Shown: positions 1 through 64,000 of the stretch, in pieces | How the letters are laid out: every line of letters begins with the position of its first letter | Numbering within the stretch: the stretch's first letter is position 1 | Virus record (IMG/VR): IMGVR_UViG_3300003690_000090 | Span: 8,989 to 72,988 of that record | DNA: 64,000 bases | Source of the DNA: a virus | Reading direction: 5' to 3' (one strand) | The notes under the pieces: generated by a model | Database searches by the model: none | What the model saw: the letters and a program-made list of their open reading frames with translations, nothing else | What the model was told of the DNA's origin: nothing | Translations under genes and position numbers: made by a program

Positions 1-1
1 G

Positions 2-2836
2 CGCGGCGAAGAACAGATGGGACCTGGTTACCACTTCGCTACGACCGAAGAACTGCAGGGAATGAGCAAGGTCGAGTACATCGTTTCCAGCCATCACCAG
101 TTCGAACGGATCCTTGCCGCGTCGAATCGGTACACGGATGAACAGCGCATCAACATTCTTCAACCTCTTCGTCGATACGCGATGGATCTTGAAGAGGCCA
201 GGGCCCGTGGGGTGGATGGCGCAGATTGGGTGAAGGGTCTTACCGATGCTGATCGGATTGCTCTCGGAGATGTGATTGGGCGTCTCGAAATGGCCATGTC
301 GTCCTCCTACAACAGAATCCTAGAGGTAGGCAGTTGGATTGCTGTAGCGGCAGGTGGAGAGCGTGACGCCTCGATTTTGGTAGGCATGTTGGACCACGAA
401 AAGGCTGCTTTCTACAAGTGGTTTTACGATGGCAAATTCAGAGAGATATTTGATTATCTCTTGGAATATGGCCGTGAGACCGGCCATGTTGTCCACAAGT
501 TCACCAGCTATCAGCCCAACCAGGCCCTGTTGAACATGATTGTTCGCTTGCGGGCCTATGAGCTCATGGGCAACGTGTCCAAAGACCTGGCCCGCTACGG
601 ATTGCTAGAAGACGTGACCCAACTGGGCAAAGACTTGCCGCTATTTGATGCCGCCACAGGGGCATACACGGGGTTCCGTATAGACTCACATGTCGAAATG
701 GTGCAGTTCTACATTCAAATGGAACTGAATTACCGAGCCACTGGGTTCCTCTACACAAAGACTGTGGATGTGTTTGATGATGCCGGTAAGGCGGTGATGG
801 GTCCGGACGGAAAACAAAAAACCCGCACCATCCAGACCAACCGCCCGCCGCCAGCCCCCACTAGCAAAGAAGGCAAGTCGTTGTTGTCTCCAAAACGGGC
901 TGAATACGCCAAGAGCCAGGGTTGGAAACAAGATCCTCGCATTCCTGGCAACTTCCACGAAATGGCTGCGTATACCGAAGCCATGGAAATTCTCGATCGT
1001 GCTGGAGTGAAGGTCTCCACAGAAGGTTGGGAGAGGGTCACGTTCCATGATGGAACAGAAGCTCTCATGCCGGCTGGTGCGGCGAGGGAGTACTACGATG
1101 CTCTTGACCGATTGTCTGAAATCGGAACTGCTCGAGCAGGAGCTGCGCCAGCTCGGGCTTGGATGATCGGCAAAAAGGGGCGACAGGCGCTGGCGGAACG
1201 TCCTACCGGCGTTGAGGTAGAGCAGTGGAACAAGGTACTGGCAAAGGGCCAGCTGGGTAAAGTTATTGACGACCTAATGAAGATCTTCCCCATGACGGCC
1301 CGTCATACGAGGATGGGCGTCACGACCGGTATTTTCCTGCCGAACCCGGCGTACTACTTTGGCGTGGCGATTGGTGCCTACTTCCAGTTGTACGAAGGCT
1401 TGGGGCCGTGGGGGGCTCTCCGGGCTGTTGCGAGCAATAATGAAATGACCATGGCGCTTGTGGCGCGTATGTACAAGGAAGGGAAATACAAGCGGTACGC
1501 AAATCCAATTGTGTCAAAAACGGGCGAAACGCTGACTGTGGATCTTATGGAACAAGAGGTCCACGTTCATGGCATGAAGTCTAGCTACGCCTACGCAGAA
1601 ACTGCGCAGGGTGTTGAAACCTTGATGCACAAGACTATTCGTGATGCTCGGGCTGGGCTGTTTGGTAAAACCATGCGGAAGGTGTTCGACCAAGAACGCC
1701 TAATCGAAACCTCTACCGCTATTGACAACTACTTCCGTGTTTCGGCCTACTTGGATGCACGCGTAAGAGGCATGTCTGCAACAAAATCAGCCGAGCTCGC
1801 AAGGAAGACCGGGTTTGACTACGCGGCATTGACCGAGTTCGAAAAGAAGTACATGCGGAGCACGATTCTGTTCTATTCCTACTTCAGGAAGAACATGGAT
1901 CTCTTCTGGGACACGCTTCTTACAAACCCGGAGCGCATCATTGGCCAGCTGCGCCTGGTCCGTGGCATCCAGCAGATTGCGCTCGAAGACGACCCCGAGG
2001 TCGTTCTCAGGTCTTACGCACAAACCAGGCTACCAGTTTGGTTCAAAAAGGCTGCAGCCAATACGCATGTACAGAACCAGTGGATGTACATAGTTCCACC
2101 GCTTCCTTACGATGACGCGATGATGTGGCCAATCGATTTATTCGATGCCCTCAGGGGAGAAAACGAGGCCATTCGGAGTTTGGTCGGACACGTTGCGCCG
2201 TGGTGGCAGGCGCCATTCGTATTTGCCCAGGAGAAGGACCTCTTCTGGGGCAAAGAGTTGGAACTCTACAACAGGGTGCCCACCTGGTTGGTCGAGTGGG
2301 ACTTGAACATGACTGGTGGAATGCTGGTCAAAGACGTTTTCGATGTCCAACTGAGAGCTCATGCAGACCCAAACAAGGCAGATGCGCCAGGCATGGACCG
2401 CTGGTACCACGCGAGAAACGGCAAGGCTTGGTGGATTTGGCGAAACCTGCTGCAATTCCCCACTGCTGGCCGGTCCATGGACACCATCAGTTCCCTTGAT
2501 CGGGCCAATATCGGGGCTGTAGAGTGGATGAACGCCAAGACGAAAGAGCTGGGCAGGGGTTGGGATCCGGCTTCTGCAGCAAAAATGCGCCCGTCTGACT
2601 TCAATGAAGACACCATGTCGCCACGGCGAGGCCTGGAATGGTACGACGAACTCCTTGGGTTGATTGGAATTCGCCCCTTGGTGGTTGAGCATGGCGACAT
2701 TGTCAGCAAACGGAAAAAGCAGCGCCACATCGCAGCACTTAGACAGGCAACGTCAAGAGCGGAGCTTTCCGATCCCTACAGATACGAGGGTGGTATTCTC
2801 AGTTACGTTGGACCAGGCTTCAAACCACCCAAGTAG
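2..2836 (+). CDS. C-terminal part of a giant internal virion (ejection/large polyvalent-like) protein; 5' end outside the window
   Basis: Frame is open from position 2 (RGEEQM...) for >939 aa and mostly helical; its position after the internal-protein genes is typical of podovirus giant ejected proteins. Confidence 0.6.
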   Translation, partial: RGEEQMGPGYHFATTEELQGMSKVEYIVSSHHQFERILAASNRYTDEQRINILQPLRRYAMDLEEARARGVDGADWVKGLTDADRIALGDVIGRLEMAMSSSYNRILEVGSWIAVAAGGERDASILVGMLDHEKAAFYKWFYDGKFREIFDYLLEYGRETGHVVHKFTSYQPNQALLNMIVRLRAYELMGNVSKDLARYGLLEDVTQLGKDLPLFDAATGAYTGFRIDSHVEMVQFYIQMELNYRATGFLYTKTVDVFDDAGKAVMGPDGKQKTRTIQTNRPPPAPTSKEGKSLLSPKRAEYAKSQGWKQDPRIPGNFHEMAAYTEAMEILDRAGVKVSTEGWERVTFHDGTEALMPAGAAREYYDALDRLSEIGTARAGAAPARAWMIGKKGRQALAERPTGVEVEQWNKVLAKGQLGKVIDDLMKIFPMTARHTRMGVTTGIFLPNPAYYFGVAIGAYFQLYEGLGPWGALRAVASNNEMTMALVARMYKEGKYKRYANPIVSKTGETLTVDLMEQEVHVHGMKSSYAYAETAQGVETLMHKTIRDARAGLFGKTMRKVFDQERLIETSTAIDNYFRVSAYLDARVRGMSATKSAELARKTGFDYAALTEFEKKYMRSTILFYSYFRKNMDLFWDTLLTNPERIIGQLRLVRGIQQIALEDDPEVVLRSYAQTRLPVWFKKAAANTHVQNQWMYIVPPLPYDDAMMWPIDLFDALRGENEAIRSLVGHVAPWWQAPFVFAQEKDLFWGKELELYNRVPTWLVEWDLNMTGGMLVKDVFDVQLRAHADPNKADAPGMDRWYHARNGKAWWIWRNLLQFPTAGRSMDTISSLDRANIGAVEWMNAKTKELGRGWDPASAAKMRPSDFNEDTMSPRRGLEWYDELLGLIGIRPLVVEHGDIVSKRKKQRHIAALRQATSRAELSDPYRYEGGILSYVGPGFKPPK

Positions 2837-2907
2837 TCTGCCTGATTCCTTTCACCGTGATATCCTTCTTTCGAATCACCACGTCTACTTTCTAGGAGAC
2901 CACTACC

Positions 2908-3654
2908 ATGTCCCAACTTCCTGAACTTATGGGCGGACGCAGCCTGACTCATGACGCCATTAGCACTGGCTGGTACACCAAGGGGGTTGGCGACAAAGTT
3001 CAAATCTTTTCCGACTTTTTCGGTGGTGGCGCACTGCCGCTTGCTACCGCTGGTGGCGAGGGGTTCGTGAACCACGACACCTCGAGTTCCGGTGCGCCCA
3101 CTTTCGCGTTTCAGGGTACTGCCGATGGCATCTACAGGATGCAGTTCGCTTCCACCAGTGAGGCCGAGCACCTGGCCACCTATCTTGGTGATGCGGTTTG
3201 CATTCCTCCCACAGCAAAGGCAGTTTTCGAATGCCGTATCGCCATCACAGGCACACTCAGTGCCGATGACCGCGTTGTGTTCGGCCTTGCATCCGCTCGG
3301 AACGCCACCCTTGACAACATTGTTGACCACGTCTGGTTTCGCATGGAAGCTGCCAACAACAACATCCTGATTGAGGGTGACGACGGCACAAACGACAATG
3401 ACGACAACGACACTGGCGTTGATTGGGTCAGCGGCACCTACGTCAAGCTCAAGATCGACATGAGCGACACCAGCGACGTCAAGTTCTACATTGATGGCCA
3501 GGTGGTAGACCTGACATCCCACGAGAAGATTGATGTCTCCAATGCAGTGGCTGGCGATCTTCTGCAGCCGTACATCGAGATGCAGAAAGACTCCGGCACC
3601 GTCACTCACATTGTGGACATCGACTACATTTCAGTCCTTTGGGACCGCTCCTGA
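2908..3654 (+). CDS. Virion structural protein, beta-sandwich/ConA-like
   Basis: AGGAG RBS; 248 aa, acidic and beta-rich, ending in ...HIVDIDYISV. Confidence 0.55.
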   Translation: MSQLPELMGGRSLTHDAISTGWYTKGVGDKVQIFSDFFGGGALPLATAGGEGFVNHDTSSSGAPTFAFQGTADGIYRMQFASTSEAEHLATYLGDAVCIPPTAKAVFECRIAITGTLSADDRVVFGLASARNATLDNIVDHVWFRMEAANNNILIEGDDGTNDNDDNDTGVDWVSGTYVKLKIDMSDTSDVKFYIDGQVVDLTSHEKIDVSNAVAGDLLQPYIEMQKDSGTVTHIVDIDYISVLWDRS

Positions 3655-3683
3655 TCATTCCACCCTCTAACTAGGAGGCCGGA

Positions 3684-4112
3684 ATGCAGGGCTTCATTTG
3701 CAACGCCAATGCGACGACTGAAATCGTGGCTACCTACGGAAACGGTCTTCTTCTTGAGGCAAACACCGTTGACGCCAAGTCTCGAGCGATGCCGCAGTCA
3801 TGCTATTTGTCGCACCTGGACTTGTCTCTCACCAATGCGAACTCCGCTGCCACCGTCTCTTGCTTTCTGACTTGGGACACCGGTAAGGACCACCCGATGA
3901 CTGGTGAGGCCACTGGTCAGAAGCTGAGCGCGGGAAGCACGAGTAATCTCAAGCATGTCTCGATTGCGCTGGATGCTTCTGTGACAGCTCCTACCGCGCA
4001 GACGACAGCTGGGAAGTGCTACCTGTGGGTCCTGGTCGATAACGCTACGGGAAGCCCAGAGATCGCCACGGCCAGGCTGCACTGGGCTGATTCAAGAGCT
4101 GGCAACCACTAG
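3684..4112 (+). CDS. Small beta-rich virion protein
   Basis: AGGAGG RBS; 142 aa, T/A/S-rich. Confidence 0.6.
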   Translation: MQGFICNANATTEIVATYGNGLLLEANTVDAKSRAMPQSCYLSHLDLSLTNANSAATVSCFLTWDTGKDHPMTGEATGQKLSAGSTSNLKHVSIALDASVTAPTAQTTAGKCYLWVLVDNATGSPEIATARLHWADSRAGNH

Positions 4113-4120
4113 GGGGTAGC

Positions 4121-4768
4121 ATGGGTTTCAACAGTCCGTTCAACAGCAGCGGTGGGGCACAGATTCTCACCGACCTCGAGGTCGATGGCACCACCCTCGT
4201 GGTTGATGAGGTCAACAACCGGGTTGGTGTCGGGGTTGCAGCACCAACCTATGCCCTTGAGGTCGCCGGTAATGTTGGGTTCGACGAGTATCTGTACCAC
4301 AACGACGACCCCGACACGTACATAAGACTCAAGGTTGATGCTTTTGATATCGCTTGTGGTGGACTCCTGCTGGCTAGTTACTACGAGACGGACGGGAGTG
4401 ATTTCATCCATTTCAACATCAATAATTCGGATGTCAACTTCGCGGTTGATACGTCTGGAGTCGGCACTGCTGGAAACTTTACGTTTTTTGTTGATGGTGG
4501 CCTAAATAAGATTGGAATGGGCACGAACACCCCCAAGACCAAGCTGACGATTGTGGGGGCGATTACTCTTGTAGAGCAAGCCGAGGCCGATACAAGCGTT
4601 GCGACCTACGGGCAGATTTGGGTGAACACGGCTACGCCAAACGAACTCTACTTCACGACAGATGCCGGGGATGATATCCAGCTTACGTCTGGTACTGCTG
4701 TCGCGGGTGGTGGTGGCGCAGATGCCAACGACCTGGATCACATCCTTCACCAACAAGTTTTCTCTTAG
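4121..4768 (+). CDS. Tail fibre/spike-like protein
   Basis: Repeated VDxxNNRVGVGxxxP...LEVxG / NKIGMGTxTP..KLTIxG beta-helix-type fibre motifs. Confidence 0.7.
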   Translation: MGFNSPFNSSGGAQILTDLEVDGTTLVVDEVNNRVGVGVAAPTYALEVAGNVGFDEYLYHNDDPDTYIRLKVDAFDIACGGLLLASYYETDGSDFIHFNINNSDVNFAVDTSGVGTAGNFTFFVDGGLNKIGMGTNTPKTKLTIVGAITLVEQAEADTSVATYGQIWVNTATPNELYFTTDAGDDIQLTSGTAVAGGGGADANDLDHILHQQVFS

Positions 4769-4777
4769 GATTTCATC

Positions 4778-5137
4778 ATGGCAGTATTGAAGAAACAGGA
4801 ACTATCTGGGGGCGCTGATGGCATCGGTGTCAAGGTGGTCGCTACCGCATCAGCGGGCACCGTTATTCACACGGCTGACAGCACAACCACTGCGAATCTC
4901 TACGATGAGATTTGGTTGTATGCCACCAATACACACACCGGAACGGTGGTGTTGACTCTTCAGTTTGGCGGTGTCGTAGCGGTGACGAATGATATCAAGC
5001 ATGTCATAAATCCTAACGAAACCGTCTTGGTGTGCCCTGGTTTTATCTTGCAGAACAGTCTCATTGTCAAAGCATACGCCAGCGAGGCGAATGTGGTCAG
5101 CATCCATGGATTCGTGAACAGGATTGCTGCCTCGTGA
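4778..5137 (+). CDS. Small virion-associated beta protein (paralogue of 13585-14007)
   Basis: 119 aa; DEIWLYATNT ... GFVNRI motifs shared with the 13585-14007 product. Confidence 0.7.
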   Translation: MAVLKKQELSGGADGIGVKVVATASAGTVIHTADSTTTANLYDEIWLYATNTHTGTVVLTLQFGGVVAVTNDIKHVINPNETVLVCPGFILQNSLIVKAYASEANVVSIHGFVNRIAAS

Positions 5138-6090
5138 GCCGACGATCACGAAAGCCAGGACCAATCAAAGAGGGGCCGACCGCTTCTGGGAGGCGGTTAT
5201 TCGTGCCGGGAATCGCTCCATGGATTTCAGTCAATCCGGTTCCTGGTGGTGTCTTGCCCACCGATGTCGGTGGCCTTACGAGTGACGACATTGACAATGG
5301 GACTCCGGGCCTTTGGTATTATTATGACCCGAATGAGACCATCGACATTAGTGGGCATGGAAGCGATTGGATTACCCAAGACTCGAATGGCGTCGAGTTT
5401 TATGGCGTCTTCGATCTGCTGAAGGATGCGAAGTATTCGTATAACTACTCCCAAGGTGGTCGAGTTTCTACTGCGTTGATGAAACCTGATGGTAGTGGTC
5501 AGTTCCAGTTTGGTGACCTGGCCGGGTTTCGTATTGAGTTTCTGATTGAGGCTGGCGAGACTCAACCGCATGCCGAAAATCAGGACATCGGTGTCTTTGT
5601 GGGCCTGTCTGACAAGACGGTAATGAGTACCGTAAATGGTCGAGACACCTTTGGTCTTGGCGCATGGTACGAAAGCACCAGTGCTGGCGGGGCTGGGGTA
5701 GAAGCCAAATCATGGAATCCGCATACTCACCAAAACCATACAGGAAGTACCCTCCGAAAGCATTGGGCAGGCTTCAACTTCTGGCTACAGGATGACGATG
5801 AGGTTGATTGTGGCTACCATTTGTTTACCAGTCTGGATGCAGATGGAGAGCATAACAACGTAAGGCAAGCCAAGCTCCACGGAAGCGAGAAGATGGCTCT
5901 TACAGATAAGGTTTACCTAACGGTTGGAGTTCATAGTTACACCAATGCTGGTAGTGGCGATGGCGTCAAGGTGACTGGTGCTTGGAAGATTTGGTACAGA
6001 ATCACTTGGAGCCCAAAGGGCATCTCTCCAGATTACATCGCTGGCGGAAACAATATCAATTCGGGTTTTAGCTCTGGGTATTTTGATTGA
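5134..6090 (+). CDS. Putative receptor-binding/lectin-like virion protein
   Basis: GTG start overlaps the previous stop (GTGA); ~318 aa, G/aromatic-rich beta protein. Confidence 0.55.
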   Translation: MSRRSRKPGPIKEGPTASGRRLFVPGIAPWISVNPVPGGVLPTDVGGLTSDDIDNGTPGLWYYYDPNETIDISGHGSDWITQDSNGVEFYGVFDLLKDAKYSYNYSQGGRVSTALMKPDGSGQFQFGDLAGFRIEFLIEAGETQPHAENQDIGVFVGLSDKTVMSTVNGRDTFGLGAWYESTSAGGAGVEAKSWNPHTHQNHTGSTLRKHWAGFNFWLQDDDEVDCGYHLFTSLDADGEHNNVRQAKLHGSEKMALTDKVYLTVGVHSYTNAGSGDGVKVTGAWKIWYRITWSPKGISPDYIAGGNNINSGFSSGYFD

Positions 6091-6395
6091 TGGCTTCTTC
6101 ACTTTCCAGGGATGGTGTGCTGAAAGCGGCTGTTTGGCTGGTGCCGATCATCTTCACAGCAGGTGGGTTGATGTGGCAGTCGGGCGAGGTACGTGCCGAC
6201 CTGGCCTCGCTTGGTGGTGACTTCGATGCCCATGAGAAGATAGAGGCGCACCCGATTGCTACCGTACAGTTGGAAGAACACCGCGCTGTTCTGGAAACAC
6301 TCATGGTAGAACAGAAGGCGATGAGAACTGAACAGACCGAACAGGCTGTGAACATCTCCGCTATCTGCCAGGCGACTGGCGCGAGGTGTAGATAA
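6090..6395 (+). CDS. Membrane-anchored coiled-coil protein (lysis-associated?)
   Basis: N-terminal hydrophobic segment AAVWLVPIIFTAGGLMW followed by a coiled coil. Confidence 0.5.
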   Translation: MASSLSRDGVLKAAVWLVPIIFTAGGLMWQSGEVRADLASLGGDFDAHEKIEAHPIATVQLEEHRAVLETLMVEQKAMRTEQTEQAVNISAICQATGARCR

Positions 6396-6784
6396 TGGCT
6401 GTCACGACTACCACTGGGCTTGATCTGAATACACACGTCATCAAGAGCTCGGATATCGACGCAACGGTGGCCGACGACATCAAGCTATCCTCCGGTACAC
6501 TCCATGCGGTTTCGCTGTCTGCTGCCACAAATGGCGGAACAGAGACTGGCTACATCAAGATCACCTTGACGGACAAAACAATCGTTGTTGCAACCGATGA
6601 GCCAGACATCAAGTTCCCCCTTCAGGAGGGGGGTGTCATTTCAGTCGATGTTACTGATGCGTCTACCAGCTCTACTGGTGGCGTGGCGTTTGATACTCTT
6701 GGTGTGTGGCAAGTCAGTGCTGCCGCCAAGGCCGGCGATACCGCTATTGGCGATACCATCACTGGTTGGTTCACGGTCAAGTAA
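6395..6784 (+). CDS. Small jelly-roll-like virion protein, paralogue family member 1
   Basis: 129 aa; GTLHAV...GYIKIT...EPDIKF...GVAF pattern shared with neighbours. Confidence 0.6.
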   Translation: MAVTTTTGLDLNTHVIKSSDIDATVADDIKLSSGTLHAVSLSAATNGGTETGYIKITLTDKTIVVATDEPDIKFPLQEGGVISVDVTDASTSSTGGVAFDTLGVWQVSAAAKAGDTAIGDTITGWFTVK

Positions 6785-7179
6785 TGGCAACTTCAAAAAC
6801 CACAGCTCTTAGTCCTCTTGCCACCTTCATGTGGAAAGACACTGCGGCTACAACCACCGTAGTTACGGTGACCGGCGCCACCAGCGGCTCACTGTTGCAG
6901 GCTGATATCGACAACCAGGTGGGCAGTGTTGCTGTCTTTTTGAAGATGGCGTTCCCAAGCTCTGGCACGCCATCTGCCGGCTCTACCCCGGCAGACATTC
7001 AGTTCTATGCGCCTGCCGGTAAGCGCATTATCTATTCAATCCCACAAGGGATTCCATTGACTTGGATCAACGGTAGCGGTCAGCTGTACTACTGGGCCTC
7101 CACAAGCAATTCCGAGGCGAGCTCGGCAGCACCTACTTCTGGCGAAGAACCCACGGTGCGTATTACTATGACGTCGTGA
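6784..7179 (+). CDS. Small jelly-roll-like virion protein, paralogue family member 2
   Basis: ATG overlaps the previous TAA; GSLLQADIDN...AVFLKM...PADIQF...PQGIP. Confidence 0.6.
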   Translation: MATSKTTALSPLATFMWKDTAATTTVVTVTGATSGSLLQADIDNQVGSVAVFLKMAFPSSGTPSAGSTPADIQFYAPAGKRIIYSIPQGIPLTWINGSGQLYYWASTSNSEASSAAPTSGEEPTVRITMTS

Positions 7180-7197
7180 TTTCGCGGAGGTGATGCA

Positions 7198-7524
7198 GTG
7201 GAAGAAGTCACCTCATGGACGAATGTAATATCTGACGCAGGCATGGCTGGGGCGTTTATCGTATTCCTGGTCTATGACCGCCGTGAGCAAGCAAAGCGCA
7301 TGGACGAGTATGTCAATCGCTTGCTCGAGACCCTGGCAAATATCGAGAGCGAGCGCGAGGCAGGATTCGAAACCATCAGGGACAGATACGATCAGGTCAT
7401 AGAAAAATATGACCGTGAGCGCGATAAGCTTCTGATCGATATTTCTGGTAAGATCGAAGAGATTTCGAAGGCAATACACGAAGTTTTCGAGGAAATAGAG
7501 CGGCCTGGTCGGGGCGGCTCATGA
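7198..7524 (+). CDS. Holin-like protein (single TM + coiled coil)
   Basis: GGAGGTG RBS; TM segment AGMAGAFIVFLVY then a charged coiled coil; close to the lysin. Confidence 0.5.
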   Translation: MEEVTSWTNVISDAGMAGAFIVFLVYDRREQAKRMDEYVNRLLETLANIESEREAGFETIRDRYDQVIEKYDRERDKLLIDISGKIEEISKAIHEVFEEIERPGRGGS

Positions 7525-7553
7525 TAAGAATCGGTAATGTCCAGAGGTAGATC

Positions 7554-7922
7554 ATGGCAACTTACGCTAGCAATCAGACAACCTCGATTAGTGCCGATAT
7601 CATTTACGATTCGGCAGTGGTGTCCACTGCGGCTGTAGAGAATGTCACTGGTGGATCTGGTACCTGGTACACGGTTTTCATGAAGAACACAGATTCCGAG
7701 CTGGTGTACCTGCATCTTCATGATGCAACGACCCTCGACGCTGGAAATGATGAGCCAAACTGGATTCTCCAGTGCCCAGGAAGCGACTCTGTTTGCTGGA
7801 CCGTGCCTGACGGCGTGACCTTTTCAAATGGCCTGAGTTACACCGCTTCTACATCCGCAGGAAAAACGGTTGGAGGAGCTATTGCCACGCTGACGATGTG
7901 GATCGTCATAAAGAGGGATTGA
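7554..7922 (+). CDS. Small jelly-roll-like virion protein, paralogue family member 3
   Basis: GTWYTVFMKN...VYLHLHDA...EPNWIL...PDGVTFSNGLSY. Confidence 0.65.
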   Translation: MATYASNQTTSISADIIYDSAVVSTAAVENVTGGSGTWYTVFMKNTDSELVYLHLHDATTLDAGNDEPNWILQCPGSDSVCWTVPDGVTFSNGLSYTASTSAGKTVGGAIATLTMWIVIKRD

Positions 7923-7925
7923 GCT

Positions 7926-8336
7926 ATGGCTTCTACGTTCATTGTAAAACGGGAAAATTCCACCGCTCACATTGCCTACGAGGTGGTTGACACCGACGTA
8001 GACGAGGTCAGCAACAACGATCTTACCGGCACCGTGGGGGGCCTTGGGTTGGTAATGTACGAGATCGACAATACTGGCAATACCAGTACTGCAGTCCACC
8101 TGAAGGTGTACGACGGCGCTGACCCGGCTGATGATGGTTCGGACGCCGTCCCCACTTGTCTTCGGGTTCAGGGGGGCGTGAAGCGCCAGTTCATTGGACT
8201 GAATGCAAGCGCTGCGGCTGCGAGCGCAACTCATGGAAATCTTTCGTTGCGATGCGTGACGGAGGCTGGTTCTGCTGGCACTACCGCCCCCACGGCAGCT
8301 GTGACGGTGCGCATTCTCATCAAGGACATGTCGTAG
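7926..8336 (+). CDS. Small jelly-roll-like virion protein, paralogue family member 4
   Basis: MYEIDNTGN...AVHLKVYDG...VPTCLRV pattern. Confidence 0.6.
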   Translation: MASTFIVKRENSTAHIAYEVVDTDVDEVSNNDLTGTVGGLGLVMYEIDNTGNTSTAVHLKVYDGADPADDGSDAVPTCLRVQGGVKRQFIGLNASAAAASATHGNLSLRCVTEAGSAGTTAPTAAVTVRILIKDMS

Positions 8337-8343
8337 GTACATC

Positions 8344-9138
8344 ATGCTGATTCGGCGTGGAGCTCGGGGAGAGCGTGTTCGTGAGATCCAAAAAGTTTTG
8401 AACAGGCTTGGGTTTGGCCCTCTTGTCGAAGACGGGATCTACGGCCGGGCGAGTGTAAGTGCTGTTCGTTTGTTCCAAGTCGCCGAGCGATTGTCCGCAG
8501 ACGGCATCATCGGCCCGAAGACCTTGGCGGCATTGAACGGCGACCCAGCGCCAAATACGGGCCAGGAAACGGCTGTCGAGCCAGACATCATCAAGGCGGT
8601 TCGGCAGAAAGGCTACCAAGTCCACGAAGACGGCCAATGCAATATCATCGGCGTCAGAAACTCGAACGGCCAGGTCAATAGCTTCGACGATGTCATCCAC
8701 CTGGTTTGGAAGAGCAATGGATGGCAGCACAACCAATATCCATGCACTTGCGACCCAGGCAACTACTGGCTGGAGTCTCCAATGCGGGTGGAAGGTACTG
8801 CCATCATGGTGCCTGGGCAGTATGTCGATGCCTACTGCTGGGGCTTGCACCGTGGCCAGTATGAGACGTTGGTTCAACGTGGGCCTGGCGATCCGGTCAA
8901 GGTCTACCGAGACGCCAACAAGGACGAGGTTCTGGACATGGACCCGTCAACGATTGAGCTTGGCCATGGCTTAAATCTACATCACGCCGGCACGGATTCA
9001 ACGAACGTAGAGAAGTGGAGCGCCGGATGCCAGGTGTTCAAACGCCTTGCCGATTGGAAGGATGCAGTTAGAATCTGGAAATCCACACAGGCGGATCTCT
9101 TCACCTACACGTTGATTCTGGAAGACGACCTGCCATAA
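8344..9138 (+). CDS. Endolysin: N-terminal peptidoglycan-binding domain + YkuD/L,D-transpeptidase-like catalytic domain
   Basis: PGBD signature (V..IQ..L..LG...DGIYG....AV..FQ....L..DGIIGP.T..AL); C-terminal LHHAG...WSAGC motif. Confidence 0.8.
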   Translation: MLIRRGARGERVREIQKVLNRLGFGPLVEDGIYGRASVSAVRLFQVAERLSADGIIGPKTLAALNGDPAPNTGQETAVEPDIIKAVRQKGYQVHEDGQCNIIGVRNSNGQVNSFDDVIHLVWKSNGWQHNQYPCTCDPGNYWLESPMRVEGTAIMVPGQYVDAYCWGLHRGQYETLVQRGPGDPVKVYRDANKDEVLDMDPSTIELGHGLNLHHAGTDSTNVEKWSAGCQVFKRLADWKDAVRIWKSTQADLFTYTLILEDDLP

Positions 9139-9162
9139 ATCTCTGTGGAATAAGGAGACGTC

Positions 9163-9363
<201 letters not shown>

Positions 9364-9392
9364 TCCTCATTCGCGCCGCCCCTTGAGGTTGG

Positions 9393-10031
9393 TCAAACAG
9401 CCTCGATACCTTCCTTGGCCGTAGCATTCTTTGTGGGTGCTGCGGCCTGGCCGTCAGCCATCGTGCTGATGAGTTCCTTCAGAAGAACCTTGAGCTCATC
9501 GTCTCCGGTGCTTCGGCTCGTGAGCGCGTTCAGAACTTCGTCGGGAAGCGGCGAGGTCGTCACGTTGACGTTCACAGCAGGCGCACCGTTGTGGTACTGC
9601 AAGTCATCAGCGTTGTTCGCATCGACCCACCGGACCACAAGCATGATGCATTCATGGCCCGAACCGTCGCGCCGAATGTCGGCCTCGAACTCCATCGGCT
9701 TCCACTCGCCATTGCCCTGGGTGTGCTCAATGTGCTTGAGCATATCCTTGAGTACGCCATCGACGCTCACCTCGAAACGGGACGAACCAATGTTGCCAAG
9801 CAAGCCAATAAGCTTCCACTTGCTATCCGTTAGGCGGGTACGGTGCTGCGACCAGGCCTTCGCAGTTTTCTTGTCGATCAGCACGCTTTCACCAACTGTA
9901 CGGACGATTTTCAAGAACTCGTCCGCACGCATGATGACGTCTTCTTCCTCATCATCATTCTTCTTCTTGTTGCTGGGCTTCAAGCCGATCTTGTTGGCGT
10001 TGATGGTTTCCATTTCAGTAAGCAAAGACAT
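9393..10031 (-). CDS. Hypothetical protein, 212 aa
   Basis: AAGGAG RBS; co-oriented downstream of recT. Confidence 0.65.
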   Translation of the reverse strand: MSLLTEMETINANKIGLKPSNKKKNDDEEEDVIMRADEFLKIVRTVGESVLIDKKTAKAWSQHRTRLTDSKWKLIGLLGNIGSSRFEVSVDGVLKDMLKHIEHTQGNGEWKPMEFEADIRRDGSGHECIMLVVRWVDANNADDLQYHNGAPAVNVNVTTSPLPDEVLNALTSRSTGDDELKVLLKELISTMADGQAAAPTKNATAKEGIEAV

Positions 10032-10067
10032 GTAGGCACTCCTTAGGCCTGGTGGGTATATCTCGAT

Positions 10068-11021
10068 TTAGGCGAACGGGTCGACGTTGTCGGGTTCCTC
10101 CAGAACCTCTTCTTCCGGTTCTGGATGAAACAGTTCTACCGGTTCTACCTGTTCTGCCGGTGCAGCCTCGACAACCTTCTTGGCCCTGCTCTTCCGCTTT
10201 TTCGTCGGTTCCGGGGGGGCATCCGCATCAATGGTCTCGGTGGCGTTGAACAGTGCCTTCTCGCCGGCATCCTTCTCGAGATCCTTGCGAACGACTTCTG
10301 GCACAAACATGTCCTTGTCCTGGCCGGCGATGTCGGTCACGATATCGTGCTCGAGGGCCGCTTTGGCGTCAGCTGTGAGCGGCAGGTACTTGCAGATCCG
10401 GCGGATGACCGTCTTGCGCCACATCTCCTCGGTGTGTGTGACCCAGGGCCCAGAGTTTCCACTCCGAGCTGACTTGCGGATTGTTTCGATCTGGTCTCGG
10501 CGCATGACTTCGACCTGTTTCTGTCCATCCTTGAAGAAGCAGACAGCGTAGGCAAGGATTAGTTGGCCAGGATCCCCGTTGTACTTGGGCTCATGATGAA
10601 GCACTTCGCCTTGTTCCAGATCAAACGAGTGCGTGAACACCTCGTTCTCATGAACGACGCGAGCCACGAAGTTCGCAACGTCGCCGGAGCGGCGCACCAG
10701 TTCCATCAGGCCGGTGTAGTCAATCCACAGCTCGGCCTCCATGCAGCTCCGTTTCTTGTTGTACAGGGGAACCAGGTGGGCTCGGTGGAGAACGCCTCCC
10801 GCAACAAGGTTGAGCTCACAGGCCTTGGCCAGTGAGGTGTAGATCGACTCTGGGCTGCAGTCCAAGAGCCGTTCGTTCTTGTAGGCCTCGAAGCAGGCCA
10901 GGCTGACGATGCGTTCAATGTCGGTGCCCTTGGGCGCGATTCGCTGAAGGGTCGGAGACTTTCTCTCCAGGTAGTCCTTGATGTTTCCTAGCTTTCTTTG
11001 AGGTGTAAGTGCTGTCGTCAT
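10068..11021 (-). CDS. recT: RecT-family single-strand annealing recombinase
   Basis: LLDCSPESI, AHLVP, IDYTGL.EL.RRSG, AYAV, SGPW..H.EEM.RKT.IRR.CKYLP are RecT motifs. Confidence 0.92.
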   Translation of the reverse strand: MTTALTPQRKLGNIKDYLERKSPTLQRIAPKGTDIERIVSLACFEAYKNERLLDCSPESIYTSLAKACELNLVAGGVLHRAHLVPLYNKKRSCMEAELWIDYTGLMELVRRSGDVANFVARVVHENEVFTHSFDLEQGEVLHHEPKYNGDPGQLILAYAVCFFKDGQKQVEVMRRDQIETIRKSARSGNSGPWVTHTEEMWRKTVIRRICKYLPLTADAKAALEHDIVTDIAGQDKDMFVPEVVRKDLEKDAGEKALFNATETIDADAPPEPTKKRKSRAKKVVEAAPAEQVEPVELFHPEPEEEVLEEPDNVDPFA

Positions 11022-11983
11022 GGTTTGGCTCCAAGCACGCGAAAGACCCGGGCGCCGTCGCGATCTGAAAGGTAGGACTCATAAAGATCCGGGTGGTCCT
11101 GTTGAAACTTCTTCTGGTCGAATCGCTTGGAACTCTTGTTTTGTTTCCAAGAAGCGATTCCATCAATGCCTTCACTGTCGCCGATTGCAGCCCTGAGCTT
11201 GTTTTCAATCTCATTCTTTTCATCGGTGCTCGCTTTGACTTTCCGACGAACCTCGAGCAATCGTTCATGGAGCTCGATTTCCTCTCCCGTGGCTGCACGC
11301 AAAACGTGTTCCTTGACTCGGGGATGCATCATTGAAAGCGCACTCTTGGCGAAATCGCTTCCATCTGGCGATGGCGGTGCATTGCCATCAATGTGTTTTT
11401 CCCACCAGGCGATGGCGGTGTCCAGAATCTGACCGCCCAGCTCCTTGTCTCTGTCGATCCTGTACTCGCGGTAGTCATCCATTCCAATGAGTACAGCCAC
11501 ATCCCAGAAGGGCATATCGGTGACTTCCATGTAGACGCGGCACTGTATTTCCACATCCAACGGAACTAGGCCTGTTCCGCTATCTCCCCACCCCTCACGC
11601 CTGCGACGTGTCTTGATTTCCAGACCCCAAGTCGAGTCGTCGTCCCCAACGATAATTCGATCCGGTGTTCCGAAGATCTTCGCCATGCCGGAGTGCCAAA
11701 CCAGGCCGCACTCTTTGACCTTGATGCCTGTATGGTTTTCCGCGTAGATCTCGGACACGTACTTTTCCATGACCCGGCCGCGCTTCATGGCGGGATTGTC
11801 CGACTGTGCCTCGATCTCATGCCGCATCTTGTTTGACCAGAGCGCAAACAAGCTCTTGCCAAATGAGCCAACCTTCATCTCTTTGTCGGCTGAAGCGCAG
11901 ATGATGGAGGCGATGTCTGTGCCGCCTAGTCCCCCTTTTCGTTCTCGGAGCCAGGCTTCGCGTTCGTTGGTTGTCTGTTCCAT
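11018..11983 (-). CDS. YqaJ-like viral recombinase exonuclease (lambda-exonuclease family)
   Basis: WL.ER..GLGGTD, RG..ME, TPD, LEIKT, Q...YM motifs; paired with recT. Confidence 0.9.
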   Translation of the reverse strand: MEQTTNEREAWLRERKGGLGGTDIASIICASADKEMKVGSFGKSLFALWSNKMRHEIEAQSDNPAMKRGRVMEKYVSEIYAENHTGIKVKECGLVWHSGMAKIFGTPDRIIVGDDDSTWGLEIKTRRRREGWGDSGTGLVPLDVEIQCRVYMEVTDMPFWDVAVLIGMDDYREYRIDRDKELGGQILDTAIAWWEKHIDGNAPPSPDGSDFAKSALSMMHPRVKEHVLRAATGEEIELHERLLEVRRKVKASTDEKNEIENKLRAAIGDSEGIDGIASWKQNKSSKRFDQKKFQQDHPDLYESYLSDRDGARVFRVLGAKP

Positions 11984-11989
11984 GAAGCA

Positions 11990-12064
11990 ATCGTAGTCAC
12001 CGCCCATTACCGTGTCAAGGAGCCACGCATGCGGGTGGACAAATTATGGTCTACTGGGTATTCT
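11990..12064. promoter_or_regulatory. Divergent sigma70-like promoter pair
   Basis: - strand TTGACA(12018-12013)-17-TACGAT; + strand TGGACA-17-TATTCT (12036-12064). Confidence 0.6.
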
Positions 12065-12084
12065 TCCCGACGGAGACGGCGCTA

Positions 12085-12327
12085 ATGGCCACGGTTGAGC
12101 AATATCGAATGGCCCTTCCTGGGCGCAGTAGTCGTGCCGCGTTTACCGAATGGTTGAACGAACAGCTCGAACCAATGGATCAGGGTCTAAGTGTTCACTA
12201 TCTAAGAGACCTAGAGCGGGGCAGAAAGATTCCATCACTATCATTGGCTGTCGCCATCTACCGCGCAACTAGCGGTGTGGTCTCACCCGCTGAGTGGCCT
12301 GGCCTCTCTTTCAAACTTCGGCTTTGA
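12085..12327 (+). CDS. XRE/Cro-like HTH regulator
   Basis: LSVHYLRDLERGRKIPSLSLAVAI...T.G.V is a Cro/XRE HTH signature. Confidence 0.75.
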   Translation: MATVEQYRMALPGRSSRAAFTEWLNEQLEPMDQGLSVHYLRDLERGRKIPSLSLAVAIYRATSGVVSPAEWPGLSFKLRL

Positions 12328-12534
12328 GTGGCGGCACCAGGTGCATACCTTGTTCAAGTCAATCAGCAACAGCACGGACCCTGGGCCACACTTGGCGCAC
12401 CGGCCTGGGATTACTTCTCCGGCCTGGCCATCGAGTGCGTATACGTCACCATGCCGAACAACCGTTTCATTGGGGATGTCTTCCCAGTTAATTACATGGC
12501 CTGGGAACGGTACGATCACGCCTGAAGTTTTCAC
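12283..12534 (-). CDS. Small Zn-finger-like protein
   Basis: CAKC...CTWC motifs; 83 aa. Confidence 0.45.
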   Translation of the reverse strand: MKTSGVIVPFPGHVINWEDIPNETVVRHGDVYALDGQAGEVIPGRCAKCGPGSVLLLIDLNKVCTWCRHSKPKFEREARPLSG

Positions 12535-12562
12535 AAATCCATACTAACAAACGGAGCCGCAG

Positions 12563-12874
12563 ATGCCTCTCATCGATCGAGTCAAACTTCTACATATCAA
12601 ACAGAACTGGAAACGGATGAACCTAAGCAAGGTTCTGCCCGAGCTTCTGGCTTACATTCGTGAGCTCGAAGACATGTTGGAGTCTGGCCAAATCACCGTC
12701 AATGTTGGCGCCATCAAGGCCACCATCGACGCCGGCCCCGACGGCAGGCTGGGCACCAAAGACGATTCCGTGAAGCTCAGTCGAGCCAAGAGGAAGCCTG
12801 CAGCCAAGAAGCGGGCACCGGCCAAGAAGCGGGCACCGGCCAAGAAGCGGGCACCGGCCAAGAAGAAGTCCTAG
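12563..12874 (+). CDS. Small protein with a histone H1-like basic tail
   Basis: GGAG RBS; GPDGRLGTKDD motif then (AKKRAP)x3 AKKKS. Confidence 0.65.
   Translation: MPLIDRVKLLHIKQNWKRMNLSKVLPELLAYIRELEDMLESGQITVNVGAIKATIDAGPDGRLGTKDDSVKLSRAKRKPAAKKRAPAKKRAPAKKRAPAKKKS
12803..12865 (+). repeat. 3.5 x 18-bp coding tandem repeat GCCAAGAAGCGGGCACCG
   Basis: Read directly from the sequence. Confidence 0.95.
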
Positions 12875-13050
12875 GACTCGATCTCTGTTCGCAGCGTAGC
12901 TGTCATCAACTGGAATTTTGAGAGCTCTTTGGTCAGCATCTCGTAGCTAGGCCCATAGGCGACCATGTCGCCATCTTCGTCCACTACAATCCAACCCTTC
13001 TCATTTCGATCGAGATTCCAGCCTTCTGGCAACGTGACTGGGGCACTCAT
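12871..13050 (-). CDS. Hypothetical protein, 59 aa
   Basis: MSAPVTLPEGWNL...; ATGA overlap with the upstream gene. Confidence 0.55.
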   Translation of the reverse strand: MSAPVTLPEGWNLDRNEKGWIVVDEDGDMVAYGPSYEMLTKELSKFQLMTATLRTEIES

Positions 13051-13580
13051 CGCAGCGTCGGACATCCCTCGTAGGGCACCAGGTTGTTCATGTAGTCCAT
13101 CACGAACGCCTCGTGCCAAGCTCTCGCTGACTCCATGAAGGAGCGCACGAAGCATTCCTCGGACAGAAGGTTCCAGAACGTCTCCTCTTCTCGTCCCAGC
13201 ATACGACGGGATTCGTTTGCGTGCTTCCACAACTGGTATGGACGCATCGACAACCATTCCTGTATCCCGGCCAACTCAACGTCATTTGGCAATTCATCAT
13301 CGCGCTCGAGGTTGAAGAGCGCATCACCAACGGCCAGGTAGACATCGCTCATGAGCTCGGGCTGTATGTCTTCCGTGTCCCAAACAGGATCCGGCAACAT
13401 CGCATTGATTCCGATCATGATGATCTTCAGCAGTGCGCCGCTTTCGACCATGGATTCGATTTCAGTGGCCGTTGAATCGTAGCGACCAAACAGCGCCCTG
13501 ACGGAGCAAGGAAAGCCCAGCTCGGATTGCAAATCAATCTTGTCGGATTTCGATAGGTATGTTTCTACTTGTTCGTTCAT
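13047..13580 (-). CDS. Hypothetical protein, 177 aa
   Basis: MNEQVETYL...; tightly packed in the operon. Confidence 0.65.
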   Translation of the reverse strand: MNEQVETYLSKSDKIDLQSELGFPCSVRALFGRYDSTATEIESMVESGALLKIIMIGINAMLPDPVWDTEDIQPELMSDVYLAVGDALFNLERDDELPNDVELAGIQEWLSMRPYQLWKHANESRRMLGREEETFWNLLSEECFVRSFMESARAWHEAFVMDYMNNLVPYEGCPTLR

Positions 13581-13584
13581 AGTC

Positions 13585-14007
13585 CTAGGACGGGTCTGCG
13601 AGGTTGTCTCTTGTTGCAGCAGAGGCGGAAATCCTGTTGACGTAGCCCATGACATTGATCACGTCGGCGCTGCCGGCATAGGCTGCGATTCGCCTGGCCG
13701 TAGTGCCATTGCCCTTGAGTGGTTGACCCGGCAGCACAAGCATCCACCCGCTCTTTGGCGGTACTGTGAAGATGCTTCTTTGGTCTACCGCAGCTGTTGC
13801 TGTGGATAGGTACCCAACATGCATCGTGACCTCCACAGGAGCTGCCGATGTGTTGGTCATCCAAAGCCACACCTCATCCTTGCGTCTCTTCGAAATCAAA
13901 GTGTCGTGAATGAATGTCCCATTGCCGCTGGTATCGGTGATCTTGATGGGCTCGCCGTCACCTTCCGTGCCCCCTGGGCTGAGATTGATTTTAATGTAGG
14001 CAGGCAT
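13585..14007 (-). CDS. Paralogue of the virion-block protein 4778-5137
   Basis: GTFIH, DEVWLWMTNT, LVLPG, AYA, GYVNRI align with 4778-5137. Confidence 0.7.
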   Translation of the reverse strand: MPAYIKINLSPGGTEGDGEPIKITDTSGNGTFIHDTLISKRRKDEVWLWMTNTSAAPVEVTMHVGYLSTATAAVDQRSIFTVPPKSGWMLVLPGQPLKGNGTTARRIAAYAGSADVINVMGYVNRISASAATRDNLADPS

Positions 14008-14015
14008 GTTGAATC

Positions 14016-15374
14016 CTAGAAGTATGACCCGTCATCTTCGACCTCTTTCGGCCTGTCTATGGCAATGATATCGCCTGGCTTTGACCAGAGATAGGTGCGG
14101 GTTCCTTTGTGCATCTTTCTCACCCTCTCGTAACCGAGAGAACGCATGATCGTTCCAACCCGCATTTCGGCTGGCTTGCTCATCTGGTATGGCTCCAGCT
14201 TTAGGGGGTCTTGCATGATCTCTTGGGTCGTGATCTGGTTCGTATACTTGGCAGCCAACCAAACGATTAGCATTTCTTCCCACGGATCTTGCTGTCGGTA
14301 TTCATCCGAGACCTGCTGCAGGTCTTCTTCCAGATCGCTCTGCAGCCACCAGGCCTCATTGTTTCGGTAGGCTACTACCGCCTCTGCCCACAACTGTTCT
14401 CGGTTGGCATTGAGCCAATCAAGATTCACAGTACCAACCTCGACGGGCCAGAAGCGCCTCGAGCCAGTCATGTCCGAAATGAAGGACTTCTCGTTGGTGG
14501 TGCCGCAGAACACACAGTGCCGCTTCTTCGTGACTGCGTGGCGCCCGTATGCTGGGCGGTAGGTGTCTTCTTGAGCTGACAGAAATGCCTTGGTAGCGGA
14601 GTTCGCACTCTTACGAATGGAGTCGAGCTCGGCCACCTCGTAGATCCAGGTGCGCTGGATCTGCGCATAGGCGTTTGGTGAACCGATATCCATCGGGGTA
14701 TCGCAGAAGTACTGCTCACCAGCCAGGGTGCGAAACGCTGTGCTCTTGCGGGCACCCTGCTTGCCGATCAGGATGAGGACGGTGTCTGCCTTGCATCCTG
14801 GTTGCATTGCGCGTGCAACGGCCTGAATCAGCCAGCGACGGCCCACATCCCGATGTAGTTCATTGTCTGCCGCCCCGACGCCCCTGATCAGCCACTCCGA
14901 AATGCGCGGCGTTCCATCCCAACTGCAGGCCTCGAGCCATTCTATCAGTGGGTTCCGCTTGCGTTCTTCGCCAATGAGAGACGCAACCTCGGTGACCAGG
15001 CCTGTATTAAGCCGTACATCGTAGACTTCCTCCAGCCAGATGGCGATGCGGGTGTCGTCTGTGTCTCGATACTCCTGGTCAGCAAGCATCAGCACGTTTC
15101 GAAAGTCGTCTTTCCAGACCTTCTTACGCCAACGCCGGTCATGAGAAATGATCAGGTAAGCGTTTCTCTTGGTGGGGCGAACGGCCTGTGTTCCATCCTT
15201 GGTGGTCATCATCTGCAGCATAGACAGGACGCTGCTGCTGGCTTGCGCTTCTTGGTTTGGACTGCCCGTAGGTATGCCGTCTTTGCCCACAGGCCCAGCA
15301 TCCACGGCTGCCTCCATGAGCTCAACAAGAGTGGGTGCGTTTGCTTCGGTCAGGGTTTCAGACAGGTCAGGCAA
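14016..15374 (-). CDS. VapE/VirE-family P-loop ATPase (replicative helicase) with C-terminal winged helix
   Basis: WDG.PR, AVARA..PGCK.D, Walker A GKQGARKST, WI.EVAEL, GTTN, D.TG.RRFWP, QLWAEA motifs. Confidence 0.92.
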   Translation of the reverse strand: MPDLSETLTEANAPTLVELMEAAVDAGPVGKDGIPTGSPNQEAQASSSVLSMLQMMTTKDGTQAVRPTKRNAYLIISHDRRWRKKVWKDDFRNVLMLADQEYRDTDDTRIAIWLEEVYDVRLNTGLVTEVASLIGEERKRNPLIEWLEACSWDGTPRISEWLIRGVGAADNELHRDVGRRWLIQAVARAMQPGCKADTVLILIGKQGARKSTAFRTLAGEQYFCDTPMDIGSPNAYAQIQRTWIYEVAELDSIRKSANSATKAFLSAQEDTYRPAYGRHAVTKKRHCVFCGTTNEKSFISDMTGSRRFWPVEVGTVNLDWLNANREQLWAEAVVAYRNNEAWWLQSDLEEDLQQVSDEYRQQDPWEEMLIVWLAAKYTNQITTQEIMQDPLKLEPYQMSKPAEMRVGTIMRSLGYERVRKMHKGTRTYLWSKPGDIIAIDRPKEVEDDGSYF

Positions 15375-16392
15375 GGGTTCGCTCCAGTGGAAGCCTATAG
15401 ACCTTGCGTGGCGCTAAGGTCTTGGCGATCGTGCTAGCGTATTCATCACCTTGTTCGTCTGGGTCACACCCGATGTAAATGGTTGCGTTGTCTGGCACGT
15501 TGAGAGAGGAGAGTGAGGAGAAGGATCCGGAGGCACCGGAGATAATAGCGAGGTTGGTATTGGCCTTTGTAACTTCCGAGCAAGCCATGAGAAGGTCTGT
15601 GATGCCTTCGCAGATCAAAAGGCCGTATAGATCCTTTGCTGGGTTGCCCTTCATCAACATCATCCCTTCGCGGTTGGCCATAAAAAGACCGCCGGCCTCG
15701 ACGCCCATAGGCCACCTGGTCTTCGGGGCATCGTCTCGGTCAAAGACTGACCTGGCGTGAATGCTGGCAAAGGTGCCATCGATTTCGAACGCCGGAACGA
15801 TGATCTTCCACTGGGAGCTCCATCGCTTGGGCCACCACTGTGGCCAGTGGTGTTGGTCTGGGTGTGGCAGCACCTTGGCCACACCCGACTTGATCAGCGA
15901 TGGTATGTCGAGCTGTCTGCGTTCGAGAAACCGCAACACCGCTGCGTCTGCTCCTGAATCCGTGAGTGTCTCTATCTTCCTGCTTGCAGCCCAGAGAGCC
16001 AGAACCTCTTCCTGCTTGGGTCGCTGTCTCTCCCTGGGTTCGCGTCGTTTGGGTTGCGCCACCGGGGTACCGTTTGTGTGCTGCGCGATCCATCCGCGCT
16101 GGAGGTACCACTCTCTCACAGTCCGCTTCTTCTCTGCGGTCAGATTTCGGAGCCTGTCGCCCTCCAGCTTCATAGCCACCAGATCGACCCCATCACCGCC
16201 CGTACCGCAGGCGTGGCACTTCCATCCACGGTCATCCATGGCCACACCAACCGGTCCGCGCCGGTCATTACTTCCCCGAGTCTCGGCTCCACAATGCGGG
16301 CATGGGCTCAAAGATCTACCGCGCCCCGGGTTCAGGCCGACAGCAGTAGCTATGGTGCCAAGTGGCACCTCTTTTGCCGACTGAATCCACAT
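15367..16392 (-). CDS. DNA primase (Zn-finger + TOPRIM)
   Basis: CPHC...WKCHACG..GD Zn-binding domain; ICEG..D and CDPD..G TOPRIM motifs. Confidence 0.85.
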   Translation of the reverse strand: MWIQSAKEVPLGTIATAVGLNPGRGRSLSPCPHCGAETRGSNDRRGPVGVAMDDRGWKCHACGTGGDGVDLVAMKLEGDRLRNLTAEKKRTVREWYLQRGWIAQHTNGTPVAQPKRREPRERQRPKQEEVLALWAASRKIETLTDSGADAAVLRFLERRQLDIPSLIKSGVAKVLPHPDQHHWPQWWPKRWSSQWKIIVPAFEIDGTFASIHARSVFDRDDAPKTRWPMGVEAGGLFMANREGMMLMKGNPAKDLYGLLICEGITDLLMACSEVTKANTNLAIISGASGSFSSLSSLNVPDNATIYIGCDPDEQGDEYASTIAKTLAPRKVYRLPLERTLA

Positions 16393-16429
16393 GGTGTCTC
16401 CGTGGAAGATTCGCCGACTGACGCTATAG

Positions 16430-16714
16430 TCAGTCAGTCAGTTCCAGGGAGAAGTCGAGTTCGCCAGCGGGGTTGACAGTAAAGCTCATTTCGATGCCAA
16501 CTTCCTTCTTGGCCCGTTTGGCGTACTTGATCATCGTGTCCAACAGTGGTGCTGGGCGGGTGCCTTGAATCATGTGCCAAAGCGCTGTGTGGCTCGTGCC
16601 AATGACCCTGGCGACAGGCCGGTACCCGCCACCCACTGCGTCGACCAGCGCTTGAAGTGCTGGGACTGTGTTGACTCGTTCTTTCGCTGCTACGTATTTG
16701 CTGCTGCCTGACAT
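16430..16714 (-). CDS. HTH DNA-binding protein
   Basis: YRPVARVIGTSHTALWHMIQG...P is an HTH-like pattern. Confidence 0.6.
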   Translation of the reverse strand: MSGSSKYVAAKERVNTVPALQALVDAVGGGYRPVARVIGTSHTALWHMIQGTRPAPLLDTMIKYAKRAKKEVGIEMSFTVNPAGELDFSLELTD

Positions 16715-16717
16715 GAT

Positions 16718-17104
16718 CTATCCTTGAAACAGGTGGTAAACGGTTTTGCTTTCGGTGCTTTGCTCGGAGCGCTCTGCCATCAGGATCACTTCTCCGGCAT
16801 CGTCGCCGTGGTAGTCGGTCACCATCTTTCGGATTGAGATCGTCTCTCCAAGATTGTAGGGTTCGTCGCTCTTGGGCAGCTCGATGACGATGTCATCGAA
16901 TGCCAGGTCAATCATCGGAACGATGTTCGTGTGAATGCCTCGGGTGCCCATGCATTCGTAAGACCCGATCCCATGGTCCTCAAAGCGGATTGGGCTTTCT
17001 GCGAGAACGCCGCAGAGCTTATCGTGAATCAGGTCACACACATCGAGTTCGTAGTTCTTGTCGTACTGAACAAGAAAGCGTCTTTGCGGATGTTTGCCGT
17101 CCAT
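16718..17104 (-). CDS. Hypothetical protein, first gene of the replication transcript
   Basis: GAGGA RBS and ATG at 17104, downstream of a consensus promoter. Confidence 0.6.
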   Translation of the reverse strand: MDGKHPQRRFLVQYDKNYELDVCDLIHDKLCGVLAESPIRFEDHGIGSYECMGTRGIHTNIVPMIDLAFDDIVIELPKSDEPYNLGETISIRKMVTDYHGDDAGEVILMAERSEQSTESKTVYHLFQG

Positions 17105-17128
17105 TTTGTTCCTCGTGTTTGTGTAGTC

Positions 17129-17157
17129 AATGTAGGTAACCCCCTGCTGTCTGTCAA
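17129..17157 (-). promoter_or_regulatory. sigma70-like promoter for the HTH-primase-VapE operon
   Basis: TTGACA-17 bp-TACATT on the - strand. Confidence 0.7.
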
Positions 17158-17166
17158 GGTAACAGC

Positions 17167-18159
17167 TCATTTCTCTGATCCGGTGTCGCACATCCCCCAC
17201 CGCACGCATCCCTGGTGGCCTGTTGGGTCCGTGAAGAGCTCTACTTGGTCCATGCTCCCGCCTCGTGTCGTGCGTGCCCACTTGATCACTTTGTCGATGG
17301 GCCAGGTGTCTCCGGCCCTCTTGCCGGTCTTGGGGTCTGTGCGAGAGATCGGGTTCTGAAACCACGTCGGTGGCTGGTATCCAAGCGACTCAAAGGTCTC
17401 CCCCTTGGCGGCGTACCGCTTCTTCGCGGCCTCCATGATGACCTTCTCCAGCTCGCCCAGAAGCTCAATGCGTTCTGGTGCGTAGTCGCTCATCGCTCGC
17501 AGCTCTGACTTGCGGGCGAAAATGCATGGGTAGCACCCCACTCGGGTACTCCCTTGTTCCAGATAGAGCCGGCAAGGACGGACCCCGTGGCGGTGGTGGA
17601 TGGCAATGACATCCTTCTCGGACCAGTCGATCAGGGGTCGCCACACATCGCACTTGAACGTCCCGCTGTACTCCCACTCCAGCATCATCGAGCGAGCGGC
17701 GGACTCCTGGGCGCGGATGCCGACCACGTTGATGACCTGGCCCTCGCGCTCCAGCAGGTAGTCCCGAGCCGGATACACCTTGAGGTGCTGGGTACACCAC
17801 CGCCTGACACGAGAGGGGAACATCCCCTTCTTGATGCACAGCCGGACCATCGAGGAGTATTCCACGCCGAGCAATCTCTCGAAGTGTTCTGCCACCGGAA
17901 CCATTTCCTCTGGAATGTCGATCTTTGCCGACAACCTAGTGACGGGCCCAACCACTGCGGGCAGGTCGTTCTCTACGTATTGGTACAAATAGTCATGTTC
18001 CCAACCCGTATCGAAGAAGATGCGGTCGTAGTCGTCGGGGCCGTACCCAAGGTCCATCAGGTGCAGACAGCAGGCCGTGGAGTCCTTGCCGCCGGAGACG
18101 GACACTACCAGGCGGCGCCCATCCAGTTTTTCATCGAGCTCTTCGCGTGTCATCTGCAT
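17167..18159 (-). CDS. PAPS-reductase-family (PP-loop) protein
   Basis: SGGKDS, F.DTGWE, RWCT..LK, GIRA.ES..R, PL.DW, R.GC.PC motifs. Confidence 0.85.
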   Translation of the reverse strand: MQMTREELDEKLDGRRLVVSVSGGKDSTACCLHLMDLGYGPDDYDRIFFDTGWEHDYLYQYVENDLPAVVGPVTRLSAKIDIPEEMVPVAEHFERLLGVEYSSMVRLCIKKGMFPSRVRRWCTQHLKVYPARDYLLEREGQVINVVGIRAQESAARSMMLEWEYSGTFKCDVWRPLIDWSEKDVIAIHHRHGVRPCRLYLEQGSTRVGCYPCIFARKSELRAMSDYAPERIELLGELEKVIMEAAKKRYAAKGETFESLGYQPPTWFQNPISRTDPKTGKRAGDTWPIDKVIKWARTTRGGSMDQVELFTDPTGHQGCVRWGMCDTGSEK

Positions 18160-19001
18160 TCCCTTACGTTTCGAAACAATGGCGCATCGCTGCGGATTCG
18201 TCTGCGAGATTCCTCTGCGTACTGCTGGTTGAGCTCAACGCCAAGAAAGTTTCTGCCCAGCCTGTTCGCTACTAATCCGGTTGTTCCGGCTCCAGCGAAT
18301 GGGTCGAGTACCAGGTCTCCGATTGCACTCCCGGCCTTGATGCAGCGCTCGGCCAGGTCGGGAACCATCACAGCTACGTGACTGCCGGCGTACCTGGCCA
18401 CCGGCAAAGACCACACGTCCCTCGGTCGACGCCCCTCGAGTTCCCCGGCGTTGTATACGCGCCCGCTGTAGGTCTCGTTACCGCTTTGCTTGTGTCCGCC
18501 AAAGCCAGCTGATATCGTCACGTCCGGATGCTTTAGTGGCTCGAGTACAGCCTGCATGTCGAAGTAGTAGTGCGGGTTCTTTGCCAGCAGGAAGACGTGC
18601 TCATGAGCTGGGGTGAATCGGTCGGTGACTCCCCCGCCTGCAGGAATGGTGTTGGTCTTGTGCCAGATGATTTCCGAGCGCAGCACCCAGCCTCGTTCTT
18701 GCAAAGCAAGGGCAACTCGCCACGGAACACCCATGAGTTGCTTGTCGACATAGCAGTCTCCAAGGTTCAGCCACAGCGTGCCGTCTTCTGCCAGCACATG
18801 CTTCACCTGGTCCATGCGTGCGCAAATGTTGAACACGTACTCTTCGAGAGTATGTTCCGACCCGAGCTCGTTCTCGGTCCCGTAGGAACGGAGATTCCAG
18901 TAGGGTGGGCTCGTGACGCAGCACCTGGCCACACCAGCCTTCTGGCGTTGAAGCTCGTCGAGACAGTCACCGTGTAGTACTACAGCCCAGGTGTCAGCCA
19001 T
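18150..19001 (-). CDS. DNA N4-cytosine/N6-adenine methyltransferase (beta class)
   Basis: TSPPY catalytic motif precedes the VLDPFAG.GTT SAM-binding motif; G.EL. Confidence 0.92.
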   Translation of the reverse strand: MADTWAVVLHGDCLDELQRQKAGVARCCVTSPPYWNLRSYGTENELGSEHTLEEYVFNICARMDQVKHVLAEDGTLWLNLGDCYVDKQLMGVPWRVALALQERGWVLRSEIIWHKTNTIPAGGGVTDRFTPAHEHVFLLAKNPHYYFDMQAVLEPLKHPDVTISAGFGGHKQSGNETYSGRVYNAGELEGRRPRDVWSLPVARYAGSHVAVMVPDLAERCIKAGSAIGDLVLDPFAGAGTTGLVANRLGRNFLGVELNQQYAEESRRRIRSDAPLFRNVRECR

Positions 19002-20235
19002 TGGATGCCCCATTGATGGCATTGATGCGCAACACGCAGGAGTTACAGGTTCCGCATGGTTCGCCTGATTTTGCATTTGCAGAGTAGCAACTCCAAGTAG
19101 TTTCCAAATCAATGCCCAGACCGATGGCTCGGGCGATCACCTCTGGCTTCCGAAGTTCTATTAGCGGGGCGACTATGCGAACGCCTGTGTCCTGCTCAAC
19201 AAGCCTGCAGATATCAGAGACGAAGCCTGGCCTGCAGTCCGGGTAGTCCTCCCAGTCGTCTCTGGTCGGGCCATACCAAACCTCTTGAATGCCTTTGGCG
19301 GCGGCATAGTTGACTGCCAGCGAAAGCATGATCAGGTTCCGGCCTGGGATCATCCTTGAACCAGGCTCGCCGGATGACGCCTTCATGGGCTCCATCCCGC
19401 GAATCGTTGGCATCAATCGCAACATCTCGACATCGTGTTTGCGAGCCCATTCTGCTGCAACTCGAAACTCATCGGGTCCGGATGGTTGCATGTAGGAGAA
19501 GTGGAGCAGTGAATGCAGCACTCCCCCCTGGTGCGCCATGGTTGCTAGGACGGTGGAATCCACTCCACCGCTGAACAGAACTGCGACTGACTTCATATGA
19601 TTTCCCATAGGGGTAGTTGGTTTTTGGCATTGGTGAGTAGGGGAATGCTGACTGCAAACCTGCTTGCGCTTGTGCCATCAAACGAATCCGCACCAGCGAA
19701 CTGGCATAGGCGTATTCTCCTGGCGGTGTTCACTCGCCCCACATGGAAATAAGCGCCGGTCTCCCGTGCCAGCTGCCCCCATTGCCGCATCGTATCCAAC
19801 TTCCAGTCTGTTGTGCCGCCCAAGAAAATGCCGATTTCATCGCACAACAGGGAACGGATATCGCCTGGTGTCATGCCATCCTGAACGGCTATGAGTTGCC
19901 TGTGTCCCACGCCGCGCAGCCTGGGCAGCCACTCTTCTGAAAAGCGTAGCGACTCGTGCCCCCCCCAACGATGTCGGGCACGACGATGAACTCGGCGTTG
20001 TCGCCAAGAGATTCGACGACGGCCTCAAAGGCCGGGACATCGAATGGAAGGCCTTTCTGGTAGGCGGTCCAAGCTCCATTGTCTATTGCGTATGGAAAGC
20101 CTTCATGTCGGTGCTTACCTGTGGCGGACACCAATATGTGCCATCCAGATTTGCGCAGGGCATCAAGGTTTCGACGTGTTCCTGTTCGGCTTGCATAGGG
20201 AATCATCGTCCTGGTTGCAGCCCAGGTGTCAGCCA
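18983..20235. repeat. 18-bp direct repeat CAGCCCAGGTGTCAGCCA (18983-19000 and 20218-20235) flanking queC + dpdA-like
   Basis: Exact match read from the sequence; both copies encode (M)ADTWA on the - strand. Confidence 0.9.
18994..19596 (-). CDS. queC: 7-cyano-7-deazaguanine synthase QueC-like
   Basis: SGGVDS, PGRN, YPDCRP, TWSCY, CGTCNSC..R motifs. Confidence 0.9.
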   Translation of the reverse strand: MKSVAVLFSGGVDSTVLATMAHQGGVLHSLLHFSYMQPSGPDEFRVAAEWARKHDVEMLRLMPTIRGMEPMKASSGEPGSRMIPGRNLIMLSLAVNYAAAKGIQEVWYGPTRDDWEDYPDCRPGFVSDICRLVEQDTGVRIVAPLIELRKPEVIARAIGLGIDLETTWSCYSANAKSGEPCGTCNSCVLRINAINGASNG

Positions 20236-20236
20236 C
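19593..20236 (-). pseudogene. TGT/DpdA-like deazaguanine transglycosylase split by a 1-nt frameshift in a G8 run (possibly an assembly error)
   Basis: DNGA..VPDIV in the 5' half; AVQDG..IFLGG..HVGRVN..DSFDGT in the 3' half; one extra G in the run at 19959-19966 gives VGGGHESLRFSEEWLPRL, joining both halves. Confidence 0.7.
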
Positions 20237-20408
20237 GCGCTGCTACCTCGAGCATCGTGCGGATGCATCCCATACAGATCTTTGCGCGAACCTTTGGCCT
20301 GGCATCCCAGTTGTGAAACACGATGAGTTCATCGAACCGGCCTCGACAGATGAGGCATCTGCGCCTGTGGCTAAGTCCGTATGTGTTGTGTTCTGGGGCT
20401 TTTGGCAT
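20229..20408 (-). CDS. Small CxxC-CxxC Zn-finger protein, 59 aa (below the ORF-track cutoff)
   Basis: MPKAPEHNTYGLSHRRRCLICRG...ICMGCIRTMLEVAARG. Confidence 0.5.
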   Translation of the reverse strand: MPKAPEHNTYGLSHRRRCLICRGRFDELIVFHNWDARPKVRAKICMGCIRTMLEVAARG

Positions 20409-20480
20409 CGTTGCCTCATGTCCAGGGGTCGATCAGCATCGTTACTGCGATCCAAAAGATGATTAGAATTATGACGGCCT

Positions 20481-20879
20481 TCATGCTTCCCCCACCGTTG
20501 ATGCCCTGTCTGCCAGCGAGCGTTGGTAGTCGATGGCTTCCTCGGCTTCCCGTTCCCTCTCTACGCGGATCTCCTCCCGAAGCCTGGCGACCAGGTGGTC
20601 CTCCCACTCACACCGGATGACGGACAACTGCTCGGTCACCCTGGGCTCACGGGGATCTCCGTGGTGCTCGAGGCAGTAGTGCAGGAAGTCCTCGGCCATT
20701 TCGTCTGGCTCCTCGGGAATCTCAATCCCGTGGTACTTCCGCCACAGTTCCTGGTAGGCATCGTTGTCACTGATCTCCCTGAACGCATCACGAATGCCTG
20801 GCCCGAATGCCACGCAGTTCGTGTTGCAGTAGAACACCGCAATGCCTTTTCGCTTGTCGTATAGAATGTCAATCGCCAT
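20481..20879 (-). CDS. Hypothetical protein, 132 aa
   Basis: GAGG RBS; operon-packed. Confidence 0.65.
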   Translation of the reverse strand: MAIDILYDKRKGIAVFYCNTNCVAFGPGIRDAFREISDNDAYQELWRKYHGIEIPEEPDEMAEDFLHYCLEHHGDPREPRVTEQLSVIRCEWEDHLVARLREEIRVEREREAEEAIDYQRSLADRASTVGEA

Positions 20880-20882
20880 GTC

Positions 20883-22268
20883 TCAAACCTCGCATCCGAG
20901 CTCTCGGTAGAGCTTCATTCGTTTCTTGGAGAGCGCGAAGAACGCGCCAGATCTGTCAATGCAATCCACTACCAGTGGGGTCTGCTTGTTCTCGGCCACG
21001 CGCATGATGCGACCGATGCGTTGCTGCACACGACCCATCGCCTTGGTTGGCGAGGTCAGCACCACGGTGTCCAGGCCGGGAAGGTCAAGCCCCTCGTCGG
21101 CAACCGTGGTGGCGAAGATGGCACGAAGTTCGCCGGAGTCAGCGGCCTCGAGCACGGCTGCCCGCTTCTTCTTTGACATCGTGCCGACCAGTGCCGCAGA
21201 GCTGTAGCCCAACTCTGCCAGTACCTCGGCCATGTCAATGCAGTGCTGCACCCTGTCGGACAGCACGAGCACCTGGCGACCAGCATTCAACAGCTCACAG
21301 ATCTTGTTGATGATCTTGTCGTTGCGGTCCTCGTCCTTGCACATCTTGTTGATCAGCACAGGCCAGTCCACTCGTGTCTTCGGCGGTTCCCACCCGGTGA
21401 ACAGTTGCTCGACCCTGGGTGCCATGACTCGCCCTGCCGCTACCAGGTTCTTGGTGCTGATTTCCTTGAGCACGTCACCGAAGTGCCAGTACAGCAGGTC
21501 AGTCAGTCCGTCGTTGCGTTCCGGCGTTGCCGTCAGTCCCAGCCGGTAGGTCGCGGGGATGGCCATCAGCACACGAGAGAAGGTGTGCGCCGGCACATGG
21601 TGTGCCTCGTCGAGGATGCACAGCCCGAAGGCGTTCTCCTGGCTGGATGCCCAGCGGTACAGATCGTCCCAGCGTCTGCGAATCAAGCTCTGGATGGTGG
21701 CCACGACCACGCGTCCCGTGTCGTCGTTGTCCCCCCCGCCGATGACGGTAGCCTCAATGCCCAGTTGCTCGCGGCACCGGGCGACCCATTGCATGGCGAG
21801 GTCAAGGGTGTGTACCAGCACAAGCGCCCGAGTCGGCAGCGCAGCTATGGCACCGATACCGATGGTGGTCTTGCCCGCACCACAGGGTGCCACTACCAGG
21901 CCACTGCCTTTCTTCAGGAGCTCCTTCACGGCCTGCTGTTGGTAGTCACGAAGGGTGATGTGTTCGGCTATGTGTACGTCGTCGGCCTCACCGCACACCG
22001 TGTGTCTAATGATGTTCAGGTCCAGGTCATCGTGGTTCACGGCTCTCGGAACCATCAGCCCACCGTACCAGGGATGCCACATCGGAAACTCCTGTGGTCC
22101 GTAGACCCAGCGTTCCGGCATGGGCACTCGCTTGCCCTGGCTGCGGAGTCGCATGGCTTGCTGCCACTCGGGACTCTCGAGCCTGTACTTGTCCTTGAGT
22201 TGGTTGAGGTATGGCGAGTCAGGTGGCAGGTACAAGCCGCCGGCAAGCACTGCGCGTAGGTCGGTCAC
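20883..22268 (-). CDS. Superfamily 2 helicase (XPB/UvsW-like)
   Basis: LRDYQ, APCGAGKT, DEAHH, TATP.R.DG, EGLD.P, Q.IGRI.R motifs. Confidence 0.93.
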   Translation of the reverse strand: MTDLRAVLAGGLYLPPDSPYLNQLKDKYRLESPEWQQAMRLRSQGKRVPMPERWVYGPQEFPMWHPWYGGLMVPRAVNHDDLDLNIIRHTVCGEADDVHIAEHITLRDYQQQAVKELLKKGSGLVVAPCGAGKTTIGIGAIAALPTRALVLVHTLDLAMQWVARCREQLGIEATVIGGGDNDDTGRVVVATIQSLIRRRWDDLYRWASSQENAFGLCILDEAHHVPAHTFSRVLMAIPATYRLGLTATPERNDGLTDLLYWHFGDVLKEISTKNLVAAGRVMAPRVEQLFTGWEPPKTRVDWPVLINKMCKDEDRNDKIINKICELLNAGRQVLVLSDRVQHCIDMAEVLAELGYSSAALVGTMSKKKRAAVLEAADSGELRAIFATTVADEGLDLPGLDTVVLTSPTKAMGRVQQRIGRIMRVAENKQTPLVVDCIDRSGAFFALSKKRMKLYRELGCEV

Positions 22269-22504
22269 TTCGCACCCACTTCTGGTGTGAGTTCGTCGAT
22301 ACGCCTAAGCGCATCCCGCAGCAAATCATCCTGTTGGTTGTCCTGCTTTGCGATGATTCCATTGAGCTCGTCGATCTGCTTGAGGGCCTGGGCCAACGCC
22401 TTTCCCTTGCGCCTATTCCAGGTGTTGAGGTGCTCGATCTTCTTCTGCATGTCGTTGTAGACAGCAACCGGGATGACGATGTCAGTGGGTTTGATTCCGC
22501 TCAT
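22265..22504 (-). CDS. Small coiled-coil protein
   Basis: 79 aa, with overlapping start/stop codons. Confidence 0.55.
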   Translation of the reverse strand: MSGIKPTDIVIPVAVYNDMQKKIEHLNTWNRRKGKALAQALKQIDELNGIIAKQDNQQDDLLRDALRRIDELTPEVGAK

Positions 22505-22883
22505 GAGGCACCGCCATCAGAGCCCGTGCCCAGTGCGATGGAGACCTGTGCCTTCAGGATCTCTTTGATGGCTTCCGCCTTGGCCCCGACCCGCAACGTC
22601 TTGGCGATGTCTCGGATCTTGCTCACGGTGTTGGTTTCCGCGCCAAGCACCCGCATCAAGATTGCCGCGTCATTGAGGACCCCCGCAGGCGCAGCCGTGC
22701 GTTGGCCTCGGTGTGCCCTGCCGCGCAGAAGTGGTGCGGGTACGTGCCCTCTTTGACCACGACCAACAGCTCTGCCAGGTACACCCCTTCGTCTTCTTTG
22801 ACCGTCACGACGTCCAGGCGGGACAGAAGGTCTTCATCGATTTCGATGGCCGGGATGGTGTTGCTTAGTTCGTTGCGGTTCAT
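22501..22883 (-). CDS. Hypothetical protein (~127 aa), apparently split by a 1-nt frameshift at a G5 run
   Basis: One extra G at 22680-22684 joins ...EANARLRLRG to VLNDAAILMRVLG...GGAS, ending in an ATGA overlap. Confidence 0.5.
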
Positions 22884-22918
22884 GAGTTGTCCTCGTGTTG
22901 TTTGTTGTTGTCCTATAG

Positions 22919-22947
22919 TAAATAGTCGAACCTGATAACGGTGTCAA
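22919..22947 (-). promoter_or_regulatory. sigma70-like promoter with CGTTATCAG element
   Basis: TTGACA-ccgttatcaggttcgac(17)-TATTTA, followed by a GACAACAAACAACAACACGAGGA-type A/C-rich leader. Confidence 0.7.
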
Positions 22948-23045
22948 GCAAGATTACACTACCCACCGAAGCACACCCCACCAGCCAGGCCAGCATGCTG
23001 CCTGCCATCGCGCATTCCACCAAGTCAAAGTCGTATCTGTACATG

Positions 23046-23711
23046 TCATTCCTCCGCGCCGAATGGATTCTCGGCCACGGCTTGTATCTCTTTGGATGCC
23101 TCCCGGTACCACCTGGTCGCACGCACCCCACCGCGCATGTTCCGCTTGGGATACCAGCCGAGATCGCGCAGCGCAGTAGCCACCAGCATCTCCTTCTGCT
23201 TGAGCGAGTTCACGGCCTGGACAACAGGGTAGTCGCCGACCTCGAGCAGCACATCCCCAACCGTCATGCCAGGAGTTGCCCGGTCCAAGTAGTCATCCAC
23301 CGCAGCCGTCAGCCCAGCATCCGGAGTCGCATGGGGCTCGCGCTTTGCCTTGTGCTTGCCAGTGCGCTTCTCGGCTCCCGTCAGCATGCCCAGCCGAATG
23401 ATGTCCGGGTGCGCGTTGACCCCATGCTTGTCGTATAGATACAAAACCATCCTCGCCAGGCCAACCTCGGTCATCTCCCGACCCTGCCAATACAGACGAG
23501 CTTGGCCCGCGCTGGTTACTTGGTACGACAACCGACCCGCGAACACTGGGTCTGTCAACACCGCGTTGGATACGTCCCGAATCGTGCTTTTCTCAGTCAA
23601 AACCACCTCCTTAGGGGGTAGCCATACCTGCTTGTGCCCGACCTGTCTACCTTTTGCCACACCTTTGCGTTTTTGGCAGGAATCTGGGGAGGTATGGTAA
23701 ATCCCACCCAA
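23046..23711 (-). CDS. ATPase-less VapE paralogue (VapE N-terminal domain + winged helix); true start uncertain
   Basis: EMLVATALRDLGWYPKRNMRGGVRATRW aligns with VapE EMRVGTIMRSLGYERVRKMHKGTRTYLW; no Walker motifs. Confidence 0.65.
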   Translation of the reverse strand: MGGIYHTSPDSCQKRKGVAKGRQVGHKQVWLPPKEVVLTEKSTIRDVSNAVLTDPVFAGRLSYQVTSAGQARLYWQGREMTEVGLARMVLYLYDKHGVNAHPDIIRLGMLTGAEKRTGKHKAKREPHATPDAGLTAAVDDYLDRATPGMTVGDVLLEVGDYPVVQAVNSLKQKEMLVATALRDLGWYPKRNMRGGVRATRWYREASKEIQAVAENPFGAEE

Positions 23712-23719
23712 AACCGAGG

Positions 23720-24075
23720 TAGTTTGCCCCTCAGTGTGCTACGTGGCCCCGTAGTAGTGGGCAAAAGTGGCTCAACGGGGGGCAGTTGTAAGTCCACGCA
23801 TTCCCTGGTGTTTTCTGCTATTGTCCCTCCTGCCCTACCTTATTCCCTAAAACAAAGATTACAGAAAGGGGGTAGAGGGGAGAGGGTAGGGAAGAGAGGA
23901 AGAAAAGTAGAACAGATATCCCTTAAAGGGAATCCGCTGGGCCAGGTAGGGCAAACCGGGTTTTAGGTGGGATAAGTACCCGAGATTGTTAGCGAAAACG
24001 CTTGCCCTACCTCGGAAATGGAGGTGGGGCAAATCTGAAAAGCAGAGGGGCAGGCCAAAAGGTGGGGCAAATCCT
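23720..24075. other. Putative replication origin with AGGTRGGGCA(AA) iterons in both orientations around a purine-skewed tract
   Basis: Copies at 23831(-), 23944(+), 24002(-), 24022(+), 24060(+); GGGCAAA partials at 23723 and 23759; non-coding. Confidence 0.55.
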
Positions 24076-24082
24076 GCCTAAA

Positions 24083-24574
24083 TCACTCCTCGGGCTGAGC
24101 TGTGTCAAGAGGTTTAGAACCAGGTGTGAACGGCTTGGGACCGTACTCAATACCGTCGCCAAGATACGGCTCTATGACTCCGTCTGGTCGAAGAAGGATG
24201 TACACAACCACACCGTCGTGATGACTCCAGTGAGCTGTCAGACGGCATGCCCAATGACGTATGGTCTCGATGCGGTAACGGCCTCGAGCTCGATGACCCA
24301 CCAGGCTGTAAGCAATGCGACTCTCGTGCTCACCAATCACCGACGAGAAAGATGGCAAACCACCCGGGCGTCCAGCTGCTTCCTCGCGCTCAATGAACAT
24401 CATGTACAAACGAAACAAACACGCCTGCAGTTCGTCTGCCCAGTCAATACCCAGAAGGTGATGCTCAACTGCTCGGTAGAAGGAGGAGAGCTTGGCGTCA
24501 GATAAAACGTCGTCGGCCGCTACAATGGGCAACGCCCGGAGGAGCTCCAACGATGGCTTCGCTCGCTTGACCAT
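24083..24574 (-). CDS. Hypothetical protein, 163 aa
   Basis: ATG lies just downstream of a TAGAAT -10-like box (possibly leaderless). Confidence 0.55.
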   Translation of the reverse strand: MVKRAKPSLELLRALPIVAADDVLSDAKLSSFYRAVEHHLLGIDWADELQACLFRLYMMFIEREEAAGRPGGLPSFSSVIGEHESRIAYSLVGHRARGRYRIETIRHWACRLTAHWSHHDGVVVYILLRPDGVIEPYLGDGIEYGPKPFTPGSKPLDTAQPEE

Positions 24575-24956
24575 GGTGATATTCTAAGGCCATGGCGGTA
24601 AGATTTTCCACTCTGGCACCTCAACTTTATGACCCTTGGGTGAAGGGTATGGTTAGGGGGAGTGGAGACGGGGGCCTCGCAGCCTGTGGAAATGTACCCC
24701 ACCTGGCAGTGAGTAGGTGCGTGGCCGGCATGAGGCGTAAAATCAGTGATTCCAACCAGTTACGGCGCAATTATGCCCTCGCCGGAGGCCTCAACCACGC
24801 GATTCAGCATGGCCCCGTGGAGATACCCCGTGTTCAAATTTTGCGCACGCACCGACGAGGCCGGAAAAGGAGGTAGCCGCTGACGCCTGGCCCCGCGTGT
24901 CCCCCAATGGTGTGTGCCTGGTCCGGTATCAGCTCGGCCACGCCCCACATGGGATG

Positions 24957-25303
24957 GAGTTCTACCCGGGCCGCGCCATGTACGGAATCCGAATCTCGTT
25001 CGGACTCACCACGAATCTCGTTCGGATTTTGCGGGCGCCGCAAGTGCTACCTGGTGCACCCCCACTGCTACCCGGTCCGAGATCGGGGAGGGGGGAGGGC
25101 TACCTGGCCTGCGCCCTGGGCCTTTGTTGAAGTGCTACCTGGCCCGCTGCGCCAAGTGCTACCCGGCGCGGAATCAAAGGGGCAGCTCCTGTGTGTGCCA
25201 GGCCCGGAAGTCTTTCGACCAGGCGGTGGAGCCGCCAATCTCGTAGAGCTCAACCAGCTGGCGCCACCCACGGGCTTCCGCCCAGGCTCGAGCAGTACCT
25301 GGC
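24957..25303 (+). repeat. GCTACCYGG motif cluster 1 (~7 copies) plus 15-bp direct repeat CGAATCTCGTTCGGA
   Basis: Copies near 24960, 25045, 25067, 25099, 25134, 25158, 25295; direct repeat at 24990 and 25012. Confidence 0.85.
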
Positions 25304-25349
25304 GGGCAGAACGATGCCGCCCATACCAGGTACATGCTTGTCAGGTCCA

Positions 25350-25670
25350 CTACTTGGCCTCCGGCTTGTGGAACTCAGTGAGCGCATCGCCAAGCGCCTG
25401 GCGCAACACTCGCTTGCATGGAGCGGGGACCAACTCATCGTCGTCGTCCCACATCTCGAGGTACGGAGACTCCGGGAAGTCGTCCTCGCTGCCGACGCAG
25501 ATGTCGTCGGTGATGACGGAGACGGCGTACTGTTCTTGGTTGAGTGGAGGGGGGTCACCCTCTACCCACCAATCTAAGCCGCCAATCTGCGCCTCGCACT
25601 TGAGCCCCATGTCGTGGGCGTTGTCGCATGCTGCGTTCAGGCCGTTGAGAATGAATTCGCTGGGGGTCAT
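25350..25670 (-). CDS. Small acidic early-type protein
   Basis: GGAGGTGA-n-ATGA coupled junction; 106 aa. Confidence 0.65.
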   Translation of the reverse strand: MTPSEFILNGLNAACDNAHDMGLKCEAQIGGLDWWVEGDPPPLNQEQYAVSVITDDICVGSEDDFPESPYLEMWDDDDELVPAPCKRVLRQALGDALTEFHKPEAK

Positions 25671-26092
25671 GACTTCACCTCCGGCACAGCCTTGGCCTTG
25701 GCGATCACTGCAAGCCCGCGTTCTCTAAGTTCTGCAACTCGCTTCGCAAAGGCCTCCCGGTCCTTGTATCTTGGACCGCGCCCCATCCAACCCAGTTCCG
25801 TTGTCACTTCCTTGACGAAGGACATCACCCCCGGCCAGCAGTCGTCGTGTTGTCGGTCGCGCTCATCGTCGTAGACTGGCTTCTCGCAGTCGGCGCAGCG
25901 GACCTCTGGGACCTCTGGCATCCGCACCCAGCACAGCACCCATCGCTCGTCGACCTCGAGGCCCAAACTCATCACGGAGATCCCGTCCGGCGGTAGCGGC
26001 AGTCCCTCGTCTGCCCCGGTCATGACGTGAACAACCAGGCCGTCGGTGTTCTCGATGTGCTTCATCTCATGCAACTTGATTGTGTCGCTCAT
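25667..26092 (-). CDS. Small early-type protein
   Basis: 141 aa; ATGA overlaps at both ends. Confidence 0.65.
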   Translation of the reverse strand: MSDTIKLHEMKHIENTDGLVVHVMTGADEGLPLPPDGISVMSLGLEVDERWVLCWVRMPEVPEVRCADCEKPVYDDERDRQHDDCWPGVMSFVKEVTTELGWMGRGPRYKDREAFAKRVAELRERGLAVIAKAKAVPEVKS

Positions 26093-26334
26093 GACGCACC
26101 CCCACCACCGTGCTTGAGGGTTTCCAGTTCGTTCTCAAACCTGTCGTAGAGTCGACAGGCTGTGTCGAGGTGGGTTTGCATGACCTCTTGGACCTCCTTG
26201 TCGATGTCGTCCTCGGGGTCACCGAACATGGTGATGTTGTCCTCCGCTTTCTGGATGTAGTCCTCGAGCATGAAGAGGACGTCTGCGACCTCGTCCGGGA
26301 CAAAGAACACCATGATTTCTTGGTGAGCCATCAT
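26089..26334 (-). CDS. Small acidic early-type protein
   Basis: MMAHQEIMVFF...; GGAGGTG RBS with ATGA overlap. Confidence 0.6.
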   Translation of the reverse strand: MMAHQEIMVFFVPDEVADVLFMLEDYIQKAEDNITMFGDPEDDIDKEVQEVMQTHLDTACRLYDRFENELETLKHGGGGAS

Positions 26335-27062
26335 GCACCTCCCTTCGACAGCCATTCGTTGATTTTCCAGGCACCATCCTCGTCGACGCCGTACTCCTCG
26401 AGGAGGTCTTCGCACAGTTTCTCCTCGAGGTTGAAGACGGCGTTGGCGTGTGCATCGCCAGCATAGTTGTCGACAACCAGAAGGGCGACCTGCACCGGCA
26501 CCGTCATGGTCACGAACGCGCCATCCTCGATGAGGGCTTTCCACTTCGCCTTGGTGGCGTCATCCGGGTGCAGCGGGTTGCTGGTGTCGTCCTCCGGATC
26601 CTCTGCGTCACACTCCTCGGCAAACGCACGGCGCTCGTCCTCAAGTTGCTGGTCGGTGCTGGTGTCGTCCTCCGGAAGAAGCATGTTGATGTGCTCGGGG
26701 TCACAGGGTGGCCTGCCAAGGTAGCCATTGATGGCAGCATCGCACTCATCCTTGGCGGTGGCGTCATCAATCTCGCCCTCGTCCCATCGACCGTGCGCAC
26801 GGTCAATCGACACCCACAGGTCATCGATGGCACCCACGCGCCCCTTGCCGTCGACGAGTGCTTCGATCATCCCAAGCAACCGAGTCGCATCGCCGGGGCG
26901 GGGGCCTGGGTCGTCGCAGTCCGTGGCCGTGAAAAAGTAGTTGTCGTCCAACTCCGTGCGGTGTCGTGCGACCTCCTCTGCAAGGACAACGATGTCCCTG
27001 AGTGCCGGCATGTCGCCCTCTCCGAACTGTCCGTACTGTTGAAGTTTCTTACTGAGTTCCAT
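26331..27062 (-). CDS. Acidic early-type protein, 243 aa
   Basis: AGGAGG RBS after a promoter; very D/E-rich. Confidence 0.65.
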   Translation of the reverse strand: MELSKKLQQYGQFGEGDMPALRDIVVLAEEVARHRTELDDNYFFTATDCDDPGPRPGDATRLLGMIEALVDGKGRVGAIDDLWVSIDRAHGRWDEGEIDDATAKDECDAAINGYLGRPPCDPEHINMLLPEDDTSTDQQLEDERRAFAEECDAEDPEDDTSNPLHPDDATKAKWKALIEDGAFVTMTVPVQVALLVVDNYAGDAHANAVFNLEEKLCEDLLEEYGVDEDGAWKINEWLSKGGA

Positions 27063-27092
27063 GACATCCTCCTGTGTTGTGGTGTCACAGGT

Positions 27093-27121
27093 AACGTAAC
27101 CTACCATGACAACACCCGCAA
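27093..27121 (-). promoter_or_regulatory. Early-type promoter
   Basis: TTGCGG-17-TACGTT; block GTTGTCATGG...GGTTACGTTACCTGTGACACCAC is shared with the 29.5 kb promoter. Confidence 0.6.
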
Positions 27122-27165
27122 AAGAAAGATGGGGTCAGGGGGGACACCACGACCTCCCTGACCCC
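27120..27165 (-). terminator. Intrinsic terminator
   Basis: 10-bp stem GGGGTCAGGG/CCCTGACCCC followed by a U-rich tail on the - strand. Confidence 0.65.
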
Positions 27166-27250
27166 TGGACTCGAGCAGGTCACTACCAACCTGAAGCCCA
27201 ACAGTAATCCTATTGCGTGCCCCAGCCGTGGTCAAGGGTGACACCGCAGC

Positions 27251-27344
27251 TCGTACCTGGCAGAAGCGCTACCTGGCCCGCCCCCGCCTGGGCACGGTCG
27301 AGTGCTACCTGGCCCGCGACCACCAGGCCGAGAGCTACCCGGTC
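27251..27344 (+). repeat. GCTACCYGG motif cluster 2 (4 copies)
   Basis: Copies near 27253, 27268, 27304, 27334. Confidence 0.85.
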
Positions 27345-27540
27345 TGTGAGCTGTGCTTCAGGCCCGCCACCAGCTGGATGGAGCCGGAACTCTAAGCTCG
27401 TGGGCGGACGACCAGGCCAGTGTTGATGGATGAAAGAAGTCCGGCACGAACCCGCCCAACCACCCTCCACTTTGTTTAGGCCTGGACGCCCACAAGAGCC
27501 GGAGACTGGGCAGAACCCAGCCCCCGGGTTTGACCTGGTA

Positions 27541-27900
27541 CTACACACCACTGAAGCCTTTGCGCTTGGCGAGGCCCCATGCCTTGTTGATCAGGTCAAG
27601 GGTCACATCGGGATGGATGGATCCGAGAGGCCGGTCTTCGTCCTCGTCGTCTACCAGTTCAGGTTCGGCACCCGTCAGGTTCTCCCAAGCATTGCATATG
27701 GCTTGGTTCGAGTCGCAGTGATCTCCAGTGGCGCAGTACTTGTCGCCATGCCCTTGTTCCAAGAAGGCGAGGTTCTGCTTGTCAATGAGCAGGAGGGTCT
27801 CGGGTTCATTCGTGAACCACGCCTGCATGACGCTGCGGAACTCTTCCGCCAGCGCCTCTGGTGTCGGGGGAAGAGGGTCAGTAGAGAGTCGGTCGGTCAT
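27541..27900 (-). CDS. Small early-type protein
   Basis: 119 aa; starts in a GGAGGTGACGTCATGA junction. Confidence 0.65.
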   Translation of the reverse strand: MTDRLSTDPLPPTPEALAEEFRSVMQAWFTNEPETLLLIDKQNLAFLEQGHGDKYCATGDHCDSNQAICNAWENLTGAEPELVDDEDEDRPLGSIHPDVTLDLINKAWGLAKRKGFSGV

Positions 27901-28064
27901 GACGTCACCTCCTCTTCATGCCCAGCGCTGCACTTCGGGCACGCCTCCGCGTGGCACTTCTTGCACAGCATCGTGTCGTCGTCGTCGCCAATCCACTCGG
28001 CAGACCAGATGCTCACGACCTCGCCGCATCGGTTGCAGGGATCCCATTCTTCTGGAAACGTCAT
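27897..28064 (-). CDS. Small Cys-rich (Zn-finger) protein
   Basis: CNRC, CKKC, CPKC; ends EVTS. Confidence 0.6.
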   Translation of the reverse strand: MTFPEEWDPCNRCGEVVSIWSAEWIGDDDDTMLCKKCHAEACPKCSAGHEEEVTS

Positions 28065-28297
28065 GACGTCACCTCCGCAACGATGTCTTGTGCTTCCCAC
28101 GCTGCGTCGTCGAACCCTCGTCCGCCAAGCGGGTCGTCTTCGTGGTCCGTGACGAACTCGTCGGAGTCCGAGTGGTCCTGTCCGTTGTTCAGCCAGTCCT
28201 CTGCCTTCGCCTTGGCCTCCTCCGGGGAGGAAGCCAAGACGGTGACGTCTGCGAACTCAATCTTGGTTCTTACCAGTGGAACTGTGTACTCCCTCAT
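28061..28297 (-). CDS. Small acidic protein
   Basis: V.ASSPEEA..KA motif; ends EVTS. Confidence 0.6.
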   Translation of the reverse strand: MREYTVPLVRTKIEFADVTVLASSPEEAKAKAEDWLNNGQDHSDSDEFVTDHEDDPLGGRGFDDAAWEAQDIVAEVTS

Positions 28298-29157
28298 GAC
28301 GTCACCTCCGACCACTCGCCGTTGTCGGTCTCTTCATGCGCGGCGTCCTCGGATTCCCAGCACCAACTCATGCCGCCGACGGACCACACGGGCTCGTCGA
28401 TGCCTTCGATGGTTTGGGGAAACCAGACCTCGGGCTCGTCCAAGGTCTCGCCATTCACGCACGGGACATGCACGTTGCCTTCATGCCAGTCCATCTCGTT
28501 GTCGTAGCCAGCGTTGCACTGGGTCATCACCGCTTCCATCTGCGCCTTGGTGAAGTAGGGCACGCGCCATCCGTTACACGTCTGGCCAAGGCAGTAGCCT
28601 TCGACGGTATAGTCGAAGAACTCCATGTAGAAGTGCTTGATGGTTGCCTTGTACTTCGGGGTGCTTGGCAGCCTGCCCATGTGGATGTCGACTTGCTCTG
28701 GCGTCCACAGTGGTTGGCGCACGCGGATGGTGATGCCAACCTCATGGTCGGCGTTCTCTCCTGCCTCGTTCAACACCTCCACGTCACAGCGCGAGAGGTA
28801 CACATGCAACTCCTCTGGCACAACGCCATTGGTGGTGCGGAACTGTGCCGGCGGGTTGTCGTCGTGCATCCGATTAAGCATTGCGAAGAACTCGCAGAGT
28901 TCGACATGCTCGTCTGCCTCGTCGGGTTGACGATCTGAACCCCAGGGACGAGTCCGGTCAGGGTCAGCGGGGCGAGAGGTGATGCCGTAGTCACCAGACC
29001 GTTGGAGTGCGGCGCTGACGATAGAGGCAAGCACGCCTTCTCGGCTGATGGACCGGCACATTTCTCTGCCGTCACAGTAGCCAGTCCAAATCAGTTCGGG
29101 CGGTCGCTGGTCAGTGCTTCCAGTAGCAAGGTGGTTGGTGAGTTCGTTGATGTCCAT
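28294..29157 (-). CDS. Early-type protein, 287 aa
   Basis: GAGGA RBS; C-terminal NGW.VPYFT motif; ends EVTS. Confidence 0.65.
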   Translation of the reverse strand: MDINELTNHLATGSTDQRPPELIWTGYCDGREMCRSISREGVLASIVSAALQRSGDYGITSRPADPDRTRPWGSDRQPDEADEHVELCEFFAMLNRMHDDNPPAQFRTTNGVVPEELHVYLSRCDVEVLNEAGENADHEVGITIRVRQPLWTPEQVDIHMGRLPSTPKYKATIKHFYMEFFDYTVEGYCLGQTCNGWRVPYFTKAQMEAVMTQCNAGYDNEMDWHEGNVHVPCVNGETLDEPEVWFPQTIEGIDEPVWSVGGMSWCWESEDAAHEETDNGEWSEVTS

Positions 29158-29235
29158 GGTGTCCTCATGTTGTGTGTGGTGTCGGCGGGGGAAGCCCTCC
29201 CCCAAGGGATAAGTATCACGGTAGGCAACGGCGGG

Positions 29236-29475
29236 CTACCTCCACGACCCGGGGCATGCCTGCTTGGCGGCGAGCACGGAGGCATAGGAATGCTCGACGC
29301 AGTTGTCGCGCCACACCTCGGCGACCGGCACGATGCGCCCGCTGGTCAGTACGGTGTACCCGGGTAGGGGACACACGCTTTGGTCGGTCACCTCGTCCCA
29401 CTCGGGGGAGGTCTCGTAGCACATGGCGCCCCCGACGAGGACGGCAACAGCGTAGGGGAATCTATCGGTAGTCAT
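29236..29475 (-). CDS. Small early-type protein, 79 aa
   Basis: GAGGA RBS after a promoter. Confidence 0.55.
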   Translation of the reverse strand: MTTDRFPYAVAVLVGGAMCYETSPEWDEVTDQSVCPLPGYTVLTSGRIVPVAEVWRDNCVEHSYASVLAAKQACPGSWR

Positions 29476-29506
29476 GATTGTCCTCGTTGTGTGTGGTGTC
29501 ACAGGT

Positions 29507-29534
29507 AACGTAACCCGCCATGACAACGGCGCAA
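29507..29534 (-). promoter_or_regulatory. Early-type promoter
   Basis: TTGCGC-cgttgtcatggcgggt(16)-TACGTT. Confidence 0.6.
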
Positions 29535-29544
29535 CACAGCGGGG

Positions 29545-29710
29545 CAGCGCTACCCGGTCCGCCGCCCCCTGGGCAGAGCTACATGGACCGCCGCCCGCAA
29601 GGCAAGCGCTACCCGGCCTGCCACCAGCCGGAGCTCCTGTTGGAGCCGCGCATGAGCTGGGCAAGCGCTACCCGGACCGCTCCCAACTGGGCGAGTACTA
29701 CCCGGACCGC
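29545..29710 (+). repeat. GCTACCYGG motif cluster 3 (5 copies, ~30-bp periodicity)
   Basis: Copies near 29545, 29575, 29604, 29663, 29693. Confidence 0.85.
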
Positions 29711-29789
29711 TGCCCACCGTTGTTACTATCATCCGCCTGGTCAACTCGAACCCGGGCAGTTCCGATCTCGCCGGCCTGGGCTCGAGACG

Positions 29790-29826
29790 CAAAGAAGCCC
29801 AGCCGACCTAGTGGCCGACTGGGCTC
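29790..29826 (-). terminator. Intrinsic terminator
   Basis: AGCCCAG...CTGGGCT stem with a U-rich tail on the - strand. Confidence 0.5.
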
Positions 29827-29856
29827 GGGTGCCGGGCTAAGCCCGGGGACACCACC

Positions 29857-30165
29857 CTATGGCTCTGGCATGTTGTGCTCATCGCCGAAGAAGTAGCCCT
29901 GATCTGGCGCGTTCAGCGAGACCTGGTATTCGGTCGGCTTGCCTGCTTTCTCCCAACACGCGACATGGTAGCAGCACACCTCCATCACGTTGGATACCTC
30001 CGCGCCATCCACGCGCCCATACCCGTCGTACTCGCCTTGGCGGATCGTGCCGTCCTTCTCGATCACGACCACCTGGCGCATCCAATTGTTGATCGGGCTT
30101 GTCGCCCATTCACTCAGCATGGGGTGCTGGCATGCGTTGCAGTTAGCGCTGAAAAATCCCATCAT
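29857..30165 (-). CDS. Small Cys/His protein, 102 aa
   Basis: MMGFFSANCNAC...GEYDGYG...YHVAC...DQGYF. Confidence 0.65.
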   Translation of the reverse strand: MMGFFSANCNACQHPMLSEWATSPINNWMRQVVVIEKDGTIRQGEYDGYGRVDGAEVSNVMEVCCYHVACWEKAGKPTEYQVSLNAPDQGYFFGDEHNMPEP

Positions 30166-30338
30166 GCACCCCCTTCGGTCTTGTGGGGCGTTGTCTTGGG
30201 TGCCTTGTACCAAAACCGTTCTTCCTTGCACCACGACAGCCCGGTGTAGATAATGATCTGCCCCTCGTTGTCCGTGTCTATCGTTGCAAGGGGCAGCAAT
30301 TGTGCGAGTGCTTGTACCAATTGATCCATAGTCATCAT
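30162..30338 (-). CDS. Small protein, 58 aa
   Basis: DNEGQIIIYTGL motif; ATGA overlaps. Confidence 0.55.
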   Translation of the reverse strand: MMTMDQLVQALAQLLPLATIDTDNEGQIIIYTGLSWCKEERFWYKAPKTTPHKTEGGA

Positions 30339-31084
30339 GCACCCCCTTCTGCCTTGCGCCACCCGGTGTACCGGTTGACCTTCGGACCGTGCGCGACGAT
30401 GGCCACCGACGGGCGACGGGCACCCCTCGAGGTACCATCGCACTGCCTGCAGGATGCGCAGTCCAGCACCTTGCCTGCTTCCTCTGCAGCCGGGCACACC
30501 CGTTCCCACGGTTGCAAGGCTTCGGTTGCAAGGCGCGTTCTAAACGTCCGCCATCCCAGCGAATGAGCGATCGTCGCTTCGGCGGGTGTGTCGACCGACG
30601 CCATGACAAGATCCGCCCATTCGGACGCGTCCAGATCTGGCCACCTATGATCGTATCCGGTCCACCCCTTGGCATCCTGCAGCATCGCACGCCATGTGGG
30701 AGAGGGTACGACCGACGGGTTTCCATAGGTACCCATCCGAACCATGCGACCGTCAAGGTGCGCGGGCAATTCCGAGACGTCCGGGCGGATCACGTTGCCC
30801 CGGTGGTACGCTTGCCAGACTGCAAGCGGACCCCGGAAGGCGAGCACGTAGCACGCGCCAGACCCGCCCGATGCGACCGAACGGTGTCCGCAGTCCCCGC
30901 AGACTGCGACGTCATCCCCGGACCGGATAGCGTCATGTGGTGCGATATCCCTGTGCATAAGGTAGGTCTGGACCAGATCGCCCGTCTTGGCATTGGCGGA
31001 CTGGTAGTCAAGGTCCTGCGTGATCCCGATAATCGGTGATCCGTCTATGGGCGATGGCCCCTCATAGAATACGATGCGTCGCAT
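30335..31084 (-). CDS. Cys-rich putative Fe-S protein (gp88/radical-SAM-like phage family), 249 aa
   Basis: N.KTG, CGDC, CYV, R.G.YG.P, GY.H.W, MAS.D, GWRTF, CPA...CASCRQC, ..AHG. Confidence 0.6.
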   Translation of the reverse strand: MRRIVFYEGPSPIDGSPIIGITQDLDYQSANAKTGDLVQTYLMHRDIAPHDAIRSGDDVAVCGDCGHRSVASGGSGACYVLAFRGPLAVWQAYHRGNVIRPDVSELPAHLDGRMVRMGTYGNPSVVPSPTWRAMLQDAKGWTGYDHRWPDLDASEWADLVMASVDTPAEATIAHSLGWRTFRTRLATEALQPWERVCPAAEEAGKVLDCASCRQCDGTSRGARRPSVAIVAHGPKVNRYTGWRKAEGGA

Positions 31085-31132
31085 GTGGTGTGTCCGTTGT
31101 TTGTGGTGTCCGACGGGTAGCCCGTCCCATGT

Positions 31133-31160
31133 AATGTAACCCGCCCTGATAACGGGGCAA
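31133..31160 (-). promoter_or_regulatory. Early-type promoter with CGTTATCAG element
   Basis: TTGCCC-cgttatcagggcgggt(16)-TACATT. Confidence 0.6.
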
Positions 31161-31167
31161 CCCGTCG

Positions 31168-31337
31168 CAAGCGCTACCCGGACCGCCGCCCACATGCCGG
31201 GAGGCCTGGCACAATGCAAGCGCTACCCGGACCGCCGCCCACATGCCGAGGCGCAAGCGCTACCCGGACCGCTATGAGCTGGCACAATGCAAGCGCTACC
31301 CGGCCCGCTGCTGGCAAGCAAGCGCTACCCGGTCCGC
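31168..31337 (+). repeat. GCTACCYGG motif cluster 4 (5 copies of CAAGCGCTACCCGGnCCG)
   Basis: Copies at 31168, 31217, 31254, 31290, 31319, between divergent promoters. Confidence 0.9.
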
Positions 31338-31397
31338 TGCCCGCTGGGCACGACCTTGTGGAGCCGGAGACCTGGTCTCGCATGCGTGTCTCGATGG

Positions 31398-31425
31398 GTG
31401 CCCCGTTATCAGAACAGGTTACATT
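31398..31425 (+). promoter_or_regulatory. Early-type promoter with CGTTATCAG element
   Basis: GTGCCC-cgttatcagaacaggt(16)-TACATT. Confidence 0.55.
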
Positions 31426-31454
31426 ATCCATGGACACAAACCACGGAGGTCCAC

Positions 31455-31778
31455 ATGAAACCCCCCACCTTTGAAACCCACAACGACACCAAGGTCGACA
31501 TCAATGGCACGCACCTGCAGGGGCACATCGACACCACGTTCGGTGCCCTCGTTTGCACGTTCGGAGAACCGACAGTCGGTGACGAATACAAGATCGACTG
31601 GGAATGGGAGATTGAGTTTGCAGATGGCACCGTTGCCACTGTCTACAACTGGAAGAATGGCCCCAACTATTGCAGGTCCGGAGGGAAACGCGCCAACCAG
31701 ATCACCGATTGGCACGTTGGCGGTCACAAGGGTGAAGCGTTGGCGCTGGTGCAGCAGGCGCTGGGAGGTCTGGCATGA
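31455..31778 (+). CDS. Small phage protein, 107 aa
   Basis: GGAGGT RBS; GTHLQG...FGEP...K..WEW...T.YNWK...WHVGG. Confidence 0.7.
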   Translation: MKPPTFETHNDTKVDINGTHLQGHIDTTFGALVCTFGEPTVGDEYKIDWEWEIEFADGTVATVYNWKNGPNYCRSGGKRANQITDWHVGGHKGEALALVQQALGGLA

Positions 31779-31999
31779 TCTATCGAGGTAGCCTCGCAGA
31801 AGGTCCAGCGCGTGAGTCCGACGGGTTCCCCAAGTGGATTGAATGGAAGGGGGTGCAGTACCAGACACCCCACTATGACGTCATCCATGAATGGGTCTAT
31901 GACAGCATTGTGGATGCCATCGACGGCACCCCCATCGAGCCCGATGGGATCACCTGTGAGGGTTGCCCCTCATGGCTGCTGGCATTGGGTCTGATCTAA
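31775..31999 (+). CDS. Small phage protein, 74 aa
   Basis: DG..IEPDG....G.PSWL..LGLI; GGAGG RBS. Confidence 0.65.
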   Translation: MIYRGSLAEGPARESDGFPKWIEWKGVQYQTPHYDVIHEWVYDSIVDAIDGTPIEPDGITCEGCPSWLLALGLI

Positions 32000-32036
32000 A
32001 CACGACACCGGGAGGTAGGGATGGAATAGCGCATCC

Positions 32037-32072
32037 GCCCCGTCATCCGCAAGGGTGGCGGGGTTTCCTATT
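32037..32072 (+). terminator. Probable intrinsic terminator
   Basis: GCCCCGTCATCC-GCAA-GGGTGGCGGGGT stem followed by TTCCTATT. Confidence 0.5.
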
Positions 32073-32087
32073 GGCCTGGTGCAAGCG

Positions 32088-32153
32088 CAAGCGCTACCCG
32101 GACCGCCCCCGCCTGGGCACGGGACCGTGGAGCCGTAAGCGCTACCCGGCCCG
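32088..32153 (+). repeat. GCTACCYGG motif cluster 5 (2 copies)
   Basis: Copies at 32088 and 32137, between convergent terminators. Confidence 0.85.
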
Positions 32154-32220
32154 CCACCGGTTGTGTCTACTATCATCACACCAGCTGGCAGCTCCGACCT
32201 GGTAGAGCTCAAGCCCAGCA

Positions 32221-32259
32221 CAAAGAGAAGCCCCGCCGAGCTTGGAGCCGGGCGGGGCG
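32221..32259 (-). terminator. Intrinsic terminator
   Basis: GCCCCGCC/GGCGGGGC stem with a TTCTCTTTG tail on the - strand. Confidence 0.55.
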
Positions 32260-32478
32260 GTTGGCCTGGTCGAACGTTAGGCCGGTGAGATCAGTCGTCG
32301 GGTGGCCTGGGCAGAATTGCCATGGCGCAGAAGAAGAGAACGACAAGGGCAGTGCATGCCAAGGTGGTCATGAGGAAGTCGAACATGTGGGGCCTGGTCT
32401 TGTGGTGAGTGAGTTGTTTTGATTTGGTTTGGGGGTGCGGGACGGGAGGAACCACCCTCCCGCCCCGGGTTGTACAAC

Positions 32479-33105
32479 CTACCCAAGCATTTCCTCTGCG
32501 CCGATGGACTTGCCGCCCATGACCAGACTGTCAAAGTTGGAACCATCCAGGCGCAGACCGTAGTTCCTCCAGTACCGTTGGCGCAGGTCAAAGGTGTGCT
32601 TGACCCACGGCTTGATGCCGGTGGTGATCTTGGTGCGCACGGTTTCGGCACGCTTGACTTCGGTTCCCTCTGCTGCTGCGCCCTTCCACATTTCCAGACC
32701 GACCACAAGAACCTCGTCCTCATTCTTGGGGTTGCGCATCAGGCGACCGTCAACCACGGTGACCAATTCAGTCTTGCGGTCATGCTCACCGGCAAGGGAC
32801 TTGCTTGCGCTTGCGATCAATTCATCAATCGCAACGGCGATATCAGCAGCAGTGGGAACCATGCGGATAGGGTCCGCGCCCTTCTGGCGAACCAGCGGGT
32901 TGACCATGTCAGGGTGTGCAGCCAGTGCCACGGGGTCAAGGGACCGGAGGGTTTCCAAATCCTTTCGGATGACGTTCTTGTACGACACGCCGATCTGCAA
33001 TTTGCGATGCCGGCTTTCGCCTTCTTTCGTGACATGTCCACGGATGAAGGCGATCTGTCCGCCTCCGGTTTCGGCAATCATGGTTTCGATGGTGGGGGTG
33101 GCCAT
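32479..33105 (-). CDS. Hypothetical protein, 208 aa
   Basis: GGAGG RBS; MATPTIETMIAET... Confidence 0.65.
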   Translation of the reverse strand: MATPTIETMIAETGGGQIAFIRGHVTKEGESRHRKLQIGVSYKNVIRKDLETLRSLDPVALAAHPDMVNPLVRQKGADPIRMVPTAADIAVAIDELIASASKSLAGEHDRKTELVTVVDGRLMRNPKNEDEVLVVGLEMWKGAAAEGTEVKRAETVRTKITTGIKPWVKHTFDLRQRYWRNYGLRLDGSNFDSLVMGGKSIGAEEMLG

Positions 33106-33154
33106 GGTTGGCCTCCATTGGTTTGGGTTGTCACCGGAGGGTTCCGGTACAAAC

Positions 33155-33182
33155 AACCTATCGTCATGGGTGATAACGTCAA
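33155..33182 (-). promoter_or_regulatory. Early-type promoter
   Basis: TTGACG-ttatcacccatgacga(16)-TAGGTT; contains CGTTATCA. Confidence 0.5.
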
Positions 33183-33240
33183 GGGCACAGCCCGACCCCT
33201 GGCCCCCATGCCCCATGCCGGCATGCCCCCACACCCCCGC

Positions 33241-33371
33241 GTTACCTGGCATACACCCACCAAGTGCTACTCGGACCGCCACCAATTGACCAAGAGCTAC
33301 CCGGACCGCCATCAATTGAGACCAACCAAGCGCTACCCGGACCGCCATCAATTGACGGAGTGCTACCTGGC
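33241..33371 (+). repeat. GCTACCYGG motif cluster 6 (5 copies in ~30-36-bp units with CAATTGA)
   Basis: CAAGnGCTACyCGGACCGCCAyCAATTGA repeated three times, plus flanking copies. Confidence 0.9.
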
Positions 33372-33425
33372 GTTCAGCCGTTCCAGCTCATGTGGTGTGG
33401 TGGGAAGCAGCTGGGTTGTGGAGCA

Positions 33426-33453
33426 ATGCACCGTTATCAGAACGGGTTACATT
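33426..33453 (+). promoter_or_regulatory. Early-type promoter with CGTTATCAG element
   Basis: ATGCAC-cgttatcagaacgggt(16)-TACATT, then a GACAACAAACACGAGG leader. Confidence 0.55.
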
Positions 33454-33481
33454 ATGTATAGACAACAAACACGAGGTGAAC

Positions 33482-33730
33482 ATGGGAAAGCAAGTAGTAG
33501 TATTCGAACTTCCTGACTGCGATATCTGCGCTGATGGAACCAAAGCAAAGTACGACGCGAAGACTCGAAGGGGTCCGTGGGGCAACCTGTGCGAGCCGTG
33601 CTGGAAGCGACACACCTATCGCCACCTTGGCACGGGGTTCGGTCAGGAACTGGTTCTGAAGGTCACGGACGGATCAGACCACCTGCGCAATGTCCGGGCT
33701 GTTCTGGACATGTTGGGGGACAAGTCATGA
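33482..33730 (+). CDS. Small Zn-finger protein, 82 aa
   Basis: CDIC...YDAKT..GPW..LC..C...LG.G.GQ; GAGGTG RBS. Confidence 0.7.
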   Translation: MGKQVVVFELPDCDICADGTKAKYDAKTRRGPWGNLCEPCWKRHTYRHLGTGFGQELVLKVTDGSDHLRNVRAVLDMLGDKS

Positions 33731-33918
33731 TCGACTACCACGCCACGGTGAGCAAGTGTGACGTTTGTGGGTTGCACGACTACGACGAGGACATCGTTGT
33801 GGTCACCGACGAGGAGGACGGGGAGGACGTCACCCTGTGCGCCGATTGCGCGAGGGACTGGGATGGTTGCGAGACCGGTAGTGGGGGGGACGAAACCGCC
33901 CACTACCGAGGCTACTAG
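33727..33918 (+). CDS. Small Zn-finger protein, 63 aa
   Basis: CDVC...LCADC; ATGA overlap. Confidence 0.55.
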   Translation: MIDYHATVSKCDVCGLHDYDEDIVVVTDEEDGEDVTLCADCARDWDGCETGSGGDETAHYRGY

Positions 33919-34057
33919 TCAACCGGGCTGGCATCCCAAACTGCCTCCTTCTTCTTCTCTTTGCCTCCACAGGTAGCCTCCACGGTAGCCTCCACGGTTG
34001 GCACTATCATCAAGGTGTGGCTACGTAGTTATCATGACAACCAACACCGAGGGATAC

Positions 34058-35323
34058 ATGGAAGAGGACGTGAGATACACCACGCTTGATCTGTTTGCGG
34101 GTGCAGGGGGAGCATCATTGGGACTACGAGACGCAGGGTTTCATCATGCGTTGTGTGTAGAGTGGGATGAGGATGCAACGGAGACGTTGTTGGCAGCAGA
34201 CTTTCCAGCAGCGAATGCAGACGTCAGGGAGTTGGATGTCTACAAGACAATCGAGAGAGTCGATCTGTTGTGGGCATCGCCACCATGCCAGGCGTTCTCA
34301 ACTGCTGGGCAGAGGAGGGGTGCGGAGGATGACAGGAACGGATGGCCGTGGACTCTTGAGGTGATTGACCACTTGATGGAGCGTGGTGTTGGTCCGAGGT
34401 ACGTCGTCTGTGAGAATGTACAGGGACTGACGTACCACCAGGCGGAGTGTGTTGGGGGGAACAGTGGTTGTGCTGGTTGCTATTGGGAAGGGTGGATCAT
34501 TCCAGAGTTCAAGAAGCGCTTTGCGTGGGTAGGTCATACGACGTTGGATGCTGCAGGCTTTGGAGTACCACAGCATAGGAAGCGTGTGTTCTTGGTGGCG
34601 GGTGATGGACCGATACGGTGGCCAGTACCAACGCATGGACCACCGAATGCAGCGAAGCAGGGTGCATTGTTTGGTGGTGGTGTCAGGCCGTATGTCACGG
34701 TGCGTGATGCATTGAACATTGACGCATGGGCTACGGAGACGAACACGAGCTCGGGTATGGCTCGAGTAGCGAGGAGTGCAGATACTCCATCGTGTTCACC
34801 AGTAGCGGGAGGCAAGGCGCTGGGTGGATTGCTTGAGGTAGACACTAGGGTGATGGGTGTCTCATGCAATCCATTCAAGAAGGATGAGAACGGAGGTCCA
34901 CTCAAGGAAGACAGAACGTACAAGGACATCACGGATACACCAGCTGGGTGTGTGAGTTCTCGTGGTCCATTGGACAATCAAGGTCCATTCGTAGTGAGCG
35001 ATGGTGCTTCAGTACCAGGTCCAGGCAGTGAGCCATGGAGACTGGATGAACCATCAGCAACTGTGACTACTACAGAGGAGAAGGGTACGAGGGGGAAGCA
35101 TATGAGTGGTGGACCAGACAGAGCTGCTGACACTATGTGGCGTGGTGCTGGTGTGAGACGATTGACATGGCAGGAGTGTGCAGCGTTGCAGTCGTTTCCA
35201 GTGGAACATCCATTTCAGGGGAAGACGAAGAAGAGTCTGTATCGCCAGGTAGGGAATGCAGTACCACCACCGTTGTCTCGTGTCTTAGGTCAGGCCGTGA
35301 AGGAGGCATTGGATGCAGGCTGA
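34058..35323 (+). CDS. DNA cytosine-5 methyltransferase
   Basis: DLFAGAGG, SPPCQ.FS, ENV, GVPQ.R.R, RRLT..E...LQSFP, Q.GNAVPP motifs. Confidence 0.95.
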   Translation: MEEDVRYTTLDLFAGAGGASLGLRDAGFHHALCVEWDEDATETLLAADFPAANADVRELDVYKTIERVDLLWASPPCQAFSTAGQRRGAEDDRNGWPWTLEVIDHLMERGVGPRYVVCENVQGLTYHQAECVGGNSGCAGCYWEGWIIPEFKKRFAWVGHTTLDAAGFGVPQHRKRVFLVAGDGPIRWPVPTHGPPNAAKQGALFGGGVRPYVTVRDALNIDAWATETNTSSGMARVARSADTPSCSPVAGGKALGGLLEVDTRVMGVSCNPFKKDENGGPLKEDRTYKDITDTPAGCVSSRGPLDNQGPFVVSDGASVPGPGSEPWRLDEPSATVTTTEEKGTRGKHMSGGPDRAADTMWRGAGVRRLTWQECAALQSFPVEHPFQGKTKKSLYRQVGNAVPPPLSRVLGQAVKEALDAG

Positions 35324-35603
35324 TGTAGTGGATGTAGAGGATGGAGAGTTCTTTCCATTGAGTGAGGCGGAGTTGGGAATAGACATCGTCTGGTTCATCG
35401 ATGGATTGATTGATGCAGTGACGAGCGGGTTGGAGAGCACATCGAAAGGATTGTTAGTGGGTGAGCCATTGTGTGAGGAGGTACCAGCGACAGGGGTTCT
35501 ATCTGTGTACGTACCGGTGTCGTACTGTTGGATGGAACCAATGTGTGTTCGTATAGCGCAGGTAGGTGCTGGGTACTGGCAGTGGGGTGGTGAGGGAGAC
35601 TGA
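35313..35603 (+). CDS. Hypothetical protein, 96 aa
   Basis: AGGAGG RBS; overlaps the MTase end. Confidence 0.5.
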   Translation: MQADVVDVEDGEFFPLSEAELGIDIVWFIDGLIDAVTSGLESTSKGLLVGEPLCEEVPATGVLSVYVPVSYCWMEPMCVRIAQVGAGYWQWGGEGD

Positions 35604-36535
35604 TGCTTGGGTATGAGATTGTATTGAGCCAGTTCTTTCCATCTGACGGAGTGTTGGGTGTAGACGAACGACACATGGACATCTCTGGTGTAGAGCCGGA
35701 GGTGATGGACCGTATTGGTGCGATGGTTGGTGGTGGACCAGTCGAGCTGACGGAGATTGTTCGAGCTCGTGGGAAGGCAGGACATCACTTGCTACCAGGC
35801 GATGTGGTGTGTCGGTATGCTGGTATAGGTGAGCAGCGTTGTGATGTGATTCGGTTGTTACGGGATGTTGTGTATGCGGACGGTGGTGGAGTCTCCAGTG
35901 AGCAGCAGCGAGCGATAGAGGAGCTGCGTCAGCGCTGTGTAGAGGAGCATCGTTGGGGGGTGGTACGTCGTGATGAGTTGATGGTGATCATGGATGCGTT
36001 TGGTAGGGGGGTGGTGTTCAGTAGTTACGGTGCATTTCGGTGGTGGAGAAAGCCGATGGAGATGTTGTCTAGCAGGCAGCGTCATACTGATCCAACGCCG
36101 GAGAGGGTAGCTGCTGCTTGGTGTGCGATACGTGCAGTGCATGGTCATTTGCACGAGGTGTATGGGGGTGGTGGTTCTGTGGGTATGGGTGCTTTCACAA
36201 GGACTGAGCGTATAGCCAGGCTGGTGTACAACTTGCGGATGCGGTTGGGGTGTGTGGCTGGTGATGGGGAGGTAGTGAAGATGCACTACTTCTGGGGTTT
36301 GAAGCATGCTCCGTGGTGGGACCGAGTGTTTGATCGTCATGCTGCTGGGTTGTTTCTACCGAAGCCATTGCTTCACGTATGTGGTCAACGGTCGACGAAG
36401 TGGGTGAAGTCGAGCGTGGTGGACATGGACTTGGTTTATCGATTTGCTGGTTGGCCGGAGTGGGTTGGCCAGGGTCCATTGAAGTTCACGAGGGTAGACA
36501 AAGATGATGTTCGAGGTAGTTGGTACTGGAGATGA
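35603..36535 (+). CDS. Hypothetical protein, 310 aa
   Basis: TGATG-coupled start; long ORF. Confidence 0.6.
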   Translation: MLGYEIVLSQFFPSDGVLGVDERHMDISGVEPEVMDRIGAMVGGGPVELTEIVRARGKAGHHLLPGDVVCRYAGIGEQRCDVIRLLRDVVYADGGGVSSEQQRAIEELRQRCVEEHRWGVVRRDELMVIMDAFGRGVVFSSYGAFRWWRKPMEMLSSRQRHTDPTPERVAAAWCAIRAVHGHLHEVYGGGGSVGMGAFTRTERIARLVYNLRMRLGCVAGDGEVVKMHYFWGLKHAPWWDRVFDRHAAGLFLPKPLLHVCGQRSTKWVKSSVVDMDLVYRFAGWPEWVGQGPLKFTRVDKDDVRGSWYWR

Positions 36536-36857
36536 GGCTGGTATTCATGCATTGAAGCGTGAGCTTCGTCAGTTTGTAGGTGCATGGCACTTGTTTCTGT
36601 CGGGTGAGGTTGTTGAGGAGCATCGGTGGCGGTGTGTACCTGGCTGGGCGAAGAAGGTTCCTGGGATGCTGGACGAGGAATGGATCTTGTTTGATTTGGA
36701 CAAGCATGTTGGTAATCCGTGGCGGATTCGGTTTTTGCGTAGTGTGTTGGACCAGGTGGTTGGTTGGAGTGCGAGTGGAGATCTGATCGAGGGTGTATTG
36801 CCGTCGATTGACACAGCGGTAGAGATGTTCGAGGAGTTGTTTGGTGTTGAAGAATGA
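36504..36857 (+). CDS. Hypothetical protein, 117 aa
   Basis: Fills the operon gap before rusA. Confidence 0.5.
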   Translation: MMFEVVGTGDEAGIHALKRELRQFVGAWHLFLSGEVVEEHRWRCVPGWAKKVPGMLDEEWILFDLDKHVGNPWRIRFLRSVLDQVVGWSASGDLIEGVLPSIDTAVEMFEELFGVEE

Positions 36858-37287
36858 GCTGTTGCTGGCAGCGTTAGTGCCAGGTGATCCGATTGGTAAG
36901 GGCAGGCCGCGTGGCACTGTGCGTGGTGGATATGTGAAGATGTACACGCCGAAGCGGACAGCTGATTGGGAGAGGGCTGCGGCGTTGCTGGTCCGGAATG
37001 CATGGAAGCGTGCGCCGTATGAGGGTCCAGTGCATGTGGAGTTTGATGCTGTATTTCACCGGCCGAAGCGATTGCTTCGCAAGCGAGATCCTGAGCAAAG
37101 GGTCTGGCACACGTCCAAGCCAGACATAGATAATGTTGCGAAGAGTGGATTGGACAGCTTGGTTATGGCTGGAATGATCCGAGATGATGTGCAGTGTGTC
37201 TCATTGCAATGTCGGTCAATGTATTCATCGAAAGTAGAGGGTCCTTGTTTGGAGGTGCGTGTGTATTCAGTTGACGAGCTTCCTTGA
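36841..37287 (+). CDS. rusA: RusA-family Holliday junction resolvase
   Basis: P.GKGRPR, YTP..T, KPDIDN..K..LD.L, DD.Q motifs. Confidence 0.88.
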   Translation: MVLKNELLLAALVPGDPIGKGRPRGTVRGGYVKMYTPKRTADWERAAALLVRNAWKRAPYEGPVHVEFDAVFHRPKRLLRKRDPEQRVWHTSKPDIDNVAKSGLDSLVMAGMIRDDVQCVSLQCRSMYSSKVEGPCLEVRVYSVDELP

Positions 37288-37310
37288 CAGGGCTACGTTT
37301 CGATCGAGGT

Positions 37311-37381
37311 CACTTTCATTTGTGATCCTCGTGTTTGTGTTGTCGGGAGCCCCCACAGTCCAGTGGGGGTTCCTTTTTTTT
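37311..37381 (+). ncRNA. Candidate anti-RBS small RNA 1 (may derive from the rusA 3' UTR)
   Basis: CAT...TCCTCGTGTTTGTGTTGTC is complementary to early leaders; ends in an 11-bp stem + T8. Confidence 0.45.
37346..37381 (+). terminator. Intrinsic terminator
   Basis: GGAGCCCCCAC-agtcca-GTGGGGGTTCC + T8. Confidence 0.85.
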
Positions 37382-37411
37382 GCGCAAACGGTTGCTTGCG
37401 TTATTCTTGTT

Positions 37412-37504
37412 ATGTCAAGCTACCAGCCTGTCCTCGGTTAGCGGACCACACGCCGCTTGCCTCCCTAAAGCCCCCAGGTGCTCAACAGCGGCCTGGGGGC
37501 TTTT
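37412..37504 (+). ncRNA. Candidate small RNA 2 (~90 nt) with its own promoter and terminator
   Basis: TTGCGC-16-TATTCT upstream; TGTCCTCG and GCCTCCCT anti-SD tracts; 12-bp terminator stem. Confidence 0.4.
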
Positions 37505-37510
37505 CATTCT
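37467..37510 (+). terminator. Intrinsic terminator
   Basis: AAAGCCCCCAGG...CCTGGGGGCTTT followed by a T-rich tail. Confidence 0.75.
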
Positions 37511-37550
37511 TGGGTAACGGGGTATTATTGGACATCGATCCGGAGGGGAC

Positions 37551-39344
37551 GTGGCCTCGAGTAAAGAATCATATGACGCCCTTCTTAGGCAGATCAATAG
37601 TGGGGGCAACATCTCTCGACTTGGGGGAACGTCGGAATGGTCCCGAGGTGGCCCTGGGGCCAGGAGTAACTGGGAGATGCTTTCTGACGGCTTCGACGAC
37701 ATGCTTCGAGAAGTGCAAGCCGATGTGAATAGCGGCAGGATGAGTAAAGAGGCTGCGGAGGAATATGTAGAGGCTCGTGTGGTCGCCACAAAGAGGATCT
37801 TTATTGAAAGGACAGACACAAAGTTTGAGGGAAGTATTCGTGGTGGGCCGGGAGGGCTACGGTGGATGGATGCCCCCGAAACAGAGGCCGGGCGCATGAT
37901 GGAGGCGAGCGCGGCGCAGGCGGAAAGAAAAGTTCCTGGCTCGCGGCAGACCTTGGCAAATGTACGGGTTCCAAAACGGGGACTGGGTGGCTTCTCATTG
38001 GAGGACCTTCTGAAAATAGGCAAGAAAGGGGCCAAAGCAGTGCCTTTGTTTGGTCTTGCAGCGGAGTTCGCTGACATCCCCGAGGCGCAAGCCAGCACGA
38101 TGGGTTCGAGGTACGAGAGTGCCCCCAAGGCAAGAGAAAGGCAGGAGCGGGACATTGAATCTGAACAGTTCCTGGCCGATGAGCCCCCGTCTGGCATGAC
38201 CCGGTTCGCTGGGCCGGGAGGGGGGAAACGATACGCCGCCGAGCGATTTGGAACGAGCCAGGTTGACGTGATCCGAGAAGCGGAGCGCAGTTACCTGCAG
38301 GGCATTGCGAATGCTACGGGTGGCGAATCGCGGTTTACGATTGAGGAGATGCAGCAGGCGTTGGCCGAGGGACCGCCGCAGGAGACTGTAGAGCGCAAAG
38401 AGCTGGAGGAATCGGGATTTCTCGAGCCGACGCAGCGGATGCGTGGATTCTTTGAAGAGATTGGGATGACTGGCGAGCATGGTCCGGTGGAGGAACCGGA
38501 TGCGCCTCCGGAGGTTGAGGCTCGCATAGCGATTGGATCGAGTGCGATTATTGGTGGTCCGGGTGCGGGGACGATGACGCAGAAGAACTTTGTGGACTTG
38601 GTGAATCGCCAGACGAAGCAACCGATTGGTCGGTTCCGTGTTGGTGACTACGTGCCTGGTCTGGGCAACATCGACGACATTGGCGAGCGTGTTTCGCGCC
38701 GACCTGGCCGTCCGGAGATTGACGTACCTGCGATTCGGATTGTCCCGGACGACAAGTCAGTGAAGCCGTACTGGATCATGGGTCACGACTTGGTGCCACC
38801 TGGTACGGAAGATGTCTTGGCGCAGTGGATGGAGCCAGAGGGAAGATGGGGGCGGGGGAGGGACGCTGAACGAGCATTCGGGAACCTTATGCTTCAGCAG
38901 GAAGAGGTGCACGAAGCGGACATGTCGTTTGATCCAACCGCCTACTTCCCATTCGGGGAGAAACCGCCTGGACTAAGGCTCGATCCTTCACTAAGCGACT
39001 ATGAACATATGGAATCCGGCGACCAAGTCCCCTGGGAGTCCGACCTGTATGATTACAGTCAAGTCCCCTCCTGGCAGTCCGACCTGGACCAGGGATTGTT
39101 GGCCGACGACCAGCAAGTTGCAGACGATGAGCTCTTGCAGGACCTGATGGGTCTCGAGGCCGGCAGCTCGGAAGAGGCTGCGATGCGGTCTATGCGCCGC
39201 GAGAATGGTGGTGTTGCGGCGGAAGAGGTTTACGGCGTGAGCTTTGATGGCGAGGACTTTGTGGCTGTGGACACAGCTGGCAGGGGAACGTACTACTACA
39301 ACTCAGATACTGGCGAAAGTTTTTGGGGTGACACGGAGGGTTGA
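37551..39344 (+). CDS. Large acidic hypothetical protein, 597 aa
   Basis: GGAGGGG RBS with GTG start; long ORF. Confidence 0.7.
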   Translation: MASSKESYDALLRQINSGGNISRLGGTSEWSRGGPGARSNWEMLSDGFDDMLREVQADVNSGRMSKEAAEEYVEARVVATKRIFIERTDTKFEGSIRGGPGGLRWMDAPETEAGRMMEASAAQAERKVPGSRQTLANVRVPKRGLGGFSLEDLLKIGKKGAKAVPLFGLAAEFADIPEAQASTMGSRYESAPKARERQERDIESEQFLADEPPSGMTRFAGPGGGKRYAAERFGTSQVDVIREAERSYLQGIANATGGESRFTIEEMQQALAEGPPQETVERKELEESGFLEPTQRMRGFFEEIGMTGEHGPVEEPDAPPEVEARIAIGSSAIIGGPGAGTMTQKNFVDLVNRQTKQPIGRFRVGDYVPGLGNIDDIGERVSRRPGRPEIDVPAIRIVPDDKSVKPYWIMGHDLVPPGTEDVLAQWMEPEGRWGRGRDAERAFGNLMLQQEEVHEADMSFDPTAYFPFGEKPPGLRLDPSLSDYEHMESGDQVPWESDLYDYSQVPSWQSDLDQGLLADDQQVADDELLQDLMGLEAGSSEEAAMRSMRRENGGVAAEEVYGVSFDGEDFVAVDTAGRGTYYYNSDTGESFWGDTEG

Positions 39345-39347
39345 GAC

Positions 39348-39881
39348 ATGAGCAGGACACCACAGCAGCTTTTGGCGGATGGCCGAGAAGTGCATGAAAA
39401 AATGGAAGAGGATGGGCTTGATCCGAGCGAGGAAGAGCGCCGCCGCAATCCATTGGCAGATGCTGCGTACCAGAAACGCGTAGCGGCAGTAAGCCGCAAG
39501 CAGGCCGTTGAGGAGAAACGCGCCGGCCAGACAGCCAATTTCTACAAGGGCATGGAGTTGGCGGGCCAGGCCGCAAAGACCTTTGGTCCTGAGTTGACAA
39601 AGGGGGTTGCCACCTTGCAGGCTCGCGGTGGGGAGTTTGATCAGAGACGGATGGGGGCGATCGGAACCGAGGCCCGCCAGGACATTCTTCAAGATCCGAG
39701 AGTGGATGTGAACACCTTGGGTGCTGATTTTCTCTCGCAGCCGAGCTCGGTGGATATGACGCGAAACCCCGAGCTGTATGCGCAGCAGACCGGCGTTGAC
39801 TACTCTCCCACGCAAGTGGAGCTAACCCCCGGCCAGACCACGGGGATTCGGGCGGCGTTTGCGAGGATTTTCGGTGCCTAA
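39348..39881 (+). CDS. Hypothetical protein, 177 aa
   Basis: GGAGG RBS. Confidence 0.65.
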   Translation: MSRTPQQLLADGREVHEKMEEDGLDPSEEERRRNPLADAAYQKRVAAVSRKQAVEEKRAGQTANFYKGMELAGQAAKTFGPELTKGVATLQARGGEFDQRRMGAIGTEARQDILQDPRVDVNTLGADFLSQPSSVDMTRNPELYAQQTGVDYSPTQVELTPGQTTGIRAAFARIFGA

Positions 39882-40197
39882 GCGAAGCAAACAATCTCAC
39901 GCGGAGAAACCAGAACAAAGGAAGCGACGGGCTGGGAACAACAAAGCCAACGACATTCTGAGGAGCTTGGGCCGCATGAAGAAGGGTGATGGAAATGATG
40001 CTCACCACAAAGACGGCAATCCGCTCAATAATGCAGTATCGAACCTGGTAGCGAGGAAGCGCGGTCCCAATCGCGCTGATAAGCGGGATCACGGGTGGAT
40101 TGTCTCAAAGGCCAAGCACCTCATGAGCAAAGAAGGAAAATCCAAGAAGGCTGCATTCGCCCAAGCCTATTCCATGGAGAAAGAACGTCGTGGCTGA
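39874..40197 (+). CDS. Small basic HNH-like protein
   Basis: DAHHKDGNPLNN..SNL.......NR HNH motif. Confidence 0.65.
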   Translation: MPKRSKQSHAEKPEQRKRRAGNNKANDILRSLGRMKKGDGNDAHHKDGNPLNNAVSNLVARKRGPNRADKRDHGWIVSKAKHLMSKEGKSKKAAFAQAYSMEKERRG

Positions 40198-43100
40198 TCC
40201 TGTTGGCGACAGCGTTCTTCAGGCGGCAATGCAGATGCCCTTGAAAAAGGGTGCCATTGAACTGGCGAGGCGAGCAGCACCGGTCGCGGCGCCTGCGTTG
40301 AGAACTCTTGGGCGGGCAAGCACTGTTGGGACAGTTCTATCTCTGCTCGAGTCCAGGCCAGTCGGCGAGGGTTCCACGATGACCCCTAAGGATTGGAAAG
40401 AACTAGAGTGGACCGCTGATCAGAAAAACTGGGTGGAGCAACAGCCTGGCTACGAACCACTTGGGGCGCCTCCAGCGAGTTTCCAGCAGCAGACCAGGGC
40501 CCAACTCACGGGCGCACCCCCCTCCAGACCACCCTCCACACCCGATAAGACGTAGCGAAGACGAGGAAGCGCTCGAGGCCACCACGGAGATCCCCAAAGA
40601 GACTGGTGTGTTCTTGGGTTGGCCAGCCCTGGAGTTGACGAAGGGGTTGGCGTCTGGATTGGAGCGTCAACTTGCCGAAGAAGTAGGACCGATTGCGGAT
40701 GATATTCAAGAGCGTTCGCTGGACATCATGGTGGCAATGGAAGACCTTGAATCGGAACGTGTTGAATTGCTTGACATGGGCCCGGACCCCGAAAGAGGTC
40801 GCGGAAGTGGAACAGGAGATTGGAACCGCCAAGAGCAGCGCCTGGTCGAGATCACCAATGAGTTGAAGGAACAGCAGGAGCTGCTTGACATAGAAACTGA
40901 CGTGGCCGCAAACGCTCGTCAAAGAGCACGCGGCAAGCCGCACAGTGTGTTCGTGGTCGATAAGCTGACGCCTGGTGAGGCCCGGTGGTTTGAAACGATG
41001 AACCGGGCAGACCTTGAGGACATGGCCGAACACGGCATCACCAGGCTGGACGATGGTTCGATCCATGTTGCGGATATGGACCGGGCGTTTCAGTACATTG
41101 ATGATGTGGTGATGAGTCACATGAGCGATCCGGCTGATGTCCGCCCGCCGCCGTCATTTTGGAAGAACACGTTTCTCAACAAGGCAGTGAAGACCACCGT
41201 GCCGGGCCGTCCGCCCATTCCAAGCCTTACAGCGAGCCCGGAAGGTCGCGGAGCAATGGAAGCCGCGCTCATCAACATGGAAGCACCGAGTCCGTTTAAG
41301 GGCGTTTCACAAGCAGACTTTGCGCTGGCAGATGAGATTCTTCGCCAGAGCATGGGTGATGACGCCTACCGGGCATTCAAAGACGTTTCCCGCCAAACGC
41401 GTGAGTTGCGCATGCATGCGGGTCTTTCTTCTGGAGATCTGGCGCAAGAGTTGGAACAACTAGCGAAGGATCTGCTCGAGAGCCACGAGGCAGAGGTTCG
41501 CGTCCAGCAGCTGGAGGGCGCCCGGTTCATGCCTGGCGATGCGGCGAAACAGACGATTGAGGCATTGAAAGCCGAGCGTATTGGCATTGGGTATCGGTCT
41601 GTTGGGAATCTGGCCCAGTCGTTTCGCCAGCAAGTGTTTGATACTTGGCCAGGTGGCCGTGATCTGATGTCCGAGGAGTTGGTGAAGCGCATTGAGCAAG
41701 AGGTGGATGAGATTCAAAAGCGCGTGGATTGGGCTGTGGAGAAATCGTACACGAACGATCCTGCGGCGAAAAAGGCGATATCAGAGGCGATTGAGCGCTT
41801 TGGATCTTTGCAGACGCATGTTGCGAGACAGCACGCAACAGCAGCTGGAGACGCGGCGGTAGCAAAGGCGGGCATGCGCCTGGATGACCCGGATCTTCGC
41901 TGGACCGGCGAGGGCGAGGCGGTGCGTGTTCCGGACAAGAAGATTTCAGAGCACAAGCAAGGCTACCGGTACCGGGCGAACCGTGGATTTCCCCATTCGG
42001 TTGCAGTTGAGGGTCCGGACGGAAAGATGCTGGGCTTCATGAGCGTGGAAGACTTGCCTGGAGATTACAAGCGCGTTGGCGACATTCCTGGGTTGATGGA
42101 GCCTGGTGGCGTCTGGGAGCCTGTGGCCGCCAAGAAAGTCTTGACCACGGTTGAGGTGTTGGGTTCGGAAGTCAATATCGGGTTTAGGGACCTGGACGCG
42201 AAGATGGAGGCTTTGCAGGCGAAACTGAAGATGCATGATCCGTTTTCGAATGCAGCCGAATTGATTGAGAGCGAGATCGAGATGGTGCATGTGGAGATGT
42301 CTGGTCGTATTCAGAAACAGCGGGCCTATAAGTTTCTAAAAAATCCTCTCAGCCTTGTTCAAATGGCCCAGGAAGCCCTGGAAGCTGGAACGCTTCGAGA
42401 CGCGGGTGGCGCGTCTGCCGAACAAATTATTGACGCCTGGGAGAGGGCGCAAGCTCTACCTGCTGTAGAACCTCCGGCGCCCCGTCTTCCAGCCCCAGAA
42501 GCACCTGCGCCCAGTGGTGCAATGGCCCCATCGTTCACTGGCGAGTACAAAGTGTTCATCGAGCCTCTTGAGGGGTTTGCCGATCACATTGAGATCCACG
42601 ATCAGAACCAAAAGCTAATTTATCGAGGAACTAGTCGTGCCGACGGGGTCCGCGCCATTCAGGCGCATGTAAAAGAGGCCGGACATAGCGACTGGTATGC
42701 CGACTACTATGGCGATCCGGTTGATCGGCCAGGCGAGCCTACTGGCAGATGGACCCGTTCCAGCATGGGGACGTTTCCGAGCGCCAGAGCCGAACAACCA
42801 ACCGCCGCACCAGAAGCCCCCCGTCTTCCAGCCCCAGAAGCACCTGCGCCTATTGCGCCAGCAGAACGCAACCTGGTCCAAATGACCCTAAACGAGTTGG
42901 ATGAATCGACTCGACGTATGATCTGGGAGGACGCCAACACGGTGTTTGGTGAACACGGGCTTCTCGATCGTGAACAAATGATCAAGAAGATCCAAGAAGG
43001 CGCTAAACGCGCCGGGGTTCCCGAGGAAAGAATCGCTCAAGTGATCGATGGGGTGATCGATTCCTACAAGCCAGCTGTGGAACGGGTCAGGCTGGGCAGA

Positions 43101-43544
43101 CCAAAGCATGTGATTCCCCGCCTACCGCCCCCAATAGCACCTAAAACCAGCCTTACCAAGCCTGTTCTTAGGTCTGTCGCCAGTGCGTTTCCGACAGCCG
43201 TAAAGTGGACGCCACTCGATTTGCTAGTCGAAACAACGGGCTTCAAATTGCCGACGGGCATGACTCCTCCGCTGATGCGGACAGCGGGAGAGCCATACGA
43301 TGTATACCAAGAACGCACGATAGAACGAGAGGCTGGAGCTAAGGCTCGTTTTGCCGAAGAAGAGTACTGGCGCACCCATACTGTCGATCTCAACCAAATG
43401 TCTCCGGCAGAGCGGATTCGGTACGACGCCTGGCAGAAACGAGAGGCAGAGACCGAAGAATTGCTACAGCAATACCTGTTCAATCCTGATTTGGGTCCTG
43501 ATTCTCCCCGTCCGGGGTATCTTCCGTATCTGGACGAGGACTAG
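40190..43544 (+). CDS. Large hypothetical protein (~1117 aa if the two ORFs are joined across a C6 run)
   Basis: ORF 40190-40555 overlaps a 1027-aa frame that lacks a good start; removing one C at 40517-40522 fuses them. Confidence 0.55.
42480..42850 (+). repeat. 32-bp direct repeat (42480-42511, 42819-42850) encoding PRLPAPEAPAP
   Basis: Exact match; in-frame spacing of 339 bp. Confidence 0.9.
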
Positions 43545-43719
43545 CGCTGAATGTTCGGTATGCTTCGGCAAATCGGTTGGTCAATCGGACCATATAGCCG
43601 TCCGGGTCTTTCTCGAAGCTATCCCCGCCAGCCTTGCTGTCTGCCAGCACTTTTTCGTAGATTTCGCCCGCCGGAAGGTAGTCAACTCCAGCCTTTGGCT
43701 TGTCCTTGGTGTTAGCCAT
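43480..43719 (-). CDS. Hypothetical protein, 79 aa, divergent from the terminase operon
   Basis: MANTKDKPKAGVDYL...; fills an otherwise empty gap. Confidence 0.4.
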   Translation of the reverse strand: MANTKDKPKAGVDYLPAGEIYEKVLADSKAGGDSFEKDPDGYMVRLTNRFAEAYRTFSASPRPDTEDTPDGENQDPNQD

Positions 43720-43748
43720 GGTAAATATGGTAACAAACGGAGACGCCA

Positions 43749-44252
43749 ATGGACACCACGAAAAAAGGCGATCGGCCATCTGAAGTTGTGCAATGGATCG
43801 ATCCAGAAGCCTACAACTTCGAACCCACGGACCGGCAAAAGGCATTTCGCAGGCATGTTAGGCACTGCGTAACCAACGGAATCTTTCTCAAGAGCCGCTG
43901 GTACACCGAGTGCCTGAAATCAAACGCCGACAAGCTGAAGAAGCACCCAGTTGGCTCGAGTGATTGGCGGCAGTGGGTCAAAAAGGCTGGATTTCTGGCC
44001 TGGTTCTACGAAGAGTTCCCAGAGGTTGACCCCATTTCGGACGAAGAGCTCCGGATGATGGACAACAAGTGGTGGGATGGCGTACTGCAGGCCATGCACG
44101 AAGGAGAAGAGTGGGCGTACAAGATTTTCGCTCGCGTGCGCTTCCACAATGCCGAGATTGTACAAGCCAAAGAAGAAACCAAAGAACTCAAAGACTACCT
44201 CGGGCGCGACAGTGCGGGCGGGGCATGGCGGCTTCCATCTGCTGAGGCCTAA
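43749..44252 (+). CDS. Putative terminase small subunit
   Basis: GGAG RBS; coupled to terL (TAATG); positional inference only. Confidence 0.5.
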   Translation: MDTTKKGDRPSEVVQWIDPEAYNFEPTDRQKAFRRHVRHCVTNGIFLKSRWYTECLKSNADKLKKHPVGSSDWRQWVKKAGFLAWFYEEFPEVDPISDEELRMMDNKWWDGVLQAMHEGEEWAYKIFARVRFHNAEIVQAKEETKELKDYLGRDSAGGAWRLPSAEA

Positions 44253-45814
44253 TGCACCCCGATCTGGACAGGCGCATCCAAGCGCTGGCTGATGACCCAC
44301 GGGAATTCATCGCCAGGCTGAAGCTCGTGGACGAAAAAGGCCAGGAGAGAAGGTTTGATACGCCATTTCCAGAGCAAGTGCTTGCATTGGACGATTTTAT
44401 GTCCGATGCCAAGACGATCATCCACTACAAGCCCAGGCAGATCGGCGATACCACCGTTTCATGCGCCTACAACTACGACTACACCTACTGGGCCACGGAT
44501 CCAGTGCGAACATTGGTGGTTGCGCACACCTATGACACGACTGATGCCATTTTCGACAAGTTCAAGCACTTCCACCGGTCATTGCCGCATGCCATGCAGC
44601 GCGACACGGACAGATCCAACCGAAAGGAGTTGATCTTCTCGGATACGCAGGCGGGGTTCCGATGCCTGACTGCCGGTGGTCGCGGCCAGGGTAGAGCATG
44701 GACCTACCAGCGACTACACGCCGACGAGCTCGCGTTCTGGCCGAATGCTCATGAAGTCTGGGCATCAATCACGTCGACCATGCACGAGGGACCGCACCTC
44801 AAGAGCATCATCCTATCGACGGCGAATGGACCAGGAAATCTCTTTCATGAGAAGGTACTTGCGGCGATTGAGGCGCAGCGGCAGGGCGACACTAGCATTC
44901 AGTTTCGATTTTTCCGATGGTGCGATCATTCGTCCTATGCAAGAGAGCCCGCACCTGGTTGGGAGCCGGATCAGGAAGAATATGATCTTGCCCAAACCCA
45001 CGGGCTAACTCTCAATCAGTTGTACTGGCGGCATCACAAGATCCACGGTGTAGATGGAATTGGCATTACCAATTTCCGCCGTGAGTATCCCCTTACAGTT
45101 GAAGACGGGTTCGCCCATTTTGATGGCTCTTGGTTCGATTCTGACTACCTGAACGAGGTTCTTTCAAGCATACGACCAAGAGAGGGCGAACTTCGAATAT
45201 ACGAGCGGCCAGAGCCCGGCATGACCTATTCAATGGGTGTTGACCCATCTTGGTGTAACGGTGGGGACTATGCGGTGGCCCAAGTGCTTTCTCATGACGG
45301 AAGGCAGGTCGCTACGTTGTCTATGAACATGGGCGGTGAGATTCTCTTTGCCACCAAAGCAGCCGAGCTGGCCATGCATTTCAACAAGGCCAGAACGCTT
45401 ATCGAGTCCAACCCCGGCGGGGCAGGCACTGTCGTCCTGCGGGAATTCATCAAGGCAGGCATTCCGCTATGGACGAAACCAGCACCGCCTGGTCGTGTAG
45501 CCTACAAGACCCCAAAGTATTGGACGACTACTCGAGGAGCGAAGGAAGAGGGGTATGCGCATTTGCGCCAAATGGTAAATAGTGACGCAATGACCCTGAA
45601 TGATTCTTCCACCGTTCAGGAACTGATGCACATCCGCGAGGTTATCGGTAAAATCGAGGGCCAAGATGGCTACCATGATGATCATGCGGATGCGATTATG
45701 CTAGCCGAGTGGAACCGCAGAACACTGCCGCAGGCTAAGATACTTCCGCTTGGTGGCCGGCGTCGTTATGTTGCCCACCGAAACCCGTTTGCTTCTGCCA
45801 ATAGGCCGCACTGA
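44252..45814 (+). CDS. terL: Terminase large subunit
   Basis: KPRQIG.TT Walker A-like motif, LHADELAF Walker B, STANG, F.REYP, GVDPS..D, IESN, HDD..DA nuclease motifs. Confidence 0.93.
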   Translation: MHPDLDRRIQALADDPREFIARLKLVDEKGQERRFDTPFPEQVLALDDFMSDAKTIIHYKPRQIGDTTVSCAYNYDYTYWATDPVRTLVVAHTYDTTDAIFDKFKHFHRSLPHAMQRDTDRSNRKELIFSDTQAGFRCLTAGGRGQGRAWTYQRLHADELAFWPNAHEVWASITSTMHEGPHLKSIILSTANGPGNLFHEKVLAAIEAQRQGDTSIQFRFFRWCDHSSYAREPAPGWEPDQEEYDLAQTHGLTLNQLYWRHHKIHGVDGIGITNFRREYPLTVEDGFAHFDGSWFDSDYLNEVLSSIRPREGELRIYERPEPGMTYSMGVDPSWCNGGDYAVAQVLSHDGRQVATLSMNMGGEILFATKAAELAMHFNKARTLIESNPGGAGTVVLREFIKAGIPLWTKPAPPGRVAYKTPKYWTTTRGAKEEGYAHLRQMVNSDAMTLNDSSTVQELMHIREVIGKIEGQDGYHDDHADAIMLAEWNRRTLPQAKILPLGGRRRYVAHRNPFASANRPH

Positions 45815-48072
45815 TGCCCGAATATCAGCTCAGCGATTTCGACGATGATGCGCTCTCGCCGCTACTGGTGATGGAACAGCTCAAGGCGCACGACAAGCGC
45901 ATGCGCCATGGAAGGCCCCAGTGGGCGCTCGCAAAAGCCGCCTACATGACTCGCTACTGGGAGCATATTCGCGGCGACAAGAAGACGGACGACAAGAACC
46001 AGCCCACAGGTGTTGATGTAGAGGTGAACAGGTTGTGGGGTGTATTGAGTTCCTATCTCGGAGCTCTATACCCACGAGCAAACCGAGCCGTCTTTGGTGC
46101 GGATCCGGATGGTACCGGCGAGCCAGACAAAGCAGAGTTGGCGACGAACAGACTTTTGAGTTCCGCAAGAATCCACAGTCGAATCATGTCTGGATTGCGC
46201 CAGGCGCTTCTGTATCCAGGTTGCGGAGGGAAAGTTGGGTACCACCCTGGGCATGGTTCTGCGCTCGACAGAGTATGGATTCGCGTCATCCCATGGTGGG
46301 AGATGGTGCTTGATTCCGACGTGACTGACGCGGCAGATGAGAGATTCCGCTGCCACGCCTATTACCAACCCAAGAAGGAAGTAGAAAAGGAATACGACCT
46401 TGAGGACCTGGTGGGGACCTCGAGGCAGGACTTTCTTGATTCTTCCGGCCTGTCAGAATCTAGCAACCAAACCCGTAGTTTTCGAAAAAACCAGCGGAAA
46501 GCCCCAAGCGATGAGGGTGCCTTCGTGCGCGTGCTTGAGGTGTGCAATCTGAAAGACACCATCAAGGACGATCACGATGATTCCATCACCTACCAAGGTC
46601 GTCTAGAGATTTACGTCCTCGGCCAGGGAGAGATGTCCAAGGTTCCGATATGGATGGGTCCGCTGCCCTTTGCGTCTCCAGACGGAACGCCACTTCCACA
46701 TATTGTTCCTTTGGTATTCAACCATGAGCCTGAGTTTCCGCTGCGTGGAGTAGCGCACTCGACGCGCATCCTTCCGCAGATTCAGGAGTTGAACGCCTAC
46801 CGATCGTTCATGGCGATGGCCACCCGCAAGGACACCAGGCAGTACGTCACGCGCAAGGGGACGTTCAACTCCGATGAGCTCACGGAACTGACAGAAGGTA
46901 GTGATGGCTTGATTCTGCAGGTTTCTGAAGACTTCGAGCGCCCGCTGTCTGAGGCGGTGTACCCGATTCCTACCGCACCCATCTCTGCAAACATTGATCG
47001 GTATCTTAAGGAAGTAGAGCACGATTTGGATCGTGCGATTGGCACTTCCCCGTCAGCACGAGGCATTGTAACCAAGGCCACCGCATTCGAAGTGCAAACA
47101 GTTCAGCAGTACACAGAATCCGATTTTGGTATGCACGCCATGATCAAGGATGAATGGCTGGCAGATATTGTTCGCGTAGTGCTTCGTGCGCTTATTGCGG
47201 CCATGCAGGATTTTGGTGATTCAGCTGGCGCGTATGACGAGCAAGAAGTCGAGCTCGCGGAAGTGGGTGCCATCGCTGACGAAGATGGCTCGCCTGGCGA
47301 GGAAGACGTCGAGGAACAAGAAGAGGCGGCAGAGGAGGCAGAGGAGGAAGGTTCCGCAGCTCCTCATGTTGATGATGAAGAGATTGAAGATATTCGCCCC
47401 GAGGAAGACGAAGAGACTGATGATGTTCGCCCTGAAGAAGACGAAGAGACTGATCTTGCTGTTGAGGCACAGGCCTTGGTGCTACGCGATCGCAACAACA
47501 TGGTCGAGGTTTCGGTTGAGGATCTGGACGCCAACTTCGAGATTAGCTTTGTCGAGGGTGGCCGAACGCCGCTAAACGATACGGCCATGCAGCAGAACCT
47601 GATCGGCCTTCTCGAGCCGTACATGGCGCTGTGGGATCAAGCCCAGAAGGGCGGACCCATGGGGATCTTTGCCAGAAACTACATGAAGACGATTGCTGAA
47701 AGGTTCGATCTCCCCCGCGATTTGCATCCAGAAGAGATGGAAGCAGCCACTGATGAGGAGAAGGAAACACAGGAAGAAATGTCCCCCGAGGACGCAGAAA
47801 TGGCCGAGGCCGCGCAACCGCAACAGGGCGGTAGCCTCGATGCGCTATTGCAGTTGCCACCCGAACAAGCCATTGCCCAGTTGAGGCAAGTCTTTGCGGA
47901 CGATCCAAAGGTCCAGCAGATGCTTGACCAGATTGAACAACTGCCCCCCGAGCAGCAAGCAGAGGTTATCGCACAGTTGGTGAGCGGTGGTGCAGAGCAA
48001 CAACCCGCAGGGCAGCCGCCTGCCGAGCAACCACCAACGCCGCCCCCTGGAGGCCCAGTTGGCCCTGTATAG
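45814..48072 (+). CDS. Portal protein
   Basis: 752 aa directly after terL; Q.ELN, G....RG...ATA.E motifs; acidic insertion and Q/P-rich tail. Confidence 0.85.
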   Translation: MPEYQLSDFDDDALSPLLVMEQLKAHDKRMRHGRPQWALAKAAYMTRYWEHIRGDKKTDDKNQPTGVDVEVNRLWGVLSSYLGALYPRANRAVFGADPDGTGEPDKAELATNRLLSSARIHSRIMSGLRQALLYPGCGGKVGYHPGHGSALDRVWIRVIPWWEMVLDSDVTDAADERFRCHAYYQPKKEVEKEYDLEDLVGTSRQDFLDSSGLSESSNQTRSFRKNQRKAPSDEGAFVRVLEVCNLKDTIKDDHDDSITYQGRLEIYVLGQGEMSKVPIWMGPLPFASPDGTPLPHIVPLVFNHEPEFPLRGVAHSTRILPQIQELNAYRSFMAMATRKDTRQYVTRKGTFNSDELTELTEGSDGLILQVSEDFERPLSEAVYPIPTAPISANIDRYLKEVEHDLDRAIGTSPSARGIVTKATAFEVQTVQQYTESDFGMHAMIKDEWLADIVRVVLRALIAAMQDFGDSAGAYDEQEVELAEVGAIADEDGSPGEEDVEEQEEAAEEAEEEGSAAPHVDDEEIEDIRPEEDEETDDVRPEEDEETDLAVEAQALVLRDRNNMVEVSVEDLDANFEISFVEGGRTPLNDTAMQQNLIGLLEPYMALWDQAQKGGPMGIFARNYMKTIAERFDLPRDLHPEEMEAATDEEKETQEEMSPEDAEMAEAAQPQQGGSLDALLQLPPEQAIAQLRQVFADDPKVQQMLDQIEQLPPEQQAEVIAQLVSGGAEQQPAGQPPAEQPPTPPPGGPVGPV

Positions 48073-48640
48073 TTTCTTTTGCCCCGCGAACCACGAGACG
48101 GAGCACATCTCGTCTCAAGAAAATCGACCCGCATCAATTGTTTGTCGGGAGTGTGGAGATGCGGCCAGGTATCGCTTGACGGTGGCCAAGAACAATGGCT
48201 GGGCGAATCGTTCTACTGACGTTTCGAACTACAGGGGTCTCGCGTTGCATGATTTTCGATGCAGAGATTGTGGAGAGGTTTTCGAGGAAATCATTGATTT
48301 TTCCGAGGGCGAATCCGTGCATGACGGGCAAGAGTGCCCGAAGTGCCCGGGTCATTCCACTTGGGTGCCGTCGGTTCAAATCGATCGTTGGGGTGAGCAG
48401 TTTCCCTACTACGACCGTGGATTGGGGGTCATGCTCAAAAACAAGGCGCACAGGCGTCAAATCTGCAAGGAGCGCGGCCTTACTCCAGTAGAGGGCGATT
48501 ATGACGTTGAGCGCGAGTACTCAAAGTGGGATACTCGTGTTGCAGAAGAAACTGCAGAATACGAAGACTATTGCGATAAACTCGATAACCACCCTGGGTT
48601 CAAAGAGCTGAGAAAAGCTCAAGATCAGGGACGCCTCTAG
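48059..48640 (+). CDS. FmdB-like tandem Zn-ribbon protein
   Basis: GGAGG RBS + TTG; LYSFFC..NH...CREC and HDFRCRDCG..FE...CPKC; typical position after portal. Confidence 0.7.
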   Translation: MALYSFFCPANHETEHISSQENRPASIVCRECGDAARYRLTVAKNNGWANRSTDVSNYRGLALHDFRCRDCGEVFEEIIDFSEGESVHDGQECPKCPGHSTWVPSVQIDRWGEQFPYYDRGLGVMLKNKAHRRQICKERGLTPVEGDYDVEREYSKWDTRVAEETAEYEDYCDKLDNHPGFKELRKAQDQGRL

Positions 48641-48651
48641 GGAGACACCAA

Positions 48652-49287
48652 ATGCCTATCGATCCCGCCACCGGACAACAACTGCCTTACGCTGGTGACC
48701 CCGGAGCCCCTGCCGGCGCACCCCCGATGCCGCCTGGTGGACCAGGTGCTGCGCCTGGTGGACCCGAGCCGACTCCAGAAGAGCTCGCCGAGCTTGAGGC
48801 CGGCAACGCTGAAATGCGTGGGGACGTGATGGCTGCAGCCGCGCCGCAGCCGGAGAAGCCCTACAGCACCAAGGCAATCGATACCTTGATTGGTGATTTC
48901 AACGACACCTTGGAGGCCTTGGCGGGCTCCGAGTTGCCTGATGTTGAGTGGGCACCCCCGGAGGGAGGCGGCGCAAAGTGGCCGAACCCGCTGCCCCAAG
49001 AGATTTTTGTGCCGCTGGTAGCGCTCACAGAAGCCCTGAAGATCGTCGGCGACGGTTCATTCTATGAGAAGCATGGCTTTGAACCCATGGAACTCACGAG
49101 TGACGCCGAACTTCGGAAGGCATCCGCAAATATGCGGAAAATGGCCAAGGACAAGGACTTGGCAGAGGCCATGCAAGCACCTATGGGGGCGGCTGGCCCG
49201 GGAGCACCTCCCGAGGGTGAAGAAATGCCGCCACCTCCTGGTGGATTTGAAGAAGAAGATGAGCTCTTGGCGCAGAACTTGACATAA
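48652..49287 (+). CDS. Head morphogenesis-region protein, P/G/E-rich
   Basis: GGAG RBS; 211 aa. Confidence 0.6.
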   Translation: MPIDPATGQQLPYAGDPGAPAGAPPMPPGGPGAAPGGPEPTPEELAELEAGNAEMRGDVMAAAAPQPEKPYSTKAIDTLIGDFNDTLEALAGSELPDVEWAPPEGGGAKWPNPLPQEIFVPLVALTEALKIVGDGSFYEKHGFEPMELTSDAELRKASANMRKMAKDKDLAEAMQAPMGAAGPGAPPEGEEMPPPPGGFEEEDELLAQNLT

Positions 49288-49343
49288 GTTGCGCCGACTA
49301 TAATGGGGGTGGTAGAGTCGTCCCCAATACGACTAGGTGATTT

Positions 49344-50369
49344 GTGGAAGACACGCAGATTGAAAATGCAGAACAACCTGTAGAGCCTACTGAATCTGTT
49401 GCTACTACAGGCGACGACCAGGCCCTTTCATCTTCTGAAACAAACGAGCCTGTTGCTGCACCTGAATATACGGACGACCAGGCCGATGCGGAAATCAACC
49501 GCATGTACGGGACTGCGCAAGTAGACGAGTCGCCAGAAGAGCAGCAATCCGCGCCACCTATTGATGAGGGCGCCAAGCATGTTTTCAATGCGCTCGACAG
49601 TGAGCTCGGTCAAATCGAAGAGCTGGAGCATGATGGTTTCTACGGTGACATCACCGAGGACCACATCAAGGAGCTCCCGACTGTAGCCCGCCGCATTCTC
49701 CACAACTTCCGCATCGATCGGAAGAAGCAGGAGCAGCGACACCTTCGGGAAATGTCGTCCATTCGGAGCGAAACCGAAGACCGGGAGCAGGGCCTGGCCA
49801 AGGCAGAGCGAGAGTTTTCTCGTCGTCAATCCGAGTTCGCTGCGCTGATCGATGACCCAAAGGTCCAATCGATTCTCAACCAGCCCGACACTGAAATGCC
49901 CGATGTCTTCACAGAAGAAGGCATTAATGCTCGCATTCAGCGTGGAATCGCGCAGGGCTTGAACACCATCTTGTCTCCGATGAAGGATGCAGCGGATCAA
50001 AAGGGACGCGAGAGCGCCTATCTTGATTTTGTCAGCGGCCACCCGGAAATGCGCAAGCCGTCTTTCAAGAAGGCTGTTGTCGGGCTCGTTCGCAATCGAG
50101 CCCAGGCTGGCAATCCTGTTTCAACGCAAGACGCCTATCAGCTGGTGAAAGCCCAGCAGATGATTGCCGACCAGCAGGCTCGATCTGCGCGTGAAACGAG
50201 AGCAAGGCAGCAATCCGCCAAGCGCATTGGAAGAAATGTCGCCAGCGGCACGCCAGATTCTGCTACCATTCCGCCTGATGTCCAAAAGCGAGGAGCTTAT
50301 GCTATCGCCCAGTGGCTTCAAGCAAACCCAGAAGCCGCAAAGACGATAGATAGACAGATTCGGTCCTGA
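49344..50369 (+). CDS. Capsid scaffolding protein
   Basis: Acidic N-terminus and coiled coil, directly upstream of the major capsid gene. Confidence 0.7.
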   Translation: MEDTQIENAEQPVEPTESVATTGDDQALSSSETNEPVAAPEYTDDQADAEINRMYGTAQVDESPEEQQSAPPIDEGAKHVFNALDSELGQIEELEHDGFYGDITEDHIKELPTVARRILHNFRIDRKKQEQRHLREMSSIRSETEDREQGLAKAEREFSRRQSEFAALIDDPKVQSILNQPDTEMPDVFTEEGINARIQRGIAQGLNTILSPMKDAADQKGRESAYLDFVSGHPEMRKPSFKKAVVGLVRNRAQAGNPVSTQDAYQLVKAQQMIADQQARSARETRARQQSAKRIGRNVASGTPDSATIPPDVQKRGAYAIAQWLQANPEAAKTIDRQIRS

Positions 50370-50403
50370 CACCACCTTTTCCCTCCCCCGGAGACGCTAG
50401 ACC

Positions 50404-51453
50404 ATGGCCACTACCACCCTAACCATTGGAAATGAACTTCTTTCTACCACGATGCATATCGTGGCGAAGGAGTGGCGCGATACCCTGCATGAGTCTGTGG
50501 CGTTTCTTGACGCATCTGCTCGTGTCCACGGCGAGGGCAACCCGACCCAAGCTGGTGGTACCCGTATCGTAGTGCCCATCGGAACTGGCGAGCACTCCTC
50601 GACCACCCGCATGCAGACCGGTTTTGAGCGAATCAACCTGTCTGTGTCCGATGTGTTCCAGCCGGCCGTGTACTCGTGGGGACACGTTGTGCGGCCTGTG
50701 GCCATCTCGGCAGAAGAAGAGATGATCAACCAGGGCGATGCCGCTGTGTTGTCCATCCTCGAGTCTCGCGTCAAGATGACCGCGAATGCCCTTAAGCGTG
50801 ACTTTGTGCAGCAAATCGTTCAGGGCTCCGTCGTCGGTTGGGAAGACTGGTCGACCCTCAATGGCGTTGATGGCAACTTTGGTGCCGCCAACACCGGCTT
50901 CCTCGAGGAACTGGCCACCACAGCTCAAACCAACACGGTTGGAGGCATCGCCAAAATCACTACCGGCACCGGTTGGGTGAACCAGCGTTTCGACGGTGGT
51001 GCATCTTTCAACGCCAATGGCCTGGCGGGACTCTACGACCTCATGGTCGAGATCAACGCGGTCAGCCCCTCCGGACCCCCCAACGTGATTCTTGCCTCCA
51101 GAAGTGGATTCAAGAACCTCAAGCGTTCGCTGTCGGCCCAGGAGCGCTACGTCGATCAGAGCTCGCTCGACGGTGGCCGGATGGTCCAGTTGTGGGACGG
51201 CATTCAGATTGATGTCGAATACAACATGCCTGTTGCTGGTACGAACACCACAGCAGATCCCATCAGCTTCTACTTCCTGAACCTGGACGACATTCACGTT
51301 CTGTGGGATCCGGCGGGCTACTTTGACCTGTCCGATTTCGAGACCGTGTCTGGTGAGTACGATGTTCGCGCCGCCAAGTTGCGCGTGCGTGGTCAGCTGC
51401 TTGCCAAGCACCTTGGTTCCAGCGGAATCGCTTTCGACCTCGAAACCTTCTAG
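50404..51453 (+). CDS. Major capsid protein (HK97 fold)
   Basis: 349 aa; GG..I.VP, IS..E...N.G...V..IL pattern; highly biased codons; position. Confidence 0.85.
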   Translation: MATTTLTIGNELLSTTMHIVAKEWRDTLHESVAFLDASARVHGEGNPTQAGGTRIVVPIGTGEHSSTTRMQTGFERINLSVSDVFQPAVYSWGHVVRPVAISAEEEMINQGDAAVLSILESRVKMTANALKRDFVQQIVQGSVVGWEDWSTLNGVDGNFGAANTGFLEELATTAQTNTVGGIAKITTGTGWVNQRFDGGASFNANGLAGLYDLMVEINAVSPSGPPNVILASRSGFKNLKRSLSAQERYVDQSSLDGGRMVQLWDGIQIDVEYNMPVAGTNTTADPISFYFLNLDDIHVLWDPAGYFDLSDFETVSGEYDVRAAKLRVRGQLLAKHLGSSGIAFDLETF

Positions 51454-51530
51454 GTCAACATTTGGGCTGGGGGCATTCCGTCCCCAGCCCTCCCAACAGC
51501 CCAATCAATCAAAAGAGGGAGGATTGAAAC

Positions 51531-51983
51531 ATGGCAGTTCATAAAATTGATGGTGGCCCTGGCGGCGAAAACGACCATTTTCCAAAGAAGTATGTGACCT
51601 TGTACGGCACGGGGGCAATCACCGCTGGTGACTGGGTTCATCTTGAAACCGGAACCGGAGTGACCGACTACGACCTGAACGGTGTTGGCGCGTCTGTGAC
51701 GACAGCTGGCGCTGTCGCCAACGGAAACATGGCGGTCCTCGGTGTTGCAACCGAGACCACCACCGCCGCTGGATATCTCACCATCCAGATTGCGGGCAAA
51801 TATGCCAGCGCAAATGTTGCAACCAGTGTGGCTGCTGGTGCTGGGCTCATTGTCGATGCCACCTCGGCTGGACGGGCGGTCCTGACGACAGCATCTGATG
51901 TCGGGAATGCTTGTGGCGTTTGCCTCGTTCTCGCCGCCAGCAACCAGGCCGATGTGATGATCATCAACCAGGGCTTCTTTTAG
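51531..51983 (+). CDS. Capsid decoration/cement protein
   Basis: AI.AGD.V, LGVA, IQIAG; small A/G/T-rich protein after the MCP. Confidence 0.65.
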   Translation: MAVHKIDGGPGGENDHFPKKYVTLYGTGAITAGDWVHLETGTGVTDYDLNGVGASVTTAGAVANGNMAVLGVATETTTAAGYLTIQIAGKYASANVATSVAAGAGLIVDATSAGRAVLTTASDVGNACGVCLVLAASNQADVMIINQGFF

Positions 51984-52030
51984 GCCACCGCCTCGACACC
52001 ACCCCGGAGACTCTCATCCTCTCCGGAATC

Positions 52031-52075
52031 ATCCGGCGGCTGGGGTACAATCACCCTGGTCGCCGGATTTCTTTT
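52031..52075 (+). terminator. Intrinsic terminator after the capsid genes
   Basis: ATCCGGCG...CGCCGGAT stem + TTCTTTT. Confidence 0.65.
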
Positions 52076-52085
52076 AGGAGGCACT

Positions 52086-53414
52086 GTGAATTTCAAAGAG
52101 CTCAGGCAAGAAGTCAACAGTGCGCTGGACTACAACCCTGATCTCGCGGCCTACCGGGACCAGGTTTCACGCGTTGTGAATCGGCACTACATCCGCATTA
52201 GCGCCCAGTACCCCTGGCTGTTTCTCCAAAAGGCCGAGGACATGAACCTCAAGGCCAAGGTTGAGGGAAGCGCTGGCGTTACGGCCGCAGTGGCCGCTGG
52301 AAACAACCGCCTGGTGGTTGGAGTCAATACGACATTTGACGCCAGCTGGGAAGGACAGACCTTCATTATTGGTGGAGACGAGTACACCATCGGAAAGGTG
52401 ACCACCACCACCGCCATGTACGTCACCCAAGAGATACCGACGACTACCGCTACCACATCATGGAGCGTAGAGTTCCGCCGATACGCATTGCCCACACAAT
52501 GCTCCGAGATTCTTGGAATCATGAGCCGCGCTGATGATCGCGGGCGCCTGATGTTCATCGACCGCCGAAAGGAAGAAGAGCACTACCTTGATCGGGACAC
52601 CACGGGCGATCCGATTCTGTTCATCGAAGATGATCACATGACGACCAGAGCTCCTATTGAGGCACCAAACCTAACGGTTGGTACAGCGAGCGTTTCCCCC
52701 ACGACAGCATTGAAAAACAGCAACGAATACGAGTACTGCTATACCTTTGATTTTGAAGGAATCGAAAGCCCACCATCGCTTGTTGCGACCGCGACAACCA
52801 ACTCAACTGGAAACCCACAGATTACTGTCGATAGGCTGGAGGATACCCAGTGGTGGGACTCAGATACCGGTGCGGGATCGGGGGCGCTTGTATTGTCCGG
52901 AAAGTACAAGAACCTGTACCGACGGGACAAGACGAATTCTGGTAGATGGGTTCGTATTGCTTCTTTGACTTCTGCACTCAAGGGATTCACCGACGACGAG
53001 ATCCTTATCGGAAACAGTGGCGAAACCGGCAAGCTGGATGTCTACAATCACGATGACTACTTCACGCTCTATTCCCTCCAACCGGTTCAACACATCCGGG
53101 CCTGGTACACCGCCGGTACTGACATCGCTGTGGAGATTCGATACGCAGCAGCTGTGCAGAGAATGCAGGCGGACTTTGATGTTCCGGAATGGCCTACTCA
53201 ATACCACCACTTGCTCGTCTACAAGTCTCTCGAGGACATCTGCATGCAACACGGGATGATCGGGCAGTCTCAGCTCTATGAGCGCCGATCTCGTGAAATG
53301 CTGAGAGCCATGAAGGACAAGTGGTTGGCTCGCCAGGCCAGGCAGTTCATCCGGCGCGGATTTGACGACAAACTCTTCCAGAGTGAGCGCTGGGGAACCC
53401 CTTCTAAGGCCTAA
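52086..53414 (+). CDS. Head-tail adaptor/tail tubular protein A-like
   Basis: MNF.EL..EV, W.FL, Y.LP, P..YH..LVY pattern; position. Confidence 0.65.
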   Translation: MNFKELRQEVNSALDYNPDLAAYRDQVSRVVNRHYIRISAQYPWLFLQKAEDMNLKAKVEGSAGVTAAVAAGNNRLVVGVNTTFDASWEGQTFIIGGDEYTIGKVTTTTAMYVTQEIPTTTATTSWSVEFRRYALPTQCSEILGIMSRADDRGRLMFIDRRKEEEHYLDRDTTGDPILFIEDDHMTTRAPIEAPNLTVGTASVSPTTALKNSNEYEYCYTFDFEGIESPPSLVATATTNSTGNPQITVDRLEDTQWWDSDTGAGSGALVLSGKYKNLYRRDKTNSGRWVRIASLTSALKGFTDDEILIGNSGETGKLDVYNHDDYFTLYSLQPVQHIRAWYTAGTDIAVEIRYAAAVQRMQADFDVPEWPTQYHHLLVYKSLEDICMQHGMIGQSQLYERRSREMLRAMKDKWLARQARQFIRRGFDDKLFQSERWGTPSKA

Positions 53415-53416
53415 GA

Positions 53417-55870
53417 ATGAAAACCCAAACCTTTCAGGTTCTACAACTTCGCGGAATGAACGAGCGCTGGGTTCCAGAGCCCAACGAGGCCGAGCTGATC
53501 CGCGACATGACGTGGGACGGAAAGGATGGGTGGAAGGACTCTGGCGGCTATCGTGCGATCGCAACCAAGTTCACTACGGAAGGGACTGGAAAGGAAGGGG
53601 CGCTCGAAAGTTCTGGAAATCCCTTTTCCCTTTTCGGGAACCGATACAGCATCACCAGCATTCATTGGTTTGCTCAACACAACGGAGCTCGGCAGTGGAT
53701 GGTTTACGAAACCGAAAATGGGCGGCTTCGCGCTTTCGACGGGGCGCGGGCACCGTATGACAACCCATGGAGGGATCTAAAGCAGATCAACTACACGGGT
53801 GATTCCTCGTTTTCGACAACCAACAACATCACTAAACGACAGTTCGACCCCCTCGGTTTTGGCACTCAATACCAAGTCTGGGGTGGGCGCCTGTACATGG
53901 TCAATGGCCTCAACGAGCCGTTGGTGTTCGACGGCGAGAAAGTCGAAAGGGCGGGATTCCATACAGCTCCCGCCCAGGGTCAAGGCTCAACAAACTATGA
54001 GTTCGCCGCAACCTCTTGTGGCTGGCCGGAACAGCATGAAGCTCACAACACAGTGGACGCTACCGGCAGCGGGGGCGACCTTAGGGACTGGGTCGTTACC
54101 GGCCTCAGAATGCGCACGGAACTAGACGGCGGCGGCGACGACGCAAAAAATGGTGCCGTGTTTTTCAACGAGATTCCGGGCCTTGGTCTTGGCTACAAGC
54201 ACATTCCGGAAAACCCAATCAATTACGAACCCAACCACCTTATCGATCCACAGTTCCTGAGAAAGGATCTCTACCAATACAGGGTCACGTTTGTGAATGA
54301 GCGCGGCCAGGAATCGCCGCCATCCATTCCAACAGACGGCGTTCAGATTCGCAACGGAATTGGTGAACAGTCTACAGACGGCGGCGCCACCGGCAACTTC
54401 GAAAGATCGAAGTCTGGTTGCCAAAAAGGTGGCCGGGGCCTCATCTGGCTCCAGATTCCTACTGGTGGCCCAGAAGTTGTCGCCAGGCGGGTTTATAGAA
54501 CGCGGCAGCAGATGGACAGTGACGGAAACCTGGTGAGTCTTAGCCGGGGTACGAAGTACTATTTTGTTAGAGAGATTCAAGACAACGCCACTACTGGGTT
54601 TCTTGATGGAGCTCCGGATACCCAGCTTGGCAGCTTGCTCGATGAGAGTGACTTTGGGCCATTTCCAAGCGATGCGGCCTACATCGCTGTGTTCAAGAAC
54701 ACCATGTTTGCCGCTGGTTCCAACGACAACCTGCTCCGGTTCTCTGCGCCGTTGATGCCCGAAGTTTTTCCGCTCGACAATACCTTCAACATTGGTGATT
54801 CCGTTGGCGGTCCGATCACAGGCATGAAGGCCACCAAGAATGCTTTGGTTGTCTTCAAGCGTCGTGGCATCTACCTCGTCAAGGGAGACACGTTCAATGG
54901 ATTTTACACCGAGACGCTAACCCAAGACGCTGGTTGTGTAGCGCCGAATTCCATTGCTGAAATTCCTAGCCTGGGCACAGTGTTTCTTTCGGAACAAGGC
55001 GTCATGATGTTGGAAGGCGCGTTGGAGAATACAGGAACGGAAACCAATCTTGTCCACCTAAGCACTCCGATTCCAGACCAGATTGCCAAAATCAATACAT
55101 CGGCAGTCATGAAATCAGCTTCTGCCATTTACCACAAAAACAAAGAGTATTGGCTGGCTGTTCCTACAACGGGTAGCCACAAAAACGATCTGGTCTTGAT
55201 TTTCCATTACGAGGTTGGTTCCTGGTCAGTTCGGGAAAACTTTCCAATCAATTGCATGGTGTGCTCTGAAGACCATCGCGGATACTTATTCTTTGGGTCG
55301 GATCAATCAGCCCCCGACGCGGCCGGCGCTTATTGGGGCAACATGAATGGTTATGTGGCCATGTCGCTAGCTCCATACGGAATCATGGTGTACACCCGTG
55401 GAGTCGAAACCAAGAACGGAACAGCGCTGGCCACCAGGTACGAAACGACACCGATTGCATTTGGAAGTGTCTTTTCTACCGTTCAGCCAGCTCATGTCAT
55501 GGTGTACGCCATTGGCATGGGCAACAACGATATGACGCTGAACTACCGCATCAATCGAACCCTGGACGAGTTGCGAGCTACCAGGCAGGCGGCAGACCAG
55601 CAAGATCCGAATGACCGTTTCGATGTATGGGGTACAGCTGTTTGGGGCTCGAGCGCTGTGACGACTGCGGCTAAGTGGTCTAAGCACAGGCCAACAGTCA
55701 TTCGGTTCGATGTGGCGGCAGACAGCCAGGGACCAGTGAAGGAATTTCAGTTCTCTATTCAGTGCGCTGGGCGCCGCATGCATGTCATTGGATACGACAT
55801 CGAAGCGAAGGTTGGTGAGCAGCGGAAGATCAAATCACTCAATGAAGCCCTGGCCCCGGAGCGTAGATAG
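53417..55870 (+). CDS. Tail nozzle/tubular protein B-like beta-propeller
   Basis: 817 aa; LRFS, ITG, LVVFK..GIY, GC.A..SI, FLS..G propeller motifs. Confidence 0.7.
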   Translation: MKTQTFQVLQLRGMNERWVPEPNEAELIRDMTWDGKDGWKDSGGYRAIATKFTTEGTGKEGALESSGNPFSLFGNRYSITSIHWFAQHNGARQWMVYETENGRLRAFDGARAPYDNPWRDLKQINYTGDSSFSTTNNITKRQFDPLGFGTQYQVWGGRLYMVNGLNEPLVFDGEKVERAGFHTAPAQGQGSTNYEFAATSCGWPEQHEAHNTVDATGSGGDLRDWVVTGLRMRTELDGGGDDAKNGAVFFNEIPGLGLGYKHIPENPINYEPNHLIDPQFLRKDLYQYRVTFVNERGQESPPSIPTDGVQIRNGIGEQSTDGGATGNFERSKSGCQKGGRGLIWLQIPTGGPEVVARRVYRTRQQMDSDGNLVSLSRGTKYYFVREIQDNATTGFLDGAPDTQLGSLLDESDFGPFPSDAAYIAVFKNTMFAAGSNDNLLRFSAPLMPEVFPLDNTFNIGDSVGGPITGMKATKNALVVFKRRGIYLVKGDTFNGFYTETLTQDAGCVAPNSIAEIPSLGTVFLSEQGVMMLEGALENTGTETNLVHLSTPIPDQIAKINTSAVMKSASAIYHKNKEYWLAVPTTGSHKNDLVLIFHYEVGSWSVRENFPINCMVCSEDHRGYLFFGSDQSAPDAAGAYWGNMNGYVAMSLAPYGIMVYTRGVETKNGTALATRYETTPIAFGSVFSTVQPAHVMVYAIGMGNNDMTLNYRINRTLDELRATRQAADQQDPNDRFDVWGTAVWGSSAVTTAAKWSKHRPTVIRFDVAADSQGPVKEFQFSIQCAGRRMHVIGYDIEAKVGEQRKIKSLNEALAPERR

Positions 55871-55872
55871 CG

Positions 55873-56598
55873 ATGTGCGCCTGGCGGTATAAACAAGAGT
55901 GGTTCGAAGACGGTGATGTAACCAGGCCGGAAGACTGGCTGGATAACGTCAGTGAGATTGCCAATGAGTTCAACGGGTATCTCGACAGCGATAATTTCAG
56001 AGAGCTGTCTCTTGGGATGGAGTACGTAAAGCAGAAAGCATTCAACAGCTTTCTTACCTATGGCTCATATCGTGATTGGGATTTCGACTATGGTTTTCCC
56101 GGGTGGACCGCTAGAAGCGGTAGCGAATCCGACGATCTGGCAACCGTTAAGGGGGAGGTAGCTAACGATGCGTTGTACATCATTGATTTCGGATGTCGGT
56201 GGCACTGGGCCAGATTGGCCTTCAGCCCCTCATTGGAGGACCTACTTAAAAAAGGAAAAAAATGGAACCAATTTGGTGATCGCATTCATCGGAATTGGCA
56301 CCACGTTCATACCTGTGTTCGTTTTAGGCTGGTAGCCAACAACACTGTCGTGGCGGAAAGTGGCTGGTCATCGAATACAATGGTTAACAGTTCGCTTCAT
56401 CTGACTGCCGCGATACCGCTTCCGGCCGGCTCGGTAGTCGTAAGAGCTGAAATGCAAGTTGCCGTCGCTAGCGGAATGGCACCATTCACGGACTTCTACT
56501 CTATCGGGCATAAGGTCACCAGCTCTGACCAGATTCAGTACGATAGAGGTCTGAAGGTTTATGACAGAGAACTCATCGTAAACATCAGGAAGAGATAA
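55873..56598 (+). CDS. Tail-associated protein
   Basis: 241 aa; N..NG.LD..N N-terminal motif. Confidence 0.55.
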   Translation: MCAWRYKQEWFEDGDVTRPEDWLDNVSEIANEFNGYLDSDNFRELSLGMEYVKQKAFNSFLTYGSYRDWDFDYGFPGWTARSGSESDDLATVKGEVANDALYIIDFGCRWHWARLAFSPSLEDLLKKGKKWNQFGDRIHRNWHHVHTCVRFRLVANNTVVAESGWSSNTMVNSSLHLTAAIPLPAGSVVVRAEMQVAVASGMAPFTDFYSIGHKVTSSDQIQYDRGLKVYDRELIVNIRKR

Positions 56599-57353
56599 TG
56601 GCGAGAGTCACAATCAAAGACATCACCGAGGGTGGTTCTCTCAATATCGAGGATGTCAACGACACCATTGAGTCTTGGAACGATGCATCCAAGCAAATCA
56701 ACGGTGACAATGTCAGGATTCAAGGGTTGGACCAGAGAGTGTTTGGCCCAGTCGTTCGCAAGCCACCAACCGCCTATACATCTGGAAGCGGTGCTGGGTG
56801 GGTTCCGCATTCACCTACGCTAAATTTCTTGCCTGTAAAGACCACCGGAGCCGATGCCATTATCGTTCCGAGCTGGTTCTCAAGTGAGGGAGATACGCTC
56901 ATCATCCGAGCGTCTTTTCAGTTCTACATGCTAGCAAACGGTGAACGCTATAAGGATGGTACCGTTCCTGTTATCTCGTTTGTCTTGCAATACGGAGATG
57001 GCCAGAATTATTATGAGTTGAACAATACCCAGAGGACGTTTCAAATCTCTTACATGTATTCAGACGAAAGCTATGGTTGGCCCGTCCAGGTTGGCACTAC
57101 AACGTACTTGCATGAGTATGGATTCAATTGGGAAAGTAACCCTAAGGGCGACACCCCAACAGAACAGACTTGCACGATCGTTCACTTGGTAGAGCCGGGG
57201 GAGCTCAGTAGACCAGGTCACAAATTTCGAATTGCCTATCGTGCTGCTAATGCGGACCTGCAGATCACCTCGGTTCCCAGCAATACCTACCTTGATACGC
57301 CAAAGGTGTACATTGGTTGGCTGAACTTCAACTCTACAGTCTATAGGAGATGA
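56598..57353 (+). CDS. Tail-associated protein
   Basis: 251 aa; coupled start. Confidence 0.55.
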   Translation: MARVTIKDITEGGSLNIEDVNDTIESWNDASKQINGDNVRIQGLDQRVFGPVVRKPPTAYTSGSGAGWVPHSPTLNFLPVKTTGADAIIVPSWFSSEGDTLIIRASFQFYMLANGERYKDGTVPVISFVLQYGDGQNYYELNNTQRTFQISYMYSDESYGWPVQVGTTTYLHEYGFNWESNPKGDTPTEQTCTIVHLVEPGELSRPGHKFRIAYRAANADLQITSVPSNTYLDTPKVYIGWLNFNSTVYRR

Positions 57354-57354
57354 A

Positions 57355-58200
57355 ATGGGCACCAATACTCCTAAGGTGACTGTCAGTACAACGACGTCAG
57401 CATCTGACCTACACGACAAGATCGATACTCTCGAGGACTTCGTAAACTACGGAATAGACACATCCTACGAGATTCAAGGGCCAGGCAACCCGATCAGCAC
57501 GGAACCCTGGGTCGAAACGAACCACATCTGGGCACCAGATTTTTACGGAGCTCCGGCACCGAGAACTGAGCTCGTCAGCTCACAGGTTCATTACCGCCGA
57601 ACTCTCAATGACATCATCAATGAGGGCGCTCATTTCTCCGCAGCGCACTCGGCAAAAAGCTGGCAGTACATTCCCGGCCTGACTGCCAGCGTCAAGTTGA
57701 TGAGGGATTGCATTGTTGACGTCACGGCATCGTGGTTTGCGTTTGAATACGGCGGCATCACTGGTGTCGAGACTACATTCGAGAAAAAGGAAGCCTGCAA
57801 GTTTAGGCTGGCTGTGAACGACACCGGGTATTCCTCTACCACCAGGTATCTGCGCACTTCCTGTGGGTTGAATACACACATCACCAGAAAGCAATTCAGT
57901 GTTGTGAAGCAGCTGGAACTTGCCGCTGGTGTTCACAACATCGGCATCCGGCTCTACCTGGCCGAACGAGTTTTTCACAACCCCCCCTTAGTCCCGGCCT
58001 ACAACAAAAAAGTAGACCAAATCAAGTTTGTGTTCGTTGGTGGTCGGAACATTGTGATCGATGCGCACGAAAAGAAGAACCTGGATGATGCGATCACTCG
58101 AGAAGCAAAGGTGGGCGAGCCTTCAGAAGAAGACGCATTCGGCGATACCGAACTCGTCGATGGTCCGGATGGCATGAAACCCTCAAAGAAAACCTACTAG
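57355..58200 (+). CDS. Tail-associated protein
   Basis: 281 aa; IPGL, L.AG.H.I beta-sandwich motifs. Confidence 0.55.
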   Translation: MGTNTPKVTVSTTTSASDLHDKIDTLEDFVNYGIDTSYEIQGPGNPISTEPWVETNHIWAPDFYGAPAPRTELVSSQVHYRRTLNDIINEGAHFSAAHSAKSWQYIPGLTASVKLMRDCIVDVTASWFAFEYGGITGVETTFEKKEACKFRLAVNDTGYSSTTRYLRTSCGLNTHITRKQFSVVKQLELAAGVHNIGIRLYLAERVFHNPPLVPAYNKKVDQIKFVFVGGRNIVIDAHEKKNLDDAITREAKVGEPSEEDAFGDTELVDGPDGMKPSKKTY

Positions 58201-58232
58201 ATGTTAGTCTGGTCAAACCAGTTGGATGATTG

Positions 58233-58644
58233 ATGGGCAGCGAATTCACCAAATCTGAAACCTCGGATATTCGGGGGGAGACTGCCACTGGTGCGCTGAA
58301 GGGTGCCGGTGCCGGCGCTGCTACCGGGGCTACTATCGGTGCCGCTTCGGGTGGCGGCATTTTTTCTTGGTTGACCGGTGCGGTTGGTTTTGTCGTCGGG
58401 GCGGTTGCTGGAGGCATTGGTGGCGCCGTCATGGCTAGCAGAGAAGCCAAAGCGGCAGCCGAAACGGCCCGAGTAGCAGTTTCTGCAAGGAAGGCCCAAA
58501 CCGAAGCCATTCACAGATCTCAAGAATTCGAACGAGACACCGGCCAGGCCGATCATTTCAGATGACGCAGCTCTTGTGCAAGCGACCGACGTAGGTGGTG
58601 GGACTGCCTACGATCGCTGGTACAGAGACAATTTCCGCGCTTAG
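58233..58644 (+). CDS. Gly-zipper internal virion (ejection) protein; probable 1-nt frameshift near 58540
   Basis: GAGAGAATGATIG...VGAVAGGIGG zipper; the +1 frame continues ARPIISDDAALV...DNFRA* up to the next RBS. Confidence 0.5.
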
Positions 58645-58653
58645 GACACCACC

Positions 58654-59946
58654 ATGCCAACAGTTGCAAACGCAAACCCAGCAAACGTCGATTTACTTAA
58701 AGATGAGGATCTGGGAGAGGAACTCGATTTTTTTCTTGGTGAAGAGGACGTCGATGAGGAGGCCCCCGCAGCCCCCGAAGCCCCCGCCGGCCCTGGTGTG
58801 CTCGCAAGAGTGGAGGAAGGTGCGGAACTGGATCCGGATGACTTGGCCACCTTGGTTGAGAACTTGCAAAAAGCAAAGGTAGACACCGCACAGGTGCGCT
58901 CCGGCCTTTCCGAAGAACTGCAAGAAGCCCTTCGCATTGCAGAAGGCACGGAAGGGGAAGCAGAGAGATTCGCTGCAGGCACCGTTGGGTGGTCGGCTCT
59001 TCAACAAGTGCCCTTCCTGGCGGACTATGCGTTCGGGATTGGCAAACGATCTCGGCAGCAGATTCGTAAGTTGGAATCGGAGGTTCCACAGGGTCTTAGC
59101 GAGGCCCAGGAGCAAGCGTTTGCAGATCTAGAGGGTGGTGTTGGCGTTCGTTCTAGGGAGTGGAGGATGCGCCAACAGTCACTCGAGGCGTCCAAGGGAA
59201 AGCAGATATCCGCAAGAGACCTCCAGCGTACCAGAGACGCGATGCGCAAGGAGATTCAGGAAGGGGCCACCAAGATCGGCTTGACCAAGACGATCACAGA
59301 CATCACGCTGCAAAACCAACAGGAAGCACAGAGGCAATCAGACCTGGACCAGCATGCCCAGTTCCAATCGCTTTACTTCAACAAGCTCATTGCCACCCCT
59401 TTGGCAGAGACCATTGGATCGGTTGGGGAGTTTCAGGCCAAGAGGGCTGCATACAGAGCTGCGCCTGACGTGGAATCGAGCATTGAGAAGCTTCGAGAGC
59501 AGGGCGTGAGCGAGGACGACATTGCCGCAATGTTGTTCTTAGCTCTTGAGAAAAGACCAGCCGAACGGAAAAAGTACCTGTCGGAAATTGCCACCGCTTA
59601 TACCTCCCTTGGAGACGAGGGAGAGACGCGTGCGCAATCAGCTGTTCGTGCTGCAGAGCCATCACCAGGCGAACAAGCGGAAGTGGAAAGAACCGCAACC
59701 GTGCCTGCTGGTCAGAACTGGACCCTGCCGAGAAACGGCGATGACGTACATGGTCCATTTGTGCTGTTGGAACCGGGCACCGATCCCTTCATGTACTACT
59801 GGGATCAACAACAGGAGCAATACATCGCTTATAAGAAAGGGGAGCAGAACATGATTCCGATCTCCAACACGAACACGGAGGCTGTTCAAAAACTACAGCC
59901 AGCGTTTAAGGCCTATTACGATTCAACCAAACCACAAGGTGAGTAG
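58654..59946 (+). CDS. Internal virion (ejection) protein
   Basis: 430 aa, helical and Q/E/A-rich; position. Confidence 0.6.
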   Translation: MPTVANANPANVDLLKDEDLGEELDFFLGEEDVDEEAPAAPEAPAGPGVLARVEEGAELDPDDLATLVENLQKAKVDTAQVRSGLSEELQEALRIAEGTEGEAERFAAGTVGWSALQQVPFLADYAFGIGKRSRQQIRKLESEVPQGLSEAQEQAFADLEGGVGVRSREWRMRQQSLEASKGKQISARDLQRTRDAMRKEIQEGATKIGLTKTITDITLQNQQEAQRQSDLDQHAQFQSLYFNKLIATPLAETIGSVGEFQAKRAAYRAAPDVESSIEKLREQGVSEDDIAAMLFLALEKRPAERKKYLSEIATAYTSLGDEGETRAQSAVRAAEPSPGEQAEVERTATVPAGQNWTLPRNGDDVHGPFVLLEPGTDPFMYYWDQQQEQYIAYKKGEQNMIPISNTNTEAVQKLQPAFKAYYDSTKPQGE

Positions 59947-59948
59947 CA

Positions 59949-60445
59949 GTGGCATGGAAGGGCGGCTTTTCAGTAGGCGTTGATACGACCCCGGAAGCGG
60001 ATTCCGACCAGGCCGCACAGTATCCAGACGGAAAGACGCCCCGCCTGTTCGAGACGACCTCCGGCTTGCCAAGGTAGACCTGGCGGTTGGTCTCATGACC
60101 AACATTGGACCCAACCAGGTCGACTTCAGGTCACCCTGGACCTTTGCCCAGATAGGGCTCCAGATACAGGCCATTACAGGCGCTACAGTCATCCAGGCAA
60201 CCGACCCCTACGTCGTGTATGTCTGTGGCGGCAGCGGCGTTTACAGCGTGATTCTGCCGGCTGTAGCGTCATCCACGAACCGGGTTCTAATCTTCAAGAG
60301 AACCAACGCGTCTAACAACGTAACTATCGATGGAAACGCGTCGGAAACTATCGATGGCGCTACCACAAAGGTTCTTTCTTCTCAGTACGATTCGATTATG
60401 ATTGTGTGCGATGGGTCTGCGTGGCACATCCTCGCTGACAACTAG
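59949..60445 (+). CDS. Virion protein with a fibre-type beta C-terminal domain; 5' part possibly frameshifted
   Basis: LP.......R..IFK...SN.VTIDG..SETIDG....L...Y.S.....DG..W domain (60095-60445); RBS + GTG at 59949 is out of frame. Confidence 0.5.
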
Positions 60446-60453
60446 GACACCAC

Positions 60454-63156
60454 ATGGCCGTAAGAACAGCTTCCTACTACGCCCCCCCGCCTCAAGCCGG
60501 CAAGCCAGTTGGCGTGGCGATGCTCGAGTATTTTTGGATCACCAGGTTCGACGAGAACCAGGAGCGCCACAAGGAGCGACTGAGGCAACTGAATCCTGAC
60601 GGGCTGAGGAAGGAGAGAATTGCCCTGTATGCGGAGCGCCAAAAGCTCGAAGATGCCCGTGCCAAGATCCTAAGCGATGACGCAACCCTCCGCGCCCAAG
60701 CCATCACTGATTTCAACAAGGCTCAGGTGGACATTTTCAAGGGCCGGGCAACCCTCACGGGAAAGAGGATCGAGGCAGGCCAACGAGGCTACACCGCTGA
60801 GAAAAAACGCGAATCCGAATCCAGAGCTGCACGCGCCATCGGCCCCGAAACAAGGGCTTTTTTGCATGACCAACTTAAGGAAAGTCGGAATACGCGTGAT
60901 GATGCGGCCCGCGCCGAAAAGGTCCTTAATGCCGTAAACACCGCGATGACGATGGAGACCGGCGTGCTGGGTGGCGGCTCTAAACTTGAGAAATTCGATA
61001 CGTTGCTGCTTGAAGCTTTCATTGCTCTTGATGGTGATCCAGAAATGCAAATCGCTGTCATGCGAAGGGTTCGCCCGAACCAGCCGGCGGCGGTTGAAGT
61101 TAACGGGAAGTATTACCCAGTCAACTTTCCGCAAGAATACCAGGATCGGTACGGTGGGGATTCTGATGCCTGGCTTCAACTCCAAGCTTATAGGCATTGG
61201 CAGAAGTATGGTGTAGGCGACCCATCGCTGATGGCCCCGGTGGCCGCTGGTGCCACAATAGGCGAAAACGCGCTGGCCTCTATCAACAACGCCATTCTCG
61301 ATATAGATGCAGAGATGAAGGGCCTTCGTCGTCTCGAGGGTCGCTCGAGGGAAGAATACGATGCCCTGCGCGAGAAAGGCTTCGATCCGCTGGCGCCCAT
61401 TCGCAGAAAGGCCTGGGAAGGCGAGGCGATGATCGACCGGGTGGCCAGGCTGCAGCAGATCGATCCGGACCGAGCTAAAGTTCAACTCGCAGCAGCTCGG
61501 GCGAAATACGAAGGCAAGGGCGTGCCGGCCAGCCCATTGGTCCGCCGTATTGAACAAGGCATTCGTACAGCTCGCGGTGAAGAGATTGAGATGCCTGAAG
61601 TGTTTCAGGGCGTTGGTACGGCTGGCAACATGGTGGACTACATCCAGACCGAAACCGATGCGATTCTGGGTCTTCTTGAGGGTGACGACGACCAGAAGCG
61701 CCAGGCCATTGAGCGTGCTTGGGAATTGAACGACACGCTGCATAATCCACTGGTTCAAGGGCAGGTAGAGGCCATTGGTTTTCTAGACTTGGAAAGTGGG
61801 GAAAGAGTTACCATCGCTGATGAACAGTCGGGCTTGGCTGGGTACATGCGTGAGGCCCAGGAGGCAATGGATGGAGGCGATGCCACCGCGATGTATGAGT
61901 GGATCGCTGCCGGCATTAACGATGTTCAGGGTGCCGTTAGCGCCAACATTCAGGAGAACCCAGATCTTCATCGTCTTTCATATCTCGGCAATACCTACGA
62001 GGAGGTCATTCGCGGGACTCTCGAGTCCGGACAAGAGGAAGACTACGATGCCTATGGGCAGAGGCTTGCCGGCATTCAGCACAGTCTGAATGCACTTCCA
62101 GAAGCACTGCGCGGCGAGGCCGGTGACGCTATTGTTTCGGAAATCAACCGAATGGAAGACCATGGGGATCGCCGGTACATGGAGTCGATGCTGACCGGTA
62201 TCGCTGGAGGCATGGGGACATACCGTGGAGCTCCTGCGGCACCACGGCCACCAGCGGTAGTCATGCAGCCGGAGCCAGCACCGGCAGGACCTCCAGTGGC
62301 AGAGCCCGCACCTGAGCCTGCGCCCACACCAGGAGCCACTAGAAAGATTGTTGATGTCAGGCCACTGCCTGCACCTGAACCCACCATGCCAACGCCTGGC
62401 GAAGTTGCGGCCGAAGCTCAAGAACGATTCCCAACCGACCCCGATGCCCCTCGACCATCTGGCGTGCCGCGTGATAAGCCGGATATTGGCAGCAAACCTC
62501 CTAGTGTGGATCCTGAAGTTCATAGACCACCGCCAGCCACATACGATCGGCCCGATCCTGGCGATCCGCGCTCTGGTCCGAGCGCCAAGGTAGTTCAGCC
62601 TTCTCGGGTACGCGACGGCGAAACAGCGCAGCAAATTGCTGCCCGCACCAGTGAGGAGGATAGAGGTCGCCGCCAAGCGGAGGAGCAACGTCGTCAGCAA
62701 ATACTCCGCAAGGGTGGTGGCGAGCCGGAGGGTGAATTTGACTTTCTAAACGCAAGAAGAAATCTTCTTGATTGGCGGGCAACCATGCCTGCTCCCACCC
62801 CAGAGCCAGCACCCCAGCCTACAACGACAACCACCATCAGCGGACCCACGGGCATGGACCCAATTTCACCCCCGATGAACATCCAGCCAGGTCAGTCCGT
62901 ACCGGAAACCGGGAAAGATCGGTACGGCGGTAAATACCAAGGCGTCCATCGGCGCAGTAATGTGGATCCTGGGAAGGTGATTTCCACCAGGTGGTATCCG
63001 GAGAAAGAGATTGTTCATCAGTGGGAACAGCGCCTGAACAGCGAAGGTGTGGTTCTCGATTCCACCATGGCTAAAAGGGCAAGATCTACGGGCGGCGATC
63101 TCGAGCAGCAAATGTACGCGGAACTAGTCGGAACCGTCAGATCGGGGTCGCGCTGA
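60454..63156 (+). CDS. Large internal virion protein with a Pro-rich C-terminal region
   Basis: 900 aa; AGGA RBS; position in the ejection-protein block. Confidence 0.65.
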   Translation: MAVRTASYYAPPPQAGKPVGVAMLEYFWITRFDENQERHKERLRQLNPDGLRKERIALYAERQKLEDARAKILSDDATLRAQAITDFNKAQVDIFKGRATLTGKRIEAGQRGYTAEKKRESESRAARAIGPETRAFLHDQLKESRNTRDDAARAEKVLNAVNTAMTMETGVLGGGSKLEKFDTLLLEAFIALDGDPEMQIAVMRRVRPNQPAAVEVNGKYYPVNFPQEYQDRYGGDSDAWLQLQAYRHWQKYGVGDPSLMAPVAAGATIGENALASINNAILDIDAEMKGLRRLEGRSREEYDALREKGFDPLAPIRRKAWEGEAMIDRVARLQQIDPDRAKVQLAAARAKYEGKGVPASPLVRRIEQGIRTARGEEIEMPEVFQGVGTAGNMVDYIQTETDAILGLLEGDDDQKRQAIERAWELNDTLHNPLVQGQVEAIGFLDLESGERVTIADEQSGLAGYMREAQEAMDGGDATAMYEWIAAGINDVQGAVSANIQENPDLHRLSYLGNTYEEVIRGTLESGQEEDYDAYGQRLAGIQHSLNALPEALRGEAGDAIVSEINRMEDHGDRRYMESMLTGIAGGMGTYRGAPAAPRPPAVVMQPEPAPAGPPVAEPAPEPAPTPGATRKIVDVRPLPAPEPTMPTPGEVAAEAQERFPTDPDAPRPSGVPRDKPDIGSKPPSVDPEVHRPPPATYDRPDPGDPRSGPSAKVVQPSRVRDGETAQQIAARTSEEDRGRRQAEEQRRQQILRKGGGEPEGEFDFLNARRNLLDWRATMPAPTPEPAPQPTTTTTISGPTGMDPISPPMNIQPGQSVPETGKDRYGGKYQGVHRRSNVDPGKVISTRWYPEKEIVHQWEQRLNSEGVVLDSTMAKRARSTGGDLEQQMYAELVGTVRSGSR

Positions 63157-64000
63157 TGGGATACACACGATCTGGTAGAAGCCCGAGCAGGCCGCAAGAA
63201 GCGGCTGTGGCCCAGAAGCCAGCGGAGACAGACGAGAACGCGTTGCGTGCTGCGATGGGTCTTTCGCCAAAGCCACTACGTCCGACTGTTCGGACTAGAT
63301 CTGCTGCGCGTACCGTGACGCCACCAGTGCCTGTGCAGAGTCTCAACTACGGTCCGGAAACTACTCCGGAGATTAGGGCCGAGGCTGCCCGTATTCGAGG
63401 AGAGGTTGGCGGTGGTGAGGTCCATGGCCAAGTGGAGCCGCCTGCACCAACGCCTGCACCAACGCCCGTGCGCATATCGACTCAACAAATTTCCGCGTTG
63501 AACAATCTTCGAGAAAGTATTGGTGGTTGGGATCCAGCCAAGCAGATGGGCCTTTCTGCGGACGCCGTGTCTAAGGCCTCAAATACGCTGGAACAATGGA
63601 GGAGGGCGCTGGGTCTGACCGAGCGTGAATTTGGTTATCTGCTTATGGCCGGATCCCAGGAGATTTACGACCAACAAGATTGGATTAGGAACGAGTTGTA
63701 CAAGGATACTTGGGGGGACATCCCAGCACCACGAATGGGAAGTGCGTGGAACATTTTGCAGCCCGCAACCAATTTGCCAGGAAGGCTTCGTAACTACGAA
63801 GGAGACTTGAGGTCTCGGCTTCAATCTCTTGAGCCGATGGAAGTTCAAACATCATCTGGGCCAAGACGCGTCGTGCCAGGAGCAAGCGGGGAATCTCTCA
63901 GAAGCCTTGGTGTGTCGGATACGGACATCCAAAGACTACAATCGGCTTATGAGGCAGACCCTGGAAAATACGAATTGCAGTCTTTGGATGTCCGTATCCG
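63156..64000 (+). CDS. N-terminus of a giant virion protein, open to the window end
   Basis: TGATG-coupled start MGYTRSGRSPS...; no stop codon to 64000. Confidence 0.7.
   Translation, partial: MGYTRSGRSPSRPQEAAVAQKPAETDENALRAAMGLSPKPLRPTVRTRSAARTVTPPVPVQSLNYGPETTPEIRAEAARIRGEVGGGEVHGQVEPPAPTPAPTPVRISTQQISALNNLRESIGGWDPAKQMGLSADAVSKASNTLEQWRRALGLTEREFGYLLMAGSQEIYDQQDWIRNELYKDTWGDIPAPRMGSAWNILQPATNLPGRLRNYEGDLRSRLQSLEPMEVQTSSGPRRVVPGASGESLRSLGVSDTDIQRLQSAYEADPGKYELQSLDVRI

Follow-up and report, generated by a model that had tools for sequence, protein, structure and literature searches.

Co-oriented arrays of a 20-nt word in the early promoter gaps of an uncultured marine phage as possible regulator-binding sites

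The early region of an uncultured marine phage carries six non-coding clusters of a short, strictly co-oriented word, comprising 25 units between positions 24957 and 33374 of the 64,000-nt window (the whole stretch of DNA that was analysed). We tentatively interpret these arrays as iteron-like sites on double-stranded DNA at which a regulator would bind and through which it would serve the early promoter cassettes. Docking sites for a regulator are most likely what they are, rather than a packaging or translocation signal.

The core GCTACCYGG was counted on both strands against a shuffled background. It occurs 21 times on the + strand of the window (25046-33370) and not at all on the - strand, and the counts for the whole 72,988-bp virus record are the same (21 forward, 0 reverse). 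None of 100 dinucleotide shuffles reached 21 matches (mean 0.69, largest 4). Searching with the 17-mer AAGYGCTACCYGGNCCG and allowing up to 3 mismatches gave 28 matches against 1.6 expected. Twenty-five of these are on the + strand within 24957-33344, including one at 26481 that is coding, has no core and is probably a chance match; the remaining three, with 2-3 mismatches, are on the - strand outside the array region. The total of 25 units is made up of 21 exact copies, among them the exact 9-mer at 33362, and four variants (24961, 29578, 29697, 33266). The first-pass annotation had reported about 28 co-oriented sites; all units are indeed on the + strand but that count was slightly high. Its claim that the clusters are confined to the early region is borne out: the motif is restricted to 8.4 kb of the 73-kb record and does not occur in the remaining 64 kb. 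Inverted GGTAGC half-sites that it noted at the edges are present but belong to the background, since the + strand of the window has 23 copies of GGTAGC; the only real repeat among them is a tandem GGTAGCCTCCAC x2 at 33972/33984. The unit is about 20 nt long and holds approximately 29/33 bits of information in 23 columns (25 units). For orientation, clusters rather than single sites count as independent, and simple arithmetic gives a chance probability of about 0.03 for six co-oriented clusters. The arrays are as follows.

24957-25170, + strand: array 1, six units, one of them degenerate (24957), with an internal 85-bp gap containing two small palindromes
27264-27346, + strand: array 2, three units, on the upstream side of the leftward promoter copy 27084-27121 at a distance of about 150 bp
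29545-29709, + strand: array 3, five units, running from a point about 10 bp outside the upstream end of the leftward promoter copy 29498-29535 to a CTATCATC box
31169-31336, + strand: array 4, five units, flanked by two divergent promoter copies, 31124-31161 (-) and 31396-31426 (+)
32089-32153, + strand: array 5, two units, with a predicted + terminator (32037-32064) on one side and a predicted - terminator (32228-32243) on the other, followed by a CTATCATC box
33262-33374, + strand: array 6, four units, in the interval that separates the start of the leftward gene 32479-33105 from the rightward promoter copy 33427-33454

Neighbouring units less than 100 bp apart are spaced by 21-85 bp, with a median of 30. 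The clusters had been described as non-coding, and this holds: long open reading frames that overlap them (32479-33351, for instance) are genes extended upstream beyond their real starts, which are outside the arrays, and the spacings inside arrays 3 and 4 do not keep the reading frame. There is no sign of an RNA or single-strand role, as single-strand folding of the arrays was no better than that of shuffles (z-scores -0.4 to +1.7) and the motif matched no Rfam family.

Repeat-family analysis identified five copies of a 31-47-nt box, TTGCsC-N16-TACrTT plus leader, that we read as probable sigma-70-like early promoters. The promoters and terminators are sequence predictions, with the hexamers assigned by reading. 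These copies, and the CTATCATC boxes, are located at:

27084-27121, - strand: predicted early promoter cassette copy, TTGCGG-N16-TACGTT plus conserved leader (repeat families D7, D11)
29498-29535, - strand: predicted early promoter cassette copy, upstream of the 79-aa gene 29236-29475
31124-31161, - strand: predicted early promoter cassette copy, upstream of the gene 30335-31084, invariant in two relatives
31396-31426, + strand: predicted early promoter cassette, inverted copy, upstream of the 107-aa gene 31455-31778 (inverted repeat I1, direct family D12)
33427-33454, + strand: predicted early promoter cassette, inverted copy, upstream of two small zinc-ribbon-like genes, 33482-33730 and 33727-33918 (I2, D12)
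29713-29733, + strand: first box, CCACCGTTG..CTATCATC, directly after array 3 (family D17), conserved in two relatives
32152-32177, + strand: second CTATCATC box, directly after array 5 (family D17)
33972-34011, + strand: third CTATCATC box, preceded by the GGTAGCCTCCAC pair and just upstream of the C5 methyltransferase and the rightward operon

The arrays fill gaps, which we read as untranscribed, beside the five promoter-cassette copies and two of the three CTATCATC boxes. Both of these boxes follow their array at an identical spacing of 30 nt from the start of the last core to the start of TATCAT. The first unit lies 8-10 bp from the edge of the promoter box at 29.5 and 31.1 kb, and the last unit approximately 50 bp from the box at 31.4 and 33.4 kb. 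Counted manually, the leftward promoters have their -10 at 29, 34 or 36 nt from the first unit, and this variability argues against a strict activator geometry. No canonical promoter copy stands beside array 1 or array 5.

Further evidence came from related genomes. Homologous and equally polar arrays with a diverged word were found in two of 50 related viral records: GCKAYYYGGNNYG occurs 0 times forward and 18 times in reverse in G001, and 14 times forward and 0 in reverse in G011, with at most two matches in each of the other 48. In both, the orientation of the arrays relative to TerL is the same as in the window. A homologous word with lineage-specific letters would fit a site that co-evolves with its binder. 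The same word as in the window is present in three metagenome contigs. When array 3 was aligned with a relative of about 75% identity, core positions were kept at 68/80 and spacer positions at 42/71, all 36 gapped columns fell in spacers, and the 16 units seen in that contig all keep the core save one with GCTACTCGG. Judging from these alignments, selection acts on the word and not on the spacer. Unit number also varies, the orthologous array 2 having three units in the window, four in Ga0098047 and five in Ga0208179, and array 4 having five in the window and four in two metagenome relatives. Together with the absence of a fold or an Rfam match, the kept cores and drifting spacers support the earlier view of a polar, sequence-specific signal at the level of DNA. 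The CTATCATC box is found at the syntenic place upstream of the rightward operon in G002 and G003, and G009 has it too. Different direct repeats, again lineage-specific (CCCCCGTGG, GGTTAGGGC), precede or flank the box in G003 and G009.

A key argument of the first-pass annotation, that polarity is independent of transcription, is not supported by this comparison. In G001 and G011 all recognised homologues around the arrays are on one strand and the motif is on the template strand, and in the window it is likewise on the template strand of the dominant leftward early genes. With this arrangement in all three genomes, the supposed independence rests on two exceptions in the window, small rightward cassettes with inverted copies of the predicted early promoter.

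Regulator sites of a comparable kind are known from other phages. The operators and stoperators of Cluster A mycobacteriophages are asymmetric sites present in many copies across intergenic gaps and promoter regions, as are the units described here, and site and binder co-evolve (PMC9283540). The orientation of stoperators is tied to the direction of transcription, much as in the arrays. Stoperators are, however, single 13-mers and not tandem, and they flip with the direction of the genes (PMC9283540), whereas the two rightward cassettes of this phage keep the common motif orientation. Stoperators also serve the immunity repressor of temperate phages (PMC9283540), while no integrase or repressor-like HTH protein was found here. 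The MerR-like repressor Gp36 of mycobacteriophage D29 binds GC-rich direct repeats, oligomerises and represses downstream genes (PMC12266134). A putative array binder might similarly be a small phage protein on GC-rich direct repeats, although the D29 account describes one binding region (PMC12266134) as against six arrays here, and no MerR- or Xis-like protein was detected in the phage.

The early region is rich in orphan genes, and two products are of note.

32479-33105, - strand: orphan 208-aa protein P0123, flanked by arrays 5 and 6
30335-31084, - strand: Cys-rich 249-aa protein P0001, weak DUF7227 match, first gene behind the promoter copy 31124-31161

P0123 is a candidate array binder, and the only lead, by co-occurrence alone: it accompanies the arrays in 3/3 array-bearing genomes, all of which share the whole region by descent. 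It has no known fold: Foldseek gave no hit at E<=0.001, and the highest VIA Z, 6.0, is within noise. P0001 is common to both array-bearing relatives. Among the early ORFs of the three array-bearing genomes, none had a recognised DNA-binding domain.

The iterons of plasmids and plasmid-like prophages (P1 incC/incA, RK2, F) consist of asymmetric direct repeats in tandem, each about 17-22 bp long and grouped into several clusters; they differ between lineages, and some may overlap promoters and so allow autoregulation. In plasmid and P1-type systems extra clusters titrate or pair with the origin, and an initiator gene may lie between iteron sets. The phage arrays, being tandem, asymmetric (units of about 20 nt), multi-cluster and lineage-specific, share these features, and the orphan gene 32479-33105, with arrays on both sides, recalls that layout. 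The arrays could then be copy-control sites for a phage initiator, one cluster acting as the replication origin and the others titrating or pairing with it, but we consider this unlikely. Gene direction and GC skew do change sign at the array region, and in the relative G010 a single 400-bp cluster of a 22-nt repeat with a different sequence heads the early/replication operon. However, no AT-rich unwinding stretch lies beside any array (within 24-34.5 kb the 40-mers poorest in GC are the promoter boxes, with 35-40%), no Rep-type initiator or winged-helix protein was found, and the VapE-like helicase, primase and helicase genes are conserved in relatives without these arrays. A layout of six clusters spread across 8.4 kb, every one of them associated with a promoter gap, is also unlike an origin, and no lysogeny or partition genes (ParB_N, CbiA/AAA_31 ParA, integrase, resolvase) were found in the phage.

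Somewhat less probable again is that a transcription or nucleoid factor of the host is the binder, with arrays that boost or time early transcription and a word that differs with the host. Early promoters must fire ahead of any phage protein synthesis, no phage DNA-binding protein was found in the region, and the G+C contents of the three genomes (0.56, 0.47 and 0.51) suggest different hosts. Against this, a scan of 185,579 bacterial species representatives showed no arrayed copies among the at least 120 matches listed, all of which were single pair-matches in unrelated taxa, by estimate around chance level.

It is improbable that the arrays are primarily recombination substrates, that is, terminator-array-promoter units that shuffle the orphan genes they flank and whose direct orientation is a mere result of spread. 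In T4-type phages such shuffling is mediated by PeSL cassettes, small repeated units of a strong sigma-70-like early promoter and a stem-loop terminator that lie on either side of non-essential orphan genes and recombine with one another (PMC2839356). Joints between repeats are also seen here in metagenome contigs: in 2 runs array 6 is linked to array 5 (33310 to 32115), and a further joint connects two promoter copies (33454 to 31431); 31454-31773 is missing from one contig, and the phage encodes RecT- and RecE-like proteins. These joints, at 85% likeness, may stem from other relatives or repeats. Moreover, homology alone fails to explain kept cores beside drifting spacers, or a homologous, letter-changed word in distant relatives, and PeSLs as described (PMC2839356) lack an array of a conserved 20-nt word like that of the phage, which appears to be under its own selection. 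A role in recombination can coexist with regulator binding.

By analogy with T5, phiKMV-like phages and phage tf, the units might be recognition sites of a strand-specific nicking system, which we regard as very doubtful. The localized single-strand interruptions of those phages have all sites on one strand and variant words among related phages, with the consensus R/GCGCRGG in T5 and CGACxxxxxCCTA/CTCCGG in phiKMV-like phages; by eye, GCGC and CTAC..CCGG are common to these and the array unit (PMC3517423). An HNH endonuclease gene is present at 39859-40197. The reported sites, however, are single and dispersed (14 in tf, 4-5 major in others) and not intergenic tandems 30 nt apart (PMC3517423), and same-strand nicks at that spacing would release short oligonucleotides.

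The signals proposed in the first-pass annotation, for packaging (pac/TerS), DNA entry, a Chi/KOPS-like translocase, partition or methylation, are hardly credible: although the motif has the same polarity with respect to the TerL gene in all three array-bearing genomes, the C5 methyltransferase adjoins the region and the core contains CCNGG, the arrays lie 11-19 kb upstream of TerS/TerL, array-less relatives have homologous TerS (50-58% identical) and TerL (72-77%), a word of about 20 nt restricted to so small a part of the record is unlike Chi or KOPS, the partition and integrase genes are missing as stated above, and G011 has arrays, mostly without CCNGG (its main unit being GCGATCTGG), but no match to the methyltransferase of the window. 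A protein-coated array, also proposed there, is compatible with these data.

Under the regulator-binding interpretation, the binder would be an asymmetric, sequence-specific DNA-binding protein, either phage-encoded or a host factor, that controls the early promoter cassettes. The two to six head-to-tail units of each array would fill one untranscribed gap, and the protein would load on them side by side in a single orientation. Some of these gaps precede the -35 of one of the repeated sigma-70-like early promoters; the others separate a terminator from the promoter or CTATCATC box that comes next. The common polarity may exist because the arrays hold one orientation relative to the leftward early units into which they were built, and grow by local duplication. 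We infer that the loaded protein would switch the promoters on either side as a set; it might, for instance, turn off the leftward early promoters, help the rightward ones of the CTATCATC type, or do both. Loaded arrays may also insulate neighbouring cassettes against read-through.

The motif proposed in the first-pass annotation, and its confinement to the + strand, were borne out by counting. The window contains 21 copies of GCTACCYGG, every one on the + strand, against a mean of 0.69 and a maximum of 4 in dinucleotide-preserving shuffles, and in the whole 72,988-bp record, of which the window covers bases 8989-72988, there are 21 forward and 0 reverse copies. The longer 17-mer of that annotation, allowing up to three mismatches, gave 28 matches against 1.6 expected. 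Of these, 25 fall within 24957-33344 on the + strand, including an intragenic, chance-like match at 26481 that is without the core, and the other three are weak, on the - strand and elsewhere. After addition of an exact 9-mer at 33362 the total is 25 units in six clusters. The six + strand clusters originally described are thus retained, while the original figure of about 28 sites is reduced to 25.

Motif arrays of the early region
24957-25170, + strand, array 1 (motif units)
27264-27346, + strand, array 2 (motif units)
29545-29709, + strand, array 3 (motif units)
31169-31336, + strand, array 4 (motif units)
32089-32153, + strand, array 5 (motif units)
33262-33374, + strand, array 6 (motif units)

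Alignment of the 25 units gives the consensus caAGnGCTACCcGGnCCGC..cC, with approximately 29 of 33 bits falling within 23 columns, and neighbouring units lie 21-85 bp apart (median 30). The GGTAGC 'half-sites' noted at the edges of the array region are attributable to background, because this hexamer is present 23 times on the + strand. Folding of the arrays was no better than that of shuffled sequence on either strand (z-scores -0.4 to +1.7), an Rfam search of the arrays returned no family and a tRNA scan found none. Within array 1 there are also two tandem copies of CGAATCTCGTTCGGA (24988-25004 and 25012-25026), each a small perfect palindrome (TCCGAA..TTCGGA); these may represent an operator bound by a dimer.

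The phage belongs to a group represented by 53 IMG/VR loci related through TerL (48-77% identity), many of them on contigs of approximately 70 kb; the best TerL match in the cultured phage collection is 27% identical. The exact motif was found at 45 IMG/VR loci, all as single matches with zero arrays, and GCTACCYGG is present in at most three copies in each of 15 long relatives. An unbiased k-mer count among these 15 showed that two IMG/VR relatives, G001 and G011, carry arrays of their own. In G011 GGCGCGATCTGGT is found in four clusters and in G001 CCAAGTCGCACC is found in six, on the opposite strand. The units of these two genomes and of the window (G000) can be aligned when read in TerL orientation.

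Repeat units in TerL orientation
G000 unit: aaGCGCTACCCGGaCCGCc-CCCac
G001 unit: ggtGCGACTTGGaCCGtCCCCtAAC
G011 unit: ggcGCGATCTGGTtCGcaCCCaaAC

The shared pattern, GCKAYYYGGNNYG, has 22 forward and 3 reverse matches in G000, 0 and 18 in G001 and 14 and 0 in G011, and at most two in each of the remaining 48 among 50 related records. TerL is encoded by the - strand of G001 and by the + strand of G011, and the orientation of the arrays relative to the genome map is therefore identical in the three genomes. A search of metagenomes with a pair pattern gave mostly single matches, together with three contigs that are true relatives, carry the window's word and are 70-94% identical to it over 23.9-32.5 kb. 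In the most distant of these, array 3 retains 68 of 80 positions in the cores as against 42 of 71 in the spacers, which also account for all 36 gapped columns. Sixteen units are visible in this contig, and the core is kept in all but one, which has GCTACTCGG. The number of units also differs between the window and the metagenome relatives (five versus four in array 4; three versus four or five in array 2). Since the cores are kept while spacers and copy number vary, the word itself is under selection of its own, with spacing and copy number free to change. Conservation of motif, polarity and spacing in related phage contigs had been named as a check in the first-pass annotation: there are homologous polar arrays in G001 and G011 and conserved cores in the contigs, 48 of the 50 records have no more than two matches, and spacing varies. 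The arrays are real, conserved and polar. Several studies of seawater, marine and vent metagenomes also contain sequences related to 24800-34100 (public runs X2, X3, X5 and X7).

Genes around the arrays were called from ORF length, codon score and third-position G+C together with homology, and further elements were identified by repeat search and terminator prediction.

Genes and predicted control elements around the arrays
approximately 9.4 to 31.1 kb, - strand, leftward block: RecT/RecE-like, VapE-like helicase, primase, methyltransferase, helicase, then orphans
32479-33105, - strand, orphan gene P0123 (gene calling)
31455-31999 and 33482-33918, + strand, two small rightward cassettes (gene calling)
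from approximately 34 kb, + strand, rightward genes: C5 methyltransferase, RusA, TerS/TerL, structural genes
27084-27121, 29498-29535 and 31124-31161, - strand, leftward promoter-like box copies (repeat search)
31396-31426 and 33427-33454, + strand, rightward promoter-like box copies (repeat search)
32037-32064 (+), 29799-29818 (-) and 32228-32243 (-), predicted terminators (sequence prediction)

The promoter-like box is a second repeated element of 31-47 nt, with five copies in both orientations that are 79-89% alike. It is read as a putative sigma-70-like promoter, TTGCsC-N16-TACrTT, together with a conserved leader at whose end are a ribosome-binding site and start codon. Each of the five copies holds GTTATCAG or GTTGTCAT in its spacer, and the promoters of G001 hold the reverse complement, CTGATAAC. 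A third element, the CCAC..GTTG..CTATCATC box, is present in three + strand copies, whose CTATCATC cores are at 29726, 32170 and 34004; the last copy immediately precedes the methyltransferase and the rightward operon. Two of these boxes face antisense into leftward early genes. The predicted promoters and terminators would leave a series of gaps untranscribed, and all six arrays appear to occupy such gaps. The starts of arrays 3 and 4 lie 8-10 bp from a leftward promoter copy, on its upstream side, the ends of arrays 4 and 6 are approximately 50 bp upstream of a rightward copy, and arrays 3 and 5, both preceded by predicted leftward terminators, end exactly 30 nt ahead of TATCAT in the CTATCATC box. 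A sigma-54-like TGGCAC-N5-AAGC seen before two units was dropped as the remaining units are without it. From this arrangement we tentatively prefer a reading in which the arrays are iteron-like regulator-binding sites built into repeated early promoter cassettes, and the likeliest function of the arrays is a familiar one.

The CTATCATC box is also found upstream of the rightward operon in the relatives G002 (at 1562) and G003 (61583), and is present in G009 (68550). At the head of this operon the box is conserved across sub-lineages. Repeats of CCCCCGTGG precede it in G003, and those of GGTTAGGGC flank it in G009. A further relative, G010 (L135), has a single cluster of 6-7 copies of a 22-nt unit, AATGCACGGAAACTTTCAATCA, at 6150-6509 in a 400-bp non-coding stretch heading the early/replication operon, which may be an origin or control region. 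Direct repeats that differ between lineages are thus a recurrent neighbour of conserved promoter-like boxes in these phages, as would be expected of regulator binding sites.

The fixed polarity of the sites had been taken in the first-pass annotation to argue against an operator. Individual sites are not independent, however, and the unit of orientation is the cluster; by our own arithmetic the chance of six clusters pointing the same way is approximately 0.03. The arrays of G001 and G011 are syntenic with those of the window and their orientation is therefore inherited by descent. In both relatives the recognised homologues around the arrays are all on one strand with the motif on the template strand, as is also the case for the leftward early genes of the window. 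Rightward genes among the arrays are found only in the window of the three genomes, where they would be driven by inverted copies of the predicted promoter (I1, I2), and the motif is not flipped at these two cassettes, although in sites of the stoperator type orientation follows transcription. As the sites are not independent, the orientation in the two relatives is inherited and the motif has one fixed relation to leftward units in three genomes, the step from polarity to 'not an operator' is weak.

No early ORF of the three array-bearing genomes matched a DNA-binding family in Pfam or PHROG. Two proteins, P0001 and P0123, are common to these three genomes and absent from eight other complete or near-complete relatives. 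P0001 (30335-31084, - strand), a Cys-rich protein of 249 aa, has a weak match to DUF7227 (in two homologues, with a best E of 1.5e-5 that falls short of Pfam's cut-off) and seven invariant cysteines, in clusters. Its family comprises 1200 proteins at E<=0.001, with 151 cultured-phage records that include Mycobacterium, Klebsiella, Gordonia and Microcystis phages; alone as an IMG/VR query it returned nothing. Homologues are located near the right end of Cluster A mycobacteriophages, for example Che12 gp97. P0001 was set aside as the binder because of this very widespread family and the invariant cysteine clusters; it looks more like an enzyme or metal-binding protein and is unlikely to be the specificity factor. 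P0123 (208 aa) is flanked by arrays 5 and 6, and has six close homologues in a word-indexed search and 165 representative clusters in a profile search. No match was found in Pfam (43 members scanned) or PHROGs (28 members scanned), and one remote family member had no match in cultured phages. A confident structure model of P0123 (pLDDT 82) gave no convincing structural neighbour with Foldseek and VIA, and the best score in the ESM Atlas (0.82) was within chance. The putative link between P0123 and the arrays is one of co-occurrence in three related genomes.

A more speculative proposal, which we regard as doubtful, is that the arrays and the P0123 family form an undescribed phage control system. 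In such a system P0123 would polymerise head-to-tail on the polar iteron arrays in every untranscribed gap of the early region, and the arrays would act as directional insulators or switches by which a string of mobile promoter cassettes is turned off together. They might also fire the antisense, rightward CTATCATC promoters.

Of the rivals to the preferred reading, the first, though unlikely, is that the arrays are origin or copy-control iterons. Iterons are tandem direct repeats of approximately 17-22 bp in one orientation per cluster, a description that suits the 25 units. Pfam and PHROG recognised no initiator family (Rep-type, winged-helix) among the early ORFs, and the P0123 model is without a clear structural match. 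Across 24-34.5 kb the 40-mers of lowest GC content (35-40%) coincide with the promoter boxes, no array has an AT-rich stretch beside it, and replication genes are conserved in relatives without arrays; both findings weaken the origin reading. Sites for a host factor are somewhat less likely again. A search of bacterial and archaeal genomes with a pair pattern gave at least 120 single pair-matches in unrelated taxa, with no arrays and no host clue among the matches listed.

We give a little less weight still to the suggestion that the arrays are mainly recombination cassettes. Five predicted promoter copies and three predicted terminators flank orphan genes, as in PeSL cassettes, and joints of array 6 with array 5 and of one promoter copy with another are seen in metagenome contigs, as is loss of 31454-31773, although these joints may stem from other relatives or repeats. 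Because the joints fall between repeats, the cassettes would also behave like the T4-type PeSL cassettes, which likewise shuffle (PMC2839356). A bolder variant, improbable and absent from the first-pass annotation, would make the arrays strand-specific nick sites in multiple copies. The nick consensus of T5, phiKMV-like phages and phage tf is on one strand only and varies among relatives, and the published R/GCGCRGG and CGACxxxxxCCTA/CTCCGG partly resemble the unit (PMC3517423). The 21 forward and 0 reverse copies agree with this, but the nick sites described there are single and dispersed (PMC3517423).

The packaging, translocase and methylation signals suggested in the first-pass annotation, and likewise a partition signal, are very improbable: TerS (43749) lies 11-19 kb downstream of the arrays, and most relatives with TerS/TerL are without arrays, 48 of 50 TerL relatives having at most two motif matches; a Chi- or KOPS-type word would be short and strand-skewed along the whole replicon, whereas all 21 exact copies are confined to 8.4 kb of the 73-kb record and the unit is approximately 20 nt; ParB_N, CbiA and AAA_31 searches of the record were empty while controls were detected; and the G011 arrays occur without a match to the window's C5 methyltransferase and with a main unit that has no CCNGG.

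Searches of the record for tyrosine and serine recombinases and for sigma-70 region 2 were negative, and no ORF of at least 200 aa has a D.D[GA]D motif. From its gene content the phage looks like a lytic one relying on the host polymerase; this, with the absence of recombinase, ParB_N and ParA-type ATPase from the record, speaks against the immunity and partition readings. Immunity repressor sites of the stoperator type are improbable, as the record has no recombinase and the early ORFs matched no HTH family, although a repressor of an unknown family may be present. The ORFs scanned included no recognisable DNA polymerase. The ORFs at 37551-39344 (597 aa), 40461-43544 (1027 aa) and 17-2836 (939 aa) had no Pfam or PHROG match, and the first two were also without a match in a PDB-sequence search. 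GC skew changes from approximately -0.04 to +0.34 immediately past the array region (34000-38000), where gene direction flips. A 103-aa protein with a C-terminal basic tail of three AKKRAP repeats, histone-H1-like, is encoded at 12563-12874 (+) in a small rightward island within the leftward block, adjoined by a possible Cro-like ORF (12046-12327).

These phages of approximately 70 kb from marine and vent environments are without a cultured relative, and orphans make up most of their early genes. The arrays provide a handle on how early transcription is organised in such phages, and supply a defined 20-nt word, a few candidate binders and natural variation in the form of three versions of the word and varying copy numbers. 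As an element they are well defined and open to testing, and the phage lineage they come from is unexplored. If the arrays are ordinary operator sites they would still be useful for annotating the lineage. If a new DNA-binding family lies behind them, this would add a type of regulator and, beyond the T4 group, a case of early regions built from cassettes.

Follow-up and report, generated by a model that had tools for sequence, protein, structure and literature searches.

Bacterial small RNAs derived from 3' untranslated regions (3'UTRs), such as CpxQ, DapZ and SroC, use the terminator of their parental mRNA, carry a conserved single-stranded seed just upstream of it and pair with the start regions of other mRNAs. 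In phage T4, many early messages are shut off at their translation start regions by proteins, RegA and RegB, a repressor and a nuclease that cuts Shine-Dalgarno (SD) sequences. The c4 antisense RNA, found in phages P1 and P7, arises by processing of an operon transcript that also carries its target. According to one published account (PMC12197685), the gene for this RNA does not lie opposite its target, and pairing around the ribosome-binding site keeps the target from being translated; other short phage antisense RNAs, sar of P22 and OOP of lambda, lower the expression of a phage regulator. The phage antisense RNAs known so far act mostly on one lysogeny or immunity gene, and regulatory 3'UTRs have been described mainly in bacteria.

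Here, we describe a short element that lies before the terminator of a phage rusA gene and resembles, in reverse complement, the leaders of early operons of the same phage. It may be an anti-leader at the untranslated 3' end of the early operon that runs rightward from 33482 to rusA; as such, it would pair with early leaders and lower their translation. Of the readings considered here this has the best support, yet we put it forward tentatively and would not yet call it probable.

The genome and the rightward operon

The phage genome has 72,988 bases (one virus record), and the window, i.e. the whole stretch of 64,000 nucleotides that was analysed, corresponds to bases 8989-72988, most of the genome. 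This is an uncultured marine phage: DNA runs with parts of 36600-37700 carry marine, seawater or hydrothermal-vent metagenome labels, and 20 rows from 17 studies hold at least part of this interval. Among the runs listed for it, none is an RNA run over the element, and the single run that may be RNA (X20) gave contigs over 36615-36808 only. Pfam identified in the window RecT, a YqaJ-type exonuclease, a VapE-like protein, a Toprim primase, a PAPS-reductase-like protein, QueC, two DNA methylases, a DEAD/ResIII helicase, RusA and the large terminase, and PHROGs gave matches for two of 18 proteins, both to families of unknown function. Genes on the minus strand run from 22883 to 9393, with helicase, primase and recombination genes among them, and, beginning with 33482, all large open reading frames (ORFs), or called genes, are on the plus strand. 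The last gene of the rightward operon, whose first is 33482, is rusA (36841-37287, plus strand; stop codon TGA at 37285-37287), which encodes a Holliday-junction resolvase (Pfam RusA, E = 6e-26). Since relatives match RusA in tblastn over residues 14-148, the alignment beginning only at residue 14, the true start of rusA is probably near 36880. We infer the early/late boundary at the element, already proposed in a sequence-only reading of this DNA, from gene order only.

Two other features of this gene map may be mentioned. Directly upstream of the promoter of the 17104 gene, at 17167-19608 on the minus strand, genes for a PAPS-reductase-like protein, an N6/N4 DNA methylase and QueC are adjacent, and this trio looks like a DNA-modification (7-deazaguanine-type) module. 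The skew of G over C on the plus strand is very strong at 34000-38000 (0.32-0.34 in 2-kb windows), a segment that spans the methylase-to-rusA operon, and is far above that of the rest of the window.

The element and its matching leaders

From the rusA stop (37287) to the intrinsic terminator T1 (37345-37381, plus strand; a 12-pair G+C-rich stem, a 6-base loop and T8) there are 57 bases, which contain CAT-TTGTGA-TCCTCGTGTTTGTGTTGTC: CAT at 37317-37319, TTGTGA at 37320-37325 and a 19-mer at 37326-37344, all on the plus strand. The element therefore has a 3'UTR location, 30-57 bases past the rusA stop, and abuts T1, sharing this terminator with the mRNA. T1 has a fold of -24.3 kcal/mol, the best among the 15 terminator-like sites that a script listed genome-wide. 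Between the rusA stop and the T1 stem, the plus strand reads ...GAGGTCAC TTTCATTT GTGA T CCTC GTGTTTGTGTTGTC. Read on the minus strand, the same region is GACAACACAAACACGAGGATCACAAATG, whose layout is that of the leaders of the 17104, 33482 and 22883 genes, the 19-mer being the reverse complement of the shared early leader GACAACACAAACACGAGGA. The 19-mer has neither dyad nor direct-repeat symmetry. On the minus strand there is also a mini-ORF, MKVTSIET plus stop (37293-37319), behind an SD-like GAGGA, which we judged non-coding. The sequence-only reading had singled out this arrangement just before a strong plus-strand terminator, and its coordinates and strings, as well as the sequence of the mini-ORF, all proved correct.

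When the genome was searched with up to three mismatches, the 19-mer matched only itself and 17110-17128, in the latter case at 18 of 19 positions (one mismatch), which bears out the figure first given. The second site is part of GACTACACAAACACGAGGAACAAAATG (17102-17128, minus strand), the leader, SD and ATG of the 17104 gene, which is the best predicted target (18/19 plus the ATG). The anti-start CAT is, as had been pointed out, at nearly equal spacing in the two places, 6 bases from the 19-mer in the element and 5 at 17102-17104. Two shorter complementarities that had been reported are also present, 12 nt with the 33482 leader (ACAAACACGAGG, at 33465-33476 of the plus strand and separated by 5 bases from the ATG at 33482) and 10 nt with the 22883 leader (TCCTCGTGTT, common to the element and to 22890-22899, just before the minus-strand ATG at 22883).

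Each of the three leaders opens an operon and follows a sigma-70-like promoter. Leader and ATG are GGACAACAACAAACAACACGAGGACAACTCATG for 22883, the head of the helicase operon (22881-22913, minus strand), and GACAACAAACACGAGGTGAACATG for 33482 (33461-33484, plus strand), the 5' end of the operon whose 3' end is the element. As for 17104, it is the first gene of an operon encoding a small putative HTH protein (without a Pfam or PHROG match, HTH being the call of the earlier reading), the Toprim primase and the VapE-like protein. The predicted promoter of this operon, TTGACA (17157-17152)-17-TACATT (17134-17129) on the minus strand (17129-17157), keeps both hexamers while its spacer varies in two relatives, G001 (77-89% DNA identity) and G002 (92%), in both of which the 19-mer of the leader is identical. 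Similarity between the element and 17104 sets in directly behind the -10 box, where the transcript is predicted to start, and runs up to the ATG; the promoter and the coding part of 17104 have no similarity to the element.

Identity, context and chance

Taken alone, the 18/19 identity is at chance level, with about two such pairs expected per genome: 20 block-wise Markov simulations gave 0-5 pairs at 18/19 in the simulated genomes, with a mean of 2.25. Likewise, when 97 translation-start regions were used as queries in blastn-short, the 15-base exact core that links 17104 to 37326 tied with one other non-repeat, unrelated 15-base exact match (35313 to 21921). It is context, not identity, that lifts the pair formed by the element and the 17104 leader above chance, because the similarity is bounded by the transcript start and the ATG, is non-coding, is antisense to local transcription and is conserved. 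The element lies in one of few non-coding stretches, and the complement of the ATG is kept as well.

Conservation in relatives

A metagenome scan with RusA yielded eight loci from 215 pattern matches, six of which carry the element (L065; L066, L067 and L068; L069 and L070) and make, with the window, four distinct sequences. The element was seen in these loci and the 17104 leader in G001 and G002, never both in one relative genome. The 19-mer is unchanged in three of the four lineages; in the L066 group it is shorter by one T (a 1-base deletion). To its left, the adjoining 25 bases have many substitutions and indels across lineages. Neighbouring genes have a four-fold-site identity to the window of 0.89 in L065 (109 sites), 0.63 in L066 (411 sites) and 0.73 in L069 (436 sites), and the changes in the 19-mer number 0, 1 (the deletion) and 0, respectively. 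The neutral expectation for 19 sites is P = 2.6e-3 for no change (L069) and P = 2e-3 for at most one change (L066). This indicates that the 19-mer is under purifying selection, even allowing for the picking of the best-conserved block of a spacer of ~270 bases, which makes a plain relic unlikely; by this measure, the block is functional in some way. The difference between T at 37341 and A at 17125 is fixed, since it is kept in all four element lineages and in three of three leader lineages. The rusA-to-late-gene spacer as a whole is a mosaic of conserved blocks: GGCTACGTTT, GAGGT, the 19-mer, T1, GCTTGCGTTAT, CTACCAGCCTGTCC, a second hairpin named T2 and the late -10.

Other collections added little on close relatives, for which there was no match in phage records, none in viral contigs by RusA, the 597-aa late protein or the conserved spacer-block pattern, and none in genome contigs. 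A 15-mer scan of viral contigs returned 60 loci and two relatives (L008 and L016), both over the 17110 site and not the element. Distant syntenic relatives, in which rusA is followed by a terminator and late genes, were found in G003-G006 (RusA 63-68% identical) and G007 (62%). In six sequences, their pre-terminator slot holds a conserved GT/CT-rich block, GTGTTGTT(T)CTCT, with a CAT nearby, and this block has no matching leader. Duplex scans of the G003-G006 slots in their own genomes gave no outstanding partner (best z about -5, mostly non-start regions), and 13-mers with at most one mismatch were about as frequent as expected by chance. The best partners of the G007 slot are other start regions (z = -6.0 and -5.3), and it does not match its own 17104-type leader, TACATT-GACAACACCACACC.... 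A start-region position matrix did not make the minus-strand reading of the element unusual in any of six genomes, a weak comparison based on crude gene calls in which 7%-36% of start-codon-anchored positions score at least as high as the element, and the 7-mer ACAACAC is enriched in start regions of two of the six genomes only. Because distant relatives are without a matching target and without significant cross-clade support, the relation between the element and 17104 is, as far as these genomes indicate, a feature of the window's own clade.

The leaders themselves are a changing family. The 33482 leader varies among relatives: it carries a base substitution in the L066 group and three inserted bases in L070. 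Since the 33482-type leader of L070 (L070:600-670) equals the 22883 leader of the window (22884-22913) over 22 bases, GACAACAACAAACAACACGAGG, leaders of this family would appear to change by AAC/ACA repeat slippage or by exchange between loci.

Two repeated motifs near the early promoters deserve separate mention. An operator-like sequence, CCGTTATCAG(A/G)..., recurs at 22925-22941 (in the 22883 promoter spacer), at 31403-31421 and at 33431-33449 (before the 33482 leader, as the dyad CCGTT-ATCAG-AACGG), with the 31403 and 33431 copies sharing 18 of 19 positions, which suggests that one repressor may serve several early promoters. A 21-base repeat, GCAAGCGCTACCCGGACCGCC, has 13 copies in 29543-33346 (at most three mismatches; 0 expected in shuffles), all on the plus strand, in clusters at 29543-29681, 31167-31338, 32087-32155 and 33260-33346, the last of which is ~100 bases upstream of the 33482 promoter region. 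These copies look like iterons or repeated protein-binding sites, and the matching region of G007 has a different repeated motif.

Strand and RNA structure

RNAalifold, applied to the four lineages, predicts a hairpin HP1 (8 pairs), 13 unpaired bases (GTGTTTGTGTTGT) and T1 (12 pairs). HP1 (37306-37330, plus strand) forms between GAGGTCAC and GTGA(T)CCTC in folds of the four lineages; its loop holds the CAT at 37317-37319, and the anti-SD CCTC sits in its 3' arm. The stretch that follows, GUGUUUGUGUUGUC (37331-37344, plus strand), is predicted to be single-stranded in the consensus fold and is the candidate seed. Five pairs of the consensus vary by a one-sided change to G-U or U-G and three by a double change in one sequence. 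In HP1, two of the eight pairs have U-G variants and two are changed on both sides in one sequence, and all 12 pairs of the T1 stem are kept in at least three of the four lineages, with G-U changes and one double change. Such G-U and U-G variants fit a plus-strand RNA, because on the minus strand they are A-C mismatches. Single-sequence folds agree with the consensus except for an additional outer stem, weak and rich in G-U, that involves the rusA stop region, so that the 13-14-base 3' part of the 19-mer, unpaired in the consensus, is weakly paired there.

To the right of the element, the sole promoter-like site found on the minus strand (37597-37568) is in a 700-base segment that is replaced in all close relatives. 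By eye, no minus-strand promoter was found in the conserved spacer, where a TTGACA is without a suitably spaced -10 and is absent from the L066 group. The mini-ORF, offered by the sequence-only reading as the mark of a relic minus-strand leader, did not hold up, since neither its frame nor its length is kept: it has 8, 8, 8 and 31 codons in the close relatives and 7, 61, 27, 1, 1, none and 21 in the distant ones (11 sequences in total), and its frame is shifted in L069/L070. Because the genes from 33482 are all on the plus strand, T1 is clean, and the minus-strand promoter and the mini-ORF are unconserved, we would expect plus-strand RNA over the element and not minus-strand RNA. A hydrophobic ORF on the plus strand, from GTG at 37322 through T1, was also considered and was dropped, as the 1-base deletion of the L066 group breaks its frame.

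The same evidence bears on the nature of the RNA. That a 3' end lies here before a terminator stands as first proposed; a separate sRNA gene, which was part of the same proposal, is unsupported, and the element more probably forms the end of the rusA mRNA.

Predicted pairing

The 28-base element was scanned for duplex formation against 36,476 windows on both genome strands, which gave a mean of -11.9 kcal/mol (sd 3.6). Besides the element's own complement, the 17104 leader pairs best (-33.1 kcal/mol), followed by the 22883 leader (-27.9 kcal/mol); next come two CA-rich minus-strand start regions (29184 and 27088) and the 33482 leader (-25.3 kcal/mol). In cofolds of the 94-base 3' end with 85-91-base 5' ends, in which intramolecular structure is paid for, the net gain is -19.5 kcal/mol for 17104, -20.6 for 22883 and -13.6 for 33482, and the controls give -6.9 (late-gene start region) and -6.0 kcal/mol (rusA start region). 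These last two start regions were rejected as partners.

Pairing of the element with the variable 33482 leader shows no consistent advantage of own over cross combinations. The own pair is best in L066 (-29.5 against -26.9 and -26.0), makes no difference in the window, and in L070 (-28.4) is worse than the combination of L070 with the window leader (-33.2). Compensatory covariation could not be shown with the 17104 leader, because this leader and the element are both nearly invariant. The idea of an RNA directed against several ribosome-binding sites, with which the analysis began, is therefore borne out as regards position, complementarity and conservation, but not as regards a consistent own-versus-cross advantage or the same target in distant relatives. 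Two further facts qualify it: the anti-SD half of the element is itself paired in HP1, which counts against an antisense reading, and the 33482 leader lies on the same predicted transcript as the element, so that pairing in cis is possible.

The spacer beyond T1 and the late-gene start

Downstream of T1, T2 is a second plus-strand hairpin with a short T run (about 37467-37509), and the T1-T2 spacer is ~85 bases long (37382-37510). The blocks of this spacer that are invariant in the four lineages are TTGCGC-16-TAT(T/G)CT, a weak promoter-like pair, CTACCAGCCTGTCC, and a hairpin of GCGCAA with TTGCGT in which G-U variants occur; the L066 group is without about 30 bases of the spacer. The T1-T2 spacer could be a separate small RNA or a late-promoter control region. 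Directly after T2 stands a promoter-like TTTTCA-16-TATTAT (37501-37550). Relatives retain its -10, as TATTAT or as TATGAT, and the site is followed by GGAGGGGAC-GTG, where the 597-aa gene begins; in distant relatives, a -10 is found within about 30 bases after the rusA terminator. The first ~700 bases of the 597-aa late gene (37557-38262) have no counterpart in six close relatives, which have a different 5' part there, and this is a mosaic joint right after the start codon.

A possible anti-leader and its rivals

If the element is an anti-leader, each plus-strand transcript that ends at T1 would carry HP1, the GU-rich single-stranded GUGUUUGUGUUGUC and T1 with its U8 tail. The single-stranded stretch would pair with the short, CA-rich early leaders over their first 14 bases, and the opening of HP1 would extend the duplex across the SD towards the AUG, with the 17104 replication operon as the best partner, the 22883 helicase operon next and the element's own 33482 leader weaker. 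Ribosome loading would be blocked and the duplex possibly cleaved. The more the rightward transcripts, or a stable 3' fragment, build up, the less the early and replication genes would be translated. In this scheme, we infer the accumulation of the RNA, its pairing in the cell, repression, and the choice between a processed small RNA and an intact mRNA end. A bolder form of the idea, a global shut-off by RNA only, would have one RNA end, complementary to a 5' leader common to all early operons, titrate and silence every early message, its own included, at the sites of ribosome loading, with the slot before the rusA terminator kept for an anti-start sequence across distant deep-sea phages and drifting with the start-region flavour of each clade; this we find quite unlikely.

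The element could instead serve another purpose, its likeness to leaders being historical or incidental, either in the structure of the 3' end (termination, mRNA stability) or as a DNA site, for a phage protein that would also bind just downstream of early promoters. Conservation alone does not single out an antisense role, since the whole spacer is a mosaic of conserved blocks, and in distant relatives, too, the terminator is immediately preceded by a kept GT/CT-rich block (GTGTTGTTCTCT), for which there is no matching leader. However, such a purpose leaves unexplained both the similarity from transcript start to ATG and the kept CAT, and a fixed protein site agrees poorly with leaders that differ by indels, which RNA pairing tolerates, and with a 19-mer devoid of symmetry, so we regard this as unlikely, albeit less so than any other alternative considered here. 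A functionless relic, that is an inverted copy of a leader module left by recombination, either in young lineages or repaired from other copies, would suit a phage that encodes RecT and a YqaJ-type exonuclease and whose leader modules are alike across loci and lineages, as the leader shared by L070 and the window illustrates. Against it, the 19-mer has 0-1 change where four-fold sites are down to 63-73% identity, the fixed T-to-A difference is kept in all lineages, and the flanks are not homologous to other leader loci, which would make conversion of a 19-28-base tract unlikely. We consider a relic improbable, below even the bolder scheme above.

The similarity to a ribosome-binding site might also be taken at face value, on the minus strand, where a leftward antisense transcript would have the terminator hairpin as its 5' stem and, behind it, the leader with SD and ATG. 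It would then matter in itself that a short ORF, whatever its sequence, is translated, for example to stabilise or regulate an RNA antisense to rusA. The SD-like GAGG and the ATG are kept in all four close lineages with spacings of 7, 9 and 6 bases, all in the working range, while the sequence between them changes, as it does in start regions; the ATG is at most 45 bases from the hairpin in 10 of 11 sequences, distant relatives included, and the window has its promoter-like site at 37597-37568 on that strand. Yet the segment with this site is missing from all close relatives and no consensus promoter was seen by eye in the conserved spacer to the right, the length and frame of the ORF are unconserved, the neighbouring genes are all on the plus strand, the hairpin G-U variants fit that strand only, and the SD-like part in clade 2 is AGAG, as against GGAG in the real start regions of that clade. 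Such a site is, in our estimation, even less probable than a relic. Least probable of all, we think, is that the element acts in cis only, the 3' end pairing with the 5' leader of its own mRNA (33461-33476) in a loop that damps the first gene or sets stability, with the 17104 match as a by-product of all early leaders being alike. Leader and complement are on one predicted transcript, they agree at 16 positions, apart from a 2-base bulge (duplex energy -25 to -26 kcal/mol), and in the L066 lineage, where both partners are changed, the own pair is the best of three combinations (-29.5). But the 17104 match is far stronger (-33 to -35) and is preserved in each of the lineages compared, and in L070 the own 33482 leader, with its 3-base insertion, pairs worse than the window leader would.

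Comparison with known systems

Should the anti-leader reading be true, this would be a timing device made of RNA alone, in which the end of a phage mRNA silences several early operons, including replication genes, in a widespread group of uncultured marine and hydrothermal phages; should one of the rivals hold, this would be an ordinary conserved 3' end structure. In a limited literature search, in which a published case may have been missed, we met no phage 3'UTR aimed at the shared leader of its own early operons.

Of the known systems, c4 and the bacterial 3'UTR-derived small RNAs come closest, although the element matches neither by sequence. An Rfam scan of the whole window gave no family at the gathering score, and a relaxed scan of 37150-37600 gave five sub-threshold matches, none of which was to a c4 family. 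While c4 of P1/P7 lies upstream of its target in one operon and concerns one antirepressor gene and immunity, the element is in a 3'UTR beside a terminator, its best partner is 20 kb away on the other strand, and there are at least three candidate operon heads. The element is not a cis-encoded antisense RNA of the OOP or sar type either, since those are transcribed opposite their target gene, which makes complementarity automatic, whereas its own partners (17102-17128, 22881-22913 and 33461-33484) are 4-20 kb away. The proposed action on many early start regions is like that of RegA/RegB in T4, although the agent would be RNA here and is protein there. In its layout, the element is like RNAs of the CpxQ/DapZ/SroC type, with which it has in common a 3'UTR location, a shared terminator and a conserved, predicted-accessible seed upstream of the terminator hairpin. 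Those are host RNAs for which processing, Hfq binding and targets have been shown experimentally, whereas the element is a candidate predicted from sequence, and its complementarity (18/19, up to 25/28) is much longer than the usual seed of 7-12 bases.
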